Part shown: piece by piece, positions 1 to 64,000 of the stretch | How the letters are laid out: each line of letters starts with the position of its first letter | Position numbering within the stretch: position 1 is the stretch's first letter | NCBI RefSeq assembly: GCF_001677475.2 | Contig: NZ_CP015229.1 | Strand: one strand, 5' to 3' | DNA: 64,000 nt | DNA from: Escherichia coli | GTDB lineage: Bacteria > Pseudomonadota > Gammaproteobacteria > Enterobacterales > Enterobacteriaceae | The notes under the pieces: generated by a model | What the model was told of the DNA's origin: nothing | Databases searched by the model: none | What the model saw: the letters and a program-made list of their open reading frames with translations, nothing else | Made by a program: the position numbers and the translations under genes

Positions 1-68
1 CCGGCAATCATCGGGCCAACCACGATCCCCGCAATCAGCAACACAAAGAGCAATAACACTTTTAGCAT
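1..68 (-). CDS. hemY: HemY (heme biosynthesis-associated protein), N-terminal fragment; gene continues beyond window start
   Basis: Minus-strand ATG at 66-68 translating MLKVLLLFVLLIAGIVVGPMIAG, directly downstream of hemX as in hemCDXY operon. Confidence 0.6.
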   Translation of the reverse strand, partial: MLKVLLLFVLLIAGIVVGPMIA

Positions 69-70
69 GG

Positions 71-1288
71 TTATTCTCCTTGCGGCGCGGCTGCCGGAGT
101 ATCAGCTTGCGGTGCAGGTGCAGGTGCAGGTGCAGGTGCAGGTGCAGGTGCAGGTGCAGGTTTAGCTTCCGTTGTCCCCGCTGCCGGTTGTGCCAACAGG
201 TTACGCACGCGAGTCTGCATCAGTTTTTCCAGCATCGCCTGGCTTTGCAGGGTTTCCGGAAGATCCATCGAGATATTTTGCTGGCTTAACTGGTCCACCT
301 CGTCGAGGAATGCTTTGGTGGTGGCATCATCAGTATCGTAGTAAGCACGTACCCAGGTGGAGACGTTCTCCAGCGCCTGGCGATAAGTCTCTTCCTGATG
401 ACGCGGTACAGCTTGTGCAGCGACCAGCAGGCGAGAGCGAATATTTTCGCGCAGATAGATATCCTGATTTGGCGCTAACAGCGGTACGGCGGTGTCATCA
501 CGACGGCGAATCGTAATGAAGTTGTCCATAAAGTTCTGCCAGCTTTTTTGCAGATTGATACGCCATTCGCTGATGGAACTGGAAAGCTCTTCACCGTCGG
601 AATCCATCGGCGAACCATCGCTGTCATTATCGGCCAGACGCAGGTTATCTACCTGATTTGAAAGCTGATTAAGCTTAAGGATGATGCCGTCATAATCCAC
701 CTGCGATACTGCAGAAAGGCTGGCGATATCATCGGTAATTGCCCGACGAACGGTAATCAGACTCGGGTCATTCATATCCGCCAGGCTGGCATCTGCACTT
801 TTCAGCAACGCTGCAGCGGTCGTGACGTCTTGATCGCTCCACAGCTTCCGTCCTGCGAGTTTCACCAGAAAATCGGCCTGAGCCAGCAGCCAGGTTTTAG
901 CATCGCTGCCGGAAATGGTGGCGACCTTTTGTTGGACTTCATCCAACTGTTTTGCCAGCGTTTCTTGCTGACGATTCGCCTGCTTAAGCTGTGCAGCTTG
1001 TTGCTTAATAATGCCTTCCAGCTCGGCTTTTTGGCTCTCCTGGGCTTTTTGCAATGCCGTCAGTTGGTTAGCCAGGGCATCGCTGGTGGCGGTCTGATTG
1101 ACGGCCTGTTGTTTACCCCAGCCATACAAACCGACGCCCGCCGCCAGAGCAATCGCGATAGCCACCGCGCTGAGAATCAATGCGGTATTGTTCTTACTCT
1201 TTTTTTCTGTTGCGACAGGTTGTGACGTGGTGTCCACGGCCTCCCTGGTCTCTTCAACCACGGCGGAGGTTTTTTCTTGTTCCGTCAT
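71..1288 (-). CDS. hemX: HemX, uroporphyrinogen-III methyltransferase-like membrane protein
   Basis: 405-aa ORF; membrane anchor, coiled-coil Q/A-rich region, C-terminal (PA)n tail; position between hemD and hemY. Confidence 0.9.
109..160. repeat. Hexanucleotide tandem repeat (GGTGCA/GCAGGT)x8 inside hemX 3' end, encoding (Pro-Ala)n
   Basis: Direct reading of sequence 109-160; translated on minus strand as [17 protein letters not shown]. Confidence 0.85.
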
Positions 1289-1309
1289 TATGGCTTCCTG
1301 TTATGAGAG

Positions 1310-2050
1310 TTATTGTAATGCCCGTAAAAGCGCATCGTTGTCAGCGTTATCGGCGACCTTAATGTCTTGCCAGCCCAGTTCCCGGGCGAGTTTCGCCAAA
1401 CGCTCACTGACGACCAATAGTCGACAGTGTAGTAACCAGTGCTCACGATACCATTGTGGGATCAGCGACCAGAGTTGCTGCAACATTTCACCGCTGGTAA
1501 CAACGACCGTCGTCACCTCGCGGGATTGCCAGCGCATCGCTTCTTCTGCACCATCGTAATGGATTGCGCATCGTTGATAACATTCACAAAAAGTGACCTC
1601 AGCACCGCGCGCCGTCAGGGTATCCCCAATTAGCTCACGACCGCCATTGCCACGTAATATCAGCGCACGTTTGCCCGCAATATTTTGTAATTCAGGTAAT
1701 TGTAGCAAGACTTCGCTGATTTCCCGATCCTGCGGGTAGAGAATCTTCTGTCCGCTTACGGTATGTAGCGCCAGTGCGGTGGTGCGTCCAATGGCGAAAT
1801 AATCAGGTAGTCGGGGCCATTTACGATCTTGCTGATGCAGCTGTGATTGGGCAAAAGCAACCGCGTGTTGCGAGAGGGCAAACAACAGATCGCTCTCCCC
1901 CAGCGCTGCCAGTTGATCAGCAAGTTGCGGTAATTGTCGACCCGGAGAAAACTCAATCAGCGGAAAATGCCAGGCCACCTGCCCCAGTGTGCGCAGACGG
2001 CTCACTAACTCTTCTCCAGCGGGAGACGGGCGGGTGACCAGGATACTCAT
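1310..2050 (-). CDS. hemD: Uroporphyrinogen-III synthase
   Basis: 246-aa ORF, ATGA overlap with hemC stop, operon context. Confidence 0.9.
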
Positions 2051-2988
2051 GCCGGGGCGTCTCCGTTATAGACTTCAGCAAGGATCTCGCGCGCGCCGTT
2101 ATTCAGTAGCTCTTCTGCCAGCGAAATCCCCATTTGTTCGGCATCTTGCGGCGCACCGCGGCGTTCACCGCGAATAATCTGCGAACCGTCCGGCGCGCCG
2201 ACCAGCGCACGCAGCCAGATTTCGCCATCAATAAGCTCGGCGTAGCTACCAATTGGCACCTGACATCCGCCTTCGAGACGGGTATTCATGGCGCGTTCTG
2301 CGGTAACGCGCAGTGCAGTTTCGTGGTGATTCAGCGCGGCAAGCAGCTCGCGAGTGCGTGTATCATCAAGGCGGCATTCAATGCCCACCGCACCTTGTCC
2401 TACCGCCGGAAGAGAAATCTCGGGTGGCAACGCGGCGCGAATACGTGACTCCAGACCTAAACGTTTTAGTCCGGCTACGGCAAGAATGATGGCATCGTAT
2501 TCGCCGTTATCCAGTTTGCTCAGGCGAGTGCCGACGTTGCCGCGCAGGGAGCGGATAATCAGATCCGGGCGGCGTTCAGCCAGTTGGCACTGGCGACGTA
2601 AACTGGACGTCCCGACGATACTGCCTGCCGGTAACGCATCCAGACTGTCATAGTTATTGGACACAAAGGCATCGCGAGGATCTTCACGCTCGCAAATAGT
2701 GACCAGCCCCAGACCTTGCGGGAATTCAACCGGCACATCTTTCATTGAATGTACGGCGATATCGGCGCGATTTTCGAGGAGCGCGATTTCCAGCTCTTTA
2801 ACAAATAAGCCTTTTCCGCCTACTTTCGCCAGCGGCGTATCAAGAATCACATCGCCGCGCGTCACCATCGGTACCAATTCAACGACCAGGCCCGGATGGC
2901 TCGCCATCAACTTGTCTTTGACATAGTGTGCCTGCCAGAGTGCAAGTGGGCTTTGGCGTGTGGCAATTCTTAAAACATTGTCTAACAT
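2047..2988 (-). CDS. hemC: Porphobilinogen deaminase (hydroxymethylbilane synthase)
   Basis: ORF 2047-3009; start placed at internal Met ([22 protein letters not shown]...) to give 313 aa. Confidence 0.9.
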
Positions 2989-3009
2989 GCTTGTTACCGT
3001 CATTATCAT

Positions 3010-3374
3010 CCGTGGTCCATCCTAACATCCTTGCCAGAGCGATGTCAGTGTTGTGGTGAAACGTAGACGCCTGCGCAAACCGTAAAATGAGGTCTGGCAG
3101 TGGATCCTGACAGGCGTTTCACGCCGTCGTAATAAGGAATTTACAGAGAATAAACGGTGCTACACTTGTATGTAGCGCATCTTTCTTTACGGTCAATCAG
3201 CAAGGTGTTAAATTGATCACGTTTTAGACCATTTTTTCGTCGTGAAACTAAAAAAACCAGGCGCGAAAAGTGGTAACGGTTACCTTTGACATACGAAATA
3301 TCCCGAATGCCGCGTGTTACCGTTGATGTTGGCGGAATCACAGTCATGACGGGTAGCAAATCAGGCGATACGTC
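3010..3374 (+). promoter_or_regulatory. hemC/cyaA divergent promoter region (cyaA promoters, CRP-responsive)
   Basis: 365-bp intergenic region between divergent hemC and cyaA; TTGACA-like hexamer near 3286; established cyaA regulation. Confidence 0.45.
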
Positions 3375-5921
3375 TTGTACCTCTATATTGAGACTCTGAA
3401 ACAGAGACTGGATGCCATAAATCAATTGCGTGTGGATCGCGCGCTTGCTGCTATGGGGCCTGCATTCCAACAGGTCTACAGTCTACTGCCGACATTGTTG
3501 CACTATCACCATCCGCTAATGCCGGGTTACCTTGATGGTAACGTTCCCAAAGGCATTTGCCTTTACACGCCTGATGAAACTCAACGCCACTACCTGAACG
3601 AGCTTGAACTGTATCGTGGAATGTCAGTACAGGACCCACCGAAAGGTGAGCTTCCAATTACTGGTGTATACACCATGGGCAGCACCTCGTCCGTAGGGCA
3701 AAGTTGTTCCTCTGACCTGGATATTTGGGTCTGTCATCAATCCTGGCTCGATAGCGAAGAGCGCCAGTTACTACAACGTAAATGCAGCTTGCTGGAAAGC
3801 TGGGCCGCCTCGCTGGGTGTGGAAGTCAGCTTCTTCCTGATTGATGAAAACCGCTTCCGTCATAATGAAAGCGGCAGCCTGGGGGGTGAAGATTGTGGCT
3901 CCACCCAGCATATACTGCTGCTTGACGAATTTTATCGTACCGCCGTGCGTCTCGCCGGTAAGCGTATTCTGTGGAATATGGTGCCGTGCGACGAAGAAGA
4001 GCATTACGACGACTATGTGATGACGCTTTACGCGCAGGGCGTGCTGACGCCAAATGAATGGCTGGATCTCGGTGGCTTAAGCTCGCTTTCTGCTGAAGAG
4101 TACTTTGGTGCCAGCCTTTGGCAGCTCTACAAAAGTATCGATTCTCCATACAAAGCGGTGCTGAAAACACTGCTGCTGGAAGCCTATTCCTGGGAATACC
4201 CGAACCCACGTTTGCTGGCGAAAGATATCAAACAGCGTTTGCACGACGGCGAGATTGTATCGTTTGGTCTCGATCCGTACTGCATGATGCTGGAGCGTGT
4301 TACTGAATACCTGACGGCGATTGAAGATTTTACCCGTCTGGATTTAGTACGTCGCTGCTTCTATTTAAAAGTGTGCGAAAAACTCAGCCGTGAACGCGCT
4401 TGCGTAGGCTGGCGTCGCGCAGTGTTGAGCCAGTTAGTGAGCGAGTGGGGTTGGGACGAAGCTCGTCTGACAATGCTCGATAACCGCGCTAACTGGAAGA
4501 TTGATCAGGTGCGTGAGGCGCACAACGAGTTGCTCGACGCGATGATGCAGAGCTACCGTAATCTGATCCGCTTTGCGCGTCGCAATAACCTTAGCGTCTC
4601 CGCCAGCCCGCAGGATATTGGCGTACTGACGCGTAAACTGTATGCCGCGTTTGAAGCGTTACCGGGTAAAGTGACGCTGGTAAACCCGCAGATTTCGCCC
4701 GATCTCTCGGAACCGAACCTGACCTTTATTTATGTGCCGCCGGGCCGGGCTAACCGTTCCGGTTGGTATCTGTATAACCGCGCGCCAAACATTGAGTCGA
4801 TCATCAGCCATCAGCCGCTGGAATATAACCGTTACCTGAATAAACTGGTGGCGTGGGCATGGTTTAACGGCCTGCTGACCTCGCGTACCCGTTTGTATAT
4901 TAAAGGTAACGGCATTGTCGATTTGCCTAAGTTGCAGGAGATGGTCGCCGATGTGTCACACCATTTCCCGCTGCGCCTGCCTGCACCGACGCCAAAAGCG
5001 CTCTACAGCCCGTGTGAAATTCGCCATCTGGCGATTATCGTTAACCTGGAATATGACCCGACAGCTGCGTTCCGCAATCAGGTGGTGCATTTTGATTTCC
5101 GTAAGCTGGATGTCTTCAGCTTTGGCGAGAATCAAAATTGCCTGGTAGGTAGCGTTGACCTGCTGTACCGCAACTCGTGGAACGAAGTGCGTACGCTGCA
5201 CTTTAACGGCGAGCAATCGATGATCGAAGCCCTGAAAACCATTCTCGGCAAAATGCATCAGGATGCCGCACCGCCAGATAGCGTGGAAGTCTTCTGTTAT
5301 AGCCAGCATCTGCGCGGGTTAATCCGTACTCGCGTGCAGCAACTGGTTTCTGAGTGTATTGAATTGCGTCTTTCCAGCACCCGCCAGGAAACCGGGCGTT
5401 TCAAGGCGCTGCGCGTTTCTGGTCAAACCTGGGGCTTGTTCTTCGAACGCCTGAATGTATCGGTACAGAAACTGGAAAACGCCATCGAGTTTTATGGCGC
5501 TATTTCGCATAACAAACTACACGGCCTGTCAGTGCAGGTTGAAACCAATCACGTCAAATTACCGGCGGTGGTGGACGGCTTTGCCAGCGAAGGGATCATC
5601 CAGTTCTTCTTCGAAGAAACGCATGACGAGAATGGCTTTAATATTTACATTCTCGACGAAAGCAACCGGGTTGAGGTGTATCACCACTGCGAAGGCAGCA
5701 AAGAGGAGCTGGTGCGTGACGTCAGTCGCTTCTACTCGTCATCGCACGACCGTTTTACCTACGGCTCAAGCTTCATCAACTTCAACCTGCCGCAGTTCTA
5801 TCAGATTGTGAAGGTTGATGGTCGTGAACAGGTGATTCCGTTCCGCACCAAATCGATTGGCAACATGCCGCCTGCCAATCAGGATCACGACACGCCGCTA
5901 TTACAGCAGTATTTTTCGTGA
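3375..5921 (+). CDS. cyaA: Adenylate cyclase (class I)
   Basis: 848-aa ORF with TTG start; N-terminus [31 protein letters not shown] matches CyaA. Confidence 0.95.
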
Positions 5922-5960
5922 TGAGCGTGCCGGAAAGCGAAGCTTATCCGGCATGCAATA

Positions 5961-6281
5961 TTAGCGGAAACTGACTGTTTCACCCGCCTGCTGCGTCGCC
6001 GCCTGTTCCAGCAAATCCCAGAAGGTTTCGCCGCTACGATCACAAATCCACTCATCGCCTTTCAGATCAAAATGGTAGCCGCCCTGTTTGGTTGCCAGCC
6101 ATACCTGGTGCAGCGGTTCCTGGCGGTTGATAATGATTTTGCTGCCGTTTTCAAAGGTAATGGTCAGTACACCGCCGTTGATTTCGCAGTCGATATCGCT
6201 GTCGCCATCCCAGTCGTCCAGGCGTTCTTCAATGGTCAGCCAGAGTTGATCAGCCAGGCGATGAAATTCACTGTCGTTCAT
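5961..6281 (-). CDS. cyaY: Frataxin homolog CyaY (iron-sulfur cluster assembly)
   Basis: 106-aa [36 protein letters not shown]; convergent with cyaA. Confidence 0.9.
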
Positions 6282-6743
6282 TGTTGTATCCTGTTTTTAA
6301 GTGATGGCGGCAGTATAGCGGCATGGGGTCAGGGCTTCAAAGTTTGCACCTCTGCGGCTGCGTTACGGCATGATTCATCCGTCACCGGAATAATGATGTC
6401 TCTGTGTAGCGAAAGATTTGTCTCTTCATTAGGGCGCAGTTACACCACGCCTTTCCCTGTTTCTGGTAAACATTATGATCAGGTTTACCGAGCGAGCATC
6501 CTCACGCTGACGGAACTAAAAAAGCCAACAAACAAACCACATTGCGATAGTGCATAAAGCCATCCTGGCACGAGGTGCCGATCACGAAACTGCCAGCAAA
6601 ACATAAATCGCCACGTGTAAGCGTTATACTCGCAGCATTTCCTCACTTTTCAGACTTCATAAAGAGTCGCTAAACGCTTGCTTTTACGCCTTCTCCTGCG
6701 ATGATAGAAAGCAGAAAGCGATGAACTTTACAGGCAATCCATA

Positions 6744-6947
6744 ATGAAAAACGTGTTTAAGGCACTCACTGTATTACTTACTCTCTTCAGCCTGACGGGC
6801 TGCGGTCTGAAAGGTCCGCTCTATTTCCCGCCTGCAGATAAAAACGCACCGCCGCCGACCAAACCGGTAGAGACGCAAACGCAATCCACGGTGCCGGATA
6901 AAAACGACCGTGCCACTGGCGATGGTCCATCCCAGGTGAATTACTAA
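6744..6947 (+). CDS. yifL: Small lipoprotein YifL
   Basis: 67-aa ORF with lipobox LTGC, immediately upstream of dapF. Confidence 0.8.
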   Translation: MKNVFKALTVLLTLFSLTGCGLKGPLYFPPADKNAPPPTKPVETQTQSTVPDKNDRATGDGPSQVNY

Positions 6948-6983
6948 AAGTCAGTTTCTGTACCCGCGTGATTGGAGTAAATG

Positions 6984-7808
6984 ATGCAGTTCTCGAAAAT
7001 GCATGGCCTTGGCAACGATTTTATGGTCGTCGACGCGGTAACGCAGAATGTCTTTTTTTCACCGGAGCTGATTCGTCGCCTGGCGGATCGGCACCTGGGG
7101 GTAGGGTTTGACCAACTGCTGGTGGTTGAGCCACCGTATGATCCTGAACTGGATTTTCACTATCGCATTTTTAATGCTGATGGCAGTGAAGTGGCGCAGT
7201 GCGGCAACGGCGCGCGCTGCTTTGCCCGTTTTGTGCGTCTGAAAGGGCTGACCAATAAGCGCGATATCCGCGTCAGCACCGCCAACGGGCGGATGGTTCT
7301 GACCGTCACCGATGATGATCTGGTTCGCGTAAACATGGGCGAGCCCAACTTCGAACCTTCCGCTGTGCCGTTTCGCGCTAACAAAGCGGAAAAGACCTAT
7401 ATTATGCGCGCCGCCGAGCAGACAATCTTATGTGGCGTGGTGTCGATGGGAAATCCGCACTGCGTGATTCAGGTCGATGATGTCGATACCGCGGCGGTAG
7501 AAACGCTTGGTCCTGTTCTGGAAAGCCACGAGCGTTTTCCGGAGCGCGCCAATATCGGTTTTATGCAAGTGGTTAAGCGCGAGCATATTCGTTTACGCGT
7601 TTATGAGCGTGGGGCAGGAGAAACCCAGGCCTGCGGCAGCGGCGCATGTGCGGCGGTGGCGGTAGGGATTCAGCAAGGTTTGCTGGCCGAAGAAGTACGC
7701 GTGGAACTCCCCGGCGGTCGTCTTGATATCGCCTGGAAAGGTCCGGGTCACCCGTTATATATGACTGGCCCGGCGGTACATGTCTACGACGGATTTATTC
7801 ATCTATGA
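6984..7808 (+). CDS. dapF: Diaminopimelate epimerase
   Basis: ORF 6981-7808; start at second Met gives 274 aa; [17 protein letters not shown] motif. Confidence 0.9.
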
Positions 7809-8512
7809 AGCAACCAGGGGAAGAACTGCAGGAAACACTCACGGAGCTTGATGACCGGGCGGTTGTCGATTATCTGATTAAAAATCCTGAGTTTTTTATC
7901 CGCAATGCGCGCGCAGTTGAAGCGATACGTGTGCCGCATCCGGTACGCGGCACCGTTTCGTTGGTCGAATGGCACATGGCCCGTGCACGTAATCATATTC
8001 ATGTTCTGGAAGAGAACATGGCGTTGTTGATGGAGCAGGCTATCGCCAACGAAGGGCTGTTTTATCGCTTACTCTACTTGCAGCGCAGTCTCACCGCCGC
8101 CAGCAGTCTCGATGATATGCTGATGCGCTTTCACCGCTGGGCGCGCGATCTCGGCCTGGCGGGTGCGAGTCTGCGCCTGTTTCCGGATCGCTGGCGCTTA
8201 GGTGCGCCGTCGAACCACACTCATCTGGCATTAAGCCGTCAGTCTTTCGAACCGCTGCGTATTCAGCGTTTGGGGCAGGAACAGCACTATCTTGGGCCAC
8301 TTAACGGACCAGAGCTGCTGGTGGTGCTACCGGAAGCGAAAGCGGTGGGATCGGTGGCGATGTCGATGCTGGGAAGCGATGCTGATTTGGGTGTCGTGCT
8401 GTTTACCAGTCGCGATGCCAGTCACTATCAACAAGGGCAGGGAACGCAGTTACTTCATGAAATTGCGCTGATGTTGCCGGAGCTTCTGGAGCGTTGGATT
8501 GAACGCGTATGA
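7805..8512 (+). CDS. yigA: DUF484 protein YigA
   Basis: 235-aa ORF overlapping dapF stop and xerC start (operon dapF-yigA-xerC-yigB). Confidence 0.85.
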
Positions 8513-9405
8513 CCGATTTACACACCGATGTAGAACGCTACCTACGTTATCTGAGCGTGGAGCGTCAGCTTAGCCCGATAACCCTGCTTAACTATCAGCG
8601 TCAGCTTGAGGCGATCATCAATTTTGCCAGTGAAAACGGCCTGCAAAGCTGGCAGCAATGTGATGTGACGATGGTGCGCAATTTTGCTGTACGCAGTCGC
8701 CGTAAAGGGCTGGGAGCAGCAAGTCTGGCGTTACGGCTCTCTGCGCTACGTAGCTTTTTTGACTGGCTGGTCAGCCAGAACGAACTCAAAGCTAACCCGG
8801 CGAAAGGTGTTTCGGCACCGAAAGCGCCGCGTCATCTGCCGAAAAACATCGACGTCGACGATATGAATCGGCTGCTGGATATTGATATCAACGATCCCCT
8901 TGCTGTACGCGACCGTGCAATGCTGGAAGTGATGTACGGCGCGGGTCTGCGTCTTTCCGAGCTGGTGGGGCTGGATATAAAACACCTCGACCTGGAGTCC
9001 GGCGAAGTGTGGGTGATGGGGAAAGGCAGCAAAGAGCGCCGCCTGCCGATTGGTCGCAACGCTGTGGCGTGGATTGAGCACTGGCTTGATTTGCGCGACC
9101 TGTTTGGTAGCGAAGACGACGCGCTTTTTCTGTCGAAACTGGGCAAGCGTATCTCCGCGCGTAATGTGCAGAAACGCTTTGCCGAATGGGGCATAAAACA
9201 AGGGCTGAATAATCACGTTCACCCGCATAAATTACGTCACTCGTTCGCTACGCATATGCTGGAGTCGAGCGGCGATCTTCGTGGTGTGCAGGAGCTGCTG
9301 GGTCATGCCAACCTCTCCACCACGCAAATCTATACTCATCTTGATTTTCAACACCTTGCCTCGGTGTACGATGCGGCGCATCCACGCGCCAAACGGGGGA
9401 AATAA
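8509..9405 (+). CDS. xerC: Tyrosine site-specific recombinase XerC
   Basis: 298-aa ORF; C-terminal [10 protein letters not shown]...[15 protein letters not shown] catalytic motifs. Confidence 0.9.
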
Positions 9406-10121
9406 TGCGTTTTTACCGGCCTTTGGGGCGCATCTCGGCGCTCACCTTTGACCTGGATGATACCCTTTACGATAACCGTCCGGTGATTTTGCGCACCGAG
9501 CGAGAGGCGCTTACCTTTGTGCAAAATTATCATCCGGCGCTGCGCAGCTTCCAGAATGAAGATCTGCAACGCCTGCGCCAGGCGGTACGGGAAGCGGAAC
9601 CCGAGATTTATCACGACGTGACGCGCTGGCGTTTTCGTTCGATTGAACAAGCCATGCTCGACGCCGGGCTGAGTGCCGAAGAAGCCAGTGCAGGCGCACA
9701 CGCAGCAATGATCAACTTTGCCAAATGGCGCAGCCGAATCGATGTCCCGCAGCAAACCCACGACACCTTAAAACAGCTGGCGAAGAAATGGCCGCTGGTG
9801 GCGATCACCAACGGTAACGCCCAGCCGGAGCTGTTTGGTTTAGGGGATTATTTTGAGTTTGTGTTGCGCGCTGGCCCGCACGGGCGCTCAAAACCGTTCA
9901 GCGATATGTACTTCCTGGCGGCGGAAAAACTCAACGTGCCGATCGGCGAGATCTTACATGTCGGGGACGATCTCACCACTGACGTGGGTGGGGCAATTCG
10001 CAGCGGAATGCAGGCCTGTTGGATCAGACCGGAAAATGGCGATCTGATGCAAACCTGGGACAGCCGTTTACTCCCGCATCTGGAAATTTCCCGGTTGGCA
10101 TCTCTGACCTCGCTGATATAA
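9405..10121 (+). CDS. yigB: HAD-family FMN/5-amino-6-(5-phospho-D-ribitylamino)uracil phosphatase YigB
   Basis: 238-aa ORF with HAD motif FDLDDTLYD. Confidence 0.85.
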
Positions 10122-10130
10122 TCAGCAAAT

Positions 10131-10146
10131 CTGTATATATACCCAG
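10131..10146 (+). promoter_or_regulatory. LexA (SOS) box of uvrD promoter
   Basis: CTGTATATATACCCAG matches CTGT-N8-ACAG consensus ~60 bp upstream of uvrD start. Confidence 0.7.
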
Positions 10147-10204
10147 CTTTTTGGCGGAGGGCGTTGCGCTTCTCCGCCCAACCTATTTTTACGCGGCGGT
10201 GCCA

Positions 10205-12367
10205 ATGGACGTTTCTTACCTGCTCGACAGCCTTAATGACAAACAGCGCGAAGCGGTGGCCGCGCCACGCAGCAACCTTCTGGTGCTGGCGGGCGCGGGC
10301 AGTGGTAAGACGCGCGTACTGGTGCATCGTATCGCCTGGCTGATGAGCGTGGAAAACTGCTCGCCATACTCGATTATGGCGGTAACGTTTACCAACAAAG
10401 CGGCGGCAGAGATGCGTCATCGTATTGGGCAGCTGATGGGCACCAGCCAGGGCGGCATGTGGGTCGGCACCTTCCACGGGCTGGCGCACCGTCTGCTGCG
10501 TGCGCACCATATGGACGCCAATCTGCCGCAGGATTTTCAGATCCTCGACAGCGAGGACCAGCTACGCCTGCTCAAACGCCTAATCAAGGCGATGAACCTC
10601 GACGAGAAGCAGTGGCCGCCGCGCCAGGCAATGTGGTACATCAACAGCCAGAAAGATGAAGGCCTGCGTCCACATCATATTCAAAGCTACGGTAATCCGG
10701 TGGAGCAGACCTGGCAGAAGGTGTATCAGGCGTATCAGGAAGCGTGTGACCGCGCGGGCCTGGTGGACTTCGCCGAGCTGCTGCTACGTGCTCACGAGTT
10801 GTGGCTTAACAAGCCGCATATCCTTCAGCACTATCGCGAACGGTTTACCAATATCCTGGTGGACGAATTCCAGGATACCAACAACATTCAATACGCGTGG
10901 ATCCGCCTGCTGGCGGGCGATACCGGCAAAGTGATGATCGTTGGCGATGACGATCAGTCAATCTACGGCTGGCGCGGAGCGCAGGTGGAGAATATTCAGC
11001 GTTTCCTCAATGATTTCCCCGGTGCTGAAACTATCCGTCTGGAGCAGAACTACCGCTCTACCAGCAATATTCTGAGCGCCGCGAACGCCCTGATTGAAAA
11101 CAACAACGGGCGTTTGGGTAAAAAACTGTGGACCGATGGCGCGGACGGTGAGCCTATTTCCCTCTATTGCGCTTTTAACGAACTCGACGAAGCGCGTTTT
11201 GTGGTTAACCGTATCAAGACCTGGCAGGACAACGGTGGGGCGCTTGCCGAGTGCGCCATTCTCTACCGCAGCAACGCCCAGTCGCGTGTACTGGAAGAGG
11301 CCTTATTACAGGCGAGTATGCCGTACCGTATTTACGGCGGGATGCGCTTCTTCGAACGCCAGGAAATCAAAGATGCGCTCTCGTATCTGCGCCTGATTGC
11401 CAACCGTAACGACGACGCGGCCTTTGAGCGTGTGGTGAATACGCCAACGCGGGGTATTGGTGACCGGACGCTGGACGTGGTACGTCAGACATCGCGCGAT
11501 CGCCAGTTAACACTCTGGCAGGCATGTCGTGAACTGTTGCAGGAAAAAGCCCTCGCCGGACGTGCTGCCAGTGCCTTGCAACGGTTTATGGAACTGATCG
11601 ACGCCTTAGCGCAGGAAACTGCCGATATGCCGCTGCATGTACAGACTGACCGGGTCATTAAAGACTCCGGCCTGCGCACCATGTACGAGCAGGAGAAGGG
11701 CGAAAAAGGCCAGACGCGTATCGAAAACTTAGAGGAACTGGTGACGGCGACGCGCCAGTTCAGCTACAACGAAGAAGACGAAGATTTAATGCCGCTGCAG
11801 GCGTTCCTCTCCCATGCGGCACTGGAAGCAGGTGAAGGGCAGGCGGATACCTGGCAGGATGCGGTGCAGTTGATGACGCTACACTCGGCGAAAGGTCTGG
11901 AGTTCCCGCAGGTGTTTATCGTCGGTATGGAAGAGGGCATGTTCCCAAGCCAGATGTCGCTGGATGAAGGCGGACGTCTGGAAGAAGAACGCCGTCTGGC
12001 CTACGTTGGCGTAACCCGCGCGATGCAGAAACTGACGCTGACCTACGCGGAAACCCGCCGTCTGTATGGCAAAGAAGTTTACCATCGCCCGTCGCGCTTT
12101 ATCGGCGAGCTGCCGGAAGAGTGTGTGGAAGAGGTGCGCCTGCGCGCCACGGTAAGCCGCCCGGTCAGCCATCAACGGATGGGTACGCCGATGGTCGAGA
12201 ACGACAGCGGCTACAAGCTCGGCCAGCGCGTACGCCACGCTAAGTTTGGTGAAGGCACCATCGTCAATATGGAAGGCAGTGGCGAGCATAGCCGTTTGCA
12301 GGTGGCATTCCAGGGCCAGGGTATTAAATGGCTGGTGGCGGCTTACGCCCGGTTGGAGACGGTGTGA
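10205..12367 (+). CDS. uvrD: DNA helicase II (UvrD)
   Basis: ORF 10019-12367; start at internal Met (MDVSYLLDSLNDKQREAVAAP...) gives 720 aa; Walker A GAGSGKT. Confidence 0.95.
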   Translation: MDVSYLLDSLNDKQREAVAAPRSNLLVLAGAGSGKTRVLVHRIAWLMSVENCSPYSIMAVTFTNKAAAEMRHRIGQLMGTSQGGMWVGTFHGLAHRLLRAHHMDANLPQDFQILDSEDQLRLLKRLIKAMNLDEKQWPPRQAMWYINSQKDEGLRPHHIQSYGNPVEQTWQKVYQAYQEACDRAGLVDFAELLLRAHELWLNKPHILQHYRERFTNILVDEFQDTNNIQYAWIRLLAGDTGKVMIVGDDDQSIYGWRGAQVENIQRFLNDFPGAETIRLEQNYRSTSNILSAANALIENNNGRLGKKLWTDGADGEPISLYCAFNELDEARFVVNRIKTWQDNGGALAECAILYRSNAQSRVLEEALLQASMPYRIYGGMRFFERQEIKDALSYLRLIANRNDDAAFERVVNTPTRGIGDRTLDVVRQTSRDRQLTLWQACRELLQEKALAGRAASALQRFMELIDALAQETADMPLHVQTDRVIKDSGLRTMYEQEKGEKGQTRIENLEELVTATRQFSYNEEDEDLMPLQAFLSHAALEAGEGQADTWQDAVQLMTLHSAKGLEFPQVFIVGMEEGMFPSQMSLDEGGRLEEERRLAYVGVTRAMQKLTLTYAETRRLYGKEVYHRPSRFIGELPEECVEEVRLRATVSRPVSHQRMGTPMVENDSGYKLGQRVRHAKFGEGTIVNMEGSGEHSRLQVAFQGQGIKWLVAAYARLETV

Positions 12368-12371
12368 CGTT

Positions 12372-12402
12372 GCGGAATGCGGTGCGCCACACCGCATTCC
12401 GC
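12372..12402. terminator. Perfect 13-bp inverted repeat (GCGGAATGCGGTG-N5-CACCGCATTCCGC) between convergent uvrD and DUF62 gene
   Basis: Direct reading; strong GC stem, no flanking U-tract. Confidence 0.4.
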
Positions 12403-12411
12403 ATCAGCACC

Positions 12412-13314
12412 TTACTTAGCGCACTTCTTCACATCAATATTCCAGTTAGCACCAGACGCAACCTGATGTTTCTGCGCGAAATTAGCCATATTCAGCGCCA
12501 CGGAAACATTCAATAAGCTGTTCAGATACACCATCGGCTGTCCTTCCGGCACATCGCCGAAGCTTGCGACATACGGCATTTTCCCTGCGTATTTTTGCTG
12601 GGAACCTTCGGAAATGGTCACACACAACGTGTCGTTGAGTTTGATTCCTGCCTGATTCAGCAACTCGTCGCTGATATTGCTCCAGACGTTGCCGTACTGA
12701 ATATCGAGAATCGGGATATTGCCCTTCACTTCACCTTTTGTTGCTTTTGCTTTCTGATAAGAAAGTTCGACAACTTTTGCAGGAAGCTCTGGCCCCACCT
12801 GTTCGAACGTAATCGCCCCGGAAGCCAGACGCGCCCCTGTGTAGGCATATACATCGCGACCATGGAAGGTATATGACTTTTCGGAACCTTTCAGGCGGTT
12901 GGTTTTTTCATCGATTTGCCGGACGCTCTCAATACCCAGCGATTCCGCCACCAAAGTGAGCGTACCGTTATCCGGTGAAACGAAGTATTGACCGTTTTTG
13001 GTTTTCAGCACTACCGATTTACGGTCAGTGCCTACGCCCGGATCGACCACACTGACAAATACCGAACCTTGCGGCCAGTAGCTGGCTGTCTGATACAGGC
13101 GGTAAGCGCCTTCCCAGATGTTATACGGTGGAATTTCGTGTGTTAAATCAAATATTTTAAGATTATGGTCAACACCGAATGCGACCCCTTTCATCGCCGA
13201 GACGGCACCATCTTTCAGGCTAAAATCAGTTTGTAAAATCAAAGCGTTATCCGCATAAGCGGATGATGATCCCAGACACGTTAATAAAAATAACGTTGCG
13301 AGCGTTTTTTTCAT
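12412..13314 (-). CDS. Secreted DUF62 / SAM hydroxide adenosyltransferase (fluorinase/chlorinase)-family protein
   Basis: 300-aa ORF; N-terminal signal peptide MKKTLATLFLLTCLGSSSAYA; family-like motifs LQTDFSLKDGAVSAMKGV and ILDIQYGNVWSNI. Confidence 0.75.
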   Translation of the reverse strand: MKKTLATLFLLTCLGSSSAYADNALILQTDFSLKDGAVSAMKGVAFGVDHNLKIFDLTHEIPPYNIWEGAYRLYQTASYWPQGSVFVSVVDPGVGTDRKSVVLKTKNGQYFVSPDNGTLTLVAESLGIESVRQIDEKTNRLKGSEKSYTFHGRDVYAYTGARLASGAITFEQVGPELPAKVVELSYQKAKATKGEVKGNIPILDIQYGNVWSNISDELLNQAGIKLNDTLCVTISEGSQQKYAGKMPYVASFGDVPEGQPMVYLNSLLNVSVALNMANFAQKHQVASGANWNIDVKKCAK

Positions 13315-13396
13315 TTTTGTTTCCCTTCATTTATCTGATAATTTTCCAGCTGTGTAGCCAGCCCCAGTTTGTCTGGCCTCCTCGAGTGTACAATGC

Positions 13397-14161
13397 TTAA
13401 CCTTTCCGCTCGACGGAAATCATGGTAACAAAAGGATAGCGTTGCCACGGGATTGCCCCGCCTTTCATATACATATGTGAAATCGTGCCATCAAGATAAA
13501 GCAGCTGCTCAACGTTCAGTTTCGCTTTGGCATAACAGGCAAAATCATAAAAATTTGTCGCCTGCTGGCTCAACAAAAACACGGCGCTCCCTTGTTTATT
13601 AATCCCAACACCGTTACGAATTTTACGTGAGGCGACGTTGGGATGAATACGCGGATTAATTACGCCGTTTTCCATCAACATTGGCCCTGACTGCACCGCA
13701 AACTGAATCTCTTTACTGGTTTTGAAGGCATCCAGACGAACGATGCCGACTTTATCTCCCGCGACATAAAACACGCCGCCAGGACGGATAAAGAAATTCC
13801 CTTCACCTGAAGCGAGATTTAACGCCACCTTCTGCTGACCGTTTTCGATGTACAAACCGAGCGGCGCATAGCTTTCATCATAGATGCCGCCGTTCATCGC
13901 CATCTGCACCTGACCCTGACTATTCATATCCGCCAGCAGAGCATGTAACGTTCCCCACGCTTCGGCATTGGCTTTTTGCCAGTACATTTTCACCCGCTCT
14001 GTTTGAGGATTAACGGTATACGCCTGTACGGTCAGCGCCGGATCTGAGAGTGCGCAATCATCAGCGGCAACAGCAAACAAGGGAAGTAAGGTGAGGGCGA
14101 GAAAAATCCGTTTGAGATTCAAGGTGATCATTCCTTTACCAATGAGTAGCCGATGCGCCAT
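13397..14161 (-). CDS. yigE: DUF2233 periplasmic protein YigE
   Basis: 254-aa ORF with signal peptide, upstream of corA as in K-12. Confidence 0.75.
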   Translation of the reverse strand: MAHRLLIGKGMITLNLKRIFLALTLLPLFAVAADDCALSDPALTVQAYTVNPQTERVKMYWQKANAEAWGTLHALLADMNSQGQVQMAMNGGIYDESYAPLGLYIENGQQKVALNLASGEGNFFIRPGGVFYVAGDKVGIVRLDAFKTSKEIQFAVQSGPMLMENGVINPRIHPNVASRKIRNGVGINKQGSAVFLLSQQATNFYDFACYAKAKLNVEQLLYLDGTISHMYMKGGAIPWQRYPFVTMISVERKG

Positions 14162-14530
14162 TATAGGTCCTGGATGTGGGATTTTTTTATCCTGTTAGCG
14201 ACCTTGACGAGTACCAAAAAGCGCGAAGTTCAACTATTGTTCTGTGGTGTTCTGTTGCGTGTTGACGGCAAAATTTTGCTGGCGTAACATGCGCGCACGA
14301 TCACTCTAAGAGGACATTCGCCTTGGACACACCCAGTAGATACTGGCTCACTATCCTGTCATCCAGGATCAACTCCTAAGGCTATCCCTTTTTGCTGATA
14401 GCCTTAGCGGTTGTCAGCGACCTCAATTTTTCCCGTCGCGCTGAGTCAGGCTGTTTAATGGTCTGAAACCCAATTTGTTTCTGTGTGCCCACCGAACTGT
14501 CCGATATTTTAAGCATTGGGAGTCCCGGTC

Positions 14531-15481
14531 ATGCTGAGCGCATTTCAACTGGAAAATAACCGACTGACCCGGCTGGAAGTCGAAGAGTCACAACCCCTTG
14601 TAAATGCAGTATGGATTGATCTTGTCGAACCGGACGACGACGAGCGACTGCGCGTACAATCTGAACTTGGTCAGAGCCTGGCAACCCGCCCGGAACTGGA
14701 AGACATCGAAGCATCGGCACGTTTCTTTGAAGACGATGACGGCCTGCATATTCACTCCTTCTTCTTCTTTGAAGATGCGGAAGATCACGCCGGTAACTCC
14801 ACTGTGGCATTTACCATCCGTGATGGTCGTCTGTTTACTCTGCGTGAGCGTGAACTGCCTGCATTCCGTCTGTATCGTATGCGTGCCCGTAGCCAGTCGA
14901 TGGTAGACGGTAATGCCTACGAGCTGCTGCTGGATCTGTTCGAAACCAAAATCGAACAGTTGGCAGATGAAATTGAAAATATCTATAGCGACCTGGAGCA
15001 GTTGAGCCGGGTGATTATGGAAGGGCATCAGGGCGATGAGTACGACGAGGCGCTCTCCACGCTGGCGGAACTGGAAGATATCGGCTGGAAAGTTCGCCTG
15101 TGTCTGATGGATACCCAGCGCGCGCTCAACTTCCTGGTACGTAAAGCACGCTTACCGGGTGGGCAACTGGAGCAGGCGCGTGAAATCCTGCGAGATATCG
15201 AATCCCTGCTGCCGCATAACGAATCCCTGTTCCAGAAGGTGAACTTCCTGATGCAGGCGGCGATGGGCTTTATCAACATCGAGCAGAACCGCATCATCAA
15301 AATCTTCTCGGTGGTATCCGTCGTGTTCCTGCCGCCGACGCTGGTCGCTTCCAGCTATGGGATGAACTTTGAGTTTATGCCGGAACTGAAGTGGAGTTTC
15401 GGCTACCCTGGCGCGATTATCTTTATGATCCTCGCGGGCCTGGCACCGTATCTGTACTTTAAGCGCAAGAACTGGTTGTAA
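14531..15481 (+). CDS. corA: Magnesium/cobalt transporter CorA
   Basis: ORF 14516-15481; start at [12 protein letters not shown] gives 316 aa; YGMNF signature. Confidence 0.95.
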
Positions 15482-15488
15482 AAATAAG

Positions 15489-15518
15489 GCGGTGGCTTAG
15501 CCTGGCTAAGCCACCTGT
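15489..15518. terminator. Bidirectional rho-independent terminator between corA and yigF
   Basis: Hairpin GGTGGCTTAG-CCTGG-CTAAGCCACC with T-rich flanks on both strands. Confidence 0.55.
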
Positions 15519-15521
15519 TAT

Positions 15522-15902
15522 TCAAAGGCTCCAGGTATTTAACCCTTTTACCTCTTTCTCATAAAACCATTTGTTCGTGTTAACAGCAACATAGGCTGCT
15601 ACGGCAATTCCCAGAATGTTAACGCCAATTAGTGCACCAACAAATAGAGATAGAATGCCAAGTAATAGAACTATAATTGCTTTTTTCCATAATCCTAGAA
15701 CAAATAAATAGATCCAGGAACAGAAGAAAGCAATGAAATTCATTTGAATAGTTAATCGTTGTCTTACTTTTAATGTTTTAAATGCTGCTTTATATTCTGG
15801 TGTTGCCCCCCAGAATCCAGGAAAGCCATGTTGATCATAAAAATTAAATCGGTATTTCCATTTTTCACTTAATGAACCATCGTTCATATATTCCTTACTC
15901 AT
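15522..15902 (-). CDS. yigF: DUF2628 inner-membrane protein YigF
   Basis: ORF 15522-15944, start at internal Met for 126 aa; AT-rich. Confidence 0.75.
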   Translation of the reverse strand: MSKEYMNDGSLSEKWKYRFNFYDQHGFPGFWGATPEYKAAFKTLKVRQRLTIQMNFIAFFCSWIYLFVLGLWKKAIIVLLLGILSLFVGALIGVNILGIAVAAYVAVNTNKWFYEKEVKGLNTWSL

Positions 15903-15915
15903 AAATACACCATAA

Positions 15916-16296
15916 CTATTGTTTTGATGAATCAGTAGGTGCAAGCATTAGCATACTGAAAGTGGAAAAATAACAAATCAAAAAAATCATCGAACCATTG
16001 CCTGAACAATCAAAATGTTCGGCTATCATTGTGATGATAGAGATGATATATACTGCTAATGTACCAAAAACATAAGTTTTTATATATATGAAACCACTAT
16101 CACGGAGTCGTTGGCAATTCATGTTGATGACGAGATAATGGAGTGCGATGGTAGAGACAATAACAAGAAAACCTGCGTCCCCATCGTTAAAAAAGATAAT
16201 AAGAAAGGCAAAAATGAAATTTATTAAAATAAATGAAAATATATAACGACGTCTGGAAATCTTACCGTTAGATGTTGGGATAAATATACGCAACAT
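15916..16296 (-). CDS. yigG: DUF805-like inner-membrane protein YigG
   Basis: ORF 15916-16356, start at internal Met for 126 aa; AT-rich. Confidence 0.7.
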
Positions 16297-16390
16297 AAAT
16301 TTTACATCCTTGTGTGAGTCTCCTGTCAGCATGGCAATATGCCCACTCTCATGCAAGAGTCGGCATATTTTTTCAGAATATATTTATTTT

Positions 16391-17281
16391 TTATTTGGAC
16401 GTTCTACGCTGCGTATAAATCGCATCCATCACAAAAATTGCCAGCGCCACCCAAATAAAGGCGAAAGTCACCATCTTATCGGCACCCGGTTTTTCACCAT
16501 AAAACGTCACAGCCAGCAGGAACATCAGTGTCGGGCCAATGTACTGGAAAAAGCCTAACGTTGAGAGACGCAGGCGTGTCGCAGCTGCAGTAAAACACAA
16601 CAGCGGTACGGTAGTGACAATACCGGCAGCGATCAGCAGTAAATTCAGCGATATCGGGTTTTGCCCCATATGGCTGGTTGCGCTGTCGGCAATAGCAAAC
16701 AGGTAAATCGCCGCCACGGGCAGCAACCACATGGTTTCGATTAACATGCCGGTTTGCGCTTCAACGGCAATCTTCTTTCGTACCAGGCCGTAGAAGGCAA
16801 AACTAAACGCCAGCCCCAGCGCGATGATCGGCAGTGAACCAAAAGTCCACAACTGAACCAACACGCCACATATCGCCAGAATCACCGCCAGCCATTGCAT
16901 CCGGCGGAATCGCTCGCCGAGGAAAATCATCCCCAGCACAATGTTCACCAGCGGATTAATAAAGTAACCAAGGCTTGCTTCCAGCATATGGTGATTGTTC
17001 ACCGCCCAGATAAACAGTAGCCAGTTGCCACCAATCAGCACGGCAGAGACTGCCAGCATAAAAATTTTCTGTGGCGTCCGAATCAGCGTTTTTAAATAGG
17101 ACCACTGGCGGCAAATGCTCATCAGCACCACCATAAAGAAAAACGACCAGATCACGCGATGCGTCAGGATCTCATCGGCGGGCACGTAGTAAATCAGCTT
17201 GAAGTACGCTGGCGCAATACCCCAAATAAAATAAGCGGCAAGAGCGAGTAATACGCCCTGCCGCGTTTGTTTTGCATCCAT
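16391..17281 (-). CDS. rarD: EamA/DMT-family transporter RarD
   Basis: 296-aa polytopic membrane ORF. Confidence 0.9.
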   Translation of the reverse strand: MDAKQTRQGVLLALAAYFIWGIAPAYFKLIYYVPADEILTHRVIWSFFFMVVLMSICRQWSYLKTLIRTPQKIFMLAVSAVLIGGNWLLFIWAVNNHHMLEASLGYFINPLVNIVLGMIFLGERFRRMQWLAVILAICGVLVQLWTFGSLPIIALGLAFSFAFYGLVRKKIAVEAQTGMLIETMWLLPVAAIYLFAIADSATSHMGQNPISLNLLLIAAGIVTTVPLLCFTAAATRLRLSTLGFFQYIGPTLMFLLAVTFYGEKPGADKMVTFAFIWVALAIFVMDAIYTQRRTSK

Positions 17282-17332
17282 CGGGAATACTCATTTTTAA
17301 TTGGTAACAGCAGTTTACCTGCTTTTACGTTA

Positions 17333-17800
17333 TCAACCTACCATATAGGTGGCGGTGGCACTGGCAATATAAAGCTGTTCTTCATTGTGTAATTCAACGC
17401 GGGCGACGGCGACTTTATTGCCTGCACGCAACAGGCTACTGGTAGCAGTAAAACGCTCGCCCCTACCTGGGCGCAGATAATCAACGCGAAGATCAATGGT
17501 CCCCATCCGCGATAGCCGCTGGCGTAGTTCATCTTCACTGATGGTTTCGTGGCGGGTTAAGGTACTTCCCACGCACACCAGACCTGCGGCGACATCCAGC
17601 GCCGACGCAATGACCCCGCCGTGCAAAATGCTTTGCGCCCAGTTGCCCACCATCATCGGCTGATTTTTAAAGGCCAGCTGTGCGAACTCTTTTTCGTAAC
17701 GCTCCAGTTCCATCCCCAATGCGCGGTTAAATGGCATGTGATAAACAAACATCTCACCCACTAATTTCAGGGCTTGTTCAGCGGTCAGTACGGCAGACAT
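17333..17800 (-). CDS. yigI: Hotdog-fold acyl-CoA thioesterase YigI
   Basis: ORF 17333-17818, start at [18 protein letters not shown] for 155 aa. Confidence 0.8.
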
Positions 17801-17964
17801 ATCATCCTTACACTTCATTGGTTAATGAAATGTTGATTTTATGCTTCTTTGTTGTTGGTTTCTACTTTAGGAAGGGATAACTAACGGCTATGGAGTTAAG
17901 TATGTAAAATAGCCCGCAGAAAAATATTCACCTTATCAATAATTCGTTACGGAGAACACGACCG

Positions 17965-18834
17965 ATGCGGACTCTGCAGGGCTGGTTGTTGCCGGTGTTT
18001 ATGTTGCCTATGGCAGTATATGCACAAGAGGCAACGGTGAAAGAGGTGCATGACGCGCCAGCGGTGCGTGGCAGTATTATCGCCAATATGCTGCAGGAGC
18101 ATGACAATCCGTTCACGCTCTATCCTTATGACACTAACTACCTCATCTACACACAAACCAGCGATCTGAATAAAGAAGCGATTGCCAGTTACGACTGGGC
18201 GGAAAATGCGCGTAAGGATGAAGTAAAGTTTCAGTTGAGCCTGGCATTTCCGCTGTGGCGTGGGATTTTAGGCCCGAACTCGGTATTGGGTGCGTCTTAT
18301 ACGCAAAAATCCTGGTGGCAACTGTCCAATAGCGAAGAGTCTTCACCGTTTCGTGAAACCAACTACGAACCGCAATTGTTCCTCGGTTTTGCCACCGATT
18401 ACCGTTTTGCAGGTTGGACGCTGCGCGATGTGGAGATGGGGTATAACCACGACTCTAACGGGCGTTCAGACCCGACCTCCCGCAGCTGGAACCGCCTTTA
18501 TACTCGCCTGATGGCAGAAAACGGTAACTGGCTGGTAGAAGTGAAGCCGTGGTATGTGGTGGGTAATACTGACGATAACCCGGATATCACCAAATATATG
18601 GGTTACTACCAGCTTAAAATCGGCTATCACCTCGGTGATGCGGTATTGAGTGCGAAAGGACAGTACAACTGGAACACGGGCTACGGCGGCGCGGAGTTAG
18701 GCTTAAGTTACCCGATCACCAAACATGTGCGCCTTTATACTCAGGTTTACAGCGGCTATGGCGAATCGCTCATCGACTATAACTTCAACCAGACCCGTGT
18801 CGGTGTGGGGGTTATGCTAAACGATTTGTTTTGA
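17965..18834 (+). CDS. pldA: Outer-membrane phospholipase A
   Basis: 289-aa ORF with signal peptide MRTLQGWLLPVFMLPMAVYA. Confidence 0.9.
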   Translation: MRTLQGWLLPVFMLPMAVYAQEATVKEVHDAPAVRGSIIANMLQEHDNPFTLYPYDTNYLIYTQTSDLNKEAIASYDWAENARKDEVKFQLSLAFPLWRGILGPNSVLGASYTQKSWWQLSNSEESSPFRETNYEPQLFLGFATDYRFAGWTLRDVEMGYNHDSNGRSDPTSRSWNRLYTRLMAENGNWLVEVKPWYVVGNTDDNPDITKYMGYYQLKIGYHLGDAVLSAKGQYNWNTGYGGAELGLSYPITKHVRLYTQVYSGYGESLIDYNFNQTRVGVGVMLNDLF

Positions 18835-18915
18835 TGAACGGTTGAGTGGTTGGCAAATCTGGAATCCAGCATCCAGGATTACCCTCTCAGAGACTAAAAG
18901 CATTGCAGTTTCTCG

Positions 18916-18948
18916 CGCAGGCGCTGAAAATAGCGCCTGTTTTTATTT
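18916..18948 (+). terminator. pldA rho-independent terminator
   Basis: Hairpin CAGGCGCT-GAAAAT-AGCGCCTG followed by TTTTTATTT. Confidence 0.65.
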
Positions 18949-18966
18949 CAGGCAATCGGGGTGAAT

Positions 18967-20796
18967 GTGGCGCAGGCGGAAGTGTTGAATCTGGAGTCCG
19001 GAGCTAAACAGGTTTTACAAGAAACCTTTGGCTACCAACAGTTTCGCCCCGGCCAGGAAGAAATTATCGACACTGTGCTTTCCGGCCGCGATTGCCTCGT
19101 CGTCATGCCCACTGGTGGCGGAAAATCCCTTTGCTATCAAATCCCTGCCTTATTGCTAAACGGCCTTACCGTGGTTGTTTCACCGCTGATTTCGTTGATG
19201 AAAGATCAGGTGGATCAACTGCAAGCCAACGGGGTGGCGGCGGCGTGCCTTAACTCGACGCAAACCCGCGAGCAGCAACTTGAAGTGATGACAGGCTGCC
19301 GCACCGGGCAAATTCGTCTGCTTTATATCGCCCCGGAACGCCTGATGCTGGATAACTTTCTTGAGCATCTGGCGCACTGGAATCCGGTGTTATTAGCCGT
19401 TGATGAAGCGCACTGTATCTCCCAATGGGGCCACGATTTCCGCCCGGAATATGCCGCGCTCGGTCAGTTGCGCCAGCGGTTCCCGACGCTGCCGTTTATG
19501 GCGCTGACTGCCACAGCCGACGACACCACGCGCCAGGATATCGTGCGCCTGCTGGGGCTGAACGATCCGCTGATTCAAATCAGCAGTTTTGACCGTCCGA
19601 ATATTCGCTACATGCTGATGGAGAAATTCAAACCGCTCGATCAGTTGATGCGCTACGTGCAGGAACAGCGCGGTAAGTCCGGCATTATCTACTGCAACAG
19701 CCGGGCGAAAGTAGAAGACACCGCTGCGCGCCTGCAAAGCAAGGGTATTAGCGCGGCGGCCTATCATGCCGGGCTGGAAAATAATGTCCGCGCCGACGTG
19801 CAGGAAAAATTTCAGCGCGATGACCTGCAAATTGTGGTGGCGACGGTGGCGTTCGGCATGGGCATCAATAAACCAAACGTTCGCTTCGTGGTGCATTTTG
19901 ATATTCCGCGCAATATCGAATCCTATTATCAAGAAACCGGACGCGCCGGGCGTGATGGCCTGCCCGCGGAAGCGATGCTGTTTTACGATCCGGCTGATAT
20001 GGCGTGGCTGCGCCGTTGTCTGGAAGAGAAGCCGCAGGGGCAGTTGCAGGATATCGAGCGCCACAAACTCAATGCGATGGGCGCGTTTGCCGAAGCGCAA
20101 ACTTGCCGTCGTCTGGTATTGCTGAACTATTTTGGTGAAGGGCGTCAGGAGCCGTGCGGAAACTGCGATATTTGCCTCGATCCGCCGAAACGGTACGATG
20201 GTTCAACCGATGCACAGATTGCCCTTTCCACCATTGGTCGGGTGAATCAGCGTTTTGGTATGGGTTATGTGGTGGAAGTGATTCGCGGTGCTAATAATCA
20301 GCGTATCCGCGACTATGGTCATGACAAACTGAAAGTCTATGGCATGGGCCGTGATAAAAGCCATGAACATTGGGTTAGCGTGATCCGCCAGCTGATTCAC
20401 CTCGGCCTGGTGACGCAAAATATTGCCCAGCATTCTGCCCTACAACTGACAGAGGCCGCACGCCCGGTGCTGCGCGGCGAATCCTCTTTGCAACTTGCCG
20501 TGCCGCGTATCGTGGCGCTCAAACCGAAAGCGATGCAGAAATCCTTCGGCGGCAATTACGATCGCAAACTGTTCGCCAAATTACGCAAACTGCGTAAATC
20601 GATTGCCGATGAAAGTAATGTCCCGCCGTACGTGGTATTTAACGACGCAACCTTGATTGAGATGGCGGAACAGATGCCGATCACTGCCAGCGAAATGCTC
20701 AGCGTTAACGGCGTTGGGATGCGCAAGCTGGAACGCTTTGGCAAACCGTTTATGGCGCTGATTCGTGCGCATGTCGATGGCGATGACGAAGAGTAG
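18967..20796 (+). CDS. recQ: ATP-dependent DNA helicase RecQ
   Basis: ORF 18961-20796; GTG start two codons in gives 609 aa; DEAH helicase motifs, Zn-binding CGNCDIC. Confidence 0.9.
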
Positions 20797-20859
20797 TCAG
20801 CAGGATAAAAAAGTGCCAGGATGAAGACTCCGTAAACGCTTCCCCCGCGAGTCTAATGT

Positions 20860-21480
20860 ATGTTGATGTTATTCCTCACCGTCGCCATGGTGCACATTGT
20901 GGCGCTTATGAGCCCCGGTCCCGATTTCTTTTTTGTCTCTCAGACCGCTGTCAGTCGTTCCCGTAAAGAAGCGATGATGGGCGTGCTGGGCATTACCTGC
21001 GGCGTAATGGTTTGGGCTGGGATTGCGTTGCTTGGCCTGCATTTGATTATCGAAAAAATGGCCTGGCTGCATACGCTAATTATGGTGGGCGGTGGCCTGT
21101 ATCTCTGCTGGATGGGTTACCAGATGCTACGCGGCGCACTGAAAAAAGAGGCTGTATCTGCGCCTGCACCACAGGTTGAGCTGGCGAAAAGCGGGCGCAG
21201 TTTCCTGAAAGGCTTACTGACCAATCTCGCCAATCCGAAAGCGATTATCTACTTTGGCTCGGTGTTCTCGCTGTTTGTTGGCGATAACGTCGGCACTACC
21301 GAACGCTGGGGCATTTTTGCGTTGATTATTATCGAAACGCTGGCGTGGTTTACCGTTGTTGCCAGCCTGTTTGCGCTACCGCAAATGCGCAGGGGTTATC
21401 AACGTCTGGCGAAGTGGATCGACGGTTTTGCCGGAGCGTTATTTGCCGGATTTGGCATTCATTTGATTATTTCGCGTTGA
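20860..21480 (+). CDS. rhtC: Threonine efflux protein RhtC (LysE family)
   Basis: 206-aa membrane ORF. Confidence 0.9.
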   Translation: MLMLFLTVAMVHIVALMSPGPDFFFVSQTAVSRSRKEAMMGVLGITCGVMVWAGIALLGLHLIIEKMAWLHTLIMVGGGLYLCWMGYQMLRGALKKEAVSAPAPQVELAKSGRSFLKGLLTNLANPKAIIYFGSVFSLFVGDNVGTTERWGIFALIIIETLAWFTVVASLFALPQMRRGYQRLAKWIDGFAGALFAGFGIHLIISR

Positions 21481-21498
21481 TGCCAGACGCATTATCAG

Positions 21499-21536
21499 AG
21501 TAGGTCGGATAAGGCGTTTACGCCGCATCCGACATT
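21499..21536. repeat. REP (repetitive extragenic palindrome) element between rhtC and rhtB
   Basis: GTAGGTCGGATAAGGCGTTTACGCCGCATCCGACA matches REP consensus. Confidence 0.6.
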
Positions 21537-21540
21537 ATTT

Positions 21541-22161
21541 TCAGGCATGTCTTGCCGATGCCAACAGCGCCCCCACCAGCATAAACAGCGAGCCGAATAT
21601 CTTATTCAGCGCCTTCATCTGTTTCGGCCCTTTAATCCAGAGTGCGATTCGTTGGGCGAGGGTGGCGTAACCGATCATCACAATAATATCGACCACAATA
21701 GTGGTGACGCCGAGCACGATATACTGCATCAGTTGCGGCTGTTGCGGCATGATGAATTGCGGAAATAGCGCCGCCAGAAACACAATACTTTTGGGATTGG
21801 TGAGATTCACAAAAACTGCGCGCTGGAACAAATGTCGACGTGATTGAGTAGAGGCCAGCGATTTAAGATCAATTGCGCCAGCGGCGCGCCACTGCTGGAT
21901 CCCAAGCCAAATCAGATAAGCTGCGCCCGCCCACTTCAACACTTCAAACGCAATCACTGAGCGGGAAAACAGCGTCCCCAAACCTACGCCAACCAGCACA
22001 ATATGAATCGCCAGTCCGGTCTGAAGCCCAGCAATAGACGCCACCGCGCCGCGATAACCGTGGTTGAGCGAGGTGGTCATGGTGTTGATTGCGCCAGAGC
22101 CTGGCGACAGGCTTAAAATGATCGATGTCAGCAGGTAGGCAAACCACCATTCTAAGGTCAT
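21541..22161 (-). CDS. rhtB: Homoserine/homoserine lactone efflux protein RhtB (LysE family)
   Basis: 206-aa membrane ORF. Confidence 0.9.
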
Positions 22162-22271
22162 GATGAACTCCCGGTGTGTCTATTTTTGTGCCACAATACG
22201 CTACTGTCGCAGCGTTGTGTCAGGCACGCTTAAAAAAACGATTTTACGTGGTTTAAGAGGCAGATTACCCG

Positions 22272-23294
22272 ATGTTTCAGCAGCAAAAAGACTGGGAAAC
22301 AAGAGAAAACGCGTTTGCTGCTTTTACCATGGGACCGCTGACTGATTTCTGGCGTCAGCGTGATGAAGCAGAGTTTACTGGTGTGGATGACATTCCGGTG
22401 CGCTTTGTCCGTTTTCGCGCACAGCACCATGACCGGGTGGTAGTCATCTGCCCGGGGCGTATTGAGAGCTACGTAAAATATGCGGAACTGGCCTACGACC
22501 TGTTCCATTTGGGGTTTGATGTCTTAATCATCGACCATCGCGGGCAGGGACGTTCCGGTCGCCTGTTAGCCGATCCGCATCTCGGGCATGTTAATCGCTT
22601 TAATGATTATGTTGATGATCTGGCGGCATTCTGGCAACAGGAGGTTCAGCCCGGTCCGTGGCGTAAACGCTATATACTGGCGCACTCGATGGGCGGTGCG
22701 ATCACCACATTATTTCTGCAACGCCATCCTGGGGTATGCGACGCCATTGCGCTAACTGCGCCAATGTTTGGGATCGTGATTCGTATGCCGTCATTTATGG
22801 CACGGCAGATCCTCAACTGGGCCGAAGCGCATCCACGTTTCCGCGATGGCTATGCAATAGGCACCGGGCGCTGGCGCGCGTTGCCGTTTGCTATCAACGT
22901 ACTGACCCACAGCAGACAGCGATATCGACGTAACTTACGCTTCTATGCTGATGACCCAACGATTCGCGTCGGTGGGCCGACCTACCATTGGGTACGCGAA
23001 AGTATTCTGGCTGGCGAACAGGTGTTAGCCGGTGCGGGTGATGACGCCACGCCAACGCTTCTCTTACAAGCTGAAGAGGAACGCGTGGTGGATAACCGCA
23101 TGCACGACCGTTTTTGTGAACTCCGCACCGCCGCGGGCCATCCTGTCGAAGGTGGACGGCCGTTGGTAATTAAAGGTGCGTACCATGAGATCCTTTTTGA
23201 AAAGGACGCAATGCGCTCAGTCGCGCTCCACGCCATCGTTGATTTTTTCAACAGGCATAACTCACCCAGCGGAAACCGCTCTACAGAGGTTTAA
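22272..23294 (+). CDS. pldB: Lysophospholipase L2
   Basis: 340-aa ORF, alpha/beta hydrolase motif GHSMGG. Confidence 0.9.
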   Translation: MFQQQKDWETRENAFAAFTMGPLTDFWRQRDEAEFTGVDDIPVRFVRFRAQHHDRVVVICPGRIESYVKYAELAYDLFHLGFDVLIIDHRGQGRSGRLLADPHLGHVNRFNDYVDDLAAFWQQEVQPGPWRKRYILAHSMGGAITTLFLQRHPGVCDAIALTAPMFGIVIRMPSFMARQILNWAEAHPRFRDGYAIGTGRWRALPFAINVLTHSRQRYRRNLRFYADDPTIRVGGPTYHWVRESILAGEQVLAGAGDDATPTLLLQAEEERVVDNRMHDRFCELRTAAGHPVEGGRPLVIKGAYHEILFEKDAMRSVALHAIVDFFNRHNSPSGNRSTEV

Positions 23295-23301
23295 ATTTCT
23301 T

Positions 23302-24102
23302 ATGTACCAGGTTGTTGCGTCTGATTTAGATGGCACGTTACTTTCTCCCGACCATACGTTATCCCCTTACGCCAAAGAAACTCTGAAGCTGCTCACCGCG
23401 CGCGGCATCAACTTTGTGTTTGCGACCGGTCGTCACCACGTTGATGTGGGGCAAATTCGCGATAATCTGGAGATTAAGTCTTACATGATTACCTCCAATG
23501 GTGCGCGCGTTCACGATCTGGATGGTAATCTGATTTTTGCTCATAACCTGGATCGCGACATTGCCAGCGATCTGTTTGGCGTAGTCAACGACAATCCGGA
23601 CATCATTACTAACGTTTATCGCGACGACGAATGGTTTATGAATCGCCATCGCCCGGAAGAGATGCGCTTTTTTAAAGAAGCGGTGTTCAAATATGCGCTG
23701 TATGAGCCTGGATTACTGGAGCCGGAAGGCGTCAGCAAAGTGTTTTTCACCTGCGATTCCCATGAACAACTGCTGCCGCTGGAGCAGGCGATTAACGCTC
23801 GCTGGGGCGATCGCGTCAACGTCAGTTTCTCTACCTTAACCTGTCTGGAAGTGATGGCGGGCGGCGTGTCGAAAGGCCATGCGCTGGAAGCAGTGGCGAA
23901 GAAACTGGGCTACAGCCTGAAGGATTGTATTGCGTTTGGTGACGGGATGAACGACGCCGAAATGCTGTCGATGGCGGGGAAAGGCTGCATTATGGGCAGT
24001 GCGCACCAGCGTCTGAAAGATCTGCATCCGGAGCTGGAAGTGATTGGTACTAATGCCGACGACGCGGTGCCGCATTATCTGCGTAAACTCTATTTATCGT
24101 AA
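23302..24102 (+). CDS. yigL: HAD-family sugar/pyridoxal phosphate phosphatase YigL
   Basis: ORF 23176-24102; start at MYQVVASDLDGTLL gives 266 aa. Confidence 0.85.
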   Translation: MYQVVASDLDGTLLSPDHTLSPYAKETLKLLTARGINFVFATGRHHVDVGQIRDNLEIKSYMITSNGARVHDLDGNLIFAHNLDRDIASDLFGVVNDNPDIITNVYRDDEWFMNRHRPEEMRFFKEAVFKYALYEPGLLEPEGVSKVFFTCDSHEQLLPLEQAINARWGDRVNVSFSTLTCLEVMAGGVSKGHALEAVAKKLGYSLKDCIAFGDGMNDAEMLSMAGKGCIMGSAHQRLKDLHPELEVIGTNADDAVPHYLRKLYLS

Positions 24103-24177
24103 TCGTTCTTTATTTGGTCAGTTGTCAACCTGATACTTCGCTACAATGGATACTCGTTAATCAAAGAGTTTTCCATT

Positions 24178-25077
24178 GTGGCGCTACTTATCATCACCAC
24201 GATTCTGTGGGCCTTCTCCTTTAGCTTTTATGGCGAGTACCTTGCGGGGCACGTCGATAGCTATTTTGCGGTGCTGGCGCGCGTTGGCCTGGCGGCACTC
24301 GTTTTTCTGCCGTTTCTGCGTACCCGTGGCAATAGCCTGAAAACAGTCGGCCTGTATATGCTGGTGGGCGCGATGCAGCTCGGCGTGATGTATATGCTGA
24401 GTTTCCGCGCCTATCTCTACCTGACGGTCTCTGAACTGCTGCTGTTTACCGTGCTGACGCCGCTCTACATCACGCTGATTTATGACATTATGAGCAGACG
24501 TCGTCTGCGCTGGGGCTATGCCTTTAGCGCCTTGCTGGCGGTGATTGGTGCCGGGATTATTCGCTATGATCAGGTCACCGACCATTTCTGGACTGGCTTG
24601 TTGCTGGTGCAACTCTCCAATATCACTTTTGCCATCGGCATGGTGGGTTACAAACGCCTGATGGAAACTCGCCCGATGCCGCAGCATAACGCCTTTGCGT
24701 GGTTCTATCTTGGCGCGTTCCTGGTGGCGGTAATTGCATGGTTCTTGCTGGGCAATACGCAGAAAATGCCGGAAACAACGCTGCAATGGGGCATTCTGGT
24801 ATTTCTTGGCGTGGTGGCTTCAGGGATTGGCTACTTTATGTGGAACTACGGCGCGACGCAGGTGGACGCCGGAACGCTCGGCATTATGAACAATATGCAC
24901 GTTCCGGCAGGGCTGCTGGTTAACCTGGCTATCTGGCACCAACAGCCGCACTGGCCAACGTTTATTACAGGCGCGCTGGTGATCCTGGCCTCACTGTGGG
25001 TGCATCGTAAGTGGGTCGCTCCGCGCTCTTCACAAACGGCAGATGATCGCAGGCGTGATTGCGCGCTGAGCGAATAA
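24178..25077 (+). CDS. yigM: EamA/DMT-family transporter YigM
   Basis: 299-aa membrane ORF with GTG start. Confidence 0.8.
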
Positions 25078-25918
25078 ACGCTTCCGTAACTGGCTGACGC
25101 TGCTCTCCATCGCGCACGGCGGCGTAAAGTCGGCTCCACAAGCCTTCGCCCAGGGTTTTGGTCACCACCAGAACCTGGCGTTCAAAACTCTCTACTACCC
25201 AATGCGGTAGCGCGGCAATACCCATCCGCGCGGCAACCATCTGAATCAACAATAAGGTGTTATCGACGCTTTTCAGTGACGGGCTGACGCCTGCCGGCTG
25301 AAGAAAATGCCGCCAGACATCCAGTCGACTACGCTGTACCGGATAAATCAACAGCGTCTCGCTGGCTAGATCTTCCGGTGTAATTCGCGTTTTCGCCGCC
25401 AGTGGATGGTCAGGTGCTAACACCAGACGCACTTCATAATCGAACATCGGCGAATAATGCAGGCCACTGCGCGGCAGAATATCGGAGGTCATCACCAGAT
25501 CCAGCTCGCCCTGCTGCAACGCAGGCTGCGGGTCAAACGTTACGCCTGATTTAAAATCCATCTCGACCTGCGGCCAGTTCTTATGGAAATTTTCTAACGC
25601 GGGTGTCAGCCACTGAATACAGCTATGGCACTCAATGGCAATACGCAGGCGCGTTTGCTGCGGTTCATTGCAGGCTTGCAGTGCCTGACTGATTTGCGGC
25701 AGTACCTGGTTTGCCAGTTGCAATAGGATTTCTCCCTGCGGCGTAAAACGTAGCGGCTGGCTTTTACGCACAAATAGCCGGAAGCCAAGGCGTTGTTCCA
25801 GATCGCTAAACTGGTGAGACAGGGCGGATTGCGTCTGATGCAACGTCGCCGCAGCGGCTGCGAGCGAGCCGCAATTCCGCAACGCTTGTAGCGTTTTCAG
25901 GTGTTTTACTTCGATCAT
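24965..25918 (-). CDS. metR: LysR-family transcriptional activator MetR
   Basis: 317-aa [40 protein letters not shown]; divergent from metE. Confidence 0.9.
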
Positions 25919-26035
25919 GAAAGTCCTTCACTTCGGCATGAATAATTTGCGCTTGAGGAATATACAGTAACCGCCAATTATGGATGTGTAAACATCTGGA
26001 CGGCTAAATACTAAAAATTCCATAAGGGGCATATA
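25919..26035. promoter_or_regulatory. metR/metE divergent promoter region with MetJ box-like repeats and MetR site
   Basis: AACATCTGGACGGCT resembles tandem met boxes (AGACGTCT consensus); position between metR and metE. Confidence 0.5.
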
Positions 26036-28297
26036 ATGACAATTCTTAATCACACCCTCGGTTTCCCTCGCGTTGGCCTGCGTCGCGAGCTGAAAAAAGC
26101 GCAAGAAAGTTATTGGGCGGGGAACTCCACGCGTGAAGAATTACTGGCAGTAGGGCGTGAATTGCGTGCTCGTCACTGGGATCAACAAAAGCAGGCGGGT
26201 ATCGACCTGCTGCCGGTGGGCGATTTTGCCTGGTACGATCATGTTCTGACCACCAGCCTGCTGCTGGGTAACGTTCCGGCGCGTCATCAGAATAAAGACG
26301 GTTCGGTGGATATCGACACCCTGTTCCGTATTGGTCGCGGTCGTGCGCCAACTGGTGAACCTGCGGCGGCGGCAGAAATGACCAAATGGTTTAACACCAA
26401 CTATCACTACATGGTGCCGGAATTCGTTAAAGGCCAACAGTTCAAACTGACCTGGACGCAGCTGCTGGATGAAGTAGACGAGGCGCTGGCGTTGGGTCAC
26501 AAGGTGAAACCTGTGCTTCTGGGGCCGGTTACCTGGCTGTGGCTGGGTAAGGTGAAAGGTGAACAGTTTGACCGCCTGAGCCTGCTGAACGACATTCTGC
26601 CGGTTTATCAGCAGGTTCTGGCAGAACTGGCCAAACGTGGTATTGAGTGGGTACAGATTGACGAACCGGCGCTGGTGCTGGAACTGCCGCAGGCGTGGCT
26701 GGATGCGTATAAACCTGCTTACGATGCACTCCAGGGGCAGGTGAAACTGCTGCTGACCACCTATTTTGAAGGTGTAACGCCAAACCTTGACACGATTACT
26801 GCGCTGCCTGTTCAGGGGCTGCATGTGGACCTTGTACATGGTAAAGATGACGTTGTTGAACTGCACAAGCGTTTGCCTTCTGACTGGTTGCTGTCTGCGG
26901 GTCTGATCAATGGTCGTAACGTCTGGCGCGCCGATCTCACCGAGAAATATGCGCAAATTAAGGACATTGTCGGCAAACGTGATTTGTGGGTGGCATCTTC
27001 CTGCTCACTGCTGCATAGCCCCATCGACCTGAGCGTGGAAACGCGTCTTGATGTAGAAGTGAAAAGCTGGTTTGCCTTCGCCCTACAAAAATGCCATGAA
27101 CTGGCACTGCTGCGCGATGCGCTGAACAGTGGTGACACGGCAGCTCTGGCAGAGTGGAGCGCCCCAATTCAGGCGCGTCGTCACTCAACCCGCGTACATA
27201 ATCCGGCGGTAGAAAAGCGTCTGGCAGCGATCACCGCCCAGGACAGCCAGCGTGAGAATGTCTATGAAGTGCGTGCCGAAGCTCAGCGTGCGCGTTTTAA
27301 ACTGCCAGCGTGGCCGACCACCACGATTGGTTCTTTCCCGCAAACCACGGAAATTCGTACCCTGCGTCTGGATTTCAAAAAGGGTAATCTCGACGCCAAC
27401 AACTACCGCACGGGCATTGCGGAACATATCAAGCAGGCCATTGTTGAGCAGGAACGTTTAGGACTGGATGTGCTGGTACATGGCGAGGCTGAGCGTAATG
27501 ACATGGTGGAATACTTTGGCGAGCACCTCGACGGGTTTGTCTTTACGCAAAACGGTTGGGTACAGAGCTACGGTTCCCGCTGCGTGAAGCCACCGATTGT
27601 TATTGGTGACGTTAGCCGCCCGGCACCGATTACCGTGGAGTGGGCGAAGTATGCGCAATCGCTGACCGACAAACCGGTGAAAGGGATGCTGACCGGCCCG
27701 GTGACGATTCTCTGCTGGTCGTTCCCGCGTGAAGATGTCAGCCGTGAAACCATCGCCAAACAAATTGCGCTGGCGCTGCGTGATGAAGTGGCGGACCTGG
27801 AAGCCGCAGGAATTGGCATCATCCAGATTGATGAACCGGCGCTGCGCGAAGGTTTACCGCTGCGTCGCAGCGACTGGGATGCCTATCTCCAGTGGGGCGT
27901 GGAGGCTTTCCGTATCAACGCCGCCGTGGCGAAAGATGACACACAAATCCACACTCACATGTGTTACTGCGAGTTCAACGACATCATGGATTCGATTGCT
28001 GCACTGGACGCAGACGTCATCACCATCGAAACCTCGCGTTCTGACATGGAGTTGCTGGAGTCGTTCGAAGAGTTTGATTATCCGAATGAAATCGGTCCAG
28101 GCGTCTATGACATTCACTCGCCAAACGTACCGAGCGTGGAATGGATTGAAGCCTTGCTGAAGAAAGCGGCAAAACGCATTCCGGCAGAGCGCCTGTGGGT
28201 CAACCCGGACTGTGGCCTGAAAACGCGCGGCTGGCCAGAAACCCGCGCGGCACTGGCGAACATGGTGCAGGCGGCGCAGAATTTGCGTCGGGGATGA
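26036..28297 (+). CDS. metE: Cobalamin-independent methionine synthase
   Basis: 753-aa [32 protein letters not shown]. Confidence 0.95.
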
Positions 28298-28334
28298 TGA
28301 ATATTAACGAGTCACTGTAAATTGCAGTACGATA

Positions 28335-28365
28335 ATGGCTTCCAGCACTGGAAGCCATTTTGCTA
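28335..28365 (+). terminator. metE rho-independent terminator
   Basis: Hairpin ATGGCTTCC-AGCACT-GGAAGCCAT followed by TTT. Confidence 0.6.
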
Positions 28366-28390
28366 TGTGTGCTGGGTATTAAAAGGATTC

Positions 28391-29287
28391 TCAGGAACAG
28401 AAAATTAATTGCGGATTTCTTAAATATTCCATGCACCACTGGCAGGCTTTGCCCATACCATCGGAACGAGCGGCAAGAAATAACTTGGTGGCGTGTTTAT
28501 GTTCGCGCATTGGCTTTTTAAGCAATTTACCGCTGTTTAATAATGGCAATGCCAGATGATGTGGAATATAGCCAATACCGACGTTTTGTTCTATTAAGGC
28601 GATTGCCGTAGCGAAGTCAGGAACAAAAATGGGTTTTTGTCCTTCCAACAGCCAGGCTTGCATCGGGGGAAAGTTAACGGAGGTATCGCGGATACAAACC
28701 GCCGGATAATGACGCAATTCACTGTTTTCTAATGGATGCCGCTTCGCTGCCAGTGGGTGGAGTGGGCTGACGACAAAATCCCATTCCATTTGTCCGATCG
28801 GTTCGCTAATGATGCCTTCACTGCTTGGCACTGCATGAGGAGCACCGTAGACCAGATCGGCACGCTTACTGTACAGAGCATCCCAGCAGCCGTTGTATAC
28901 CTCAAGATCAACCGTCAGCGTTGTTGATGTGAATTGCCGTTCAAAATCTCGAATAAATGCCACCAGCAAATCACCAGGAATAATATTGTTCACCGCAATT
29001 GTTAGTTCACGCTCAATACCATCGTGAATCAGCACTGTGTTGCGCTTTAATGCTTCCAGGTCGCCAAGAATAGTTTTGCTATGTTCGATGAAGTAACTCC
29101 CCGCCGGAGATAATTCAATATAGCGTCCCTTACGAATGAACAGTTCAACGCCCAGGCTCTCTTCCGCTTTCTTGATGGTGTAACTGATGGCGGAAGGGAC
29201 TTTATTTAACTGCTCGGCTGCGGTGGTAATGCTCTGGTGTCTGGCGACCAGATGAATAACACGAAGCGTTTCGTCTGAGATGAACAT
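28391..29287 (-). CDS. LysR-family transcriptional regulator (island)
   Basis: 298-aa ORF; N-terminal HTH LVARHQSITTAAEQLNKVPSAISYTIKKAEESLGVELFIR. Confidence 0.85.
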   Translation of the reverse strand: MFISDETLRVIHLVARHQSITTAAEQLNKVPSAISYTIKKAEESLGVELFIRKGRYIELSPAGSYFIEHSKTILGDLEALKRNTVLIHDGIERELTIAVNNIIPGDLLVAFIRDFERQFTSTTLTVDLEVYNGCWDALYSKRADLVYGAPHAVPSSEGIISEPIGQMEWDFVVSPLHPLAAKRHPLENSELRHYPAVCIRDTSVNFPPMQAWLLEGQKPIFVPDFATAIALIEQNVGIGYIPHHLALPLLNSGKLLKKPMREHKHATKLFLAARSDGMGKACQWCMEYLRNPQLIFCS

Positions 29288-29364
29288 AAGGCTCCCTGGT
29301 CAGTGGTAAAGTGGCTGAATCTCTCCAGATTCAGCCGTAATCATTGCTTGAGTATACTCAGGAA

Positions 29365-30588
29365 TTAGCGGCGTTGACTTGCCCGACTGAGAATCGCATA
29401 CGCGATACATGCCACCAGAATCGAGTCTACCGAAGGGATCGTCGTCAGGGTGAATAAGCCTTTGACGGTCATAAAGCCAACCGCTGCGCCTATGATCCAT
29501 GCCGCGAATGTCAGCACTTTAATCTGTGACTCCTGGGCTAACACTGACTCTTGATAGCCATTACGGCGATAAAGGAAAAAGTCAGCGATATAAATTCCGG
29601 CAACGGGTGGCGTGGCGATACCGAGGAACAGCAGAAACGGAATAAACCACGCCATAATATCCAGACTGCCTACGATGGCGGAAAGGATACCCAGCGCCAC
29701 GGTAATCTGCCATTTTGGAAAGCGGGTAAGCAGTGTGGAAACCACCAGCGTGCCCTGGAACATATTGCCCGCGTTACCGGTGACGCAGGCGAAAATCAAC
29801 AACAGCGCCGCGGGCAGAACCGCACCGAATACCGCCATAGCACCCAGTAAAGATCCCTGACCACTAATGGCGCTCGGCGTTGCACCCGCCCAGTAGAGCA
29901 GAGGGTAGGCAACCAGAAACGTCACGCTTGCGGCAATCAGCGCATGTTTGCGGTTATGCACAAAACTACCGAAATCAGGCAGTGTGGCAACCAGCACAAT
30001 AATGGTGCCAACAACGGTGGAAACGGCGACACCCGTATTCATCTCCACAATCGCCGCTGGTGCTGTCACTTCGGTATGGGTTGCCACATAGAGGATGTAA
30101 CACAGCACCAGCGCGATAACCGGCACGGCAACCTGGGCAATTTTTCCCAGAACGGCAAAACCAAATGCCGTAGAGGCGATAAAAATGACACAGCCAGCCG
30201 CCACTAACAGTGCTAGTGGAACTTCCAGTCCATGTTGAGCCAGTAAGTCATGTACCGAATGACCAAACATATTGGCGGTAACGGCAATCCAGCCGAACAG
30301 ACTTATCGCCATCAAAATGTTAATGGCGATGGCCCCTTTTTCGCCAAACGAATATTTCACAATGCCATACGTTGGCAGGCGGGCTTTTTCTCCCACGCTA
30401 ATAGTGATGGCTGAAAGTAAGGTCAGAATGACGCCGCCTAACAATACGACGCTAATTAAACTGCCGCTGGAAAGTTGATTGCCGAGGCTTGAGGATGACA
30501 ACAGCACAGGTGTGACGGCAATACCCAACAAAATCATGGCAATACGCAATCCTGATGCCGTATTCAGACTCTCTTCTTTTTTACGCAT
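29365..30588 (-). CDS. NCS1-family (CodB-like purine/cytosine-type) permease (island)
   Basis: 407-aa polytopic membrane ORF; CodB-like segments incl. GIYIADFFLYRRNGY. Confidence 0.8.
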   Translation of the reverse strand: MRKKEESLNTASGLRIAMILLGIAVTPVLLSSSSLGNQLSSGSLISVVLLGGVILTLLSAITISVGEKARLPTYGIVKYSFGEKGAIAINILMAISLFGWIAVTANMFGHSVHDLLAQHGLEVPLALLVAAGCVIFIASTAFGFAVLGKIAQVAVPVIALVLCYILYVATHTEVTAPAAIVEMNTGVAVSTVVGTIIVLVATLPDFGSFVHNRKHALIAASVTFLVAYPLLYWAGATPSAISGQGSLLGAMAVFGAVLPAALLLIFACVTGNAGNMFQGTLVVSTLLTRFPKWQITVALGILSAIVGSLDIMAWFIPFLLFLGIATPPVAGIYIADFFLYRRNGYQESVLAQESQIKVLTFAAWIIGAAVGFMTVKGLFTLTTIPSVDSILVACIAYAILSRASQRR

Positions 30589-30613
30589 AGTATGTTCCCT
30601 TTAAAAATGCGCG

Positions 30614-31003
30614 TTACACAGTATGAAAATGCCCGGTGTATTTGCGCCAGCTACCCAGTTCTGTAATTTCCCGTTGGCCTTCTGTGAGCCAGTTTTCAGC
30701 CAGTACACCGAGCACTTCGCTACCATCGGCAAGTTTGATTTTGCCTATTGCCAGCCCGGCAGGTTCGCTCATTAACAGAGCGGCAAAACTGGCCAGCGGT
30801 AGTTGCCAAATTTCTACGTCGACGTGTGTTCCACCTTCATTCACGCGAATCATTCCTGGATGGCGATCGTTAATACTCCACAGCCGGTAATGGGCGTCAG
30901 TTCTGTCTTCACGGACAAAAATGCCGCCCGCTTTTTGCATATTTGGGTTAAGTTCCAGGCCGCGCATCAGTGTTCCGTTAACGGCTAAAAGCGTTGTAGT
31001 CAT
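30614..31003 (-). CDS. Small protein resembling the allophanate hydrolase C-terminal (GGCT-like) domain (island)
   Basis: 129-aa ORF; LLAVNGTLMRGLELN...EIWQLPLASFAALLMSEPAGLAIGKIKLADGSEVLGVLAE pattern; recognised from memory of the domain, not searched. Confidence 0.5.
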   Translation of the reverse strand: MTTTLLAVNGTLMRGLELNPNMQKAGGIFVREDRTDAHYRLWSINDRHPGMIRVNEGGTHVDVEIWQLPLASFAALLMSEPAGLAIGKIKLADGSEVLGVLAENWLTEGQREITELGSWRKYTGHFHTV

Positions 31004-31019
31004 TATGTTCTCCAGAAAA

Positions 31020-31976
31020 TTAAAGGGTTATCCATGTACCGCTCTGATGCGCCAGGGCCGCTTTTATGGTTTGCGGTGAGGTAATCAGGCCGCTGGCCTG
31101 TTTGCCTTGTTGCTGGCTGGTATTGATGAAATCAACAATGGCTTCCACTTTGGGTTGCATACTGCCGACACCAAATTGACCTTCCCGCAACAGTGTTTGC
31201 GCTTCGGCAACGCTAATGGCGTCGAGCCACTGTTGTTGTGGTGTACCAAAGTTAATCGCCACTTTTTCTACTCCGGTGGGTATCACCAGCAGATCCGCAC
31301 CTAACTGACTGGCGAGCAGCGCGGAGGCCAGATCTTTATCGATCACGGCTTCCACACCTTTCAGTTGTTGCCCGTCTCGCACCACCGGAATGCCGCCGCC
31401 GCCGCAGGCAATAACCAGATATCCCTGTCGCACCAGATGAGCGATGGTGTTGTGTTCAATAATTTCCAGTGGCGCAGGAGAGGGAACCGTACGCCGCCAC
31501 CCGCGCCCGGCATCCTCCATCAGAGTCCAGCCGAGCTGCTGCTGGCGTTGTTGGGCCGTTGCTTCATCGAGAAACGCGCCAATCGGTTTACTGGGGCTGG
31601 CGAAAGCATCGTCATGTGGGCTAACTCGCGTTTGTGTCACTAGCGCAATTACCGGTTTGTTTATGCCACGGCGAGCGAGTTCGTTATGCAGCGCCTTCTG
31701 GAACATGTAGCCAATTGCGCCTTGTGTATCACCCACGGCGTAATCAAGCGGAACCGGAGAAACTTCGTTACAAGCAAGTTCAGAGCGACGCAGAATAAAG
31801 CCCACCTGCGGTCCATTACCGTGGGTTAGCACCAGATCCCATCCGGCTTCAACCATATCAACGATATGCTGCACGCTTTCCATCACTGCAACATATTGAT
31901 CGGGAATACTATTGTGTTGATCGTCTTGAATGAGCGCATTGCCGCCAACCGCGACAACAGCCAGTGGCTTAACCAT
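31020..31976 (-). CDS. Carbamate kinase (island)
   Basis: ORF 31020-32306; start at internal MVKPLAVVAVGGNAL (318 aa) overlapping the upstream gene stop by 8 nt; amino-acid-kinase fold motifs. Confidence 0.85.
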   Translation of the reverse strand: MVKPLAVVAVGGNALIQDDQHNSIPDQYVAVMESVQHIVDMVEAGWDLVLTHGNGPQVGFILRRSELACNEVSPVPLDYAVGDTQGAIGYMFQKALHNELARRGINKPVIALVTQTRVSPHDDAFASPSKPIGAFLDEATAQQRQQQLGWTLMEDAGRGWRRTVPSPAPLEIIEHNTIAHLVRQGYLVIACGGGGIPVVRDGQQLKGVEAVIDKDLASALLASQLGADLLVIPTGVEKVAINFGTPQQQWLDAISVAEAQTLLREGQFGVGSMQPKVEAIVDFINTSQQQGKQASGLITSPQTIKAALAHQSGTWITL

Positions 31977-33393
31977 GATGATTCTCCTTTGCGACGATCT
32001 CAGCCAGTGCACGTATAGCGGCGACAAAACAGGCCATCGGCGCAGTGGTGATCCCGGCACCAATTTGCCCGACTCCCGCTTGTTTGTGGGCGATACCCGT
32101 ATTGATGACCGGTAAAATGCCGCGATCGGTAACTTTACGCGCATCAATCCCTGCTGCGGTGGGGGCAAAATTGAGGGCAGGAAGTGTAAATGCGGGGTTA
32201 CCGCCGAGGGTGATTGCCTGCATCCGACGGCTGTTATTGGTGGCATCGGCAGGTGTGCCTCCCACAAATTTAACGATTGCCGGAGATGACGCCATCGCGA
32301 AGCCACCTACACCAGCGGTTTCGGTAATTGCGCTATCGCCCAAGTCAGCAGCGGCGTCGTCAACGCCAAATCCAGGGAAGAACAGACCTTCAACTGCATT
32401 GGCGGGAGCCTGGAACCAGCGATCGCCAGTACCGGAAAGCCGAATACCAAAATTCACCCCGTTACGCGCCATCACCGTAACCATTGAACTGAACGGTACA
32501 TTGGCGGCGGCATCCATCATTGCTTTACAGGCAGCCATCGACAGATTGAGGAAGAAGTGATCGTTACCGGTGATAAATGCTACGACGCGCTGGATATGTT
32601 CCTGTGGAAGAGAGCGGGCCAGCAATGCCGGGATCAGACGCTTAATCAGCAAACCGGTAGCGGCAGCATTGCGGTTATGAACTTCATCCCCCATATGTAG
32701 CGCCTGCGCCATTAATGGCTTGAGTTCCAGCTCGCCGTGTTGTGCGATTGCTGCTTTCATTGCCGGAGCCAGTTCATCGCGCATCCAGGCCAGACGATTG
32801 AGAACTTCGTCGTTATTGGCGCCAAAACGGAGAACCTTACCCAGACCTTCATTGAAATTACTAAAAGTACGATGACCGTTGGTTTTATTTTCCACCACCC
32901 ATAACGGCATTGACGGGCTGATGATGCCTGCCATTGGTCCAACCGCGTGATAATGATGACAAGGGGCAAGGTCGATTTCGCCTGCGTTTATCTGGTTTTC
33001 TGCGTCTTGCTGGCTGGTGGCCCAACCTTCGTACAGCATGGCACCAATAATCGCCCCTTTTACCGGACCACACATCTCTTCCCAGGTAATCGGCGGGCCA
33101 GAGTGCAAAATACGTTTTTGTTCAGCCATTGCTGGAATGGCCTCTTTAGCGAGCATGACATCCACCAGCACGGGCTGTGCTTCGAGATAACGTGTCATGG
33201 CGATTTGGTTGGCATTTTCTACCAGTGGATGACGTAGCAACGATGCCAGATCCAATCCAGCGTCAATATCGCCTTGTGCTGGTGGCTGCCAGTTGAGTGC
33301 AATTGCGCTTCCCCCGGCATGTTGAATATTGTCAGCAAAACTGTGTAGTCCCGCGTTCACGACCTTCAAAGACTGATTAAATAAGGTATTCAT
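31969..33393 (-). CDS. DUF1116 protein, YahG/YlbE-like (island)
   Basis: ORF 31969-33444; start at MNTLFNQSLKVVNAG (474 aa) forms ATGA overlap with FdrA-like stop. Confidence 0.8.
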   Translation of the reverse strand: MNTLFNQSLKVVNAGLHSFADNIQHAGGSAIALNWQPPAQGDIDAGLDLASLLRHPLVENANQIAMTRYLEAQPVLVDVMLAKEAIPAMAEQKRILHSGPPITWEEMCGPVKGAIIGAMLYEGWATSQQDAENQINAGEIDLAPCHHYHAVGPMAGIISPSMPLWVVENKTNGHRTFSNFNEGLGKVLRFGANNDEVLNRLAWMRDELAPAMKAAIAQHGELELKPLMAQALHMGDEVHNRNAAATGLLIKRLIPALLARSLPQEHIQRVVAFITGNDHFFLNLSMAACKAMMDAAANVPFSSMVTVMARNGVNFGIRLSGTGDRWFQAPANAVEGLFFPGFGVDDAAADLGDSAITETAGVGGFAMASSPAIVKFVGGTPADATNNSRRMQAITLGGNPAFTLPALNFAPTAAGIDARKVTDRGILPVINTGIAHKQAGVGQIGAGITTAPMACFVAAIRALAEIVAKENHHG

Positions 33394-34949
33394 GCGTTTA
33401 GCCCCTTTTTCTGCAACTGAGTCTGTGCAACGGTGCTGGCCCATAGCGCCGCCTGTGCATTGCTGCTGGCGATGATGACCCCTGCATTTTGTAGTGCGCT
33501 TATCTGCTGGCTGCGTATTTGCGGATCAGCTTCCGTTCCGCAAACGTGCGCAATCAGCAACGGTGCGTTATTCATGTCGATGTGTGAAAGTTGGTCCAGT
33601 AATTCGCTGGCAGGCGTCGTGGAAGCGCCATAACCAAGTACCAGGTCGAATAACACGACGGCAGTGTGTGAGTCGTTGAGTTCGTTGAGCAGACGTTGAT
33701 TGCGCAGAGTCGGATCGATCATTGGATGCGGTTTGCCACGGGTGAAATCATCGTCGCCCATATCGATCAACGTGTGATCTTCGCTTTGCCAGATATTTGC
33801 CAGAGCACGATTACCCGCAACTGGCGTATTGGAAGCTGCGCTGAATCCCTTTTGTTGGCAGATAAGTTGCGCTTCGTAGCAGAAGGTTCCTCCGGCGAAA
33901 ACACCGCGTATCGCCTGGCGATGGGCTGGCAGGCGCTGGCAGGCGTTTTGTAACATTGTGAGATCGTCGCAGGGTACATCGGTTTCGACAGCCGGAAATG
34001 GCTGAGCATTCAGTAACGCCACAGCGATGTCGGCGGCGCTGGCAAGTGTGGTGGCGGCAGTGATATTGGGACGTGCCAGATCATGCGGATTCGCCCCGAG
34101 GAAATTCACCACCACGGGTTTTCCACAAGCCTCGGCGCGCTCCAGAATAGTCCGGGCAACGATCGGTGAAGGCGGTTTTGAAATAAGCACAATCACGCGA
34201 GTTTCATCGTCTTGCGCCAGCGCATCTAAAGCGAAGAGCATCGATATTCCACTAATCTCTTCACTGAGATCATGTCCGCCTGTTCCCAACGCCTGAGAAA
34301 TACCCGCTCCGAGCTGGTCGATTCGGCAAGTCACTTCCTGTAGCCCGGTGCCTGACGCGCCAATAACACCAATCGCTCCACGTTTCACCACATTGGCGAA
34401 GCCTAACGGAATGCCGTTAACGATGGCGGTTCCACAGTCAGGTCCCATTACGATGCGCTGACGTTCTCGGGCAAGTGTTTTGATGGATTTTTCCTGCGCG
34501 ATACTGACGTTATCGCTGAACATCATCACGTTCATTCCGAGGTTTAACGCTTTAATTGCTTCGGCGGCGGCGTAGTCTCCCGGTACAGAAATGAGTGCCA
34601 GGTTGGCTTCGGGTTCGGCTTCCAGTGCCATTTCCAGGCTGACCTTTTCCGGTGTTTTAATGCCACTACCCGTTTCATCATCGGGTTTGCTGGTCAGACG
34701 TTGCTGGGCCAGTACCAGTGCTTCATTGCAAATATCTTCTTCACCCATGACTGCAATCACTAAATCATTGGGACTGGCGTTGATTTCGTTACCCAGACCC
34801 ACATCGCGCAATTGTTCGAGATTATTGGGTGTTCCCATGACGACCGAAGCCTGTTGAATACCGGGCAATTTGCTGATTTGCGCGGAAATCTGCATCAGAG
34901 AAACCGAGTCCTGATAAAGATTGCTGAGAACTTTATGTTTAACTTTCAT
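33390..34949 (-). CDS. FdrA/YahF-like protein (succinyl-CoA-synthetase-alpha-like CoA-binding fold) (island)
   Basis: 519-aa ORF; GxGxxG-type glycine-rich segments VIGASGTGLQEV, LGTGGHDL. Confidence 0.8.
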   Translation of the reverse strand: MKVKHKVLSNLYQDSVSLMQISAQISKLPGIQQASVVMGTPNNLEQLRDVGLGNEINASPNDLVIAVMGEEDICNEALVLAQQRLTSKPDDETGSGIKTPEKVSLEMALEAEPEANLALISVPGDYAAAEAIKALNLGMNVMMFSDNVSIAQEKSIKTLARERQRIVMGPDCGTAIVNGIPLGFANVVKRGAIGVIGASGTGLQEVTCRIDQLGAGISQALGTGGHDLSEEISGISMLFALDALAQDDETRVIVLISKPPSPIVARTILERAEACGKPVVVNFLGANPHDLARPNITAATTLASAADIAVALLNAQPFPAVETDVPCDDLTMLQNACQRLPAHRQAIRGVFAGGTFCYEAQLICQQKGFSAASNTPVAGNRALANIWQSEDHTLIDMGDDDFTRGKPHPMIDPTLRNQRLLNELNDSHTAVVLFDLVLGYGASTTPASELLDQLSHIDMNNAPLLIAHVCGTEADPQIRSQQISALQNAGVIIASSNAQAALWASTVAQTQLQKKGLNA

Positions 34950-35043
34950 GCTGTTACGCCTGTTTCATTCCGCCCGATAGTAAAATTCGGGCAAAGCATC
35001 CCCGTGTAGCGCCATAAATGAGCTACAGGAGAAAAGGTTGAAA

Positions 35044-35904
35044 TCAATTCATGGTGTTCAGGGTTCGAAAGCCATGCAGCATTCCTGCAAGGCAATCCAC
35101 TCCTGACGTTGCGCCAAATTGCATGACCTGTTCTGCACAGGATGCGATTGTCATTGCCGATGCGCCCCCAACCAGTTGTGCGAGTAACTGGCAAATCGGT
35201 TCTGAAAAATGCCCCCGAAGCGCACGCTCCAGATAATGACGACTGATGTCAGTGGTGTTGTGCGCATGTTGATCAATTGCCTGCTGCAACCGGTATTGAT
35301 GAGCGGCAAGTGGTGCAGGTAGTTGCCATAACCAGAGCGCTGCCAGATAGCCCAACAAATAGTCATCTCCATCGGGAGTTAAGCCTTTGCCAAAGCCGAT
35401 CAGTTGTGGCACCTGGCGTTCCAGCGCATCTGGATGTTCCATAATCTCTAATCCCTGGTGCGTGAGACTATCCGGCAGGTGCAATGTGCTTTGAACGTTA
35501 TGCTCCAGACAAAATAAAAGCCGTTGCGATGCCATCGTTGGGTAGTGCTGGAAAACCAAAGGGAACGCCTCAAGTGTCAGCCTTCCTCCCACAAATGACG
35601 GCTGCCAGAGCGTTGCGTTATCGAGAGCCACACAAAAGCGAGGTGTCTGCAGCAAGCCTGGGGTTAACTGAACGGGATCGGAATGGGCAATCTCTCTTCG
35701 CCAGTCCCAACGCTTAGGCAGCCAGACTCTGGCAGCATCAGGGAGATTCAGATACGTTTGCGCACACAACAGGGTGATGAATGTTCCCGCTTCTGAATAC
35801 AGATTTACCGCATGTTTAAAAGCACTGTGCAGACGTAAATCTTGCGTTTCATTCCACGGGAAAAGATATCCCAACGACGATGCGCAAAGCGTAACCTGTA
35901 CCAT
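35044..35904 (-). CDS. DUF2877 protein, YahE/YlbF-like (island)
   Basis: 286-aa ORF located where yahE/ylbF sit relative to FdrA-like genes; 5-nt gap to upstream gene. Confidence 0.65.
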   Translation of the reverse strand: MVQVTLCASSLGYLFPWNETQDLRLHSAFKHAVNLYSEAGTFITLLCAQTYLNLPDAARVWLPKRWDWRREIAHSDPVQLTPGLLQTPRFCVALDNATLWQPSFVGGRLTLEAFPLVFQHYPTMASQRLLFCLEHNVQSTLHLPDSLTHQGLEIMEHPDALERQVPQLIGFGKGLTPDGDDYLLGYLAALWLWQLPAPLAAHQYRLQQAIDQHAHNTTDISRHYLERALRGHFSEPICQLLAQLVGGASAMTIASCAEQVMQFGATSGVDCLAGMLHGFRTLNTMN

Positions 35905-35909
35905 CGGTG

Positions 35910-36578
35910 TTAGCCTTCCAGGCCTGCAATAATGGCTTTGGAATCAGTAACCCAACCGAAAATGGCACCTTGTGCTTTGATCATCTCCAGGGCGTATTTC
36001 TGGAATTCCGGGAAATAGGAGCCAACGCAATCTTCCGGGATGATGCACTCATAACCACGATCATTCGCTTCGCGCACGGTGGTGGTCACACAGACTTCCG
36101 TGGTTACTCCGCAAACAATCAGCGTTTTGATGCCGTGGTTTTGCAAAATCAGATGTAAGTCGGTTTGATAAAAAGCGCCTTTGCCGGGTTTATCAATCAC
36201 CGGTTCGCCTGCGACCGGGTACAGTTCAGGAATGATGTCATGACCTGCTTCACCTCTGACCAGAATGCGCCCCATCGGGCCTGCTTCACCAATAAAGGTT
36301 TTACCGCCGCGCGTCAGTTTGGCTGGTGGGCAGTCGCTTAAGTCTGCACGATGGCCTTCACGGGTATGAATAACCATAATTCCTTTTTGACGTGCGGCTG
36401 CCAGCACCTCTGTACATGGAGCGATAGCCGTGCGTACCAGTGAAACATCATTGCCCAGTGCCTCACCGAAGCCCCCTGCTTCGACAAAGTCACGCTGCAT
36501 GTCGATCATGACCAGTGCAGTTGTGCGCGGATCAAAAGGTAATTCAAAGGGTTGAGCCTGAAAAATGGATTGCGTCAT
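35910..36578 (-). CDS. Isochorismatase-family cysteine amidohydrolase (island, first gene of operon)
   Basis: 222-aa ORF; LVMIDMQRDF, conserved Cys in LIVCGVTTEVCV; good SD GGAGA upstream. Confidence 0.8.
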   Translation of the reverse strand: MTQSIFQAQPFELPFDPRTTALVMIDMQRDFVEAGGFGEALGNDVSLVRTAIAPCTEVLAAARQKGIMVIHTREGHRADLSDCPPAKLTRGGKTFIGEAGPMGRILVRGEAGHDIIPELYPVAGEPVIDKPGKGAFYQTDLHLILQNHGIKTLIVCGVTTEVCVTTTVREANDRGYECIIPEDCVGSYFPEFQKYALEMIKAQGAIFGWVTDSKAIIAGLEG

Positions 36579-36665
36579 GGTAAATCTCCTGTCTGATGTT
36601 TAAACGATCCAGTTGTTCTGAGAACGAGTATTCAGGAGAAAAGCGGCACAAAACAGGAAAAAAGT

Positions 36666-36772
36666 TTGCCGCACAGCAACGAAATTTTTGCATTCAGCAG
36701 GCGGCGTGATGACGAATGTGAAGGGGGTCAAATCGTGGCATACAGCAACAAAATTTTTGATGCTGTATGGTT
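36666..36772. promoter_or_regulatory. Island operon promoter/operator region with two copies of a palindromic motif (ACAGCAAC-R-AAATTTTTG) 70 bp apart
   Basis: Direct reading: copies at ~36673-36692 and ~36743-36762; second copy within 9-bp inverted repeat CATACAGCA-N13-TGCTGTATG. Confidence 0.4.
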
Positions 36773-36835
36773 TTGAGTTTAAAAAAATCGTTGAAATTGT
36801 GTGAGCTTAAGCACCTGAGTTAGCTGCTATGGTGG

Positions 36836-37645
36836 TTATTTTTTAACACCATACTGCTTAAACCACTCCAGCATACGCTGCCAGCCATCTTTTGCAGATG
36901 CGGCATGATAGCTCGGGCGATAATCAGCGTTGAATGCATGCCCGGCGTCCGGGTACACGATAATCTCTGCTTTCGCATTAGCAGCCCGCAGCGCCTGGCG
37001 CATGGTTTCAACGCTCTCCTGCGGAATGCTGTTATCCTGACCACCATATAAGCCGAGAACCGGCGCGTTAAGATCGGTTGCGATATCAACAGGTTGTTTC
37101 GGTGAATTCAGCGACTTATCGCCTGTCAGTTTGCCGTACCATGCCACCGCCGCTTTCAGTTGCGGGTTATGCGCAGCATACAGCCAGGTGATACGTCCAC
37201 CCCAGCAGAATCCGGTGATCATTAAACGATGAACATCGCCGCCGTTGCGGGAAGCCCAACTGGCGACATGATCGAGATCGGCCAGCACCTGCGAGTCAGG
37301 CACTTTTGCTACCAGACCGCTAAGCAACGTGGGGATATCGGCAAAATCATTCGGATCGCCTTCGCGGAAGTAAAGTTCAGGTGCGATAGCCAGATATCCC
37401 TCCAGCGCCAGACGGCGACAAATGTCGCGGATATGTTCATGCACGCCAAAAATTTCCTGCACTACAATGACCACTGGCAGTGGGCCATCGCTTTGCTTTG
37501 GTCTGGCATGGTAAGCAGGCATGTTATCCCCTTGTGAGGGGATAGAGGTGAAGCCCGCCGCAATCGCGTCGTCCGGGGTCTGAACGATGGTCGAAGCGAG
37601 AGGCGATGCAGCAGGTGCAAATCCAGATTGTTGTGTTGTTGCCAT
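36836..37645 (-). CDS. ysgA: Dienelactone hydrolase-family protein YsgA
   Basis: ORF 36836-37711; start at MATTQQSGF; alpha/beta hydrolase. Confidence 0.85.
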   Translation of the reverse strand: MATTQQSGFAPAASPLASTIVQTPDDAIAAGFTSIPSQGDNMPAYHARPKQSDGPLPVVIVVQEIFGVHEHIRDICRRLALEGYLAIAPELYFREGDPNDFADIPTLLSGLVAKVPDSQVLADLDHVASWASRNGGDVHRLMITGFCWGGRITWLYAAHNPQLKAAVAWYGKLTGDKSLNSPKQPVDIATDLNAPVLGLYGGQDNSIPQESVETMRQALRAANAKAEIIVYPDAGHAFNADYRPSYHAASAKDGWQRMLEWFKQYGVKK

Positions 37646-37763
37646 GGTATTCTCCGTACCCTTATAAAAATGTTGCGCAATGTTAACTATAGTCAGCATG
37701 CAACAAATCACATTGCCTGAATCGGCTCATCTTTTATGCAGTCCTGCAGAATGAAGAGTGATT

Positions 37764-37840
37764 TATGTGATTTGCATCACTTTTGGTGGGTAAATTTATG
37801 CAACGCATTTGCGTCATGGTGATGAGTATCACGAAAAAAT
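37764..37840 (+). promoter_or_regulatory. udp promoter with CRP (and CytR) binding sites
   Basis: TGTGATTTGCATCAC near 37766-37780 and GGTGATGAGTATCACG near 37817-37838 match CRP consensus. Confidence 0.55.
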
Positions 37841-37906
37841 GTTAAACCCTTCGGTAAAGTGTCTTTTTGCTTCTTCTGACTAAACCGATTCACAGAGGAG
37901 TTGTAT

Positions 37907-38668
37907 ATGTCCAAGTCTGATGTTTTTCATCTCGGCCTCACTAAAAACGATTTACAAGGGGCTACGCTTGCCATCGTCCCTGGCGACCCGGATCGTGTGG
38001 AAAAGATCGCCGCGCTGATGGATAAGCCGGTTAAGCTGGCATCTCACCGCGAATTCACCACCTGGCGTGCAGAGCTGGATGGTAAACCTGTTATCGTCTG
38101 CTCTACCGGTATCGGCGGCCCGTCTACCTCTATTGCTGTTGAAGAGCTGGCACAGCTGGGCATTCGCACCTTCCTGCGTATCGGTACAACGGGCGCTATT
38201 CAGCCGCATATTAATGTGGGTGATGTCCTGGTTACCACGGCGTCTGTCCGTCTGGATGGCGCGAGCCTGCACTTCGCACCGCTGGAATTCCCGGCTGTCG
38301 CTGATTTCGAATGTACGACTGCGCTGGTTGAGGCTGCGAAATCCATCGGCGCGACGACTCACGTTGGCGTGACGGCTTCTTCTGATACCTTCTACCCAGG
38401 TCAGGAACGTTACGATACTTACTCTGGTCGCGTAGTTCGTCACTTTAAAGGTTCTATGGAAGAGTGGCAGGCGATGGGCGTAATGAACTATGAAATGGAA
38501 TCTGCAACCCTGCTGACCATGTGTGCAAGTCAGGGTCTACGTGCCGGTATGGTAGCGGGTGTTATCGTTAACCGCACCCAGCAAGAGATCCCGAATGCTG
38601 AGACGATGAAACAAACTGAAAGCCAAGCGGTGAAAATCGTGGTGGAAGCGGCGCGTCGTCTGCTGTAA
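37907..38668 (+). CDS. udp: Uridine phosphorylase
   Basis: ORF 37901-38668; start at [11 protein letters not shown] gives 253 aa. Confidence 0.9.
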
Positions 38669-38808
38669 TCCTCTTCTCCTGTCTGAAGGCCGACGCGTTC
38701 GGCCTTTTGTATTTTTGCGTAGCGCCTCGCAGGAAATGCCTTTCCAACTGGACGTTTGTACAGCACAATTCTATTTTGTGCGGGTAAGTTGTTGCGTCAG
38801 GAGGCGTT

Positions 38809-40236
38809 GTGGATTTCTCAATCATGGTTTACGCAGTTATTGCGTTGGTGGGTGTGGCAATTGGCTGGCTGTTTGCCAGTTATCAACATGCGCAGCAAAA
38901 AGCCGAGCAATTAGCTGAACGTGAAGAGATGGTCGCGGAGTTAAGCGCGGCAAAACAACAAATTACCCAAAGTGAGCACTGGCGCGCTGAGTGCGAGTTA
39001 CTCAATAACGAAGTGCGCAGCCTGCAAAGTATTAACACCTCTCTGGAGGCCGATCTGCGTGAAGTAACCACGCGGATGGAAGCCGCACAGCAACATGCTG
39101 ACGATAAAATTCGCCAGATGATTAACAGCGAGCAGCGCCTCAGTGAGCAGTTTGAAAACCTCGCCAACCGTATTTTTGAGCACAGCAATCGCCGGGTTGA
39201 TGAGCAAAACCGTCAGAGTCTGAACAGCCTGTTGTCGCCGCTACGTGAACAACTGGACGGTTTCCGCCGTCAGGTTCAGGACAGCTTCGGTAAAGAAGCA
39301 CAAGAACGCCATACCCTGACCCACGAAATTCGCAATCTCCAGCAACTCAACGCGCAAATGGCCCAGGAGGCGATCAACCTGACGCGCGCGCTGAAAGGCG
39401 ACAATAAAACTCAGGGCAACTGGGGCGAGGTAGTATTGACGCGGGTGCTGGAGGCTTCCGGTCTGCGTGAAGGGTATGAATATGAAACCCAGGTCAGCAT
39501 CGAAAATGACGCCCGCTCGCGGATGCAGCCGGATGTCATCGTGCGGCTGCCGCAGGGAAAAGATGTGGTGATCGACGCCAAAATGACGCTGGTCGCCTAT
39601 GAACGCTATTTTAACGCCGATGACGACTACACCCGCGAAAGCGCGCTACAGGAACATATCGCGTCGGTGCGTAACCATATCCGTTTGCTGGGACGCAAAG
39701 ATTATCAACAGCTGCCGGGGCTGCGAACCCTGGATTACGTGCTGATGTTTATTCCCGTTGAACCCGCTTTTTTACTGGCGCTTGACCGCCAGCCGGAGCT
39801 GATCACCGAAGCGTTGAAAAACAATATCATGCTGGTTAGCCCGACCACGCTGCTGGTGGCGCTGCGCACTATCGCCAACCTCTGGCGCTATGAGCATCAA
39901 AGTCGTAACGCCCAGAAAATAGCCGATCACGCCAGCAAGCTGTACGACAAGATGCGTTTGTTCGTCGATGACATGTCAGCGATTGGTCAAAGTCTCGACA
40001 AAGCGCAGGATAACTACCGCCAGGCAATGAAAAAACTCTCTTCAGGTCGCGGAAATGTGCTGGCGCAGGCAGAAGCGTTCCGCGGTTTAGGAGTAGAAAT
40101 TAAACGCGAGATTAATCCGGATTTGGCTGAACAGGCGGTGAGCCAGGATGAAGAGTATCGACTTCGGTCGGTTCCGGAGCAGCCGAATGATGAAGCTTAT
40201 CAACGCGATGATGAATATAATCAGCAGTCGCGCTAG
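38809..40236 (+). CDS. rmuC: DNA recombination protein RmuC
   Basis: 475-aa ORF with N-terminal TM helix and long coiled coil. Confidence 0.9.
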   Translation: MDFSIMVYAVIALVGVAIGWLFASYQHAQQKAEQLAEREEMVAELSAAKQQITQSEHWRAECELLNNEVRSLQSINTSLEADLREVTTRMEAAQQHADDKIRQMINSEQRLSEQFENLANRIFEHSNRRVDEQNRQSLNSLLSPLREQLDGFRRQVQDSFGKEAQERHTLTHEIRNLQQLNAQMAQEAINLTRALKGDNKTQGNWGEVVLTRVLEASGLREGYEYETQVSIENDARSRMQPDVIVRLPQGKDVVIDAKMTLVAYERYFNADDDYTRESALQEHIASVRNHIRLLGRKDYQQLPGLRTLDYVLMFIPVEPAFLLALDRQPELITEALKNNIMLVSPTTLLVALRTIANLWRYEHQSRNAQKIADHASKLYDKMRLFVDDMSAIGQSLDKAQDNYRQAMKKLSSGRGNVLAQAEAFRGLGVEIKREINPDLAEQAVSQDEEYRLRSVPEQPNDEAYQRDDEYNQQSR

Positions 40237-40330
40237 CCCATTGGGGGTAGTTAAGCCGGGTAGAAATCTAGGGCATCGACGCCCAATCTGTTACACTTCT
40301 GGAACAATTTTTTGATGAGCAGGCATTGAG

Positions 40331-41086
40331 ATGGTGGATAAGTCACAAGAAACGACGCACTTTGGTTTTCAGACCGTCGCGAAGGAACAAAAAGCGGATA
40401 TGGTCGCCCACGTTTTCCATTCCGTGGCATCAAAATACGATGTCATGAATGATTTGATGTCATTCGGTATTCATCGTTTGTGGAAGCGATTCACGATTGA
40501 TTGCAGCGGCGTACGTCGTGGGCAGACCGTGCTGGATCTGGCTGGTGGTACCGGTGACCTGACAGCGAAATTCTCCCGCCTGGTCGGTGAAACTGGCAAA
40601 GTGGTCCTTGCTGATATCAATGAATCTATGCTCAAAATGGGGCGCGAGAAACTGCGTAATATCGGCGTGATTGGCAACGTTGAGTATGTTCAGGCGAACG
40701 CCGAGGCGCTGCCGTTCCCGGATAACACCTTTGATTGCATCACCATTTCGTTTGGTCTGCGTAACGTCACCGACAAAGATAAAGCACTACGTTCAATGTA
40801 TCGCGTGCTGAAACCCGGCGGCCGCCTGCTGGTGCTTGAGTTCTCGAAACCGATTATCGAACCATTAAGCAAAGCTTATGACGCTTACTCCTTCCATGTT
40901 CTGCCGCGTATTGGCTCGCTGGTCGCGAATGACGCCGACAGCTACCGTTATCTGGCTGAATCCATCCGTATGCATCCCGATCAGGATACTCTGAAAGCCA
41001 TGATGCAAGATGCCGGATTCGAAAGTGTCGATTATTACAACCTGACGGCTGGCGTTGTGGCGCTGCATCGTGGGTATAAGTTCTGA
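40331..41086 (+). CDS. ubiE: Ubiquinone/menaquinone C-methyltransferase
   Basis: 251-aa ORF, SAM-binding motif LDLAGGTGD. Confidence 0.95.
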
Positions 41087-41099
41087 CAGGAGACCGGAA

Positions 41100-43342
<2,243 letters not shown>

Positions 43343-43420
43343 TTTTTTCATCGCTCAAGGCGGGCCGTGTAACGTATAATGCGGCCTTGTTTAATCATCA
43401 TCTACCACAGAGGAACATGT

Positions 43421-43690
43421 ATGGGTGGTATCAGTATTTGGCAGTTATTGATTATTGCCGTCATCGTTGTACTGCTTTTTGGCACCAAAAAGCTCGGCTC
43501 CATCGGTTCCGATCTTGGTGCGTCGATCAAAGGCTTTAAAAAAGCAATGAGCGATGATGAACCAAAGCAGGATAAAACCAGTCAGGATGCTGATTTTACT
43601 GCGAAAACTATCGCCGATAAGCAGGCGGATACGAATCAGGAACAGGCTAAAACAGAAGACGCGAAGCGCCACGATAAAGAGCAGGTGTAA
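43421..43690 (+). CDS. tatA: Twin-arginine translocase subunit TatA
   Basis: ORF 43379-43690; start at [26 protein letters not shown] gives 89 aa. Confidence 0.9.
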
Positions 43691-43693
43691 TCC

Positions 43694-44209
43694 GTGTTTG
43701 ATATCGGTTTTAGCGAACTGCTATTGGTGTTCATCATCGGCCTCGTCGTTCTGGGGCCGCAACGACTGCCTGTGGCTGTAAAAACGGTCGCGGGCTGGAT
43801 TCGCGCGTTGCGTTCACTGGCGACAACGGTGCAGAACGAACTGACCCAGGAGTTAAAACTCCAGGAGTTTCAGGACAGTCTGAAAAAGGTTGAAAAGGCG
43901 AGCCTCACTAACCTGACGCCCGAACTGAAAGCGTCGATGGATGAACTACGCCAGGCCGCGGAGTCGATGAAGCGTTCCTACGTTGCAAACGATCCTGAAA
44001 AGGCGAGTGATGAAGCGCACACCATCCACAACCCGGTGGTGAAAGACAATGAAGCTGCGCATGAAGGCGTAACGCCTGCTGCTGCACAAACGCAGGCCAG
44101 TTCGCCGGAACAGAAGCCAGAAACCACGCCAGAGCCGGTGGTAAAACCTGCTGCGGACGCTGAACCGAAAACCGCTGCACCTTCCCCTTCGTCGAGTGAT
44201 AAACCGTAA
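43694..44209 (+). CDS. tatB: Twin-arginine translocase subunit TatB
   Basis: 171-aa ORF (GTG start) [26 protein letters not shown]. Confidence 0.9.
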
Positions 44210-44211
44210 AC

Positions 44212-44988
44212 ATGTCTGTAGAAGATACTCAACCGCTTATCACGCATCTGATTGAGCTGCGTAAGCGTCTGCTGAACTGCATTATCGCGGTGATCGTGAT
44301 ATTCCTGTGTCTGGTCTATTTCGCCAATGACATCTATCACCTGGTATCCGCGCCATTGATCAAGCAGTTGCCGCAAGGTTCAACGATGATCGCCACCGAC
44401 GTGGCCTCACCGTTCTTTACGCCGATCAAGCTGACCTTTATGGTGTCGCTGATTCTGTCAGCGCCGGTGATTCTCTATCAGGTGTGGGCGTTTATCGCCC
44501 CAGCGCTGTATAAGCATGAACGTCGCCTGGTGGTGCCGCTGCTAGTTTCCAGCTCTCTGTTGTTTTATATCGGCATGGCGTTCGCCTACTTTGTGGTCTT
44601 TCCGCTGGCATTTGGCTTCCTTGCCAATACCGCGCCGGAAGGGGTACAGGTATCCACCGACATCGCCAGCTATTTAAGCTTCGTTATGGCGCTGTTTATG
44701 GCGTTTGGTGTCTCCTTTGAAGTGCCGGTGGCAATTGTGCTGTTGTGCTGGATGGGGATTACTTCGCCAGAGGATTTACGCAAAAAACGCCCGTATGTGC
44801 TGGTTGGCGCATTCGTTGTCGGGATGCTGCTGACGCCGCCGGATGTCTTCTCGCAAACGCTGTTGGCGATCCCGATGTACTGTCTGTTTGAAATCGGTGT
44901 CTTCTTCTCACGCTTTTACGTTGGTAAAGGGCGAAATCGGGAAGAGGAAAACGACGCTGAAGCAGAAAGCGAAAAAACTGAAGAATAA
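44212..44988 (+). CDS. tatC: Twin-arginine translocase subunit TatC
   Basis: 258-aa polytopic ORF. Confidence 0.9.
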
Positions 44989-45029
44989 ATTCAACCGCCC
45001 GTCAGGGCGGTTGTCATATGGAGTACAGG

Positions 45030-46342
<1,313 letters not shown>

Positions 46343-46463
46343 TTACGCTAAGTTAATTATATTCCCCAGTTTGCGTTGTACCGTCAGAGTTCACGCTAAT
46401 TTAACAAATTTACAGCATCGCAAAGATGAACGCCGTATAATGGGCGCAGATTAAGAGGCTACA

Positions 46464-47957
46464 ATGGACGCCATGAAATATAACGATTTACGCGACTTCT
46501 TGACGCTGCTTGAACAGCAGGGTGAGCTAAAACGTATCACGCTCCCGGTGGATCCGCATCTGGAAATCACTGAAATTGCTGACCGCACTTTGCGTGCCGG
46601 TGGGCCTGCGCTGTTGTTCGAAAACCCTAAAGGCTACTCAATGCCGGTGCTGTGCAACCTGTTCGGTACGCCAAAGCGCGTGGCGATGGGCATGGGGCAG
46701 GAAGATGTTTCGGCGCTGCGTGAAGTTGGTAAATTATTGGCGTTTCTGAAAGAGCCGGAGCCGCCAAAAGGTTTCCGCGACCTGTTTGATAAACTGCCAC
46801 AGTTTAAGCAAGTATTGAACATGCCGACAAAGCGGCTGCGTGGTGCGCCGTGTCAGCAAAAAATTATCTCCGGCGATGACGTCGATCTTCACCGTATCCC
46901 CATTATGACCTGCTGGCCGGAAGATGCCGCGCCACTGATTACCTGGGGGTTGACCGTGACGCGTGGCCCGCATAAAGAGCGGCAGAATCTGGGTATTTAT
47001 CGTCAACAGTTGATTGGTAAAAATAAGCTGATTATGCGCTGGCTGTCGCATCGCGGCGGCGCGCTGGATTTCCAGGAGTGGTGTGCGGCGCATCCGGGCG
47101 AACGTTTCCCGGTTTCTGTGGCGCTGGGTGCTGATCCCGCCACAATTCTCGGTGCAGTCACGCCCGTTCCAGATACGCTTTCAGAGTATGCGTTTGCCGG
47201 ATTGCTGCGCGGCACCAAGACCGAAGTGGTGAAGTGTATCTCCAATGACCTTGAAGTGCCCGCCAGTGCGGAGATTGTGCTGGAAGGGTATATCGAACAA
47301 GGCGAAACTGCGCCGGAAGGGCCGTATGGCGACCACACCGGTTACTATAACGAAGTCGATAGTTTCCCGGTATTTACCGTGACGCATATTACCCAGCGTG
47401 AAGATGCGATTTATCATTCCACCTATACCGGGCGTCCGCCGGATGAACCTGCGGTGCTGGGTGTCGCACTGAACGAAGTGTTTGTGCCGATTCTGCAAAA
47501 ACAGTTCCCGGAAATTGTCGATTTTTACCTGCCGCCGGAAGGCTGCTCTTATCGCCTGGCGGTAGTGACGATCAAAAAACAGTACGCCGGACACGCGAAG
47601 CGCGTCATGATGGGCGTCTGGTCGTTCTTACGCCAGTTTATGTACACTAAGTTTGTGATCGTTTGCGATGATGACGTCAACGCACGCGACTGGAACGATG
47701 TGATTTGGGCGATTACCACCCGTATGGACCCGGCGCGGGATACTGTTCTGGTAGAAAATACGCCTATTGATTATCTGGATTTTGCCTCGCCTGTCTCCGG
47801 GCTGGGTTCAAAAATGGGGCTGGATGCCACGAATAAATGGCCAGGGGAAACCCAGCGTGAATGGGGACGTCCCATCAAAAAAGATCCAGATGTTGTCGCG
47901 CATATTGACGCCATCTGGGATGAACTGGCTATTTTTAACAACGGTAAAAGCGCCTGA
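46464..47957 (+). CDS. ubiD: 3-octaprenyl-4-hydroxybenzoate decarboxylase
   Basis: 497-aa [28 protein letters not shown]. Confidence 0.9.
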
Positions 47958-48002
47958 TGCGCGTTTGTTTTGCCCTATTTATCGATCCGACAGAGAAAGC
48001 GC

Positions 48003-48704
48003 ATGACAACCTTAAGCTGTAAAGTGACCTCGGTAGAAGCTATCACGGATACCGTATATCGTGTCCGCATCGTGCCAGACGCGGCCTTTTCTTTTCGTGC
48101 TGGTCAGTATTTGATGGTAGTGATGGATGAGCGCGACAAACGTCCGTTCTCAATGGCCTCGACGCCGGATGAAAAAGGGTTTATCGAGCTGCATATTGGC
48201 GCTTCTGAAATCAACCTTTACGCAAAAGCAGTCATGGACCGCATCCTCAAAGATCATCAAATCGTGGTCGATATTCCCCACGGAGAAGCGTGGCTGCGCG
48301 ATGATGAAGAGCGTCCGATGATTTTGATTGCGGGCGGCACCGGGTTCTCTTATGCCCGCTCGATTTTGCTGACAGCGTTGGCGCGTAACCCAAACCGTGA
48401 TATCACCATTTACTGGGGCGGGCGTGAAGAGCAGCATCTGTATGATCTCTCCGAGCTTGAGGCGCTTTCGTTAAAGCACCCTGGTCTGCAAGTGGTGCCG
48501 GTGGTTGAACAACCGGAAGCGGGCTGGCGTGGGCGTACTGGCACCGTGTTAACGGCGGTATTGCAGGATCACGGTACGCTGGCAGAGCATGATATCTATA
48601 TTGCCGGACGTTTTGAGATGGCGAAAATCGCCCGTGATCTGTTTTGCAGTGAGCGTAATGCGCGGGAAGATCGCCTGTTTGGCGATGCGTTTGCATTTAT
48701 CTGA
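48003..48704 (+). CDS. fre: NAD(P)H-flavin reductase
   Basis: ORF 47970-48704; start at [21 protein letters not shown] gives 233 aa. Confidence 0.85.
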
Positions 48705-48707
48705 GAT

Positions 48708-48734
48708 ATAAAAAACCCGCCCCTGACAGGCGGG
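48708..48734 (-). terminator. fadBA operon rho-independent terminator
   Basis: Hairpin CCCGCC-N7-GGCGGG; minus-strand reading followed by TTTTTTAT. Confidence 0.5.
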
Positions 48735-48774
48735 AAGAACGGCAACTAAAACTTTATTCAGTGGCATTTAGATC

Positions 48775-48886
48775 TATGTCGCATCCGGCAAACAATTGCC
48801 CGATGCGACGCTGTCGCGTCTTATCGTGCCTACAAATAGTTCTGAACCGTAGGCCGGATAAGGCGTTAACGCCGCATCCGGCAAGT
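48775..48886. repeat. REP/BIME cluster (two REP units) downstream of fadA
   Basis: GCATCCGGCAAACAATTGCCCGATGCGACGCTGTCGCGTCTTATC... and GTAGGCCGGATAAGGCGTTAACGCCGCATCCGGCA match REP consensus. Confidence 0.65.
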
Positions 48887-48888
48887 GG

Positions 48889-50061
<1,173 letters not shown>

Positions 50062-52251
50062 TTAAGCCGTTTTCAGGTCGCCAACCGGACGGGCTGGCTC
50101 AACCGGGGGATAGTACGGTTCGTTATGACGTGCTTTATTACGCAGACCTTCCGGCACTTCATACAGCGGGCCGAGGTGCTGATATTGCTGTGCCATATCG
50201 AGGTATTTCGCGCTGCCGAGGGTGTCCAGCCAGCGGAACGCGCCGCCGTGGAACGGAGGGAAGCCCAGGCCGTAGACCAGCGCCATATCCGCTTCTGCCG
50301 GAGTGGCGATAATGCCCTCTTCCAGACAGCGCACCACTTCGTTGACCATCGGGATCATCATGCGGGCGATAATCTCTTCCTCGCTGAAATCGCGCTTCGG
50401 CTGGCTGACTTCTGCCAGCAGGTCGTCAACGGCGGCGTCTTCTTCTTTCTTCGGCTTACCTTTGCTGTCTTCTTTATAACGCCAGAAACCGAGGCCGTTC
50501 TTCTGACCAAAGCGGTTGGCATCAAACAGCGCGTCGATGGCATCGTGATAATCTTTCTGCATCCGCTGCGGGAAACCCGCTGCCATCACGGCCTGAGCGT
50601 GGTGCGCGGTATCAACCCCCACGACATCCAGCAGGTATGCCGGACCCATTGGCCAGCCGAACTGTTTTTCCATCACTTTGTCGATCTTGCGGAAATCCGC
50701 GCCGTCGCGCAGCAGCTGGCTGAAACCCGCGAAGTAGGGGAACAGCACGCGGTTAACGAAGAATCCGGGGCAGTCGTTAACCACAATCGGCGTTTTGCCC
50801 ATCTTGCTCGCCCAGGCGACGACTTTCGCGATAGTTTCGTCGGAGCTTTTCTCGCCGCGAATAATTTCCACCAACGGCATTCGGTGGACCGGGTTAAAGA
50901 AGTGCATCCCGCAGAAGTTTTCCGGACGTTCCAGCGCGTTGGCCAGCTCGCTGATAGGAATGGTTGAAGTGTTAGAGGCCAGCACGGTATCCGGGCGTAC
51001 TTTTTGTTCGGTTTCTGCCAGTACGGCTTTTTTCACTTTCGGGTTTTCAACAACCGCTTCTACCACAATATCCACGCGGTCAAATCCGGCGTAGTCGAGC
51101 GTTGGGTGGATCGTGGAGATCACGCCAGCCAGTTTCAGACCATCGATCTTGCCGCGCTCAAGCTGCTTGTTCAGCAGTTTCGCGGCTTCGGTCATGCCGA
51201 GGGTTAACGACTTGTCGTTAATATCTTTCATAACAACCGGCACGCCTTTCCATGCAGACTGGTAAGCGATGCCGCCGCCCATAATGCCTGCGCCCAGCAC
51301 AGCGGCCTGTTTTGGGGTTTCAACGTCTTTGGTGAGTTTCTTCGCTTTGCCTTTTACATATTGATCGTTAAGGAAAATGCCGACCAGTGCGCGAGCTTCG
51401 TTGGTATGCGCCAGCGGGACAAAACTTTTGTTTTCCAGATTTAAGGCTTCTTCACGACCAAAACGGGCCGCCGCTTCAATGGTTTTTACTGCGGTGATGG
51501 GGGCCGGATAATGTTTCCCCGCCGTTTGTGCGACCATCCCTTTAGCGATGGTGAAACTCATGGTGGCTTCAATCTTGCTCAGTTTTAGCGGTTCCAGCTT
51601 CGGCTGACGTTTCGCTTTCCAGTCGAGGTCGCCGTTAATGGCCTGGCGTAAAATCGCTATCGCCCCTTCAATCAGTTTTTCTGCTTTGACTACGCCATCC
51701 ACCAAACCGATTTTCAGCGCCTGATCCGCGCCGACATCTTTACCGGCGGCAATGATCTCCAGCGCACTGTCAGCGCCCAGCATACGTGGCATACGTACAG
51801 AACCGCCAAAGCCCGGCATGATGCCCAGTTTGGTTTCCGGCAGACCGATGCGCAGATCCGGCGTCGCCAGACGATAATCGGTCGCCAGCACGCATTCGCA
51901 GCCACCGCCCAGCGCATAGCCGTTGACGGCGGCAATGGTCGGCACCGGCAGATCTTCCAGGCGATTAAACACGCTATTGGCAAAGTGCAGCCATTGACTT
52001 AACTGTTCTTCAGGAACGAGGAACAGGGACAAAAATTCGGTGATATCAGCACCGACGATAAAGGCTGCTTTGTTCGAACGCAGCAGCAGCCCTTTTAGAT
52101 CTGATTGCTGTTCCAGCACGCCGATGGCCTCGCCGAGGCTGGCGACGGTCGCAGTGTCGAGTTTATTAACTGAACCTGGGGCATCAAATACCAGTTCGGC
52201 AATGCCATCTTCCAGCCAGTCAAGGTACAGGGTGTCGCCTTTGTAAAGCAT
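50062..52251 (-). CDS. fadB: Fatty acid oxidation complex alpha subunit (enoyl-CoA hydratase/3-hydroxyacyl-CoA dehydrogenase)
   Basis: ORF 50062-52377; start at [27 protein letters not shown] gives 729 aa. Confidence 0.95.
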
Positions 52252-52440
52252 GTCAGTCTCCTGAATCCGCAAGGTGATCTGGTCGTACCAGATGCATCGA
52301 AGTGTGTATTTTGTGTTAAAAATATGCAAATAAAAGATTAAAGAAATGCCGATCTGATCACGCTCGGCAGAAATCACGCTCTGGATGAACGATGTGCTAA
52401 GATGCGGAGACTTAAGGTCAAAAAAACAGAAGGGTAAAAA

Positions 52441-53772
52441 ATGGAATCACTGGCCTCGCTCTATAAAAATCATATAGCTACCTTACAAGAACGGACTCGC
52501 GATGCGCTGGCGCGCTTCAAACTGGATGCGTTACTTATTCACTCCGGCGAACTGTTCAACGTTTTTCTCGACGATCATCCCTATCCGTTTAAAGTGAACC
52601 CGCAATTCAAAGCGTGGGTGCCGGTAACTCAGGTGCCAAACTGCTGGTTGCTGGTGGATGGCGTGAACAAGCCGAAACTGTGGTTTTATCTGCCGGTTGA
52701 TTACTGGCACAACGTCGAACCGCTGCCGACCTCCTTCTGGACTGAAGATGTAGAAGTGATCGCGCTGCCGAAAGCCGATGGCATTGGTAGCCTGCTGCCT
52801 GCTGCGCGCGGGAATATCGGTTATATCGGTCCGGTGCCGGAGCGTGCGCTGCAACTGGGTATTGAGGCCAGCAACATCAACCCGAAAGGGGTGATCGACT
52901 ACCTGCATTACTACCGCTCCTTCAAAACCGAGTACGAACTGGCCTGTATGCGTGAAGCGCAGAAAATGGCGGTCAACGGTCATCGCGCGGCAGAAGAAGC
53001 GTTCCGTTCTGGCATGAGCGAGTTCGATATCAATATTGCCTATCTGACCGCGACCGGTCATCGTGATACCGACGTACCTTACAGCAACATTGTAGCGCTT
53101 AACGAACACGCTGCGGTGTTGCATTACACCAAACTGGACCACCAGGCACCGGAAGAGATGCGCAGCTTCCTGCTGGATGCCGGGGCCGAATATAACGGCT
53201 ATGCGGCTGACCTGACCCGTACCTGGTCGGCAAAAAGCGATAACGACTACGCACAGCTGGTGAAAGACGTAAATGATGAACAACTGGCGCTGATCGCCAC
53301 CATGAAAGCAGGCGTCAGCTATGTGGATTACCACATCCAGTTCCATCAGCGCATCGCCAAATTGCTGCGTAAACATCAAATCATCACCGATATGAGTGAA
53401 GAAGCGATGGTCGAAAACGATCTCACCGGACCGTTTATGCCGCACGGTATCGGTCATCCGCTGGGCCTGCAGGTGCATGACGTAGCTGGCTTTATGCAAG
53501 ATGATAGCGGTACGCACCTCGCGGCACCGGCAAAATATCCGTACCTGCGCTGCACCCGTATTCTCCAGCCGGGCATGGTGTTAACCATCGAGCCGGGTAT
53601 CTACTTCATCGAATCGCTACTGGCACCGTGGCGTGAAGGGCAGTTCAGTAAACACTTTAACTGGCAGAAAATTGAAGCACTGAAACCGTTCGGCGGCATT
53701 CGTATCGAAGACAACGTGGTGATCCACGAAAACAACGTGGAAAACATGACCCGGGATCTGAAACTGGCGTGA
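52441..53772 (+). CDS. pepQ: Xaa-Pro dipeptidase (prolidase)
   Basis: 443-aa ORF, M24 metallopeptidase motifs. Confidence 0.9.
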
Positions 53773-54386
53773 TGGAAAGCTGGTTAATTCCTGCGGCACC
53801 AGTCACGGTCGTTGAAGAGATCAAAAAGAGCCGCTTCATAACGATGTTGGCGCATACCGATGGCGTTGAGGCGGCGAAAGCGTTTGTTGAATCGGTGCGG
53901 GCAGAACACCCCGATGCCCGCCACCATTGCGTGGCGTGGGTGGCGGGTGCGCCGGATGATTCTCAACAGCTCGGTTTCTCTGACGACGGGGAACCGGCGG
54001 GAACGGCCGGTAAACCGATGCTCGCCCAACTAATGGGCAGCGGCGTCGGGGAAATTACCGCTGTGGTGGTGCGCTACTACGGCGGCATATTGCTTGGTAC
54101 CGGTGGGTTAGTGAAAGCGTATGGCGGCGGAGTGAATCAGGCGCTGCGCCAGCTAACGACCCAACGCAAGACGCCATTAACCGAATATACTTTGCAATGT
54201 GAATATAGTCAGTTAACCGGCATTGAAGCGTTGCTGGGGCAGTGTGACGGCAAAATTATCAACAGTGATTATCAGGCATTCGTTCTGCTGCGGGTGGCGC
54301 TTCCGGCGGCGAAAGTGGATGAATTTTCCGCAAAGCTGGCGGATTTTAGCCGTGGTTCATTGCAATTGTTAGCGATTGAAGAATAA
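53772..54386 (+). CDS. yigZ: IMPACT-family protein YigZ
   Basis: ORF 53769-54386, start at second Met for 204 aa. Confidence 0.85.
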   Translation: MESWLIPAAPVTVVEEIKKSRFITMLAHTDGVEAAKAFVESVRAEHPDARHHCVAWVAGAPDDSQQLGFSDDGEPAGTAGKPMLAQLMGSGVGEITAVVVRYYGGILLGTGGLVKAYGGGVNQALRQLTTQRKTPLTEYTLQCEYSQLTGIEALLGQCDGKIINSDYQAFVLLRVALPAAKVDEFSAKLADFSRGSLQLLAIEE

Positions 54387-54424
54387 TCCCCACTTCGTTT
54401 TGCAGAACTAAGGAAGCGGCAGAG

Positions 54425-55876
54425 ATGCATTTTCGCGCCATTACCCGAATCGTTGGACTACTGGTCATCTTATTTTCAGGGACCATGATTATCCCTGGGC
54501 TGGTAGCACTCATCTACCGGGATGGAGCGGGCCGCGCTTTTACCCAGACCTTTTTTGTCGCCCTCGCCATTGGCTCTATGCTGTGGTGGCCGAACCGCAA
54601 AGAGAAGGGCGAACTGAAATCCCGTGAGGGGTTTCTGATAGTGGTGCTGTTCTGGACCGTGCTGGGTAGTGTCGGTGCGCTCCCTTTTATCTTCTCGGAA
54701 AGCCCGAACCTCACGATTACCGATGCGTTTTTTGAATCTTTCTCTGGCCTGACCACCACCGGGGCCACTACGCTGGTGGGGCTGGATTCGCTCCCTCATG
54801 CCATCCTCTTTTATCGCCAGATGCTGCAATGGTTTGGCGGGATGGGGATCATCGTGTTAGCGGTTGCGATACTGCCTATCCTCGGCGTGGGTGGGATGCA
54901 GCTCTATCGCGCAGAAATGCCCGGCCCGCTGAAAGATAACAAAATGCGCCCGCGAATTGCGGAAACGGCGAAAACCCTGTGGTTGATTTATGTCTTGCTG
55001 ACCGTCGCCTGTGCGCTGGCGTTGTGGTTTGCCGGAATGGATGCCTTTGATGCCATCGGCCATAGCTTTGCGACTATCGCTATTGGCGGCTTCTCGACAC
55101 ATGATGCCAGTATCGGTTATTTCGACAGCCCGACTATTAACACTATCATTGCTATCTTTCTGCTGATCTCCGGCTGTAACTACGGTCTGCACTTTTCACT
55201 GTTAAGTGGGCGTAGTCTGAAGGTTTATTGGCGCGATCCGGAATTTCGCATGTTTATCGGCGTACAGTTTACGCTGGTGGTTATTTGTACACTCGTACTG
55301 TGGTTTCATAATGTCTACAGTTCGGCGCTGATGACAATTAACCAGGCGTTTTTCCAGGTGGTATCGATGGCGACAACCGCCGGGTTTACGACTGACAGCA
55401 TTGCCCGCTGGCCGCTCTTTTTGCCGGTACTGCTTTTATGTTCAGCTTTTATCGGCGGTTGCGCCGGGTCAACGGGCGGTGGCCTGAAAGTGATCCGCAT
55501 CCTGCTGCTGTTTAAGCAGGGGAACCGTGAGCTGAAACGACTGGTGCATCCGAACGCCGTCTATAGCATTAAGCTGGGGAATCGCGCACTGCCGGAACGT
55601 ATCCTCGAAGCCGTGTGGGGATTTTTCTCCGCCTATGCATTGGTGTTTATTGTCAGTATGCTGGCGATTATCGCCACGGGCGTGGATGACTTTTCTGCCT
55701 TTGCCTCGGTTGTTGCGACATTGAATAACCTGGGGCCAGGGCTTGGCGTGGTTGCTGATAACTTTACCAGTATGAACCCGGTGGCTAAATGGATCCTGAT
55801 TGCCAACATGCTGTTTGGTCGTCTCGAGGTCTTTACATTGCTGGTGCTCTTTACCCCGACTTTCTGGCGTGAATGA
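54425..55876 (+). CDS. trkH: Potassium uptake protein TrkH
   Basis: 483-aa polytopic ORF. Confidence 0.9.
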   Translation: MHFRAITRIVGLLVILFSGTMIIPGLVALIYRDGAGRAFTQTFFVALAIGSMLWWPNRKEKGELKSREGFLIVVLFWTVLGSVGALPFIFSESPNLTITDAFFESFSGLTTTGATTLVGLDSLPHAILFYRQMLQWFGGMGIIVLAVAILPILGVGGMQLYRAEMPGPLKDNKMRPRIAETAKTLWLIYVLLTVACALALWFAGMDAFDAIGHSFATIAIGGFSTHDASIGYFDSPTINTIIAIFLLISGCNYGLHFSLLSGRSLKVYWRDPEFRMFIGVQFTLVVICTLVLWFHNVYSSALMTINQAFFQVVSMATTAGFTTDSIARWPLFLPVLLLCSAFIGGCAGSTGGGLKVIRILLLFKQGNRELKRLVHPNAVYSIKLGNRALPERILEAVWGFFSAYALVFIVSMLAIIATGVDDFSAFASVVATLNNLGPGLGVVADNFTSMNPVAKWILIANMLFGRLEVFTLLVLFTPTFWRE

Positions 55877-55887
55877 TGGAGTAATAC

Positions 55888-56433
55888 GTGAAAACATTAA
55901 TTCTTTTCTCAACAAGGGACGGACAAACGCGCGAGATTGCCTCCTACCTGGCTTCGGAACTGAAAGAACTGGGGATCCAGACGGATGTCGCCAATGTGCA
56001 CCGCATTGAAGAACCACAATGGGAAAACTATGACCGTGTGGTCATTGGTGCTTCTATTCGCTATGGTCACTACCACTCTGCGTTCCAGGAATTTGTCAAA
56101 AAACATGCGACGCGACTGAATTCGATGCCGAGCGCCTTTTACTCCGTGAATCTGGTGGCGCGCAAACCGGAGAAGCGTACTCCACAGACCAACAGCTACG
56201 CGCGGAAGTTTCTGATGAACTCGCAATGGCGTCCCGATCGCTGCGCGGTCATTGCCGGGGCGCTGCGTTACCCACGTTATCGCTGGTACGACCGTTTTAT
56301 GATCAAGCTGATTATGAAGATGTCAGGCGGTGAAACGGATACGCGCAAAGAAGTTGTCTATACCGATTGGGAGCAGGTGGCGAATTTCGCCCGAGAAATC
56401 GCCCATTTAACCGACAAACCGACGCTGAAATAA
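55888..56433 (+). CDS. hemG: Protoporphyrinogen oxidase (flavodoxin-like, menaquinone-dependent)
   Basis: 181-aa [32 protein letters not shown]. Confidence 0.9.
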
Positions 56434-56469
56434 GCATAAAGAATAAAAAACGCGCATTCGGAAAATTAT

Positions 56470-56630
56470 TTTAAATTTCCTCTTGTCAGGCCGGAATAAC
56501 TCCCTATAATGCGCCACCACTGACACGGAACAACGGCAAACACGCCGCCGGGTCAGCGGGGTTCTCCTGAGAATCTCAACAGAGAAAAGCAAAAAAAATG
56601 CTTGACTCTGTAGCGGGAAAGCGTATTATG
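56470..56630 (+). promoter_or_regulatory. rrnA promoters P1 and P2 with UP element
   Basis: P1 TTGTCA-N16-TATAAT (~56483-56510) preceded by AT-rich UP element; P2 TTGACT-N17-TATTAT (~56601-56629). Confidence 0.75.
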
Positions 56631-56810
56631 CACACCCCGCGCCGCTGAGAAAAAGCGAAGCGGCACTGCTCTTTAACAATTTATCAGACAATCTGTGTGG
56701 GCACTCGAAGATACGGATTCTTAACGTCGCAAGACGAAAAATGAATACCAAGTCTCAAGAGTGAACACGTAATTCATTACGAAGTTTAATTCTTTGAGCA
56801 TCAAACTTTT

Positions 56811-58352
<1,542 letters not shown>

Positions 58353-58420
58353 CCTTAAAGAACTGTGCTTTGCAGTGCTCACACAGATTGTCTGATGAAA
58401 ATGAGCAGTAAAACCTCTAC

Positions 58421-58497
<77 letters not shown>

Positions 58498-58539
58498 AAT
58501 TTGCACCGCAAATTTGAAGAGGTTTTAACTACATGTTAT

Positions 58540-58615
58540 GGGGCTATAGCTCAGCTGGGAGAGCGCCTGCTTTGCACGCAGGAGGTCTGCGGTTCGATCC
58601 CGCATAGCTCCACCA
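58540..58615 (+). tRNA. alaT: tRNA-Ala (anticodon TGC)
   Basis: GGGGCTATAGCTCAGCTGGGAGAGCGCCTGCTTTGCACGCAGGAGGTCTGCGGTTCGATCCCGCATAGCTCCACCA. Confidence 0.97.
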
Positions 58616-58798
58616 TCTCTGTAGTGATTAAATAAAAAATACTTCAGAGTGTACCTGCAAAGGTTCACTGCGAAGTTTTGCTCTTTAAAAATCTGGATCA
58701 AGCTGAAAATTGAAACACTGAACAACGAAAGTTGTTCGTGAGTCTCTCAAATTTTCGCAACACGATGATGAATCGAAAGAAACATCTTCGGGTTGTGA

Positions 58799-61702
<2,904 letters not shown>

Positions 61703-61798
61703 CAACGCCGAAGCTGTTTTGGCGGATGAGAGAAGATTTTCAGCCTGATACAGATTAAATCGACAGGTCAGAACATGACGTGTTGATAAAACAGAATT

Positions 61799-61918
61799 TG
61801 CCTGGCGGCCGTAGCGCGGTGGTCCCACCTGACCCCATGCCGAACTCAGAAGTGAAACGCCGTAGCGCCGATGGTAGTGTGGGGTCTCCCCATGCGAGAG
61901 TAGGGAACTGCCAGGCAT
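61799..61918 (+). rRNA. rrfA: 5S ribosomal RNA
   Basis: TGCCTGGCGGCCGTAGCGCGGTGGTCCCACCTGACCCCATGCCGAACTCAGAAGTGAAACGCCGTAGCGCCGATGGTAGTGTGGGGTCTCCCCATGCGAGAGTAGGGAACTGCCAGGCAT. Confidence 0.97.
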
Positions 61919-61929
61919 CAAATTAAGCG

Positions 61930-61960
61930 AAAGGCCATCCGTCAGGGTGGCCTTTTTGCA
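61930..61960 (+). terminator. rrn operon rho-independent terminator
   Basis: Hairpin AAAGGCCA-TCCGTCAGGG-TGGCCTTT followed by TTG/T-rich. Confidence 0.65.
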
Positions 61961-61975
61961 TTGGCGCAGAAAAAA

Positions 61976-62013
61976 ATGCCGGATGCGACGCTGGCGCGTC
62001 TTATCCAGCCTAC
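61976..62013. repeat. REP element between rrn terminator and mobB
   Basis: ATGCCGGATGCGACGCTGGCGCGTCTTATCCAGCCTAC matches REP consensus. Confidence 0.55.
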
Positions 62014-62019
62014 TCTTGC

Positions 62020-62547
62020 TTATCCGTTCTGCTTTTGCATCCACTCCACCACAAAATCAGCCAGCCCCTCAACATCATTAATATCCAGTAATGCGACATC
62101 AAGATTAAGCGGCACATCACTGGCTACAGCAATAACATGCCTGTCTATCACTAATTCTTCAGGTCGATGTCCGGCTCCATCGCGAAACAGCACAATCTTT
62201 GCGATCTCTTCATGCTTAAACCCTTCGACCAGAATCAAATCCAGCTTTGAGGTATCCATTCGACTTGCGAGAAACTGTAGATCCAGCTCTTCTTCGTCTG
62301 GTGTTTCCGTCATCAAGGCCCATCGTTGCTGGCTGGCAACGATGGTTTGTGCCGCGCCAGCCTTGCGCAGCTCATAGCTATCTTTGCCAGGCTTATCAAC
62401 ATCCATATCATGGTGCGTATGCTTAATCAGCCCTGGACGGATCCCTCTGGCGCATAATGCCGGGATCAGTTTTTTCAAAAGCGTAGTTTTTCCGGTACCA
62501 CTCCACGCGGCAAAGGCGAGTAACGGTATCATCGTTTTTCCTGCCAT
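62020..62547 (-). CDS. mobB: Molybdopterin-guanine dinucleotide biosynthesis adapter MobB
   Basis: 175-aa ORF with P-loop [13 protein letters not shown]. Confidence 0.9.
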
Positions 62548-63113
62548 CGGGCAAGCTCCTCTGGCGTATTCACGTTAACAAATGCATCTTTATGATCGCT
62601 GAAATCAACCGCATGACCGCCAGCCAGACGCATAAATGCCATTACCCGGCGTTCTCCTGTTTGCAGATATTCTAGTAATAAAGGCTCAATTGCGCGGTTT
62701 ACCAGAGCAATAGTCGGGTGATCGCGTTCACCGTCGTGGACCCACACGACAGGCGCATCTTTGCGCTGATGATTAAGCCGGGCGGCTAAATCATGGGGAA
62801 TGTAAGGCGTATCGCACGGGCAAAACAAAAACCACTCACCCGCTTCCTGCTGCATTACTGAAAGCATTCCTGCCAGAGGGCCTGGGTAATCCGCCAGTGA
62901 ATCTTCAATCACTTTCAGACCGCTTGCCTGATAAATTTCCTGATGACGATTAGCATTAACAACGACGTGAGAGAGCTGCGTCATAAGCGCGTCAGCGACA
63001 TGTTGCCATAATGGTTTGCCGTTTAATTCAAGCAATCCTTTATCTACGCCGCCCATTCGTCTGGCTTTACCGCCCGCCAGCACAACGCCTGTTATCGTCG
63101 TCATCAGATTCAC
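62529..63113 (-). CDS. mobA: Molybdenum cofactor guanylyltransferase MobA
   Basis: 194-aa [33 protein letters not shown]. Confidence 0.9.
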
Positions 63114-63182
63114 CGATATCGCCTCTTTTATTGTGGGATTGACCCTGCTAACGTGTCTGTCTCAAGAGTAAGGAGCATCACT

Positions 63183-63452
63183 ATGAAATGTAAACGTCTG
63201 AATGAAGTTATTGAACTCCTCCAGCCAGCCTGGCAAAAAGAGCCAGACCTTAACCTGCTGCAATTTTTGCAGAAACTGGCGAAAGAGTCAGGTTTTGACG
63301 GCGAACTGGCGGATTTGACGGATGACATTCTGATCTATCACCTGAAAATGCGTGATTCCGCGAAAGATGCGGTGATCCCGGGTTTGCAGAAAGATTATGA
63401 AGAAGACTTCAAAACGGCGCTGTTACGCGCTCGCGGCGTAATTAAAGAGTAA
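63183..63452 (+). CDS. yihD: DUF1040 protein YihD
   Basis: ORF 63153-63452; start at [14 protein letters not shown] gives 89 aa. Confidence 0.8.
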
Positions 63453-63528
63453 AAGCTTGTAAGCGGCGCCACCAAAATCATCGTGAAATGATATCCTTCA
63501 TCATTCGTAATGTTTTCCGGATGATGGG

Positions 63529-64000
63529 ATGAATAACAGCGCTTTTACTTTCCAGACACTACACCCGGATACCATCATGGACGCTCTGTTTGAGCAAGGG
63601 ATCCGGGTGGATTCCGGTCTTACCCCGCTTAACAGCTATGAAAACCGTGTCTATCAATTTCAGGACGAAGATCGTCGACGTTTTGTCGTCAAATTTTATC
63701 GCCCTGAACGTTGGACAGCCGATCAAATCCTCGAAGAACATCAATTTGCGTTGCAGCTGGTAAATGATGAAGTTCCGGTCGCAGCACCTGTGGCCTTTAA
63801 CGGTCAGACTTTATTGAATCATCAGGGATTTTATTTCGCTGTTTTTCCAAGCGTCGGTGGTCGCCAGTTCGAAGCTGATAATATCGATCAGATGGAAGCG
63901 GTTGGGCGTTATTTAGGGCGTATGCACCAGACGGGGCGCAAACAGCTTTTTATCCATCGCCCGACCATCGGTCTGAATGAATATCTCATTGAGCCACGCA
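63529..64000 (+). CDS. srkA: Stress-response Ser/Thr kinase SrkA (YihE/RdoA), N-terminal part; runs off window end
   Basis: ATG near 63529 translating MNNSAFTFQTLHPDTIMDALFEQGIRVDSGLTPLNSYENRVYQF; no stop before window end. Confidence 0.8.
   Translation, partial: MNNSAFTFQTLHPDTIMDALFEQGIRVDSGLTPLNSYENRVYQFQDEDRRRFVVKFYRPERWTADQILEEHQFALQLVNDEVPVAAPVAFNGQTLLNHQGFYFAVFPSVGGRQFEADNIDQMEAVGRYLGRMHQTGRKQLFIHRPTIGLNEYLIEPR

What the first reader, a model, noticed from the sequence alone, without database searches (positions are those of the whole stretch)
28391..36578. Accessory eight-gene operon between metE and ysgA: a YahEFG/FdrA-YlbEF-like trio with carbamate kinase, amidohydrolase, permease and LysR regulator
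The sequence shows eight tightly packed minus-strand genes, several with overlapping stop/start codons (ATGA at 33390-33393, 8-nt overlap at 31969-31976, 5-nt gap at 35905-35909). In order they are: isochorismatase-family hydrolase, DUF2877, FdrA-like, DUF1116, carbamate kinase, a 129-aa allophanate-hydrolase-C-domain-like protein, a CodB-like NCS1 permease and a LysR regulator. From established knowledge, the DUF2877/FdrA-like/DUF1116 trio next to a carbamate kinase mirrors the K-12 yahE-yahF-yahG-yahI cluster and the allantoin-region fdrA-ylbE-ylbF-ybcF cluster. The latter has, to my recollection, been linked to oxamate carbamoyltransferase, which makes carbamoyl phosphate from oxalurate for ATP synthesis by carbamate kinase. 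By inference, this island is a third paralogous module, with its own importer and amidohydrolase, that catabolises an unidentified carbamoyl/ureido compound (candidates: biuret/allophanate-like, N-carbamoyl amino acids, hydantoin or pyrimidine-derived ureides) with ATP gain via carbamoyl phosphate. As far as I recall, K-12 has metE adjacent to ysgA with no such genes, making this strain-variable. The substrate and pathway appear undescribed.
Basis: partly seen in the sequence, partly recalled or inferred. Interest (0 to 1): 0.85.

Follow-up and report, generated by a model that had tools for sequence, protein, structure and literature searches.

The report
Predicted ATP-yielding triuret breakdown gene cassette
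A conserved seven-gene cassette plus regulator, found in about 29% of E. coli genomes and never functionally assigned, most likely breaks down triuret (an oxidation product of uric acid) through carbamoyl phosphate and so gains both ammonia and ATP.

Summary
Eight intact minus-strand genes fill the metE–ysgA gap at 28391-36578, with the stated overlaps and protein families. K-12 has only a 39-bp spacer there. The module is present in 1554 of 5426 complete E. coli genomes. The region is already catalogued as the right half of the 'tkt1 island' of B2 ExPEC, but it has no assigned function.

New here:
- The 'isochorismatase' is a TrtA-type triuret hydrolase. It matches the crystallised enzyme at 13 of 13 diagnostic residues and scores below NCBI's BiuH and RutB cut-offs.
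- The AllH/AllF/AllG trio is a third lineage, 40-49% identical to both K-12 paralogue sets.
- The order hydrolase-AllH-AllF-AllG-carbamate kinase-AH_C-NCS1 permease is colinear in 57 of 80 species loci across Proteobacteria.
- In sister modules the TrtA-type gene is replaced by a bona fide cyanuric acid hydrolase (AtzD), on 582 Enterobacterales plasmid records. Other sister modules pair the trio with full-length allophanate hydrolase and have no BiuH.

TrtA and AtzD share only their product, 1-carboxybiuret. I therefore infer that the trio phosphorolyses carboxybiuret to carbamoyl phosphate plus allophanate, and that carbamate kinase then makes ATP. The role of AH_C and the fate of allophanate are unresolved. 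None of this has been tested biochemically.

The parts
35910..36578 (-). TrtA-type cysteine hydrolase (isochorismatase-like family, 222 aa). First gene of the operon. Predicted reaction: triuret to 1-carboxybiuret plus NH3.
   Evidence: The best PDB hits are Herbaspirillum TrtA (6XIX/6XJ4, 271 bits), ahead of BiuH (6XJM, 235 bits) and far ahead of RutB (101 bits). All 13 catalytic and discriminating positions are TrtA-type. It scores 279 bits against the NCBIfam BiuH model (cut-off 370); real TrtA scores 256 and real BiuH 410.
35044..35904 (-). AllH-like subunit (DUF2877, 286 aa).
   Evidence: Pfam PF11392 AllH, E=7e-27. 26% identical to YahE; 32% to YlbF over a 111-residue local alignment. 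It is the least conserved gene of the cassette and is absent from some lineages.
33390..34949 (-). AllF/FdrA-like subunit (519 aa).
   Evidence: NCBIfam FdrA subfamily model, 495 bits against a cut-off of 433. Pfam CoA_binding plus Ligase_CoA. 42% identical to YahF and 40% to AllF.
31969..33393 (-). AllG-like subunit (DUF1116, 474 aa). Its start overlaps the AllF stop (ATGA).
   Evidence: Pfam PF06545 AllG, E=2e-98. 46% identical to YahG and 49% to YlbE. 79% identical to the AllG of the plasmid AtzD module.
31020..31976 (-). Carbamate kinase (318 aa). It overlaps AllG by 8 nt.
   Evidence: It passes the NCBIfam equivalog TIGR00746 (365.5 bits against 358.25) and PRK12352 (375.6 against 266). 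48% identical to YahI and 39% to AllK.
30614..31003 (-). Stand-alone allophanate-hydrolase C-domain protein (AH_C, 129 aa). Its role is unresolved; it may decarboxylate an N-carboxy intermediate.
   Evidence: It matches residues 472-595 of the allophanate hydrolase model. Pfam PF21986 is assigned to its homologues. It is 100% identical to the orphan structure PDB 5C5Z. Homologues are 62-84% identical across Beta- and Gammaproteobacteria.
29365..30588 (-). NCS1-family permease (407 aa). Predicted importer of the substrate.
   Evidence: Best NCBIfam hit is CodB cytosine permease at 148 bits, below the 326 cut-off. Orthologues carry Pfam Transp_cyt_pur. It lies next to AH_C in 54 of 59 complete species loci.
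28391..29287 (-). LysR-type regulator (298 aa) of the AllS/PunR/YahB group. Probably its own transcription unit.
   Evidence: NCBIfam PunR 287 bits (cut-off 345) and AllS 215 bits. 35% identical to YahB and 34% to AllS. It follows a 77-nt gap. Its position varies between taxa.
36579..36835 (-). Promoter/operator region of the operon. It contains a 31-bp palindrome (36739-36769), an 18-nt direct repeat (36673-36690 and 36742-36759), and a -10-like AATACT (36632-36627).
   Evidence: The repeats were found. The dyads and the TATACT/AATACT box are conserved upstream of the orthologous hydrolase gene in Citrobacter, Edwardsiella, Buttiauxella, Serratia and Rahnella. That the dyads are LysR binding sites is inferred, not shown.
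28295..28390 (.). Left junction. Homology to the empty K-12 site ends at the metE stop codon. A terminator-like hairpin lies at 28334-28361.
   Evidence: Comparison. In K-12 a different 39-bp spacer with its own hairpin is present.
36836..36850 (-). Right junction, inside the last codons of ysgA. The protein ends ...QYGVKK* here and ...QYGGKKSL* in K-12.
   Evidence: [quoted passage not shown]

Best explanation
The cassette is a self-contained catabolic pathway for triuret (carbonyldiurea) or a very close linear polyureide. It conserves energy through carbamoyl phosphate.

Proposed steps:
1. The NCS1 permease imports the substrate (inferred).
2. The TrtA-type cysteine hydrolase removes one terminal amide: triuret + H2O gives 1-carboxybiuret + NH3. 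This is inferred from 59% identity and a 13/13 match of diagnostic residues to the characterised enzyme.
3. The AllH/AllF/AllG-like complex does to 1-carboxybiuret what its paralogue does to oxalurate. It phosphorolyses the terminal carbamoyl-N bond: H2N-CO-NH-CO-NH-COO- + Pi gives carbamoyl phosphate + allophanate. This is inferred from comparative genomics; the reaction has not been described.
4. Carbamate kinase converts carbamoyl phosphate + ADP to ATP + carbamate, which decays to NH3 + CO2. The family assignment passes the curated equivalog cut-off.
5. Allophanate is then disposed of. In sister clusters a full-length allophanate hydrolase does this. In this cassette only the AH_C domain protein is present. 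It may decarboxylate an N-carboxy intermediate after a second deamidation, the trio may act a second time on allophanate, or urea may be released. This step is unresolved.
6. The LysR regulator switches on the operon from a conserved dyad-bearing promoter (inferred).
For: **Hydrolase identity.** The closest solved structures are TrtA. D24, F29, F35, N41, E72, K129, K132, A134, E160, C162, Y187, Q202 and I205 are all TrtA-type in the window protein, and in 74 of the 75 complete cassette-type sequences collected from the E. coli, orthologue and 80 species loci. The one exception carries a single conservative A134S change. The BiuH pattern (Y35, Y41, S134, D160, T187, V205) appears only in a second hydrolase of other clusters (residues from Tassoulas 2020, PMC7948467). 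Real TrtA scores 256 bits against the NCBIfam BiuH model, real BiuH 410, and the window protein 279, against a cut-off of 370.

**Cassette integrity.** 59 of 80 species loci hold hydrolase, AllF, AllG, kinase and AH_C. 57 of these are colinear, 54 include the NCS1 permease and 51 include AllH. None of those whose neighbouring genes were inspected has BiuH, an amidase-type allophanate hydrolase or urease beside it.

**Specific link between AllFG and TrtA.** Among 80 metagenomic AllG loci, 27 carry an isochorismatase-like hydrolase. All 27 have a TrtA-type one. BiuH-type occurs only as a second copy, in 7 loci.

**Feeder swap.** In an orthologous module (AllG 79%, AllF 66%, kinase 71%, LysR 66% identical to the island), the TrtA gene, AH_C and the NCS1 permease are replaced by a bona fide cyanuric acid amidohydrolase (AtzD, 579.5 bits against a 360 cut-off) and an NCS2 permease. 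This module is on 582 Enterobacterales plasmid records. A second AtzD-family-AllF-AllG contig exists (L094), and a third, L165, has an AtzD-family gene after AllG. TrtA and AtzD both make 1-carboxybiuret (PMC7948467).

**Product.** Another class of loci has full-length allophanate hydrolase (802 and 799 bits against a 511 cut-off) transcribed divergently from AllF-AllG-kinase, with a TrtA-type gene but no BiuH.

**Literature.** Comammox clusters with allFGHK lack the carboxybiuret decarboxylase trtB that AOB clusters have (PMC12625717). AllFGH is a phosphorolytic carbamoyltransferase acting on the near-isosteric oxalurate (PMC11326118).
Against: - There is no biochemical or genetic test of any step.
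- The hydrolase is only 59% identical to characterised TrtA, so its substrate could have shifted despite the identical diagnostic residues.
- AH_C has no demonstrated role. The His of the GAHL motif seen in both crystallised allophanate hydrolases is Thr in all 15 aligned stand-alone proteins, so AH_C may not share the C-domain chemistry.
- E. coli has no known enzyme for allophanate, so nitrogen recovery would be incomplete unless the trio or the hydrolase acts again.
- The plasmid AtzD module has neither AH_C nor AtzF.
- AllH is missing from the cassette in some Caballeronia and Serratia loci, although it is required for OXTCase activity in K-12.
- 1-Carboxybiuret decays spontaneously, with a half-life of about 20 min, so biuret could be the true substrate.
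- The amount of triuret in gut or urine is poorly known.
Confidence: 0.5

Rival explanations
1. The trio is an ordinary oxamate carbamoyltransferase acting on oxalurate. The hydrolase makes oxalurate from an amide precursor such as oxaluramide, or the two activities serve separate substrates, as the 2025 nitrifier paper assumed.
For: The only characterised member of the family uses oxalurate (PMC11326118). RefSeq names the AllH-like protein after it. The authors of PMC12625717 read co-located biuH/trtA and allFGHK as two separate pathways.
Against: The trio is no closer to allFGH (40-49%) than to yahEFG, and it lies outside the allantoin regulon. Replacement of TrtA by AtzD in an orthologous module, and pairing with allophanate hydrolase, make no sense for oxalurate. 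The hydrolase has the complete TrtA residue set. No ureidoglycolate dehydrogenase or other source of oxalurate is linked.
Confidence: 0.12
2. The trio acts one step later or on the decay product. Either allophanate + Pi gives carbamoyl phosphate + carbamate, or biuret + Pi gives carbamoyl phosphate + urea. AH_C would serve as the carboxybiuret decarboxylase (a TrtB analogue), and the hydrolase would work on both triuret and biuret.
For: This gives every protein a job and recovers all nitrogen without urea (the allophanate version). A natural generalist triuret/biuret hydrolase exists. AH_C is tightly coupled to BiuH in Verrucomicrobia operons. Carboxybiuret decarboxylates spontaneously.
Against: If the trio consumed allophanate, full-length allophanate hydrolase beside it would be redundant. 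If it consumed biuret, no allophanate would form for that enzyme. The trio was never found with a BiuH-type hydrolase alone. Characterised TrtA has about 10^-5 relative activity on biuret. Known TrtB belongs to the AtzH/HpxZ family, not to AH_C.
Confidence: 0.2
3. The module degrades pyrimidines or ureidoacrylate. The hydrolase would be a RutB analogue and the permease a cytosine/uracil importer, as suggested for GR29 of BEN2908.
For: RutB and CodB are the nearest K-12 proteins (31.8% and 26.5% identity; PMC12928451). The permease family carries pyrimidines.
Against: The RutB model scores 109 bits against a 378 cut-off, while BiuH/TrtA-type hits score 279 and 271. The active-site pattern is TrtA-type. 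No RutA-type oxygenase or other Rut genes are linked. CodB scores 148 bits against a 326 cut-off.
Confidence: 0.05
4. The substrate is some other N-carbamoyl or ureido compound not considered here, such as a host- or diet-derived acylurea. The pathway logic would be the same: hydrolase, then phosphorolysis, then ATP.
For: The family's substrate range is unknown: yahEFG is uncharacterised and only one member has been assayed. The permease specificity is unknown. The cassette occurs in very different habitats, including gut, soil and sea.
Against: Both the exact TrtA residue pattern and the independent AtzD swap would have to be coincidental.
Confidence: 0.13

Closest known systems
E. coli K-12 allFGH-allK (fdrA-ylbE-ylbF-ybcF): oxamic transcarbamylase plus catabolic carbamate kinase (Kim & Kim 2022, 2024)
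   Same: The same three protein families plus a carbamate kinase are encoded together. Both have a LysR regulator of the AllS group. The presumed chemistry is the same: phosphorolysis of an N-carbamoyl compound to carbamoyl phosphate, followed by ATP formation.
   Different: Paralogous, not orthologous: 40% (AllF), 49% (AllG), 32% over part of AllH, and 39% (kinase) identity. The gene order differs (AllH first here, last in K-12). This module is not in the allantoin cluster. It is coupled to a TrtA-type hydrolase, AH_C and its own permease. The predicted substrate is 1-carboxybiuret instead of oxalurate.
E. coli K-12 yahE-yahF-yahG-yahI(-yahJ) cluster, with the yahB LysR gene (uncharacterised)
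   Same: The gene order is the same: DUF2877, FdrA-like, DUF1116, carbamate kinase. A hydrolase gene is attached and a LysR gene lies nearby.
   Different: Identity is 26-48%. The attached hydrolase is a metal-dependent amidohydrolase (YahJ), not a cysteine hydrolase. There is no AH_C and no NCS1 permease. The yah cluster's function is unknown, so it gives no help with the substrate.
Triuret pathway of Herbaspirillum sp. BH-1 and Rhizobium: TrtA, (TrtB), BiuH, AtzF (Tassoulas 2020)
   Same: The first enzyme is the same type, with 59% identity and an identical 13-residue pattern. The same intermediate, 1-carboxybiuret, is expected.
   Different: There is no BiuH, no TrtB and no amidase domain of AtzF. 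In their place are the AllH/F/G trio, a carbamate kinase and a free AH_C domain. The route would be phosphorolytic and ATP-yielding instead of purely hydrolytic.
Plasmid module AtzD-NCS2 permease-DUF2877-FdrA-DUF1116-carbamate kinase-LysR (e.g. pEsco-36073cz, IncC/IncR; annotated only)
   Same: The trio, kinase and regulator are orthologous (66-79% identical; AllH 35%) and in the same order.
   Different: The feeder enzyme is cyanuric acid amidohydrolase, not TrtA. The permease is NCS2, not NCS1. There is no AH_C. An unknown 411-aa protein is present. The module is mobile, flanked by IS26/IS66, and lies on plasmids mostly from Klebsiella.
tkt1 genomic island of APEC O1 and B2 ExPEC (Li et al. 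2012); GR29 of BEN2908
   Same: The chromosomal site is the same (metE-ysgA) and the eight genes are the same (APECO1_2632-2639).
   Different: The window has the short form. It lacks the tkt1/PTS/hxlB/tssD half that lies between metE and LysR in B2 strains. The short form is present in 362 complete genomes.
trtA/biuH clusters with allFGHK in comammox Nitrospira and ammonia-oxidising archaea (mSystems 2025)
   Same: A TrtA/BiuH-family hydrolase is co-located with the trio and a kinase, sometimes with a codB-like permease.
   Different: Those clusters also hold BiuH and full-length AtzF. They were interpreted as two separate pathways and were not linked to E. coli.

Membership tests
Oxamate carbamoyltransferase AllFGH (OXTCase) | Three subunits of the AllF (CoA_binding + Ligase_CoA), AllG (PF06545) and AllH (PF11392) families, encoded together. 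| tested here: met
   Pfam results. The FdrA subfamily model scores 495 bits against a cut-off of 433.
Oxamate carbamoyltransferase AllFGH (OXTCase) | Orthology to the characterised K-12 allFGH, meaning closer to it than to other paralogues and located in the allantoin gene context. | tested here: not met
   Identity to allFGH is 40%, 49% and 32%. Identity to yahFGE is 42%, 46% and 26%. The two K-12 sets are 38-45% identical to each other. The gene order and locus also differ.
Oxamate carbamoyltransferase AllFGH (OXTCase) | [quoted passage not shown] | not testable with these tools
   This needs an enzyme assay.
Triuret hydrolase TrtA | Isochorismatase-like fold with the Asp-Lys-Cys catalytic triad. 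| tested here: met
   D24, K129 and C162 equivalents are present.
Triuret hydrolase TrtA | Residues that separate TrtA from BiuH: F35, N41, A134, E160, Y187 and I205, with Q202. | tested here: met
   All are TrtA-type in the window protein. Of the 75 complete cassette-type sequences, 74 match all positions and one has A134S. Residue definitions come from PMC7948467.
Triuret hydrolase TrtA | Genomic co-occurrence with biuH and atzF, as in the characterised organisms. | tested here: not met
   Neither gene is in or beside the cassette. Orthologues in Verrucomicrobia do sit with a true BiuH. Some metagenomic orthologues sit with AtzF.
Triuret hydrolase TrtA | Specific hydrolysis of triuret to 1-carboxybiuret. 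| not testable with these tools
   This needs an enzyme assay.
Biuret amidohydrolase BiuH (NCBIfam NF050097 equivalog) | Score at or above the curated cut-off of 370 bits. | tested here: not met
   The window protein scores 279 bits. Real BiuH scores 410 and real TrtA 256.
Ureidoacrylate amidohydrolase RutB (TIGR03614) | Score at or above 378 bits. | tested here: not met
   109 bits.
Carbamate kinase (TIGR00746 equivalog) | Score at or above 358.25 bits. | tested here: met
   365.5 bits, and 375.6 bits against the PRK12352 cut-off of 266.
Allophanate hydrolase (AtzF / DUR1,2 AH) | N-terminal amidase-signature domain joined to the C-terminal domain. | tested here: not met
   Only the C-domain is present (model positions 472-595 of 600), scoring 105 bits against a cut-off of 487. 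No amidase gene is in the cassette.
Allophanate hydrolase C-domain family (Pfam PF21986 AH_C) | Sequence membership in the domain family. | tested here: met
   PF21986 is assigned to a 98%-identical homologue and to all orthologues. However, the His of the GAHL motif in 4GYR/4ISS is Thr here.
Cytosine permease CodB (NF008241 equivalog) | Score at or above 326 bits. | tested here: not met
   148 bits. It belongs only to the wider NCS1/Transp_cyt_pur family.
tkt1 genomic island | Located between metE and ysgA, and carrying tkt1, PTS IIBC and hxlB as well as the eight genes. | tested here: inconclusive
   The location and the eight genes match. The tkt1 half is absent from the window.

The most novel reading that the evidence does not exclude
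The AllH/AllF/AllG clade found here is a previously undescribed enzyme, a 1-carboxybiuret:phosphate carbamoyltransferase. With interchangeable feeder enzymes (TrtA for triuret, AtzD for cyanuric acid), it would let bacteria ferment urate-oxidation and triazine-derived polyureides with substrate-level ATP gain. One version is chromosomal and enriched in extraintestinal pathogenic and adherent-invasive E. coli. The other travels on multidrug-resistance plasmids of Klebsiella and its relatives. If host oxidative stress produces the triuret, this would link inflammation to a private nitrogen and energy source for these strains.
Probability: 0.4. Interest if true: 0.8.

Novelty: new variant of a known kind. 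Interest (0 to 1): 0.68.

Why it matters
The cassette is one of the commonest unexplained accessory loci of pathogenic E. coli. Reports give 80-94% carriage of the whole tkt1 island in B2 UPEC and NMEC. One of its proteins has had an orphan crystal structure since 2015. A carbamate kinase that is probably this one was scored as a gut fitness gene in Crohn's-associated E. coli.

A concrete substrate and reaction scheme makes the function directly testable with commercially available chemicals. If the scheme is right, it would:
- add a new enzyme activity to the recently discovered AllFGH family;
- show that triuret and cyanuric acid can be degraded with ATP gain instead of by hydrolysis alone;
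- explain why urease-negative enterics keep such a module;
- give a function to a widespread gene block on clinical resistance plasmids.

It would also correct the current reading of allFGHK genes in nitrifier genomes as 'oxalurate catabolism'.

Tried and rejected
- **Rfam.** A scan of 28000-37200 at E<=0.1 found no riboswitch or sRNA.
- **Promoter and terminator scans.** These gave fewer hits than shuffled sequence and nothing useful inside the operon.
- **RutB/pyrimidine reading.** Rejected on scores and residues.
- **BiuH reading.** Rejected on the curated cut-off and residues.
- **AH_C as TrtB.** Rejected because TrtB belongs to the AtzH/HpxZ family.
- **Cyanobacterial AH_C loci.** L083, L090 and L091 gave uninformative neighbourhoods.
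- **Representatives P0123 and P0126.** They lie on contigs too short for context. They do show that AllF-AllG fusions exist.
- **Unknown proteins in sister modules.** The 411-aa protein of the plasmid module has no Pfam or NCBIfam match. The 365-aa and 530-aa proteins of the Verrucomicrobia operon look like a porin and a permease by sequence only.
- **NRG857_19070 mapping.** Mapping this tag from the AIEC TnSeq paper to the island kinase (RefSeq NRG857_RS19505, 4.047 Mb) could not be verified, because the stored supplement is truncated. The match rests on tag/coordinate extrapolation only.
- **Papers not held.** Papers on the allophanate hydrolase C-domain (Fan 2013; Lin & St Maurice 2013) and on trtB (Aukema 2020) were not held. 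What I say about N-carboxycarbamate decarboxylation is therefore from memory.
- **Recent horizontal insertion.** I considered this and consider it unlikely. There are no mobility genes or repeats, GC is 51.6% against 52.3% for the window, divergence equals that of the flanks, and Citrobacter has the module at the same site.

Full report
**1. Observation**

The eight minus-strand ORFs are real and intact. All have ATG starts and no internal stops. The ATGA overlap at 33390-33393, the 8-nt overlap at 31969-31976 and the 5-nt gap at 35905-35909 are all present. Module GC is 51.6%, against 52.3% for the window. RefSeq annotates the same eight genes in other strains.

In K-12, metE and ysgA are 39 bp apart. 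On the window, homology to that empty site stops at the metE stop codon and resumes inside the last five codons of ysgA. I saw no flanking repeats and no mobility genes.

**2. Families**

NCBIfam, Pfam and PDB searches place the proteins as follows.
- A cysteine hydrolase of the isochorismatase-like family.
- AllH (PF11392), AllF/FdrA (CoA_binding + Ligase_CoA) and AllG (PF06545).
- A carbamate kinase that passes the equivalog cut-off.
- A 129-aa protein matching only the C-terminal domain of allophanate hydrolase (AH_C, PF21986). It is 100% identical to the orphan structure 5C5Z.
- An NCS1 permease.
- A LysR regulator nearest to PunR and AllS.

Against K-12, the trio and kinase are 40-49% identical to both the allFGH-allK set and the yahEFG-yahI set. 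AllH is 26-32% identical. The two K-12 sets are 38-45% identical to each other. The module is therefore a third, roughly equidistant lineage, and it has the yah gene order.

**3. Distribution in Escherichia**

The module is present in 1554 of 5426 complete E. coli genomes. 362 of these have the short form seen in the window, with metE directly followed by LysR. The others, such as NRG857c, carry the tkt1/PTS/hxlB/tssD segment in between.

This is the 16-kb 'tkt1 genomic island' described in 2012 and reported there in 80-94% of B2 UPEC and NMEC (PMC3349570). It was listed again as GR29 of BEN2908 in 2026, with a speculative pyrimidine reading (PMC12928451). No paper in the searchable library assigns a function.

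The window itself is not E. coli in the strict sense. Its metE is at most 96.5% identical, and its module at most 97.2% identical, to any complete E. coli genome. Flanks and module are equally diverged, and a Citrobacter genome has the module at the same metE-ysgA site. This favours long vertical residence with repeated loss over recent acquisition.

**4. The hydrolase is TrtA-type**

The best solved relatives are the Herbaspirillum triuret hydrolase TrtA structures. They rank ahead of two biuret hydrolases and far ahead of RutB.

Tassoulas et al. (PMC7948467) list the catalytic triad, the substrate-binding residues and six positions that differ systematically between TrtA and BiuH. At all 13 positions the window protein is TrtA-type. 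The same holds for 74 of the 75 complete cassette-type sequences I collected; the remaining one differs only by A134S. The BiuH pattern appears only in a second hydrolase of other clusters.

As a calibration against NCBI's BiuH model (cut-off 370 bits), real BiuH scores 410, real TrtA 256 and the window protein 279. TrtA converts triuret to 1-carboxybiuret and is about 10^5-fold less active on biuret.

**5. The cassette is a conserved unit**

A scan of one genome per species with an AH_C alignment found relatives in 440 stretches. Among the best 80 loci:
- 59 hold the hydrolase, AllF, AllG, the kinase and AH_C;
- 57 have them in the same order;
- 54 include the NCS1 permease;
- 51 include AllH;
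- 49 include LysR.

The loci span Enterobacterales, Burkholderiales, Neisseriales, Xanthomonadales, Vibrionales, Alteromonadales, Aeromonadales, Halomonas and Alphaproteobacteria. The hydrolase is the most conserved gene (median 84% identity) and AllH the least (41%). Where I inspected the neighbouring genes, no BiuH, amidase-type allophanate hydrolase or urease is attached.

In Verrucomicrobia, AH_C occurs without the trio. The operon there reads porin-like, TrtA-type, permease, true BiuH (417 bits), Cupin_7, AH_C, and is translationally coupled.

**6. What the trio acts on**

Three independent lines of context evidence bear on this.

(a) Among 80 metagenomic loci found with an AllG alignment, 27 carry an isochorismatase-like hydrolase. 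All 27 have a TrtA-type one. BiuH-type appears only as a second copy, in 7 loci. The link is therefore to TrtA's product, not to BiuH's.

(b) One class of loci has full-length allophanate hydrolase (802 and 799 bits, cut-off 511) transcribed divergently from AllF-AllG-kinase. In three of these loci a TrtA-type gene and a permease follow it, and none has BiuH. Allophanate must then arise without BiuH.

(c) In a module whose AllG, AllF, kinase and LysR are 79%, 66%, 71% and 66% identical to the island's, the TrtA gene, AH_C and the NCS1 permease are replaced. In their place is a bona fide cyanuric acid amidohydrolase (AtzD, 579.5 bits against a 360 cut-off) and an NCS2 permease. This module matches 582 plasmid records, 47 of them over 80% or more of its length, with identical copies in Raoultella, Klebsiella, E. 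coli, Citrobacter and Enterobacter. 518 of the records are from Klebsiella. The closest non-cassette AllG representative in a 1.8-billion-protein library also sits directly after an AtzD-family gene. One more contig, L165, has AllG followed by an AtzD-family gene.

TrtA and AtzD are unrelated enzymes with one thing in common: both make 1-carboxybiuret. 1-Carboxybiuret (H2N-CO-NH-CO-NH-COO-) differs from oxalurate (H2N-CO-NH-CO-COO-), the known AllFGH substrate, by one inserted NH. The simplest reading is that the trio catalyses carboxybiuret + Pi to carbamoyl phosphate + allophanate.

The published observation that comammox clusters with allFGHK lack trtB, the carboxybiuret decarboxylase, fits this reading, because AOB clusters without allFGHK have trtB (PMC12625717). 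This is inference from gene context. No step has been assayed.

**7. Open points**

*Fate of allophanate.* The cassette has AH_C but no amidase domain. There are three options:
- a second phosphorolysis, allophanate + Pi to carbamoyl phosphate + carbamate;
- deamidation of allophanate by the cysteine hydrolase, followed by decarboxylation of N-carboxycarbamate by AH_C;
- decarboxylation to urea.

From memory, not checked here, Fan et al. 2013 assigned N-carboxycarbamate decarboxylation to the AH C-domain. The stand-alone family keeps most conserved positions of that domain. However, it has Thr where both crystallised hydrolases have the His of a GAHL motif.

*AllH.* It is missing from the cassette in several Caballeronia and Serratia loci and is divergently placed in Phytobacter and Aeromonas.

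**8. Regulation**

The 257-bp region upstream of the hydrolase gene holds a 31-bp palindrome, an 18-nt direct repeat and a -10-like box. The same elements are conserved upstream of the orthologous gene in at least six other enterobacterial genera. Given the cassette's LysR gene, these are probably its binding sites (inferred). In Verrucomicrobia the cluster is next to a sigma-54 NtrC-type regulator, which hints at nitrogen control. No Rfam family matches the region.

**9. Physiology**

Triuret forms from uric acid by peroxynitrite and other oxidants and has been found in human urine (PMC7948467). The long form of the island is enriched in B2 ExPEC.

A TnSeq screen of the AIEC strain NRG857c scored carbamate kinase NRG857_19070 as a gut fitness gene (PMC8016931). 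By position this is probably the island kinase, but I could not verify the tag. Urease-negative E. coli would gain NH3 and ATP from triuret without urease.

**10. Verdict**

The locus itself is known and family-level annotation exists. The novelty therefore lies in the functional prediction, which I found in no paper:
- a TrtA-type feeder;
- a probable new substrate, 1-carboxybiuret, for an AllFGH-type enzyme;
- a plasmid-borne sister module fed by cyanuric acid hydrolase.

I rate it a new variant of a known kind. I put confidence at about 0.5 in the specific reaction, and at about 0.7 in the broader statement of triuret-type polyureide catabolism with carbamoyl-phosphate-linked ATP gain.

Noticed in passing
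L149 / L177 (plasmid NZ_MG252895.1, 187977-198056): A block reading hypothetical 411 aa, cyanuric acid amidohydrolase, NCS2 permease, DUF2877, FdrA, DUF1116, carbamate kinase, LysR lies on conjugative IncC/IncR and other plasmids. It is flanked by IS26/IS66. It matches 582 plasmid records (47 nearly full length), mostly from Klebsiella, with identical copies in five genera. No function has been published, as far as I could search.
   Followed up: partly
window 1-64000 (metE 26036-28297; module 28391-36578): The window is about 96% identical to E. coli throughout. metE is at most 96.5% identical, and the module at most 97.2% identical, to any of 5426 complete genomes. It therefore comes from a lineage outside E. 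coli in the strict sense, possibly a cryptic Escherichia clade.
   Followed up: partly
window 28404-28594; L093 (plasmid pGF4-A, 17593-17799): A 190-nt fragment of the 3' end of the module's LysR gene (92.7% identical) survives as a truncated pseudogene next to IS1. Matches to the module fall at 129 places on plasmids of complete E. coli genomes. This suggests that the module, or its end, was once plasmid-borne.
   Followed up: partly
L024, L046, L048, L050, L052 (Serratia microhaemolytica, Caballeronia spp.); L064-L077, L088: AllH is absent from the cassette in some lineages, where there is no room for it between the hydrolase and AllF genes. In Phytobacter, Kosakonia and Aeromonas it is encoded divergently upstream. 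In K-12, all three subunits were reported to be required for activity.
   Followed up: partly
representatives P0123, P0127, P0129, P0130, P0133, P0136; L095: Many environmental homologues are single proteins of about 1000 aa that fuse AllF and AllG. This is independent support that the two act as one enzyme. One 721-aa protein joins only a Ligase_CoA domain to AllG.
   Followed up: no
L066 6508-10399: The Verrucomicrobia operon has a TrtA-type hydrolase, a true BiuH, a Cupin_7 protein and AH_C, but no amidase-type allophanate hydrolase. Cupin_7 plus AH_C might be an unrecognised way of disposing of allophanate.
   Followed up: partly
window 36836-36850 (3' end of ysgA): The C-terminus of YsgA differs between module-bearing genomes (...QYGVKK*) and empty-site genomes (...QYGGKKSL*), because the junction lies inside the gene.
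   Followed up: yes
L092 17810-18943 (NRG857c): In the long form of the island, the tssD (Hcp) gene next to metE is a pseudogene with an internal stop.
   Followed up: no
window 12412-13314: A 300-aa minus-strand ORF lies just after uvrD. It corresponds in position to the gene annotated in NRG857c as 'SAM hydrolase/SAM-dependent halogenase family protein'. I did not examine it.
   Followed up: no

What the first reader, a model, noticed from the sequence alone, without database searches (positions are those of the whole stretch)
29313..29336. Perfect 10-bp inverted repeat between the permease stop and the LysR gene start
GGCTGAATCT-CTCC-AGATTCAGCC lies in the 77-bp spacer between the NCS1 permease and the co-directional LysR gene. 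It could be an attenuating hairpin that uncouples LysR expression from the operon, or an autoregulatory LysR site. The regulator is co-directional at the operon end rather than divergent, which is atypical for LysR-family genes.
Basis: seen in the sequence. Interest (0 to 1): 0.3.

Follow-up and report, generated by a model that had tools for sequence, protein, structure and literature searches.

The report
Conserved RNA hairpin before a LysR gene
The palindrome is real and is the tip of a conserved RNA stem-loop between a permease gene and the regulator gene that follows it, most likely there to keep the regulator's expression separate from the operon's; it is an ordinary kind of element, not a protein-binding site.

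Summary
The perfect 10+10 bp inverted repeat with a 4-nt loop is at 29313-29336, as reported. It lies in the 77-nt spacer between an NCS1-type permease gene and a LysR gene, both on the minus strand. It is not chance. Twenty-one distinct related spacers from Escherichia, Citrobacter, Lelliottia, Edwardsiella, Buttiauxella and metagenomes keep a hairpin at this position while the arm sequences change. Eleven of 13 pairs show compensatory changes. Interior wobble pairs are G·U only on the coding strand, so the signal is in the sense RNA.

The hairpin caps a longer stem. The base of that stem pairs UUCCUG, which follows the permease stop codon, with the lysR Shine-Dalgarno. A nearly invariant GTATAAT/GTATACT box sits in between and is probably lysR's own -10.

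In Rahnella, Silvimonas and one Caballeronia the same position holds a canonical terminator with a U-run. Where lysR is not preceded by the operon, no strong hairpin is present.

My best reading is an RNA-level insulator acting on operon read-through: weak attenuation plus Shine-Dalgarno masking. The LysR-operator idea is rejected, because the LysR helix-turn-helix is invariant, the arms vary, and the conserved operon-promoter boxes do not match the repeat. It is a new member of a known kind, of low to moderate interest.

The parts
29313..29336 (-). P3: apical RNA hairpin (the finding). GGCUGAAUCU-GGAG-AGAUUCAGCC on the sense strand, -15.7 kcal/mol.
   Evidence: Covariation: 11 of 13 pairs with double changes and 86% of cells paired across 21 distinct sequences. 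Interior non-Watson-Crick cells are 6 G·U against 0 A·C on the sense strand.
29359..29364 (-). P1 5' strand, UUCCUG, directly after the permease stop codon. It is complementary to the lysR Shine-Dalgarno region (anti-SD).
   Evidence: Folds. TCC is invariant and the core pairs are about 100% paired. One pair covaries (UA 13, CG 5, UG 2, one unpaired cell that is C-C, no C-A).
29351..29356 (-). -10-like box TATACT (TATAAT in most relatives), lying between P1 and P2. Putative lysR-own promoter; the predicted start is near 29344.
   Evidence: T-A-T are invariant and A4 and T6 are at least 90% conserved in alignments A1, A3 and A4. The box is kept upstream of lysR in Serratia loci where the upstream sequence differs. 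No matching -35 was found and the promoter scan does not call it. Inference only.
29292..29299 (-). P1 3' strand, CCAGGGAG. It contains the lysR Shine-Dalgarno AGGGAG (29297-29292).
   Evidence: In the window fold, 5 of the 6 Shine-Dalgarno bases pair with UUCCUG.
28391..29287 (-). LysR-family regulator gene (298 aa).
29365..30588 (-). NCS1-type (cytosine/purine/allantoin family) permease gene, the last structural gene of the operon.
36743..36765 (-). Distal conserved dyad box CAGCATCAAAAATTTTGTTGCTG in the operon promoter region. Putative LysR binding site.
   Evidence: Conserved upstream of the first gene across Enterobacterales. Top PWM hit in the window. Inverted repeat I1. Binding is inferred, not shown.
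36673..36695 (-). Proximal conserved box GAATGCAAAAATTTCGTTGCTGT in the operon promoter region. Putative LysR activation site.
36627..36632 (-). Operon -10-like AATACT, within CCTGAATACTC. It resembles the lysR-proximal CCTGAGTATACTC.
   Evidence: Inference.
28334..28359 (.). Perfect 12-bp inverted repeat between the convergent metE and lysR stops. Likely a shared terminator and the true end of the transcription unit.

Best explanation
The repeat is an RNA element read from the minus (coding) strand. It is the stable tip (P3) of a three-tier stem that spans the whole permease-lysR spacer.

In RNA that reads through from the operon, the full stem can form. Its base (P1) pairs UUCCUG, immediately after the permease stop codon, with the lysR Shine-Dalgarno. 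P3 nucleates and stabilises this fold. With its weak U-stretch (ACUUUACC), P3 may also cause some pausing or termination, or may stop 3' exonucleases.

lysR is probably also transcribed from its own weak promoter, whose -10 (TATACT, 29356-29351) lies between P1 and P2. Transcripts from that promoter lack the anti-SD strand.

The net effect is that regulator synthesis is set mainly by lysR's own promoter and is insulated from induction of the operon that LysR controls.

Shown here: the structure exists, it is conserved by compensatory change, the constraint acts on the sense strand, it is linked to the operon-then-lysR gene order, and it is replaced by true terminators in other lineages. Inferred: the promoter, the Shine-Dalgarno masking effect and the direction of regulation.
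For: 1. Conservation by covariation. P3 is 86% paired with 11 of 13 pairs showing double changes in 21 distinct sequences. Slid controls reach at most 44% and 0 of 500 shuffles reach the observed score.
2. Strand. Interior mismatches are G·U on the sense strand (6) and never A·C (0).
3. Context dependence. A strong hairpin (median -18 kcal/mol) lies within 80 nt upstream of lysR in all 32 loci where lysR follows the operon. The median is -5 in the 8 loci where lysR comes first. Values are -9.5 and -3.4 in the two Enterobacterales loci where the gene upstream of lysR is divergent.
4. Terminators in other lineages. U-runs of 5-7 follow the stem at the same position in Rahnella and a relative (4 loci), Silvimonas (2) and Caballeronia L032. 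The Rahnella one is flagged by the terminator scan.
5. P1. The P1 core is paired in essentially all sequences. One pair covaries U-A to C-G in at least 3 lineages with no C-A. Whole-spacer folds have z = -2.7 (window), -3.5 (BL21), and -5.5 to -6.9 in relatives.
6. Promoter position. GTATA[AC]T is the most conserved non-coding block. In L010 and L062 it abuts the hairpin, so a start there would fall inside the 5' arm. This points to a role for P3 in read-through RNA rather than in lysR's own transcript.
Against: In the window the tail after the stem has only three U's and the terminator scan does not call it, so termination is probably inefficient there.

Predicted Shine-Dalgarno accessibility does not differ between read-through and promoter-proximal RNAs for the E. 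coli or window sequence. There the Shine-Dalgarno can also pair with codons 3-5. The difference appears only in 5-6 relatives.

P1 has a single covarying pair, and RNAalifold predicts only P3.

No -35 element or mapped transcription start supports the promoter.

The sequences are related, and the low G+C content of the Vibrio-type loci inflates the contrast.

No transcript data were found for this locus.
Confidence: 0.5

Rival explanations
1. mRNA stability element. The hairpin is a barrier to 3'-to-5' exonucleases, or a processing landmark, that defines and protects the 3' end of the operon mRNA. Transcription would stop further downstream, for example by Rho inside poorly translated lysR. 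The hairpin itself would have no role in regulating lysR.
For: A stable hairpin without a U-tract is conserved with covariation in many Enterobacterales. It always follows the last structural gene, even after an extra transporter gene was inserted in Serratia sp. DD3. It is absent when no operon lies upstream.
Against: This does not explain the conserved complementarity between the post-stop UUCCUG and the Shine-Dalgarno. It also does not explain why canonical terminators occupy the position in other lineages. It is partly compatible with the best explanation rather than exclusive of it.
Confidence: 0.2
2. Translational coupling device. P1 masks the lysR Shine-Dalgarno. A ribosome terminating at the permease stop codon, which directly abuts the P1 5' strand, melts P1. 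LysR would then be made from the polycistronic mRNA in proportion to permease translation, giving positive feedback rather than insulation.
For: The P1 5' strand starts 0-1 nt after the stop codon in all Enterobacteriaceae-type spacers. This is the classical geometry for coupling through Shine-Dalgarno sequestration (general knowledge, for example the MS2 coat and replicase genes). The Shine-Dalgarno is predicted to be paired with P = 0.6-0.98.
Against: Other lineages place efficient terminators here, which argues for selection against read-through expression. A conserved -10-like box implies independent transcription. The 77-nt distance is long for termination-reinitiation.
Confidence: 0.12
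3. 5'-UTR stabiliser. The hairpin belongs to lysR's own transcript, which would start about 8 nt upstream of it, and protects that mRNA from 5'-end-dependent decay.
For: The -10-like box lies 14 nt upstream of the stem in the window, which would place the hairpin at about +8 to +31. The box and hairpin stay together with lysR in the Serratia loci.
Against: lysR orthologues that stand first or alone have similar -10-like boxes but no leader hairpin. In L010 and L062 the box abuts the stem, so the start would fall inside the 5' arm. In Rahnella the hairpin is a full terminator, which would abort such transcripts.
Confidence: 0.08
4. DNA operator. The palindrome is bound by LysR (autoregulation) or by another dimeric regulator.
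For: It is a perfect dyad close to the lysR start, and LysR-type regulators commonly autoregulate (general knowledge).
Against: The LysR recognition region (LNKVPSAISYT) is invariant from E. coli to Caballeronia, yet the arms change at 11 of 13 positions, always in a compensating way. G·U-only asymmetry indicates an RNA constraint. A PWM of the conserved operon-promoter boxes scores negative anywhere in 29260-29420. There is no symmetric T-N11-A, because the dyad has an even length with a 4-nt centre.
Confidence: 0.04

Closest known systems
Intra-operon intrinsic terminators or attenuators that set differential expression of downstream genes (for example the rplL-rpoB attenuator and the rpsU-dnaG T1 terminator of E. 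coli; from my own knowledge)
   Same: A stem-loop in an intercistronic spacer after a stop codon, acting on read-through RNA. Orthologous positions in Rahnella, Silvimonas and Caballeronia L032 carry a canonical stem plus U-run.
   Different: In the window and most Enterobacteriaceae-type spacers the U-tract is missing. The structure instead extends to mask the downstream Shine-Dalgarno.
Intercistronic stabilising hairpins (the malE-malF REP, the Rhodobacter puf operon hairpins; from my own knowledge)
   Same: A stable hairpin without a U-tract just downstream of a cistron, which could protect upstream mRNA from 3' exonucleases.
   Different: It is not a member of a repeated family: single copy in the window and a median of one place per E. 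coli genome. No decay data exist.
Shine-Dalgarno-sequestering structures used for translational coupling or insulation (MS2 coat/replicase, several ribosomal-protein operons; from my own knowledge)
   Same: The downstream Shine-Dalgarno pairs with sequence at the end of the upstream cistron.
   Different: Only one covarying pair supports the helix. The predicted effect on accessibility is not robust for the E. coli sequence. A probable promoter is embedded within the structure.
LysR-type regulator operators (T-N11-A boxes)
   Same: A dyad-symmetric sequence near a LysR gene.
   Different: The sequence is not conserved, is under RNA-type constraint, and does not match the conserved boxes GCATCAA-N-TTGC at the operon promoter.
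xapABR of E. coli K-12: a LysR-type regulator gene lying co-directionally downstream of the catabolic gene and permease it controls (from my own recollection; the original papers could not be retrieved)
   Same: The gene order is catabolic genes, then permease, then a co-directional LysR gene, so the regulator is exposed to read-through.
   Different: The proteins and spacer are unrelated. I could not check whether xapB-xapR has a comparable structure.

Membership tests
Intrinsic (Rho-independent) terminator | Stable G+C-containing stem-loop downstream of a stop codon | tested here: met
   10-bp perfect stem, -15.7 kcal/mol, starting 28 nt after the permease stop.
Intrinsic (Rho-independent) terminator | U-rich tract immediately 3' of the stem | tested here: not met
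   The tail is ACUUUACCA: 3 U's, a run of 3, offset by 2 nt. It is not flagged by the scan. The feature is met at the same position in 7 of 26 related loci.
Intrinsic (Rho-independent) terminator | RNA 3' ends generated at the site | not testable with these tools
   No transcript data for this locus were found.
LysR-type regulator operator | Site sequence conserved among orthologues that share the DNA-reading head | tested here: not met
   The helix-turn-helix recognition region is invariant while the arms vary at 11 of 13 pairs.
LysR-type regulator operator | Resemblance to the sites at the regulated promoter, and the T-N11-A dyad | tested here: not met
   PWMs of the two conserved operon-promoter boxes score -1.9 or lower in 29260-29420, against 29 at their own sites. 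The dyad has an even length with a 4-nt centre, so there is no symmetric T-N11-A.
LysR-type regulator operator | Protein binding | not testable with these tools
   Needs EMSA or footprinting.
REP/BIME-type repeated extragenic palindromes | Many dispersed copies per genome | tested here: not met
   One match in the 64-kb window with up to 3 mismatches. The 171-nt spacer query has a median of one place per E. coli genome.
Any curated RNA family (Rfam 15) | Covariance-model match | tested here: not met
   Only chance-level hits (E of 5 or more) to unrelated eukaryotic and archaeal families in 28200-29700.
Shine-Dalgarno-sequestering intercistronic structure | Downstream Shine-Dalgarno base-paired with upstream sequence, supported by covariation | tested here: inconclusive
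   The P1 core pairs are about 100% paired and one pair covaries (UA 13, CG 5, UG 2). RNAalifold does not predict P1, and the accessibility difference is absent for the E. coli sequence.
Sigma-70 promoter (for the GTATACT box) | -10 and -35 hexamers with 16-18 bp spacing, and a mapped start | tested here: inconclusive
   The -10-like hexamer is nearly invariant. There is no acceptable -35, the scan does not call it, and no start-site data exist.

The most novel reading that the evidence does not exclude
The spacer is a compact 'promoter inside a stem' insulator. The -10 box of lysR's own promoter is placed between the two strands that mask the lysR Shine-Dalgarno. The same DNA would then give two RNA isoforms: read-through RNA in which lysR is translationally silent (and possibly Rho-terminated and trimmed back to the hairpin), and promoter-proximal RNA in which the Shine-Dalgarno is free. 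This would be a general way for co-directional LysR-type regulators to avoid runaway positive feedback. Other lineages would reach the same end with a plain terminator.
Probability: 0.2. Interest if true: 0.5.

Novelty: new member of a known kind. Interest (0 to 1): 0.3.

Why it matters
The element sits in an uncharacterised eight-gene catabolic island. The island encodes an isochorismatase-family hydrolase, AllH-, FdrA- and AllG-like oxamate-carbamoyltransferase-type subunits, a carbamate kinase, an AH_C protein, an NCS1 permease and LysR. It is carried by about 29% of complete E. coli genomes, including BL21, Nissle 1917, ATCC 25922, ST131 and APEC plasmids, and by many other Proteobacteria.

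Knowing that lysR is set apart from the operon by a conserved RNA structure, and that the likely LysR boxes lie at 36673-36765, gives a concrete regulatory map for anyone studying this island. It is also a tidy example of how a co-directional LysR-type regulator can be insulated from its own target operon. It does not change any general principle.

Tried and rejected
1. LysR operator. Rejected, on the invariant helix-turn-helix against variable arms, the G·U asymmetry and the PWM scan.
2. Repeated element (REP-like). Rejected: single copy.
3. Known RNA family. No Rfam match.
4. Canonical terminator in the window. Not met, because there is no U-tract.
5. Leader peptide. The window spacer contains AUG AUU ... 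UGA (14 codons), but it has no Shine-Dalgarno and the AUG is absent in E69 and other genera. Dismissed.
6. Purine-rich, Shine-Dalgarno-like loops (GGAG, AGGAA) as decoys for the UUCCUG strand. Seen in about half of the sequences only. Not pursued.
7. Thermodynamic test of Shine-Dalgarno unmasking in promoter-proximal RNA. This gave no difference for E. coli, so the masking step is kept as inference.
8. Literature search for transcription-start or Term-seq data in BL21 or Nissle, and for the xapR precedent. Nothing usable was found. The only paper mentioning the island (GR 29 of APEC BEN2908, PMC12928451) lists genes and says nothing on regulation.
9. The terminator scan missed the evident Silvimonas, Caballeronia and Enterobacter terminators because of how it extends stems. 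U-runs were therefore counted directly.

Full report
OBSERVATION. The sequence GGCTGAATCT-CTCC-AGATTCAGCC is at 29313-29336. Both flanking genes are on the minus strand. The permease ORF runs 30588..29365 and the LysR ORF runs 29287..28391, which leaves a 77-nt spacer. Pfam assigns Transp_cyt_pur to the former and HTH_1 plus LysR_substrate to the latter. The pattern is unique in the window even with three mismatches allowed, against 0 in 100 shuffles. The window has five perfect inverted repeats of at least 10 bp with short loops, where about 0.5 are expected. The 24-mer folds at -15.7 kcal/mol, z = -5.6.

CONTEXT. The window is Escherichia DNA, 98% identical to E. coli. The repeat lies inside an accessory eight-gene island between metE and ysgA:
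- isochorismatase-family hydrolase
- AllH-like (DUF2877) protein
- FdrA-like protein
- AllG-like (DUF1116) protein
- carbamate kinase
- AH_C protein
- NCS1 permease
- LysR

All eight genes are co-directional. The spacer is present in 1555 of 5426 complete E. coli genomes, including BL21, Nissle 1917, ATCC 25922, NC101 and ST131, and is also on APEC plasmids. Within E. coli the hairpin is invariant.

A scan of one genome per species returned 46 loci with LysR orthologues. The same gene order with lysR last occurs in Enterobacterales, Silvimonas, Dyella, Paraburkholderia and Caballeronia. In Vibrio, Photobacterium, Shewanella, Halomonas and Motilimonas lysR is first. It is never divergent from the operon.

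THE HAIRPIN IS A CONSERVED RNA STRUCTURE. The 140 nt upstream of lysR show a hairpin at the same place with different arm sequences in Citrobacter, Lelliottia, Edwardsiella, Buttiauxella and Serratia.

On an 11-sequence alignment, 86.7% of cells pair and 9 of 13 pairs show changes on both sides. Slid controls reach at most 43%. RNAalifold predicts the same helix independently.

I added twelve further loci found through LysR homologues. These brought new arm variants: CGACUGAACC/GGUUCAGUCG, CAGCUGAAC/GUUCAGCUG, CGGCUGAGCC/GGCUCAGCCG, and an unrelated stem in L062. On 21 distinct sequences, 11 of 13 pairs carry compensatory changes, 86% of cells pair, 0 of 500 shuffles reach the observed score, and slid controls reach at most 44%.

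Interior non-Watson-Crick cells are six G·U and no A·C on the coding strand. On the opposite strand these would be mismatches, so the constraint acts on the sense transcript.

NOT A LysR SITE. The N-terminal recognition region of LysR (…LNKVPSAISYT…) is invariant from E. coli to Caballeronia, whereas the arms are not.

The region upstream of the first operon gene carries two conserved dyad boxes: GCATCAA-N-TTGC type in Enterobacterales and ATCAAA-N3-TTTGAT in Vibrio-type loci. In the window these are at 36743-36765 and 36673-36695. PWMs built from these boxes recover them as the top hits in the 64-kb window and score negative throughout 29260-29420. That these boxes bind LysR is an inference. 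The palindrome is in any case not a copy of them.

A LARGER STRUCTURE. Folding the whole spacer shows that the hairpin (P3) caps a three-tier stem.
- P1 pairs UUCCUG(G), directly after the permease stop codon, with CCAGGRA, which is the lysR Shine-Dalgarno.
- P2 (UGGCA/UGCCA) is good in Citrobacter, Lelliottia, Edwardsiella and Buttiauxella, and degraded in E. coli.

Whole-spacer z-scores are -2.7 (window), -3.5 (BL21) and -4.3 to -6.9 in relatives.

On the 22-sequence alignment, P2 is 82% paired with 4 of 5 pairs covarying. P1 is 82% paired. Its four core pairs are essentially always paired, and one of them covaries (U-A 13, C-G 5, U·G 2, no C-A).

P1 is therefore supported mostly by conservation. 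RNAalifold does not call it.

Between P1 and P2 lies GTATA[AC]T (window 29356-29351). It is the most conserved non-coding block and has the conservation pattern expected of a -10 hexamer. It resembles the operon's own CCTGAATACTC. It stays with lysR in Serratia loci where upstream sequence was inserted or replaced. No -35 is evident and the promoter scan does not call it, so the promoter is an inference.

LINK TO READ-THROUGH. In all 32 loci where lysR follows the operon, a strong hairpin lies within 80 nt of the lysR start (median -18 kcal/mol). In the eight lysR-first loci the best hairpin has a median of -5. In two Enterobacterales loci where the gene upstream of lysR is divergent (L015, L016) the values are -9.5 and -3.4. 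The caveats are lower G+C in the Vibrio-type loci and shared ancestry.

In Rahnella and a relative (4 loci), Silvimonas (2) and Caballeronia L032, the stem is followed by a run of 5-7 T. The Rahnella site is called terminator-like by the scan. In the window the tail is ACTTTACCA and is not called.

In L010 and L062 the -10-like box abuts the stem, so a start there would fall inside the 5' arm. This argues that P3 matters for read-through RNA rather than for lysR's own transcript.

MECHANISM. I commit to an RNA-level insulator. On read-through RNA, P3 nucleates a fold that masks the lysR Shine-Dalgarno. P3 may also cause weak termination or exonuclease arrest. lysR is expressed mainly from its own promoter, whose transcripts lack the anti-SD strand.

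The weak points are these. Computed Shine-Dalgarno accessibility does not differ between the two RNA forms for the E. coli or window sequence, because the Shine-Dalgarno can also pair with codons 3-5. It differs only in L003, L005, L007, L009, L010 and L011. No transcript-end data exist for this locus.

The rivals are a pure 3'-end stabiliser, a translational coupling device, a 5'-UTR stabiliser, a DNA operator, and chance. The last two are effectively excluded.

COMPARISON AND NOVELTY. The element works like an intra-operon attenuator or Shine-Dalgarno-masking intercistronic hairpin. It fails the U-tract criterion for a canonical intrinsic terminator in this genome. It is not a REP element, has no Rfam family, and is not a LysR box.

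It has not been described. The only paper found on the island lists genes only (PMC12928451). The kind of element is familiar, though, so I class it as a new member of a known kind, with interest 0.3.

The most novel reading still open is a 'promoter inside a stem' giving two isoforms with different Shine-Dalgarno exposure. I give it a probability of about 0.2.

Noticed in passing
window 36673-36695 and 36743-36765 (minus strand); also L002-L046 upstream of the first operon gene: Two conserved A/T-centred dyad boxes (GCATCAAAAATTTTGTTGC and TGCAAAAATTTCGTTGC) lie about 70 bp apart upstream of the isochorismatase-family gene. They are conserved from E. coli to Vibrio-type loci (as ATCAAA-N3-TTTGAT). 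They are probably the LysR recognition and activation sites of the operon promoter.
   Followed up: partly
window 30614-36578 (minus strand): The operon combines AllH-, FdrA- and AllG-like subunits (Pfam now names these oxamate carbamoyltransferase subunits) with a carbamate kinase, an isochorismatase-family hydrolase, a stand-alone allophanate-hydrolase C-terminal domain protein and an NCS1 permease. This looks like an uncharacterised ATP-yielding ureide or N-heterocycle catabolic pathway. It is listed only as 'GR 29' in the APEC BEN2908 genome paper.
   Followed up: partly
L049 (NZ_CP126927.1, APEC plasmid) 2846-11024: The whole eight-gene cluster, including the spacer hairpin, also occurs on large APEC plasmids flanked by IS and transposase remnants (125 plasmid places among E. 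coli genomes). The island is therefore mobile.
   Followed up: partly
L050 (E. coli CFE299) around 1556-1625: A rare variant has a 9-bp deletion that removes TAATTCCTG, that is the permease stop codon and the proposed anti-SD strand, and so extends the permease ORF. It is a natural mutant that could test the P1 idea.
   Followed up: no
window 28334-28359: A perfect 12-bp inverted repeat (AATGGCTTCCAG-CA-CTGGAAGCCATT) lies between the convergent metE and lysR stop codons. A T-run follows it on the + strand. It is probably the metE terminator shared with the island's end.
   Followed up: no
window 12374-12400, 15491-15515, 62320-62345: Three other perfect inverted repeats of at least 10 bp with short loops, presumably terminators. 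They were not examined.
   Followed up: no
window 29344-29300 (minus strand): A 14-codon ORF (AUG AUU ACG ... CAC UGA) runs through the hairpin in E. coli-type spacers. It has no Shine-Dalgarno, and its AUG is missing in strain E69 and in other genera, so it is probably fortuitous.
   Followed up: partly
L013, L014, L024, L060 (Serratia-type spacers), about 60 nt upstream of lysR: In Serratia-type spacers a second box, CAUAAUGA, is perfectly complementary to UCAUUAUG, which covers the lysR start codon. This masks the initiation region in a different way from the UUCCUG/Shine-Dalgarno pairing of Enterobacteriaceae.
   Followed up: partly
L024 8308-9912: Serratia sp. DD3 has an extra 534-aa transporter gene inserted between the NCS1 permease and lysR. 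The -10-like box and hairpin remain directly upstream of lysR.
   Followed up: partly
L018 about 9790-9850: One Enterobacteriaceae locus carries a REP-like perfect stem of about 24 bp (-48 kcal/mol) right after the permease stop, in addition to a U-tract hairpin nearer to lysR.
   Followed up: no

What the first reader, a model, noticed from the sequence alone, without database searches (positions are those of the whole stretch)
30614..31003. Stand-alone 129-aa protein resembling the allophanate hydrolase C-terminal domain, encoded between carbamate kinase and the permease
The ORF is small and sits inside the operon with 10-25 nt spacers. Its sequence (LLAVNGTLMRGLELN ... EIWQLPLASFAALLMSEPAGLAIGKIKLADGSEVLGVLAE) looks to me like the GGCT-fold C-terminal domain of allophanate hydrolases, which in those enzymes handles the N-carboxycarbamate intermediate. 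Here it occurs as an isolated domain, with no amidase-signature domain attached, next to a carbamate kinase and transcarbamoylase-like genes. That suggests a dedicated role in processing a carbamate or carboxylated nitrogen intermediate, or in substrate channelling. This arrangement is not, to my knowledge, described.
Basis: inference. Interest (0 to 1): 0.55.

Follow-up and report, generated by a model that had tools for sequence, protein, structure and literature searches.

The report
Stand-alone allophanate-hydrolase-like domain protein c4763
This small gene is real and does encode a free-standing copy of the tail domain of allophanate hydrolase, but the identical protein (E. coli c4763) already has a published crystal structure; its job is still untested, and its neighbours suggest it removes CO2 from a breakdown intermediate of triuret- or biuret-like nitrogen compounds.

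Summary
A 129-aa ORF lies on the minus strand at 30614-31003, with a GGAG ribosome-binding site and spacers of 16 nt and 25 nt. It matches Pfam AH_C end to end (E 1.8e-41).

The claim that it is undescribed fails. The protein is 100% identical to PDB 5C5Z, "c4763, a uropathogenic E. coli-specific protein" (2015). RefSeq names it "allophanate hydrolase-related protein". Its function remains untested.

New here:
- **Distinct subfamily.** c4763 belongs to a stand-alone subfamily in which the histidine invariant in true allophanate-hydrolase C domains is always leucine.
- **Conserved partners.** In 80 loci from many phyla it sits with a cysteine hydrolase in 69. That hydrolase carries every residue that marks triuret hydrolase TrtA. 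An AllFGH-like transcarbamoylase is present in about 63-66 loci and carbamate kinase in 65. None has TrtB or an amidase-type allophanate hydrolase.
- **Other contexts.** Relatives are fused to BiuH/TrtA domains or to carbamate kinase, or lie beside AtzE-family amidases.

Best reading (confidence 0.4): a decarboxylase for the N-carboxy product of the partner hydrolase, playing a TrtB-like role in an ATP-yielding triuret/biuret-type operon. Rivals are allophanate decarboxylation, scaffolding, and the same chemistry as the AH C domain.

The parts
30614..31003 (-). c4763-type stand-alone AH_C (GGCT-fold) protein, 129 aa; the finding itself
   Evidence: ORF. Pfam PF21986 at E 1.8e-41. 100% identical to PDB 5C5Z. 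17 synonymous and 0 non-synonymous differences against the E. coli copy L001.
31010..31013 (-). Shine-Dalgarno GGAG, 6 nt upstream of the ATG of the AH_C gene
   Evidence: Read directly from the sequence.
31020..31976 (-). Carbamate kinase (arcC/AllK-like), 318 aa; its start overlaps the stop of the DUF1116 gene
   Evidence: NCBIfam carbamate kinase: 375.6 bits (cut-off 266) and TIGR00746 365.5 bits (cut-off 358). RefSeq annotation of the E. coli copy.
31969..33393 (-). AllG-like (DUF1116) subunit of an oxamate-transcarbamoylase-like enzyme
   Evidence: RefSeq 'DUF1116 domain-containing protein'. Pfam AllG in orthologous loci. AllFGH identified as oxamic transcarbamylase in PMC11326118.
33390..34949 (-). 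AllF-like (FdrA) subunit
   Evidence: NCBIfam PRK06091 FdrA: 494.8 bits, cut-off 433.
35044..35904 (-). AllH-like (DUF2877) subunit
   Evidence: RefSeq annotation. Pfam AllH in orthologous loci.
35910..36578 (-). TrtA-like isochorismatase-family cysteine hydrolase, 222 aa; first gene of the operon and most constant partner of the AH_C protein
   Evidence: Best PDB matches are TrtA 6XIX/6XJ4 (E 5e-80), then BiuH (E 8e-69 and weaker); RutB only 6e-28. 62% identical to Herbaspirillum TrtA and 52% to BiuH. Carries TrtA-type F35, N41, A134, E160, Y187, Q202, I205 and the D24/K129/C162 triad (alignment read against PMC7948467).
29365..30588 (-). NCS1-family ('cytosine') permease, the likely substrate importer
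   Evidence: NCBIfam CodB model: 148 bits, below its cut-off of 326. An NCS1 permease also sits in a classical AtzF-BiuH-TrtA cluster, L086.
28391..29287 (-). LysR-family regulator (PunR/AllS-like), the last gene of the island
   Evidence: NCBIfam PunR 287 bits and AllS 215 bits, both below cut-off. Found with the operon in 52 of 80 loci.

Best explanation
The gene encodes a catalytic, GGCT-fold decarboxylase for an N-carboxylated urea-chain intermediate. It plays, for a cysteine-hydrolase pathway, the part that the fused C domain is reported to play in allophanate hydrolase.

Proposed sequence in this operon:
1. The NCS1 permease imports a triuret-like compound.
2. The TrtA-like hydrolase removes the terminal amide as NH3, leaving an N-carboxy product (carboxybiuret if the substrate is triuret).
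3. The c4763 protein decarboxylates that product. This is the job done by the unrelated protein TrtB in the classical triuret pathway.
4. The AllFGH-like enzyme phosphorolyses the remaining N-carbamoyl compound (biuret, or carboxybiuret/allophanate) to carbamoyl phosphate.
5. Carbamate kinase converts carbamoyl phosphate to ATP, NH3 and CO2.

Shown: the homology, the fold, the subfamily signature, gene co-occurrence and gene fusions. Inferred: the substrates of the hydrolase, of c4763 and of the transcarbamoylase, and that c4763 is catalytic at all.
For: (1) Homology and fold. It matches the AH C domain. PMC5770610 states that this domain and the N domain 'catalyze sequential reactions' in the conversion of allophanate to ammonium.

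(2) Constant partner. In the best 80 of 531 loci from a scan of 100,044 species genomes, 69 carry a hydrolase matching the window's TrtA/BiuH-like enzyme, and in 68 a hydrolase scores best against the window's own clade. Six of the 11 loci without one are truncated. This holds in the full operon of gamma-, beta- and alpha-proteobacteria. It also holds in the eight loci, mostly Verrucomicrobia MAGs, that lack AllFGH and carbamate kinase; seven of those eight show the window-type hydrolase and the eighth (L074) is cut off upstream. All eight add a true BiuH (NCBIfam 417 bits, cut-off 370, measured on L061).

(3) The hydrolase looks like TrtA. It has all the TrtA-discriminating residues. TrtA's product, carboxybiuret, decarboxylates spontaneously with a half-life of about 20 min, and elsewhere TrtB catalyses that step (PMC7948467).

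(4) TrtB is missing exactly where c4763 is present. None of the 80 loci has TrtB (AtzH-like) or an amidase-type AH, and neither does the window. In three of four classical TrtA loci, TrtA is followed directly by TrtB. In L055 and L077 the AH_C gene directly follows the hydrolase gene.

(5) Fusions. AH_C is fused to BiuH, or to BiuH plus TrtA domains, in eukaryotic proteins from Chromera and Chlorokybus and in one transcriptome assembly. This parallels the TrtB-TrtA fusions (PF11533+PF00857).

(6) Other partners of the same type. More distant Leu-type stand-alone members sit beside an AtzE-family amidase plus an HpxX/AtzG-like protein (L092), or beside a lone amidase (L089). By established knowledge of AtzE and HpxY, such enzymes also deamidate a terminal ureido group and leave an N-carboxy product.

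(7) Strong constraint. There are 0 of 129 amino-acid changes against 17 synonymous changes. The family keeps 62-88% identity across proteobacterial classes, with about 48 invariant positions, many of them polar.
Against: No biochemical data exist for this family.

The catalytic role of the AH C domain is itself disputed. From my memory of Balotra et al. 2015 (AEM), which I could not re-read, the AtzF C domain was found to be non-catalytic in vitro.

If c4763 makes biuret, the E. coli operon has no BiuH. The AllFGH-like enzyme would then have to accept biuret, a neutral substrate unlike oxalurate, and would release urea, which urease-negative E. coli cannot use.

The eukaryotic two-domain fusions involve BiuH-type rather than TrtA-type domains. 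That fits action on allophanate at least as well.

Five of the 80 loci (cyanobacteria, Chthoniobacter, Gemmatimonadota) and L090/L091 show no hydrolase within the flanks held.

Fusion to carbamate kinase may reflect no more than gene adjacency.
Confidence: 0.4

Rival explanations
1. It occupies the 'AtzF slot' and decarboxylates allophanate (N-carboxyurea) to urea plus CO2. Allophanate would come from BiuH in the eight BiuH-containing loci (mostly Verrucomicrobia MAGs) and in the eukaryotic fusions. In this operon it would come from phosphorolysis of carboxybiuret by the AllFGH-like enzyme.
For: It is homologous to the C domain of AtzF/AH, and those loci have no amidase-type AH. The two-domain fusions pair AH_C with BiuH-type domains at 72% and 50% identity to Herbaspirillum BiuH, mirroring the amidase-then-AH_C order of AH. 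In the BiuH-containing loci a small cupin, apparently fused to AH_C in L074, could fill the TrtB slot instead. Replacing the conserved His by Leu fits a substrate with one negative charge fewer than N-carboxycarbamate (inference).
Against: Urea is useless to urease-negative E. coli, so the enzyme would waste half the nitrogen. From memory, allophanate already decarboxylates slowly on its own. In the window-type clade the invariable partner is the TrtA-like hydrolase, not BiuH.
Confidence: 0.2
2. It is a non-catalytic assembly or scaffolding subunit. It would dimerise and hold the hydrolase, transcarbamoylase and/or carbamate kinase together, so that labile intermediates are passed on before they decay.
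For: [quoted passage not shown] The K. lactis AH-AH dimer interface contributes to activity, and the interface mutations G559E/G572E lie in the C-domain range (PMC5770610). Fusions occur with several different partners: carbamate kinase, BiuH, TrtA and a cupin. From memory, Balotra et al. 2015 found no catalytic role for the AtzF C domain and found a role for it in a multi-enzyme complex.
Against: The partners belong to unrelated folds (cysteine hydrolase, amidase signature, amino-acid kinase), which a single conserved interface would hardly serve. The invariant residues are largely polar or charged and include the GGCT-type G-T-L loop and Glu64, which suggests a ligand pocket (inference). Stand-alone orphans exist.
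Confidence: 0.15
3. It does the same chemistry as the AH C domain. It would break down N-carboxycarbamate, or simply speed the breakdown of the carbamate released by carbamate kinase and the transcarbamoylase.
For: It is homologous to AH_C. It lies directly after the carbamate kinase gene, and a carbamate kinase-AH_C fusion is seen in L081 and in a 22-member metagenomic cluster.
Against: The His found in 45 of 45 AH C domains aligns with K. lactis His492, which from memory is the residue proposed as catalytic by Fan et al. 2013. It is Leu in 45 of 45 family members, and further family-specific differences exist. Nothing in the operon is expected to produce N-carboxycarbamate. By established chemistry, carbamate decomposes spontaneously within seconds. 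The loci with BiuH but without carbamate kinase or transcarbamoylase still keep the protein.
Confidence: 0.1

Closest known systems
c4763 of uropathogenic E. coli CFT073 (PDB 5C5Z; Kim, Choi, Kim & Kim, Acta Cryst F 2015)
   Same: Identical over all 129 residues. The AF2 model superposes at TM 0.98. PMC7558591 cites that paper as describing a homologue of allophanate hydrolase.
   Different: Nothing differs at protein level. The window's DNA is 4.4% diverged, all of it synonymous. No enzymatic function has been shown. The paper itself could not be read here.
C-terminal domain of allophanate hydrolase (K. lactis AH 4ISS/4IST, Granulibacter AH 4GYR, AtzF; Pfam PF21986)
   Same: Same Pfam family and fold. 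Shares Gly10, Tyr39, Pro49, Glu64, Trp119 and Arg120. Both follow an amidohydrolase that deamidates a terminal ureido group.
   Different: It is stand-alone, not fused to an amidase-signature domain. Its motif is AVNGTLMRG where AH has AVxGAH(L/M)xG, so Leu12 replaces the invariant His. Further differences are Thr11/Ala, Asn21/Gln, Ile44/Leu and Gly83/Pro. Its partners are cysteine hydrolases and an AllFGH-like enzyme, not urea carboxylase.
TrtB (carboxybiuret decarboxylase) and AtzH (1,3-dicarboxyurea-processing enzyme), both NTF2-like, Pfam PF11533
   Same: The proposed role is the same: removing CO2 from the N-carboxy product of a ureide amidohydrolase. The gene position is also the same, directly after TrtA, and both are sometimes fused to it.
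   Different: No sequence or fold relationship: PF11533 versus the GGCT-like AH_C fold. The two were never found together in the loci examined.
AllFGH oxamic transcarbamylase plus AllK carbamate kinase of the E. coli K-12 allantoin pathway
   Same: The neighbouring genes are paralogues. PMC12928451 reports about 40% identity to FdrA, 46% to YahG and 47% to YqeA for the same island. The logic is the same: phosphorolysis of an N-carbamoyl amide to carbamoyl phosphate, then ATP (PMC11326118, PMC9843812).
   Different: No TrtA-like hydrolase or AH_C protein is described for the K-12 allFGHK or yahEFGI clusters (from my own knowledge, not tested here). The substrate of this paralogue is unknown and is probably not oxalurate from allantoin.
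Gamma-glutamyl (amine) cyclotransferases (GGCT, GGACT, AIG2-like, YtfP)
   Same: Same fold at a distance, TM 0.53-0.70. Shares the N-terminal G-T/S-L loop and a conserved Glu on the central strand (inference from the motifs).
   Different: The Pfam GGACT match is only E 1.2e-3. There are no gamma-glutamyl substrates in the gene context.

Membership tests
Pfam AH_C (PF21986), allophanate hydrolase C-terminal domain family | Significant full-length match to the family profile | tested here: met
   E 1.8e-41, model positions 2-122 of 123.
Pfam AH_C (PF21986), allophanate hydrolase C-terminal domain family | GGCT-like alpha/beta fold superposable on a solved AH C domain | tested here: met
   AF2 model with pLDDT 94. 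TM 0.90 to K. lactis AH 4ISS and TM 0.98 to its own crystal structure 5C5Z.
Pfam AH_C (PF21986), allophanate hydrolase C-terminal domain family | Conserved histidine of the G-A-H-(L/M) motif (K. lactis His492) | tested here: not met
   Leu12 aligns with this His. It is His in 45/45 AH-type domains and Leu in 45/45 c4763-type sequences. That His492 is catalytic rests on my memory of Fan et al. 2013 (JBC), which is not held.
Allophanate hydrolase proper (EC 3.5.1.54; TIGR02713 / NF006043) | N-terminal amidase-signature domain with a Ser-cisSer-Lys triad | tested here: not met
   The protein is 129 aa and matches only model positions 440-562 and 472-595. Scores are 99 and 105 bits against cut-offs of 511 and 487. 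No amidase domain is found in the window or in the 80 related loci.
Allophanate hydrolase proper (EC 3.5.1.54; TIGR02713 / NF006043) | Hydrolysis of allophanate to NH3 and CO2 | not testable with these tools
   Requires enzymology.
TrtB / AtzH-like decarboxylases (PF11533) | NTF2-like fold and a match to PF11533 | tested here: not met
   No PF11533 match. TrtB of Herbaspirillum is a separate 125-aa PF11533 protein. Any similarity is in function only.
Gamma-glutamylcyclotransferase-like (PF06094 GGACT/AIG2) | Significant profile match and a gamma-glutamyl substrate context | tested here: inconclusive
   Weak match at E 1.2e-3. Fold similarity TM 0.53-0.70. No gamma-glutamyl metabolism genes in the operon.
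GatA-type 'glutamyl-tRNA amidotransferase' (the name carried by PDB 5C5Z and many GenBank records) | Amidase-signature domain and association with GatB/GatC | tested here: not met
   No amidase domain. The neighbours are not gatBC. The name is an annotation error inherited from full-length AH/GatA-like hits.
Triuret hydrolase TrtA (applies to the partner gene at 35910-36578) | Catalytic D-K-C triad plus the TrtA-versus-BiuH discriminating residues F35, N41, A134, E160, Y187, Q202, I205 | tested here: met
   All are present in the window protein and in its orthologues (alignment read against PMC7948467). Identity to TrtA is 62%. The BiuH model scores 279 bits, below its cut-off of 370. Activity on triuret is not testable here.

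The most novel reading that the evidence does not exclude
c4763-type proteins would be a new enzyme family: histidine-less, stand-alone AH_C domains that decarboxylate N-carboxy-ureides. The island carried by 29% of complete E. coli genomes, and by large enterobacterial plasmids, would then encode a previously unrecognised, ATP-yielding route for triuret/biuret-type compounds. Its steps would be a TrtA-like hydrolase, the c4763 decarboxylase, a new 'biuret/allophanate:phosphate carbamoyltransferase' paralogous to AllFGH, and carbamate kinase. Because triuret is a urate oxidation product found in human urine (PMC7948467), this would give a concrete metabolic rationale for a 'uropathogen-specific' locus.
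Probability: 0.3. Interest if true: 0.65.

Novelty: new variant of a known kind. Interest (0 to 1): 0.42.

Why it matters
The observation itself is not new. The protein, its fold and its likeness to the allophanate hydrolase C domain were published in 2015. What remains open is what it does.

If the reading here is right, three things follow:
- A 'uropathogen-specific' protein of unknown function gets a testable substrate class.
- A second, non-homologous solution (beside TrtB/AtzH) would exist for removing CO2 from labile N-carboxy intermediates of urea-chain catabolism. That would bear on the unresolved question of whether AH C domains are catalytic at all.
- The AllFGH transcarbamoylase family, whose first function was assigned only in 2024, would gain a second physiological substrate, linked to substrate-level ATP formation.

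It also corrects two annotations: 'glutamyl-tRNA amidotransferase' for this protein, and a RutB-like pyrimidine role proposed for the neighbouring hydrolase.

Tried and rejected
- **c4763 is TrtB.** Rejected. The Herbaspirillum trt locus shows that TrtB is a 125-aa PF11533 (AtzH-like) protein.
- **The operon is a Rut-like pyrimidine pathway**, as suggested for the same island in PMC12928451. Rejected as the closest analogy. The hydrolase matches TrtA/BiuH at E 5e-80 to 1e-67 and RutB only at 6e-28.
- **Generic GGCT/AIG2 cyclotransferase.** Weak: E 1.2e-3 against 1.8e-41 for AH_C.
- **GatA-type amidotransferase** (the deposited name). No amidase domain is present.
- **Chance ORF.** Rejected on the 17 synonymous and 0 non-synonymous differences and on the profile matches.
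- **Papers that could not be read.** I tried Kim 2015 (PMC4528939), Fan 2013 (PMC3774409), Lin & St Maurice 2013 (PMC3568674), Balotra 2015 (PMC4277574) and Aukema 2020 (PMC6952224). None is held, so statements about them are from memory or from citing papers.
- **Literature searches.** Searches for c4759-c4765, DUF1116/DUF2877 and biuret plus carbamate kinase found no functional study of the island.
- **Promoter and terminator scan.** Uninformative. There were fewer hits than in shuffles and no intergenic terminator within the operon.
- **The ~530-aa protein of the BiuH-containing loci.** Pfam and NCBIfam gave nothing. Hydropathy shows a multi-pass membrane protein.
- **Cyanobacterial and Gemmatimonadota contexts.** No consistent enzymatic partner.
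Full report
**1. The observation**

- It follows the carbamate kinase gene (stop at 31020-31022) after 16 nt. That spacer holds a GGAG 6 nt before the ATG.
- It is followed after 25 nt by the permease start at 30588.
- The same eight-gene island lies between metE and ysgA/udp in 1556 of 5426 complete E. coli genomes. RefSeq names the gene product 'allophanate hydrolase-related protein' there.
- The gene order is LysR regulator, 'cytosine' permease, this gene, arcC, DUF1116, fdrA, DUF2877, cysteine hydrolase.
- The window is a diverged copy (metE differs by 5.1%). Within this gene, all 17 nucleotide differences from the E. coli copy are synonymous.
- The neighbouring hydrolase shows 29 nucleotide changes but only 1 amino-acid change. 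The other six operon genes show 2-16 amino-acid changes.

This is a translated gene under strong purifying selection.

**2. What the protein is**

- Pfam AH_C (PF21986) matches end to end at E 1.8e-41. GGACT matches only at 1.2e-3.
- NCBIfam's two allophanate hydrolase models match only through their last ~125 positions, far below their cut-offs.
- The sequence is 100% identical to PDB 5C5Z. That entry is titled 'Crystal structure analysis of c4763, a uropathogenic E. coli-specific protein' and was released on 2015-08-19.
- An AlphaFold model (pLDDT 94) superposes on 5C5Z at TM 0.98 and on the K. lactis allophanate hydrolase C domain at TM 0.90. GGCT/GGACT-fold proteins follow at TM 0.53-0.70.
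- PMC7558591 cites the 2015 paper as describing c4763 as a homologue of allophanate hydrolase.

The statement that the arrangement is undescribed is not. I could not read the 2015 paper, and I found no functional study of the island.

**3. It is a distinct subfamily, not a detached AH C domain**

A search of 1.84 billion cluster representatives gave 1464 relatives. I aligned the listed sequences to a profile of the family. They split cleanly by N-terminal motif.

| Position (c4763 numbering) | c4763 type | True AH C domains |
|---|---|---|
| N-terminal motif | AVNGTLMRG | AVxGAH(L/M)xG |
| 12 | Leu, 45 of 45 | His, 45 of 45 |
| 11 | Thr | Ala |
| 21 | Asn | Gln |
| 44 | Ile | Leu |
| 83 | Gly | Pro |

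Gly10, Tyr39, Pro49, Glu64, Trp119 and Arg120 are shared by both groups.

The histidine corresponds to His492 of K. lactis AH in native numbering (numbering checked against S177/G559/G572 in PMC5770610). From my memory of Fan et al. 2013, that is the residue proposed as catalytic for conversion of N-carboxycarbamate. I could not re-read the paper.

Within the c4763 family, conservation is very high. Members from gamma- and beta-proteobacteria share 62-88% identity, with about 48 invariant positions.

**4. The neighbours**

*FdrA/DUF1116/DUF2877 and arcC.* The three genes are paralogues of allFGH, shown in 2024 to encode oxamic transcarbamylase (oxalurate + Pi to carbamoyl phosphate + oxamate). 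arcC is a paralogue of the catabolic carbamate kinase AllK (PMC11326118 and PMC9843812; identities for this island in PMC12928451).

*The 'cysteine hydrolase' at 35910-36578.* This was the informative surprise.

- Its best solved relatives are triuret hydrolase TrtA (6XIX/6XJ4, E 5e-80) and biuret hydrolases (E 8e-69 and weaker). RutB matches only at 6e-28.
- It is 62% identical to Herbaspirillum TrtA and 52% to BiuH.
- It scores 279 bits on NCBI's BiuH model, below the cut-off of 370.
- It carries every residue that PMC7948467 lists as distinguishing TrtA from BiuH: F35, N41, A134, E160, Y187, Q202 and I205. It also has the D24/K129/C162 triad and K132.

TrtA turns triuret into carboxybiuret plus NH3. 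Carboxybiuret loses CO2 spontaneously with a half-life of about 20 min, or enzymatically through TrtB.

**5. Co-occurrence across genomes**

A scan of one genome per species (100,044 species) for the family motif found 531 confirmed loci. The best 80 were fetched with 10-kb flanks. They come from gamma-, beta- and alpha-proteobacteria, Verrucomicrobia, cyanobacteria and Gemmatimonadota.

Counts of partner genes in the 80 loci:

| Partner | Loci of 80 |
|---|---|
| TrtA/BiuH-like hydrolase | 69 |
| AllG | 66 |
| Carbamate kinase | 65 |
| AllF | 63 |
| NCS1 permease | 58 |
| LysR regulator | 52 |
| AllH (weakly detected) | 50 |

Six of the 11 loci without a hydrolase are cut off by contig ends. 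In 68 loci a hydrolase scores best against the window's own clade. None of the 80 has TrtB or an amidase-type AH, and the window has neither.

Three kinds of context appear.

- **Type I**, the large majority: the full operon, in the same order as here.
- **Type II**, eight loci, mostly Verrucomicrobia MAGs (one labelled Klebsiella pneumoniae). They have no AllFGH or carbamate kinase. Seven show the window-type hydrolase; L074 is cut off upstream. All eight also hold:
  - a bona fide BiuH (417 bits, above the cut-off of 370, measured on L061);
  - a 128-150-aa cupin;
  - a ~530-aa multi-pass membrane protein with no Pfam match.

  Most also have a porin-like protein. In L061 a sensor kinase and an NtrC-type regulator lie upstream.
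- **Type III**, five loci: no recognisable partner. In cyanobacteria an SsuA/TauA-type ABC transporter is adjacent.

The classical triuret locus of Herbaspirillum reads AtzF (amidase + AH_C), ABC transporter, BiuH, TrtA, TrtB, GntR, where TrtB is a PF11533 protein. TrtA is followed directly by TrtB in three of the four classical loci examined.

**6. Fusions and more distant contexts**

- A carbamate kinase-AH_C fusion (458 aa) occurs in L081 and in a 22-member metagenomic cluster.
- Eukaryotic proteins fuse AH_C to hydrolase domains:
  - Chromera velia: BiuH-type + AH_C.
  - A transcriptome-derived protein: AH_C + BiuH (72% to Herbaspirillum BiuH).
  - Chlorokybus: AH_C + BiuH + TrtA.
- These parallel the TrtB-TrtA fusions (PF11533+PF00857) seen among TrtA homologues.
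- More distant stand-alone members, still with Leu at the His position, lie beside other amidohydrolases. In L092 the neighbours are an HpxX/AtzG-like small protein and an AtzE-family amidase (748 bits, cut-off 461). In L089 the neighbour is a lone amidase. One member, L090/L091, is an orphan.

The common denominator is this. AH_C-type proteins accompany, or are fused to, amidohydrolases of at least two unrelated folds. By established knowledge of TrtA, BiuH, AtzE, HpxY and AH, these enzymes deamidate a terminal ureido group and so generate an N-acyl-carbamate.

**7. Mechanism**

The best-supported reading is that c4763 decarboxylates the N-carboxy product of its partner hydrolase. In this operon that product would be carboxybiuret, which makes c4763 a non-homologous stand-in for TrtB. 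The AllFGH-like enzyme and carbamate kinase would then convert the remaining carbamoyl group into ATP, NH3 and CO2.

I rate this at 0.4.

- *Shown:* the homology, fold, subfamily signature, co-occurrence and fusions.
- *Inferred:* all substrate assignments, and catalysis itself.

The main weakness is what happens to biuret in E. coli, which has no BiuH. Either the AllFGH-like enzyme phosphorolyses biuret and leaves urea, or it acts on carboxybiuret/allophanate and c4763 acts elsewhere in the chain.

The rivals are:
- allophanate decarboxylation, the 'AtzF slot' (0.2);
- a non-catalytic assembly role (0.15), supported by the AtzF truncation data in PMC3944691;
- the same N-carboxycarbamate or carbamate chemistry as AH (0.1), disfavoured by the His-to-Leu change and by retention of the protein in loci without carbamate kinase.

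**8. Comparison with the known, and verdict**

The protein is a member of Pfam AH_C by sequence and fold. It is not an allophanate hydrolase, because it has no amidase domain. It is not TrtB/AtzH, because the fold is different. It is not a GatA-type amidotransferase, which is a mis-annotation.

The points I did not find described are the histidine-less stand-alone subfamily, its constant pairing with a TrtA-like cysteine hydrolase, and the combination with an AllFGH paralogue and carbamate kinase. I rate it a new variant of known kinds, of moderate interest (0.42). It is worth a straightforward enzymological test, because triuret occurs in human urine and the island is enriched in extraintestinal E. 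coli.

Noticed in passing
L061:7225-8817; L071:7984-9615; L059:10398-11996 (also L034, L062-L070, L073, L074, L078, L080): A conserved ~530-aa multi-pass membrane protein with no Pfam or NCBIfam match at all. It replaces the NCS1 permease after the AH_C gene in Phytobacter-, Kosakonia- and Sutterella-type operons, and it is present in all eight BiuH-containing loci, 17 loci in total. It is probably an undescribed transporter family for the pathway's substrate.
   Followed up: partly
window 28391-36578 versus plasmid records H9-H14: The same protein, with its operon, also occurs on plasmids. There are 125 places on E. coli plasmids. About 82 enterobacterial plasmids of 140-240 kb, from chicken and human isolates, carry a copy 90-99% identical in protein.
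   Followed up: partly
window 28391-36578 and flanks (metR, metE): Divergence from the E. coli copy is uneven. The LysR and permease genes differ by 1.7-1.9%. The AH_C, arcC, DUF2877 and hydrolase genes differ by 4.3-5.0%, and metE by 5.1%. This suggests a recombination breakpoint near 30600, just downstream of the AH_C gene. The window comes from an Escherichia lineage not represented above 99% identity among the complete E. coli genomes.
   Followed up: no
P0132 (Chromera velia), P0202 (Chlorokybus atmophyticus), P0136 (eukaryotic transcriptome): Eukaryotic algae and protists encode fusion proteins of AH_C with BiuH- and TrtA-type cysteine hydrolase domains. This implies that the bacterial triuret/biuret module was transferred into eukaryotes and fused there.
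   Followed up: partly
L071:9612-9998; L064:9616-10008; L061:9556-10008; L074:1270-2205: A 128-150-aa ChrR-like cupin directly precedes the AH_C gene in the BiuH-containing (mostly Verrucomicrobia) loci. In L074 it appears fused to AH_C in one ORF, which could also be a MAG assembly artefact. Its role is unknown; it may be another decarboxylase or hydrolase step.
   Followed up: partly
L092:8001-10229: A stand-alone Leu-type AH_C gene is followed by an HpxX/AtzG-like 68-aa gene and an AtzE-family amidase gene. This three-gene module resembles atzG-atzE-atzH, with AH_C in place of AtzH.
   Followed up: partly
L086:1561-8696 (Stutzerimonas stutzeri): A classical biuret/triuret cluster (GntR, AtzF, BiuH, amidase, CN hydrolase, TrtA) contains an NCS1 'cytosine/purine' permease. 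This supports the idea that such permeases import urea-chain compounds rather than cytosine.
   Followed up: no
PDB 5C5Z and many GenBank records for this protein: The deposited molecule name 'glutamyl-tRNA amidotransferase' is a propagated mis-annotation. JGI labels relatives 'gamma-glutamylcyclotransferase ... YtfP'.
   Followed up: yes
L076:7024-10087; L079:2102-5502; L075:5611-6772: In cyanobacteria the AH_C homologue sits next to genes of an SsuA/TauA-type (NitT/TauT family) ABC transporter. In L076 it lies in the same operon, with overlapping stop and start codons. No hydrolase lies nearby.
   Followed up: partly

What the first reader, a model, noticed from the sequence alone, without database searches (positions are those of the whole stretch)
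36666..36772. Duplicated palindromic motif in the island promoter region (candidate operator pair, 70-bp spacing)
In the 257-bp region upstream of the first island gene there are two copies of a near-identical 18-20-nt core: ACAGCAACGAAATTTTTG at ~36673 and ACAGCAACAAAATTTTTG at ~36743. The second copy is embedded in a perfect 9-bp inverted repeat (CATACAGCA-N13-TGCTGTATG) and the first in a degenerate version. A spacing of exactly 70 bp (about seven helical turns) is typical of paired regulator sites that loop or bind cooperatively. The only regulator in the island is the LysR protein at the distal end, so these may be its operators, or sites for an unlinked regulator.
Basis: seen in the sequence. 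Interest (0 to 1): 0.5.

Follow-up and report, generated by a model that had tools for sequence, protein, structure and literature searches.

The report
Paired LysR-type operators, island promoter
The two repeats are real and are most likely binding sites for the island's own PunR-like LysR regulator, set in an otherwise ordinary activator-dependent promoter that also carries CRP-like sites; binding itself has not been shown.

Summary
The repeats exist: 36673-36690 and 36742-36759 match 17/18. The spacing is 69 bp, not 70. The distal copy sits in a 31-bp palindrome; the proximal copy is not an inverted repeat. Chance does not explain them (0/2000 shuffles), and they are not a dispersed repeat (one copy per genome in 1499 E. 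coli genomes).

Orthologous operons in about 25 other genera keep both boxes. The conserved part is the inner A/T-rich core (GCATCAAA-N3-TTTGcTGC), not the outer 9-bp arms.

This core matches the validated operator of PunR, the closest characterised relative of the island LysR protein, at 12 of 12 bases. The recognition helix (VPSAISYT) is invariant across the cluster-linked regulators. Boxes co-occur with a linked regulator: 36/47 loci with one, 2/33 without.

The proximal box lies 51-52 bp upstream of a conserved -10 (about -65). A conserved ABS-like block follows it, and the -35 is poor. A CRP-like site lies between the boxes.

Box spacing across taxa falls in classes of about 70, 80 and 101 bp, which differ by whole helical turns.

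Verdict: a new member of a known kind. No binding data exist.

The parts
36674..36694 (-). Proximal box. It is the candidate recognition site (RBS) of the LysR-type regulator, centred at 36684/5, about -65 from the inferred start.
   Evidence: Scores 21.4 bits with a matrix built only from non-Escherichia orthologous boxes, second best in the 64 kb. Columns TGCAAA..TT.G..GCT are invariant or nearly so in 12 Enterobacterales. The distance from box centre to the -10 is 51-52 bp in the Enterobacterales loci where a -10 was found, apart from one at 56 bp.
36739..36769 (.). It is the candidate upstream high-affinity site for the same regulator, at about -134.
   Evidence: 15-nt arms with one mismatch. 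Scores 28.3 and 25.4 bits on the two strands, above all 50 null sequences. The core CA-TCAA-N5-TTG is invariant in 12 Enterobacterales. The 12-bp core CAAAATTTTTGA is identical to the K-12 PunR operator.
36653..36671 (-). ABS-like conserved block (CGGCAAACTTTTTTCCTGT on the operon strand), about 22 bp downstream of the proximal box centre and overlapping the -35 region.
   Evidence: Columns CG..AAA....TT..CTGT are invariant or nearly so in alignment A3. The same block, CTGCAATTTC.TTCG, follows the box in loci where the regulator gene is divergent. The activation-site function is inferred.
36627..36632 (-). Inferred -10 hexamer AATACT (TATACT in other genera). The transcription start is inferred near 36620.
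   Evidence: TACT is invariant and A209 nearly so in A3. Its distance from the proximal box is fixed. The consensus scan found no sigma-70 promoter on this strand, and by eye the -35 is poor. The start site has not been measured.
36717..36732 (.). CRP-like site 2 (TTTGACCCCCTTCACA on the operon strand) between the two boxes, centred at 36724.5, about -104.5.
   Evidence: 9 of 10 consensus positions. It is one of only two such hits in the 64 kb; the other lies upstream of udp. TCACA is invariant in A3. The site lies 28.5-29.5 bp from the distal box centre in 16 of the 27 loci examined, including two outside the Enterobacterales.
36800..36815 (.). CRP-like site 1 (GGTGCTTAAGCTCACA on the operon strand), 54.5 bp upstream of the distal box centre.
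   Evidence: TCACA is invariant in A3. The site lies 54.5-55.5 bp upstream of the distal box in many taxa. In Shewanella the same position holds a perfect TGTGAGCTAGCTCACA. In the window it is weak, at 8/10.
36777..36793 (-). Far-upstream A/T box CAACGATTTTTTTAAAC, 31-32 bp upstream of the distal box. It may be a second, weak regulator contact paired with the distal box.
   Evidence: The box matrix scores it at 10-18 bits in 12 Enterobacterales loci at a constant 31-32 bp from the distal box. It is semi-conserved in A3. The window copy itself scored below the listing threshold.
29365..36578 (-). The regulated operon. Gene order: BiuH-like cysteine hydrolase, DUF2877, FdrA-like, DUF1116, carbamate kinase, allophanate-hydrolase C-terminal-like protein, NCS1 (cytosine-type) permease.
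   Evidence: ORFs. RefSeq annotation of the same island in E. coli Z1323 and REL606. NCBIfam hits. Synteny in about 50 loci.
28391..29287 (-). The island's LysR-type regulator gene, last in the island and on the same strand. It is the proposed binder of the boxes.
   Evidence: Best NCBIfam models are PunR (287 bits, below the 345 cutoff) and AllS (215 bits). It is 34% and 33% identical to K-12 PunR and AllS. The recognition helix VPSAISYT is conserved in all 47 cluster-linked homologues and in PunR.

Best explanation
The two repeats are operators for the PunR/AllS-like LysR-type regulator encoded at the far end of the island (28391-29287). They lie in the activator-dependent promoter of the island's nitrogen-compound catabolic operon.

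Proposed mechanism:
- One regulator tetramer sits on the proximal box (about -65, recognition site) and on the conserved block just downstream (-51 to -33, activation site). On binding an unknown inducer it recruits RNA polymerase to a promoter with a good -10 (AATACT) and a poor -35.
- The distal palindrome (about -134) is a stronger, symmetric copy of the same site. It probably holds a second regulator molecule, perhaps together with the weak A/T box 31 bp further upstream.
- A CRP-like site lies a fixed 28.5 bp from the distal box. CRP bound there would bend the DNA between the two boxes.
- Across taxa the distal and proximal modules keep the same helical face, which argues that they work together rather than independently.

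Shown here: the sequence conservation, the geometry, the co-occurrence with the regulator gene, and the motif match to PunR.

Inferred: which protein binds, the transcription start, activation versus repression, CRP binding, and any looping.
For: 1. Both boxes are conserved in orthologous upstream regions of Citrobacter, Edwardsiella, Serratia, Rahnella, Buttiauxella, Budvicia, Photobacterium, Motilimonas, Shewanella and others, while the sequence between them diverges.
2. A matrix built only from non-Escherichia boxes picks the two window boxes as the top hits in 64 kb: 28.3 and 21.4 bits, next best 14.2, null maximum mean 15.5.
3. The island regulator's best family models are PunR and then AllS. 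The published, experimentally validated PunR operator has the consensus TsttwTCAAwAwwwTTGaaGGCA, and the E. coli site reads ggtTTCAAAAATTTTGcagg, confirmed by ChIP-exo, fluorescence polarisation and EMSA (PMC8376909). It shares the 12-bp core CAAAATTTTTGA with the distal box.
4. The recognition helix [KR]VPSA[IV]SYT is almost unchanged in all 47 cluster-linked regulators, down to 39% overall identity, and in PunR.
5. Of 47 loci with a linked regulator, 36 have a box of at least 15 bits upstream. Of 33 loci without one, 2 do.
6. Where the regulator gene is divergent (Crenobacter, Craterilacuibacter), the box plus the ABS-like block lie in the shared intergenic region, the classical LysR-type layout.
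7. The proximal box centre lies 51-52 bp upstream of the conserved -10 in almost all Enterobacterales examined (one locus at 56 bp), which puts it at about -65. This is the canonical LysR-type recognition-site position (established knowledge of the family).
8. Box spacings fall into classes averaging 69.6, 80.5 and 101.2 bp. The differences are 10.9, 20.7 and 31.5 bp. All of the length change lies between CRP-like site 2 and the proximal box. Three independent random phases would agree this well with P = 0.004.
9. Differences between Escherichia haplotypes fall in spacer positions of the distal box and of the CRP-like site.
Against: - There is no binding, expression or start-site data for this promoter; everything is comparative.
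- The strict T-N11-A pair is kept on only one side in the window's distal box (ATC-N9-GTT) and in most Enterobacterales (ATC-N9-GCT).
- The regulator gene is not divergent from the promoter here but 7 kb away on the same strand. No box lies upstream of it.
- Two Enterobacterales loci (L010, L018) keep strong boxes with no linked regulator within 10 kb.
- The co-occurrence statistic is confounded by phylogeny and G+C content, and the matrix was trained on regulator-bearing loci.
- The proximal box score (21.4) was exceeded by one of 50 null sequences.
- The three spacing classes amount to only three independent events.
Confidence: 0.7

Rival explanations
1. The boxes are bound mainly by the unlinked chromosomal regulator PunR (YdhB), the purine-nucleoside regulator present in all E. 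coli, rather than by the island regulator. Alternatively both proteins compete for the boxes.
For: The distal box and the validated K-12 PunR operator share an identical 12-bp core. The recognition helices are nearly identical: PSAISYTIKK against PSAVSYTVRQ. Two loci keep the boxes without a linked regulator.
Against: The boxes track the presence of the cluster-linked regulator across taxa, including loci where that gene is divergent from the promoter. The flanks conserved here (GCA...TGC) differ from the PunR consensus flanks (Tsttw...aaGGCA). PunR was reported to be specific for punC in K-12, although K-12 lacks the island.
Confidence: 0.12
2. The distal palindrome acts as an RNA or DNA hairpin. 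It would insulate the island operon from read-through out of ysgA just upstream, or terminate antisense transcripts. The proximal copy would be incidental.
For: The palindrome folds at -14.3 kcal/mol on the operon strand (z -4.2) and -15.7 kcal/mol on the + strand (z -3.5). On the + strand it is followed by GUUUUGAGUUU. It lies 67 nt downstream of the ysgA stop codon.
Against: There is no U-tract on the strand that ysgA and the operon share. The terminator scan did not call it. The outer stem arms are only partly conserved in other genera, while the specific letters of the A/T core are. The Serratia distal boxes are poor palindromes yet keep TCAA..TTG. The box is present whatever gene lies upstream. 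The proximal copy does not fold better than shuffles (z -0.9) yet is equally conserved. No Rfam family matches.
Confidence: 0.05
3. The repeats are sites for a global DNA-bending or nucleoid protein that prefers A/T tracts (IHF, Fis or H-NS), or for a nitrogen regulator such as Nac. On this view the LysR regulator acts elsewhere.
For: The core is an A5T4 tract. The operon looks like nitrogen-compound catabolism. The consensus scan found no sigma-70 promoter on the operon strand.
Against: Conservation is of specific flanking letters (GCATCAA / TTGcTGC), not just A/T richness. By eye there is no ATA-N9-TAT (Nac) or sigma-54 GG-N10-GC pattern on the operon strand. The motif equals a validated LysR-type operator.
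Confidence: 0.05
4. The two copies are a neutral local duplication with no function.
For: The 17/18 identity between the two copies in this genome is higher than either copy needs to fit the cross-species consensus.
Against: Both copies are kept at fixed geometry in genera whose intervening sequence has diverged completely.
Confidence: 0.02

Closest known systems
PunR (YdhB) operator in the punR-punC intergenic region of E. coli K-12 (Rodionova et al. 2021, PMC8376909)
   Same: The regulator is the closest characterised relative of the island LysR protein, with a near-identical recognition helix. The operator core CAAAATTTTTGA is identical to the distal box. It lies upstream of the target promoter and is followed about 21 bp downstream by a weaker half-site-like ATCAAATATT (my reading), as the proximal box here is followed by the ABS-like block.
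   Different: PunR has one 23-bp palindrome in a divergent promoter and controls a single transporter gene. Here there are two boxes 69 bp apart with a CRP-like site between them, the regulator gene is 7 kb away on the same strand, the flanks differ (GCA/TGC against Tsttw/aaGGCA), and the target is a seven-gene catabolic operon. The island regulator scores below the PunR model's cutoff (287 against 345 bits), so it is a paralogue and not PunR.
AllS-dependent allD / allFGHK promoters of the E. coli allantoin regulon (PMC12535856; PMC11326118)
   Same: AllS is the second-closest family model for the island regulator. Its target allFGHK (FdrA, DUF1116, DUF2877, carbamate kinase) is paralogous to the core of this island's operon. 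The AllS site is also far upstream, centred at -181 from the start codon, and acts together with a global regulator, ArcA.
   Different: The AllS site sequence in K-12 (around L083:16500, CTGATTTTTAAAACA by my reading) is not the TCAAA-N-TTTG box. If anything it resembles the far-upstream A/T box here. The global co-regulator there is ArcA; here the conserved extra sites look like CRP sites. The AllS recognition helix differs (TTATISYRIK).
Classical LysR-type promoter layout, with a recognition site near -65 and an activation site near -35, and with extra upstream or internal sites in some systems such as CatR/BenM, CysB and AtzR-atzDEF (from established knowledge of the family, not tested here)
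   Same: The proximal box lies at about -65, with a conserved block over -51 to -33 and a poor -35. AtzR also controls a cyanuric acid / biuret / allophanate pathway, a chemistry close to what the BiuH-like hydrolase suggests.
   Different: The second full site is 69-103 bp upstream and is phase-locked through a CRP-like site. That arrangement is not the standard layout.
CRP plus specific-activator promoters such as araBAD and malK-type class III promoters (from established knowledge, not tested here)
   Same: A CRP-like site lies upstream of the specific activator's promoter-proximal site. Helical-phase-preserving spacing is seen.
   Different: CRP binding here is only inferred from the consensus and its conservation. 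The specific activator belongs to a different family.

Membership tests
LysR-type regulator operator (recognition site plus activation site) | Interrupted dyad containing T-N11-A (for example ATC-N9-GAT) | tested here: inconclusive
   Many orthologous boxes are full ATC-N9-GAT, including Photobacterium, Motilimonas, Shewanella and Edwardsiella. The window's distal box is ATC-N9-GTT and the proximal box is TGC-N9-GTT. The inner dyad TCAA-N7-TTG is intact, but the outer T/A pair is kept on one side only.
LysR-type regulator operator (recognition site plus activation site) | Recognition site near -65 and a second, weaker site overlapping -35 | tested here: met
   This holds relative to an inferred -10, not a mapped start. 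The box centre is 51-52 bp upstream of the conserved AATACT/TATACT in almost all Enterobacterales examined (one at 56 bp). A conserved block lies about 22 bp downstream of the box.
LysR-type regulator operator (recognition site plus activation site) | A cognate LysR-type regulator gene genetically linked to the target | tested here: met
   The regulator gene is the last gene of the island. It is linked in 47 of 80 orthologous loci and tracks the presence of the box. The linkage is not the usual divergent arrangement in Escherichia, but it is divergent in L058, L059 and L069.
LysR-type regulator operator (recognition site plus activation site) | Demonstrated binding of the regulator to the site and an inducer-dependent change | not testable with these tools
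   This needs EMSA, footprinting or ChIP. No paper on this island's regulation was found.
PunR regulon (sites bound by PunR/YdhB itself) | Match to the 23-bp PunR consensus TsttwTCAAwAwwwTTGaaGGCA | tested here: inconclusive
   The core TCAAAAATTTTG matches fully in the distal box. The flanks do not: the box has CAGCA...TTGCTG where the consensus has Tsttw...aaGGCA.
PunR regulon (sites bound by PunR/YdhB itself) | The regulator is PunR, scoring above the equivalog cutoff | tested here: not met
   The island regulator scores 287 bits against NF008294, whose cutoff is 345, and is 34% identical to K-12 PunR. It is a paralogue.
CRP-dependent promoter | TGTGA-N6-TCACA site at a helically phased position upstream of the start | tested here: inconclusive
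   The site at 36717-36732 matches 9/10 and its TCACA half is invariant across genera. More distant loci carry perfect sites in the upstream region. Its position of about -104.5 depends on an inferred start. Binding was not tested.
Dispersed repetitive element (REP/BIME/MITE-like) | Many copies per genome | tested here: not met
   There is one place per genome in 1499 E. coli genomes and no other copy in the 64-kb window.
Intrinsic terminator | G+C-rich stem followed by a U-tract on the transcribed strand | tested here: not met
   The stem is stable, but it is A/U-rich inside and lacks a U-tract on the ysgA/operon strand. The terminator scan did not report it.
Known RNA family (riboswitch, leader or sRNA) in the 5' region | Rfam covariance-model hit at the gathering score | tested here: not met
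   Only two hits were found, at 19-20 bits against gathering scores of 49-50. Both are unrelated families.

The most novel reading that the evidence does not exclude
The promoter may be built as a fixed nucleoprotein assembly that has not been described for LysR-type regulators. Two regulator tetramers would sit head to head: the far-upstream A/T box with the distal box, and the proximal box with the activation site. A CRP-induced bend locked 28.5 bp from the distal box would bridge them. The link to the proximal module would tolerate only whole-turn insertions (about 70, 80 or 101 bp). This assembly would control a widespread, still uncharacterised ureide/biuret-type catabolic operon that includes a paralogue of oxamic transcarbamylase.
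Probability: 0.25. Interest if true: 0.45.

Novelty: new member of a known kind. Interest (0 to 1): 0.3.

Why it matters
- The island is carried by about 28% of complete E. coli genomes, including the laboratory strains REL606 and BL21. It is also present across Proteobacteria, yet I found no functional study of it.
- Its genes suggest breakdown of a carbamoyl- or ureido-type nitrogen compound: a BiuH-like hydrolase, an AllFGH-like transcarbamylase paralogue, a carbamate kinase and an NCS1 permease.
- Knowing the likely operators, the likely regulator and the likely CRP input gives a direct experimental handle. A promoter fusion plus the regulator can be used to screen for the inducer, and so for the substrate of the pathway.
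- The identical core shared with the PunR operator raises a testable question. How do two paralogous LysR-type regulators in one cell avoid, or exploit, cross-talk?
- As regulatory biology the finding is otherwise conventional.

Tried and rejected
- Orphaned metE/ysgA terminator. I considered whether the distal palindrome was the K-12 metE/ysgA terminator left behind by island insertion. Rejected: K-12 has a different 39-bp hairpin there, and the whole 257-bp region is island DNA.
- Tandem duplication. I considered a duplication of a roughly 69-bp module (CRP site plus box). Rejected: the CRP-like sites are 83 bp apart and sit at different distances from their boxes.
- Sigma-54 promoter. By eye there is no GG-N10-GC match on the operon strand.
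- Sigma-70 consensus scan. It found nothing on the operon strand, which fits activator dependence.
- Terminator scan. It flagged only a 5-bp stem at 36680-36668, at chance level (1 found against 0.5 expected). I disregarded it.
- LexA, ArgR, MetR, Nac and NtrC consensus comparisons by eye. None fits, and the positions they would need are not the conserved ones.
- Rfam scan. It found nothing relevant.
- Autoregulatory box upstream of the regulator gene. None scored above 10 bits.
- Literature. Searches for DUF1116/DUF2877 and allFGH found only a genome-comparison paper that lists the island as region GR 29 of strain BEN2908, with no functional data.
- Whole-genome search for further boxes. I did not attempt it, because only 50-kb pieces of genomes can be read with these tools.

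Full report
**1. The observation**

The region 36579-36835 is the 257-bp gap between the start of a minus-strand gene (36578->35910) and the stop of ysgA (36836).

Two 18-mers are present:
- 36673-36690, ACAGCAACGAAATTTTTG
- 36742-36759, ACAGCAACAAAATTTTTG

They differ at one base. Their start-to-start spacing is 69 bp, not 70.

The distal copy lies in the perfect 9-bp inverted repeat CATACAGCA-N13-TGCTGTATG. This extends to a 31-bp palindrome (36739-36769) with 15-nt arms and one mismatch, centred on 36754.

The proximal copy carries only one arm plus the A/T core. In register its other side does not pair (my reading). "Degenerate version" is therefore too generous.

The repeat is not a chance event:
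- No further copy occurs in the 64 kb even with 3 mismatches. About 0.2 are expected, and 0/100 shuffles reach 3.
- 0 of 2000 Markov shuffles of the 257 bp contain such a repeat.

**2. Context**

The window is Escherichia. E. coli E69 is almost identical here.

The repeats lie inside an 8.5-kb island inserted between metE and ysgA:
- K-12 has only 39 bp with a hairpin at that place.
- 1499 of 5426 complete E. coli genomes carry the island, always once. REL606 and BL21 are among them.

All island genes are on the minus strand. In order they are:
1. a BiuH-like cysteine hydrolase
2. DUF2877
3. FdrA-like
4. DUF1116
5. carbamate kinase
6. a protein like the C-terminal domain of allophanate hydrolase
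7. an NCS1 permease
8. a LysR-type regulator (28391-29287)

The FdrA/DUF1116/DUF2877/carbamate-kinase core is paralogous to allFGHK, which encodes oxamic transcarbamylase plus carbamate kinase. I found no functional study of the island. One paper lists it as region GR 29 of strain BEN2908.

**3. Phylogenetic footprinting**

One scan of species-representative genomes with the hydrolase gave 80 orthologous loci, most with the same gene order.

In Citrobacter, Edwardsiella, Serratia, Rahnella, Buttiauxella, Budvicia, Limnobaculum and others, both boxes are kept while the sequence between them diverges.

The conserved part is the inner core, roughly GCATCAAA-N3-TTTGcTGC:
- Invariant columns in the distal box: CA-TCAA-N5-TTG.
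- Invariant or nearly invariant columns in the proximal box: TGCAAA-N4-TT-G--GCT.
- The outer CATACAGCA arms are mostly lineage-specific.

A matrix built only from non-Escherichia boxes scores the window's distal box at 28.3 bits and the proximal box at 21.4. The next best hit in 64 kb is 14.2. Null sequences reach a maximum of 15.5 on average and 22.8 at most.

Differences between Escherichia haplotypes fall in the central spacer of the distal box and in the spacer of the CRP-like site.

**4. Who binds**

- The island regulator's best family models are PunR (287 bits, cutoff 345) and AllS (215 bits). It is 34% and 33% identical to the K-12 proteins.
- PunR has a published operator validated by ChIP-exo, fluorescence polarisation and EMSA. 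The consensus is TsttwTCAAwAwwwTTGaaGGCA, and the probe read ...ggtttcaaaaattttgcagg... (PMC8376909).
- In K-12 that operator reads CTGCCTGCAAAATTTTTGAAACC. It shares the 12-bp core CAAAATTTTTGA with the distal box.
- The recognition helix [KR]VPSA[IV]SYT is almost unchanged in all 47 cluster-linked regulators, down to 39% overall identity, and in PunR. AllS differs. This explains why the box core is conserved so widely.
- Of 47 loci with a linked regulator, 36 have a box of at least 15 bits within 350 bp upstream of the hydrolase. Of 33 loci without one, 2 do. This count is confounded by phylogeny and base composition.
- In Crenobacter and Craterilacuibacter the regulator gene is divergent. 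There the box plus a downstream block CTGCAATTTC.TTCG sit in the shared intergenic region, the classical LysR-type arrangement.

**5. Promoter anatomy**

Window coordinates; positions are relative to an inferred start near 36620.

| Element | Coordinates | Position | Note |
|---|---|---|---|
| -10 hexamer AATACT | 36632-36627 | -12 to -7 | TACT invariant |
| ABS-like block CGGCAAACTTTTTTCCTGT | 36671-36653 | -51 to -33 | conserved |
| Proximal box | centre 36684/5 | about -65 | 51-52 bp upstream of the -10 in almost all Enterobacterales examined (one at 56 bp) |
| CRP-like site 2, TTTGACCCCCTTCACA | 36717-36732 | centre about -104.5 | 9/10 consensus positions |
| Distal palindrome | centre 36754 | about -134 | |
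| Weak A/T box CAACGATTTTTTTAAAC | 36777-36793 | | 31-32 bp beyond the distal box |
| CRP-like site 1 | 36800-36815 | | 54.5 bp beyond the distal box |

No sigma-70 consensus promoter was called on this strand, and by eye the -35 is poor. That fits activator dependence.

The only other CRP-consensus hit with at most one mismatch in the 64 kb lies upstream of udp. From memory, udp is a known CRP target.

More distant orthologous loci carry perfect CRP palindromes in the upstream region: Shewanella and Thorsellia, and Avibacterium by my reading.

**6. Spacing**

- The distance from the distal box to CRP-like site 2 is fixed at 28.5-29.5 bp.
- All length variation lies between CRP-like site 2 and the proximal box: 40.5-41.5, 51.5-52.5 or 71.5 bp.
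- Box-to-box spacing therefore falls into classes averaging 69.6 (n=14), 80.5 (n=6) and 101.2 bp (n=6). The classes differ by 10.9, 20.7 and 31.5 bp, which are whole helical turns.
- Three independent random phases would agree this well with P = 0.004.
- This supports a face-of-the-helix relationship between the modules.

**7. Rivals**

- PunR cross-binding is a real possibility, given the identical core, the similar helix, and two loci that keep boxes without a linked regulator.
- A hairpin or terminator role is unlikely:
  - The palindrome folds well (z -3.5 and -4.2), but there is no U-tract on the ysgA/operon strand.
  - The terminator scan did not call it.
  - Specific letters are conserved rather than pairing.
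  - The equally conserved proximal copy does not fold (z -0.9).
- No Rfam family matches.
- A dispersed-repeat origin is excluded.
- Neutral duplication is excluded by the conservation.

**8. Verdict**

The feature is real. The details need correction:
- the spacing
- which part of the repeat matters
- the status of the proximal copy
- the likely recognition-site/activation-site pairing
- the CRP-like sites

It is a new member of a known kind of system: a PunR/AllS-subfamily LysR-type promoter. Interest is modest. Its main value is as a handle on an uncharacterised, widespread catabolic island, and as a case of two paralogous regulators that share an operator core. Nothing about binding, the start site or the inducer has been measured.

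Noticed in passing
window 37766-37781: TGTGATTTGCATCACT is the only other CRP-consensus hit (at most 1 mismatch) in the 64 kb. It lies about 120 bp upstream of udp (37901-38668, +). This fits udp's known CRP control (from memory) and serves as a positive control for the scan.
   Followed up: partly
window 28298-28390 and 36836-36850; L002:5316-5354: The island junctions fall inside the last codons of ysgA and right at the metE stop. K-12's 39-bp metE/ysgA spacer, with its bidirectional hairpin ACCGGGTGG..CCACCCGGT, is replaced. A new hairpin aatggcttccagcactggaagccatttt (about 28336-28362) follows metE in the window.
   Followed up: partly
L001:14305-19742; L085:11626-17065; window 38669-38808: E. 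coli Z1323 and REL606 carry a second island between udp and rmuC: a tripartite tricarboxylate transporter, dgoK/dgoA-like genes and an IclR regulator. The window lacks it; there the rmuC-sized ORF 38809-40236 follows udp directly.
   Followed up: no
L001:9311-10551 and 11512-12179: In E. coli Z1323 the island's FdrA-like gene and its cysteine hydrolase are annotated as frameshifted pseudogenes. The island is decaying in some strains.
   Followed up: no
L005 (CACSKA010000007.1): A contig labelled Chryseobacterium sp. 18061 carries the full enterobacterial island. Its Buttiauxella-like upstream region is nearly identical in its boxes to L017. This is probably a contaminant or mislabelled contig.
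   Followed up: no
window 29288-29364 (minus strand): Between the permease and the regulator gene lies a hairpin ggctgaatctggagagattcagcc (29336-29313). A TATACT sits just inside the permease 3' end. No regulator box is present. The regulator gene may have its own weak promoter, may be read through from the operon, or both.
   Followed up: partly
L083:16490-16510 compared with window 36777-36793: The K-12 AllS site upstream of allF is centred at -181 (PMC12535856) and reads about CTGATTTTTAAAACA. It resembles the far-upstream A/T box CAACGATTTTTTTAAAC rather than the main boxes. The resemblance was not tested.
   Followed up: no
loci L003-L082: The hydrolase is unusually conserved: 81-92% amino-acid identity across Enterobacterales, Vibrionales and Burkholderiales, and 68-73% in Mycobacteria and Chloroflexi. 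Its neighbour DUF2877 drops to 25-60%. The whole cluster recurs across phyla, which suggests horizontal spread of a complete pathway. The hydrolase scores 279 bits against the BiuH model, below its cutoff of 370.
   Followed up: partly
L010 and L018: Serratia microhaemolytica and Budvicia aquatica keep strong boxes (18.7 and 28.5 bits). No homologue of the regulator lies within 10 kb on either side.
   Followed up: no
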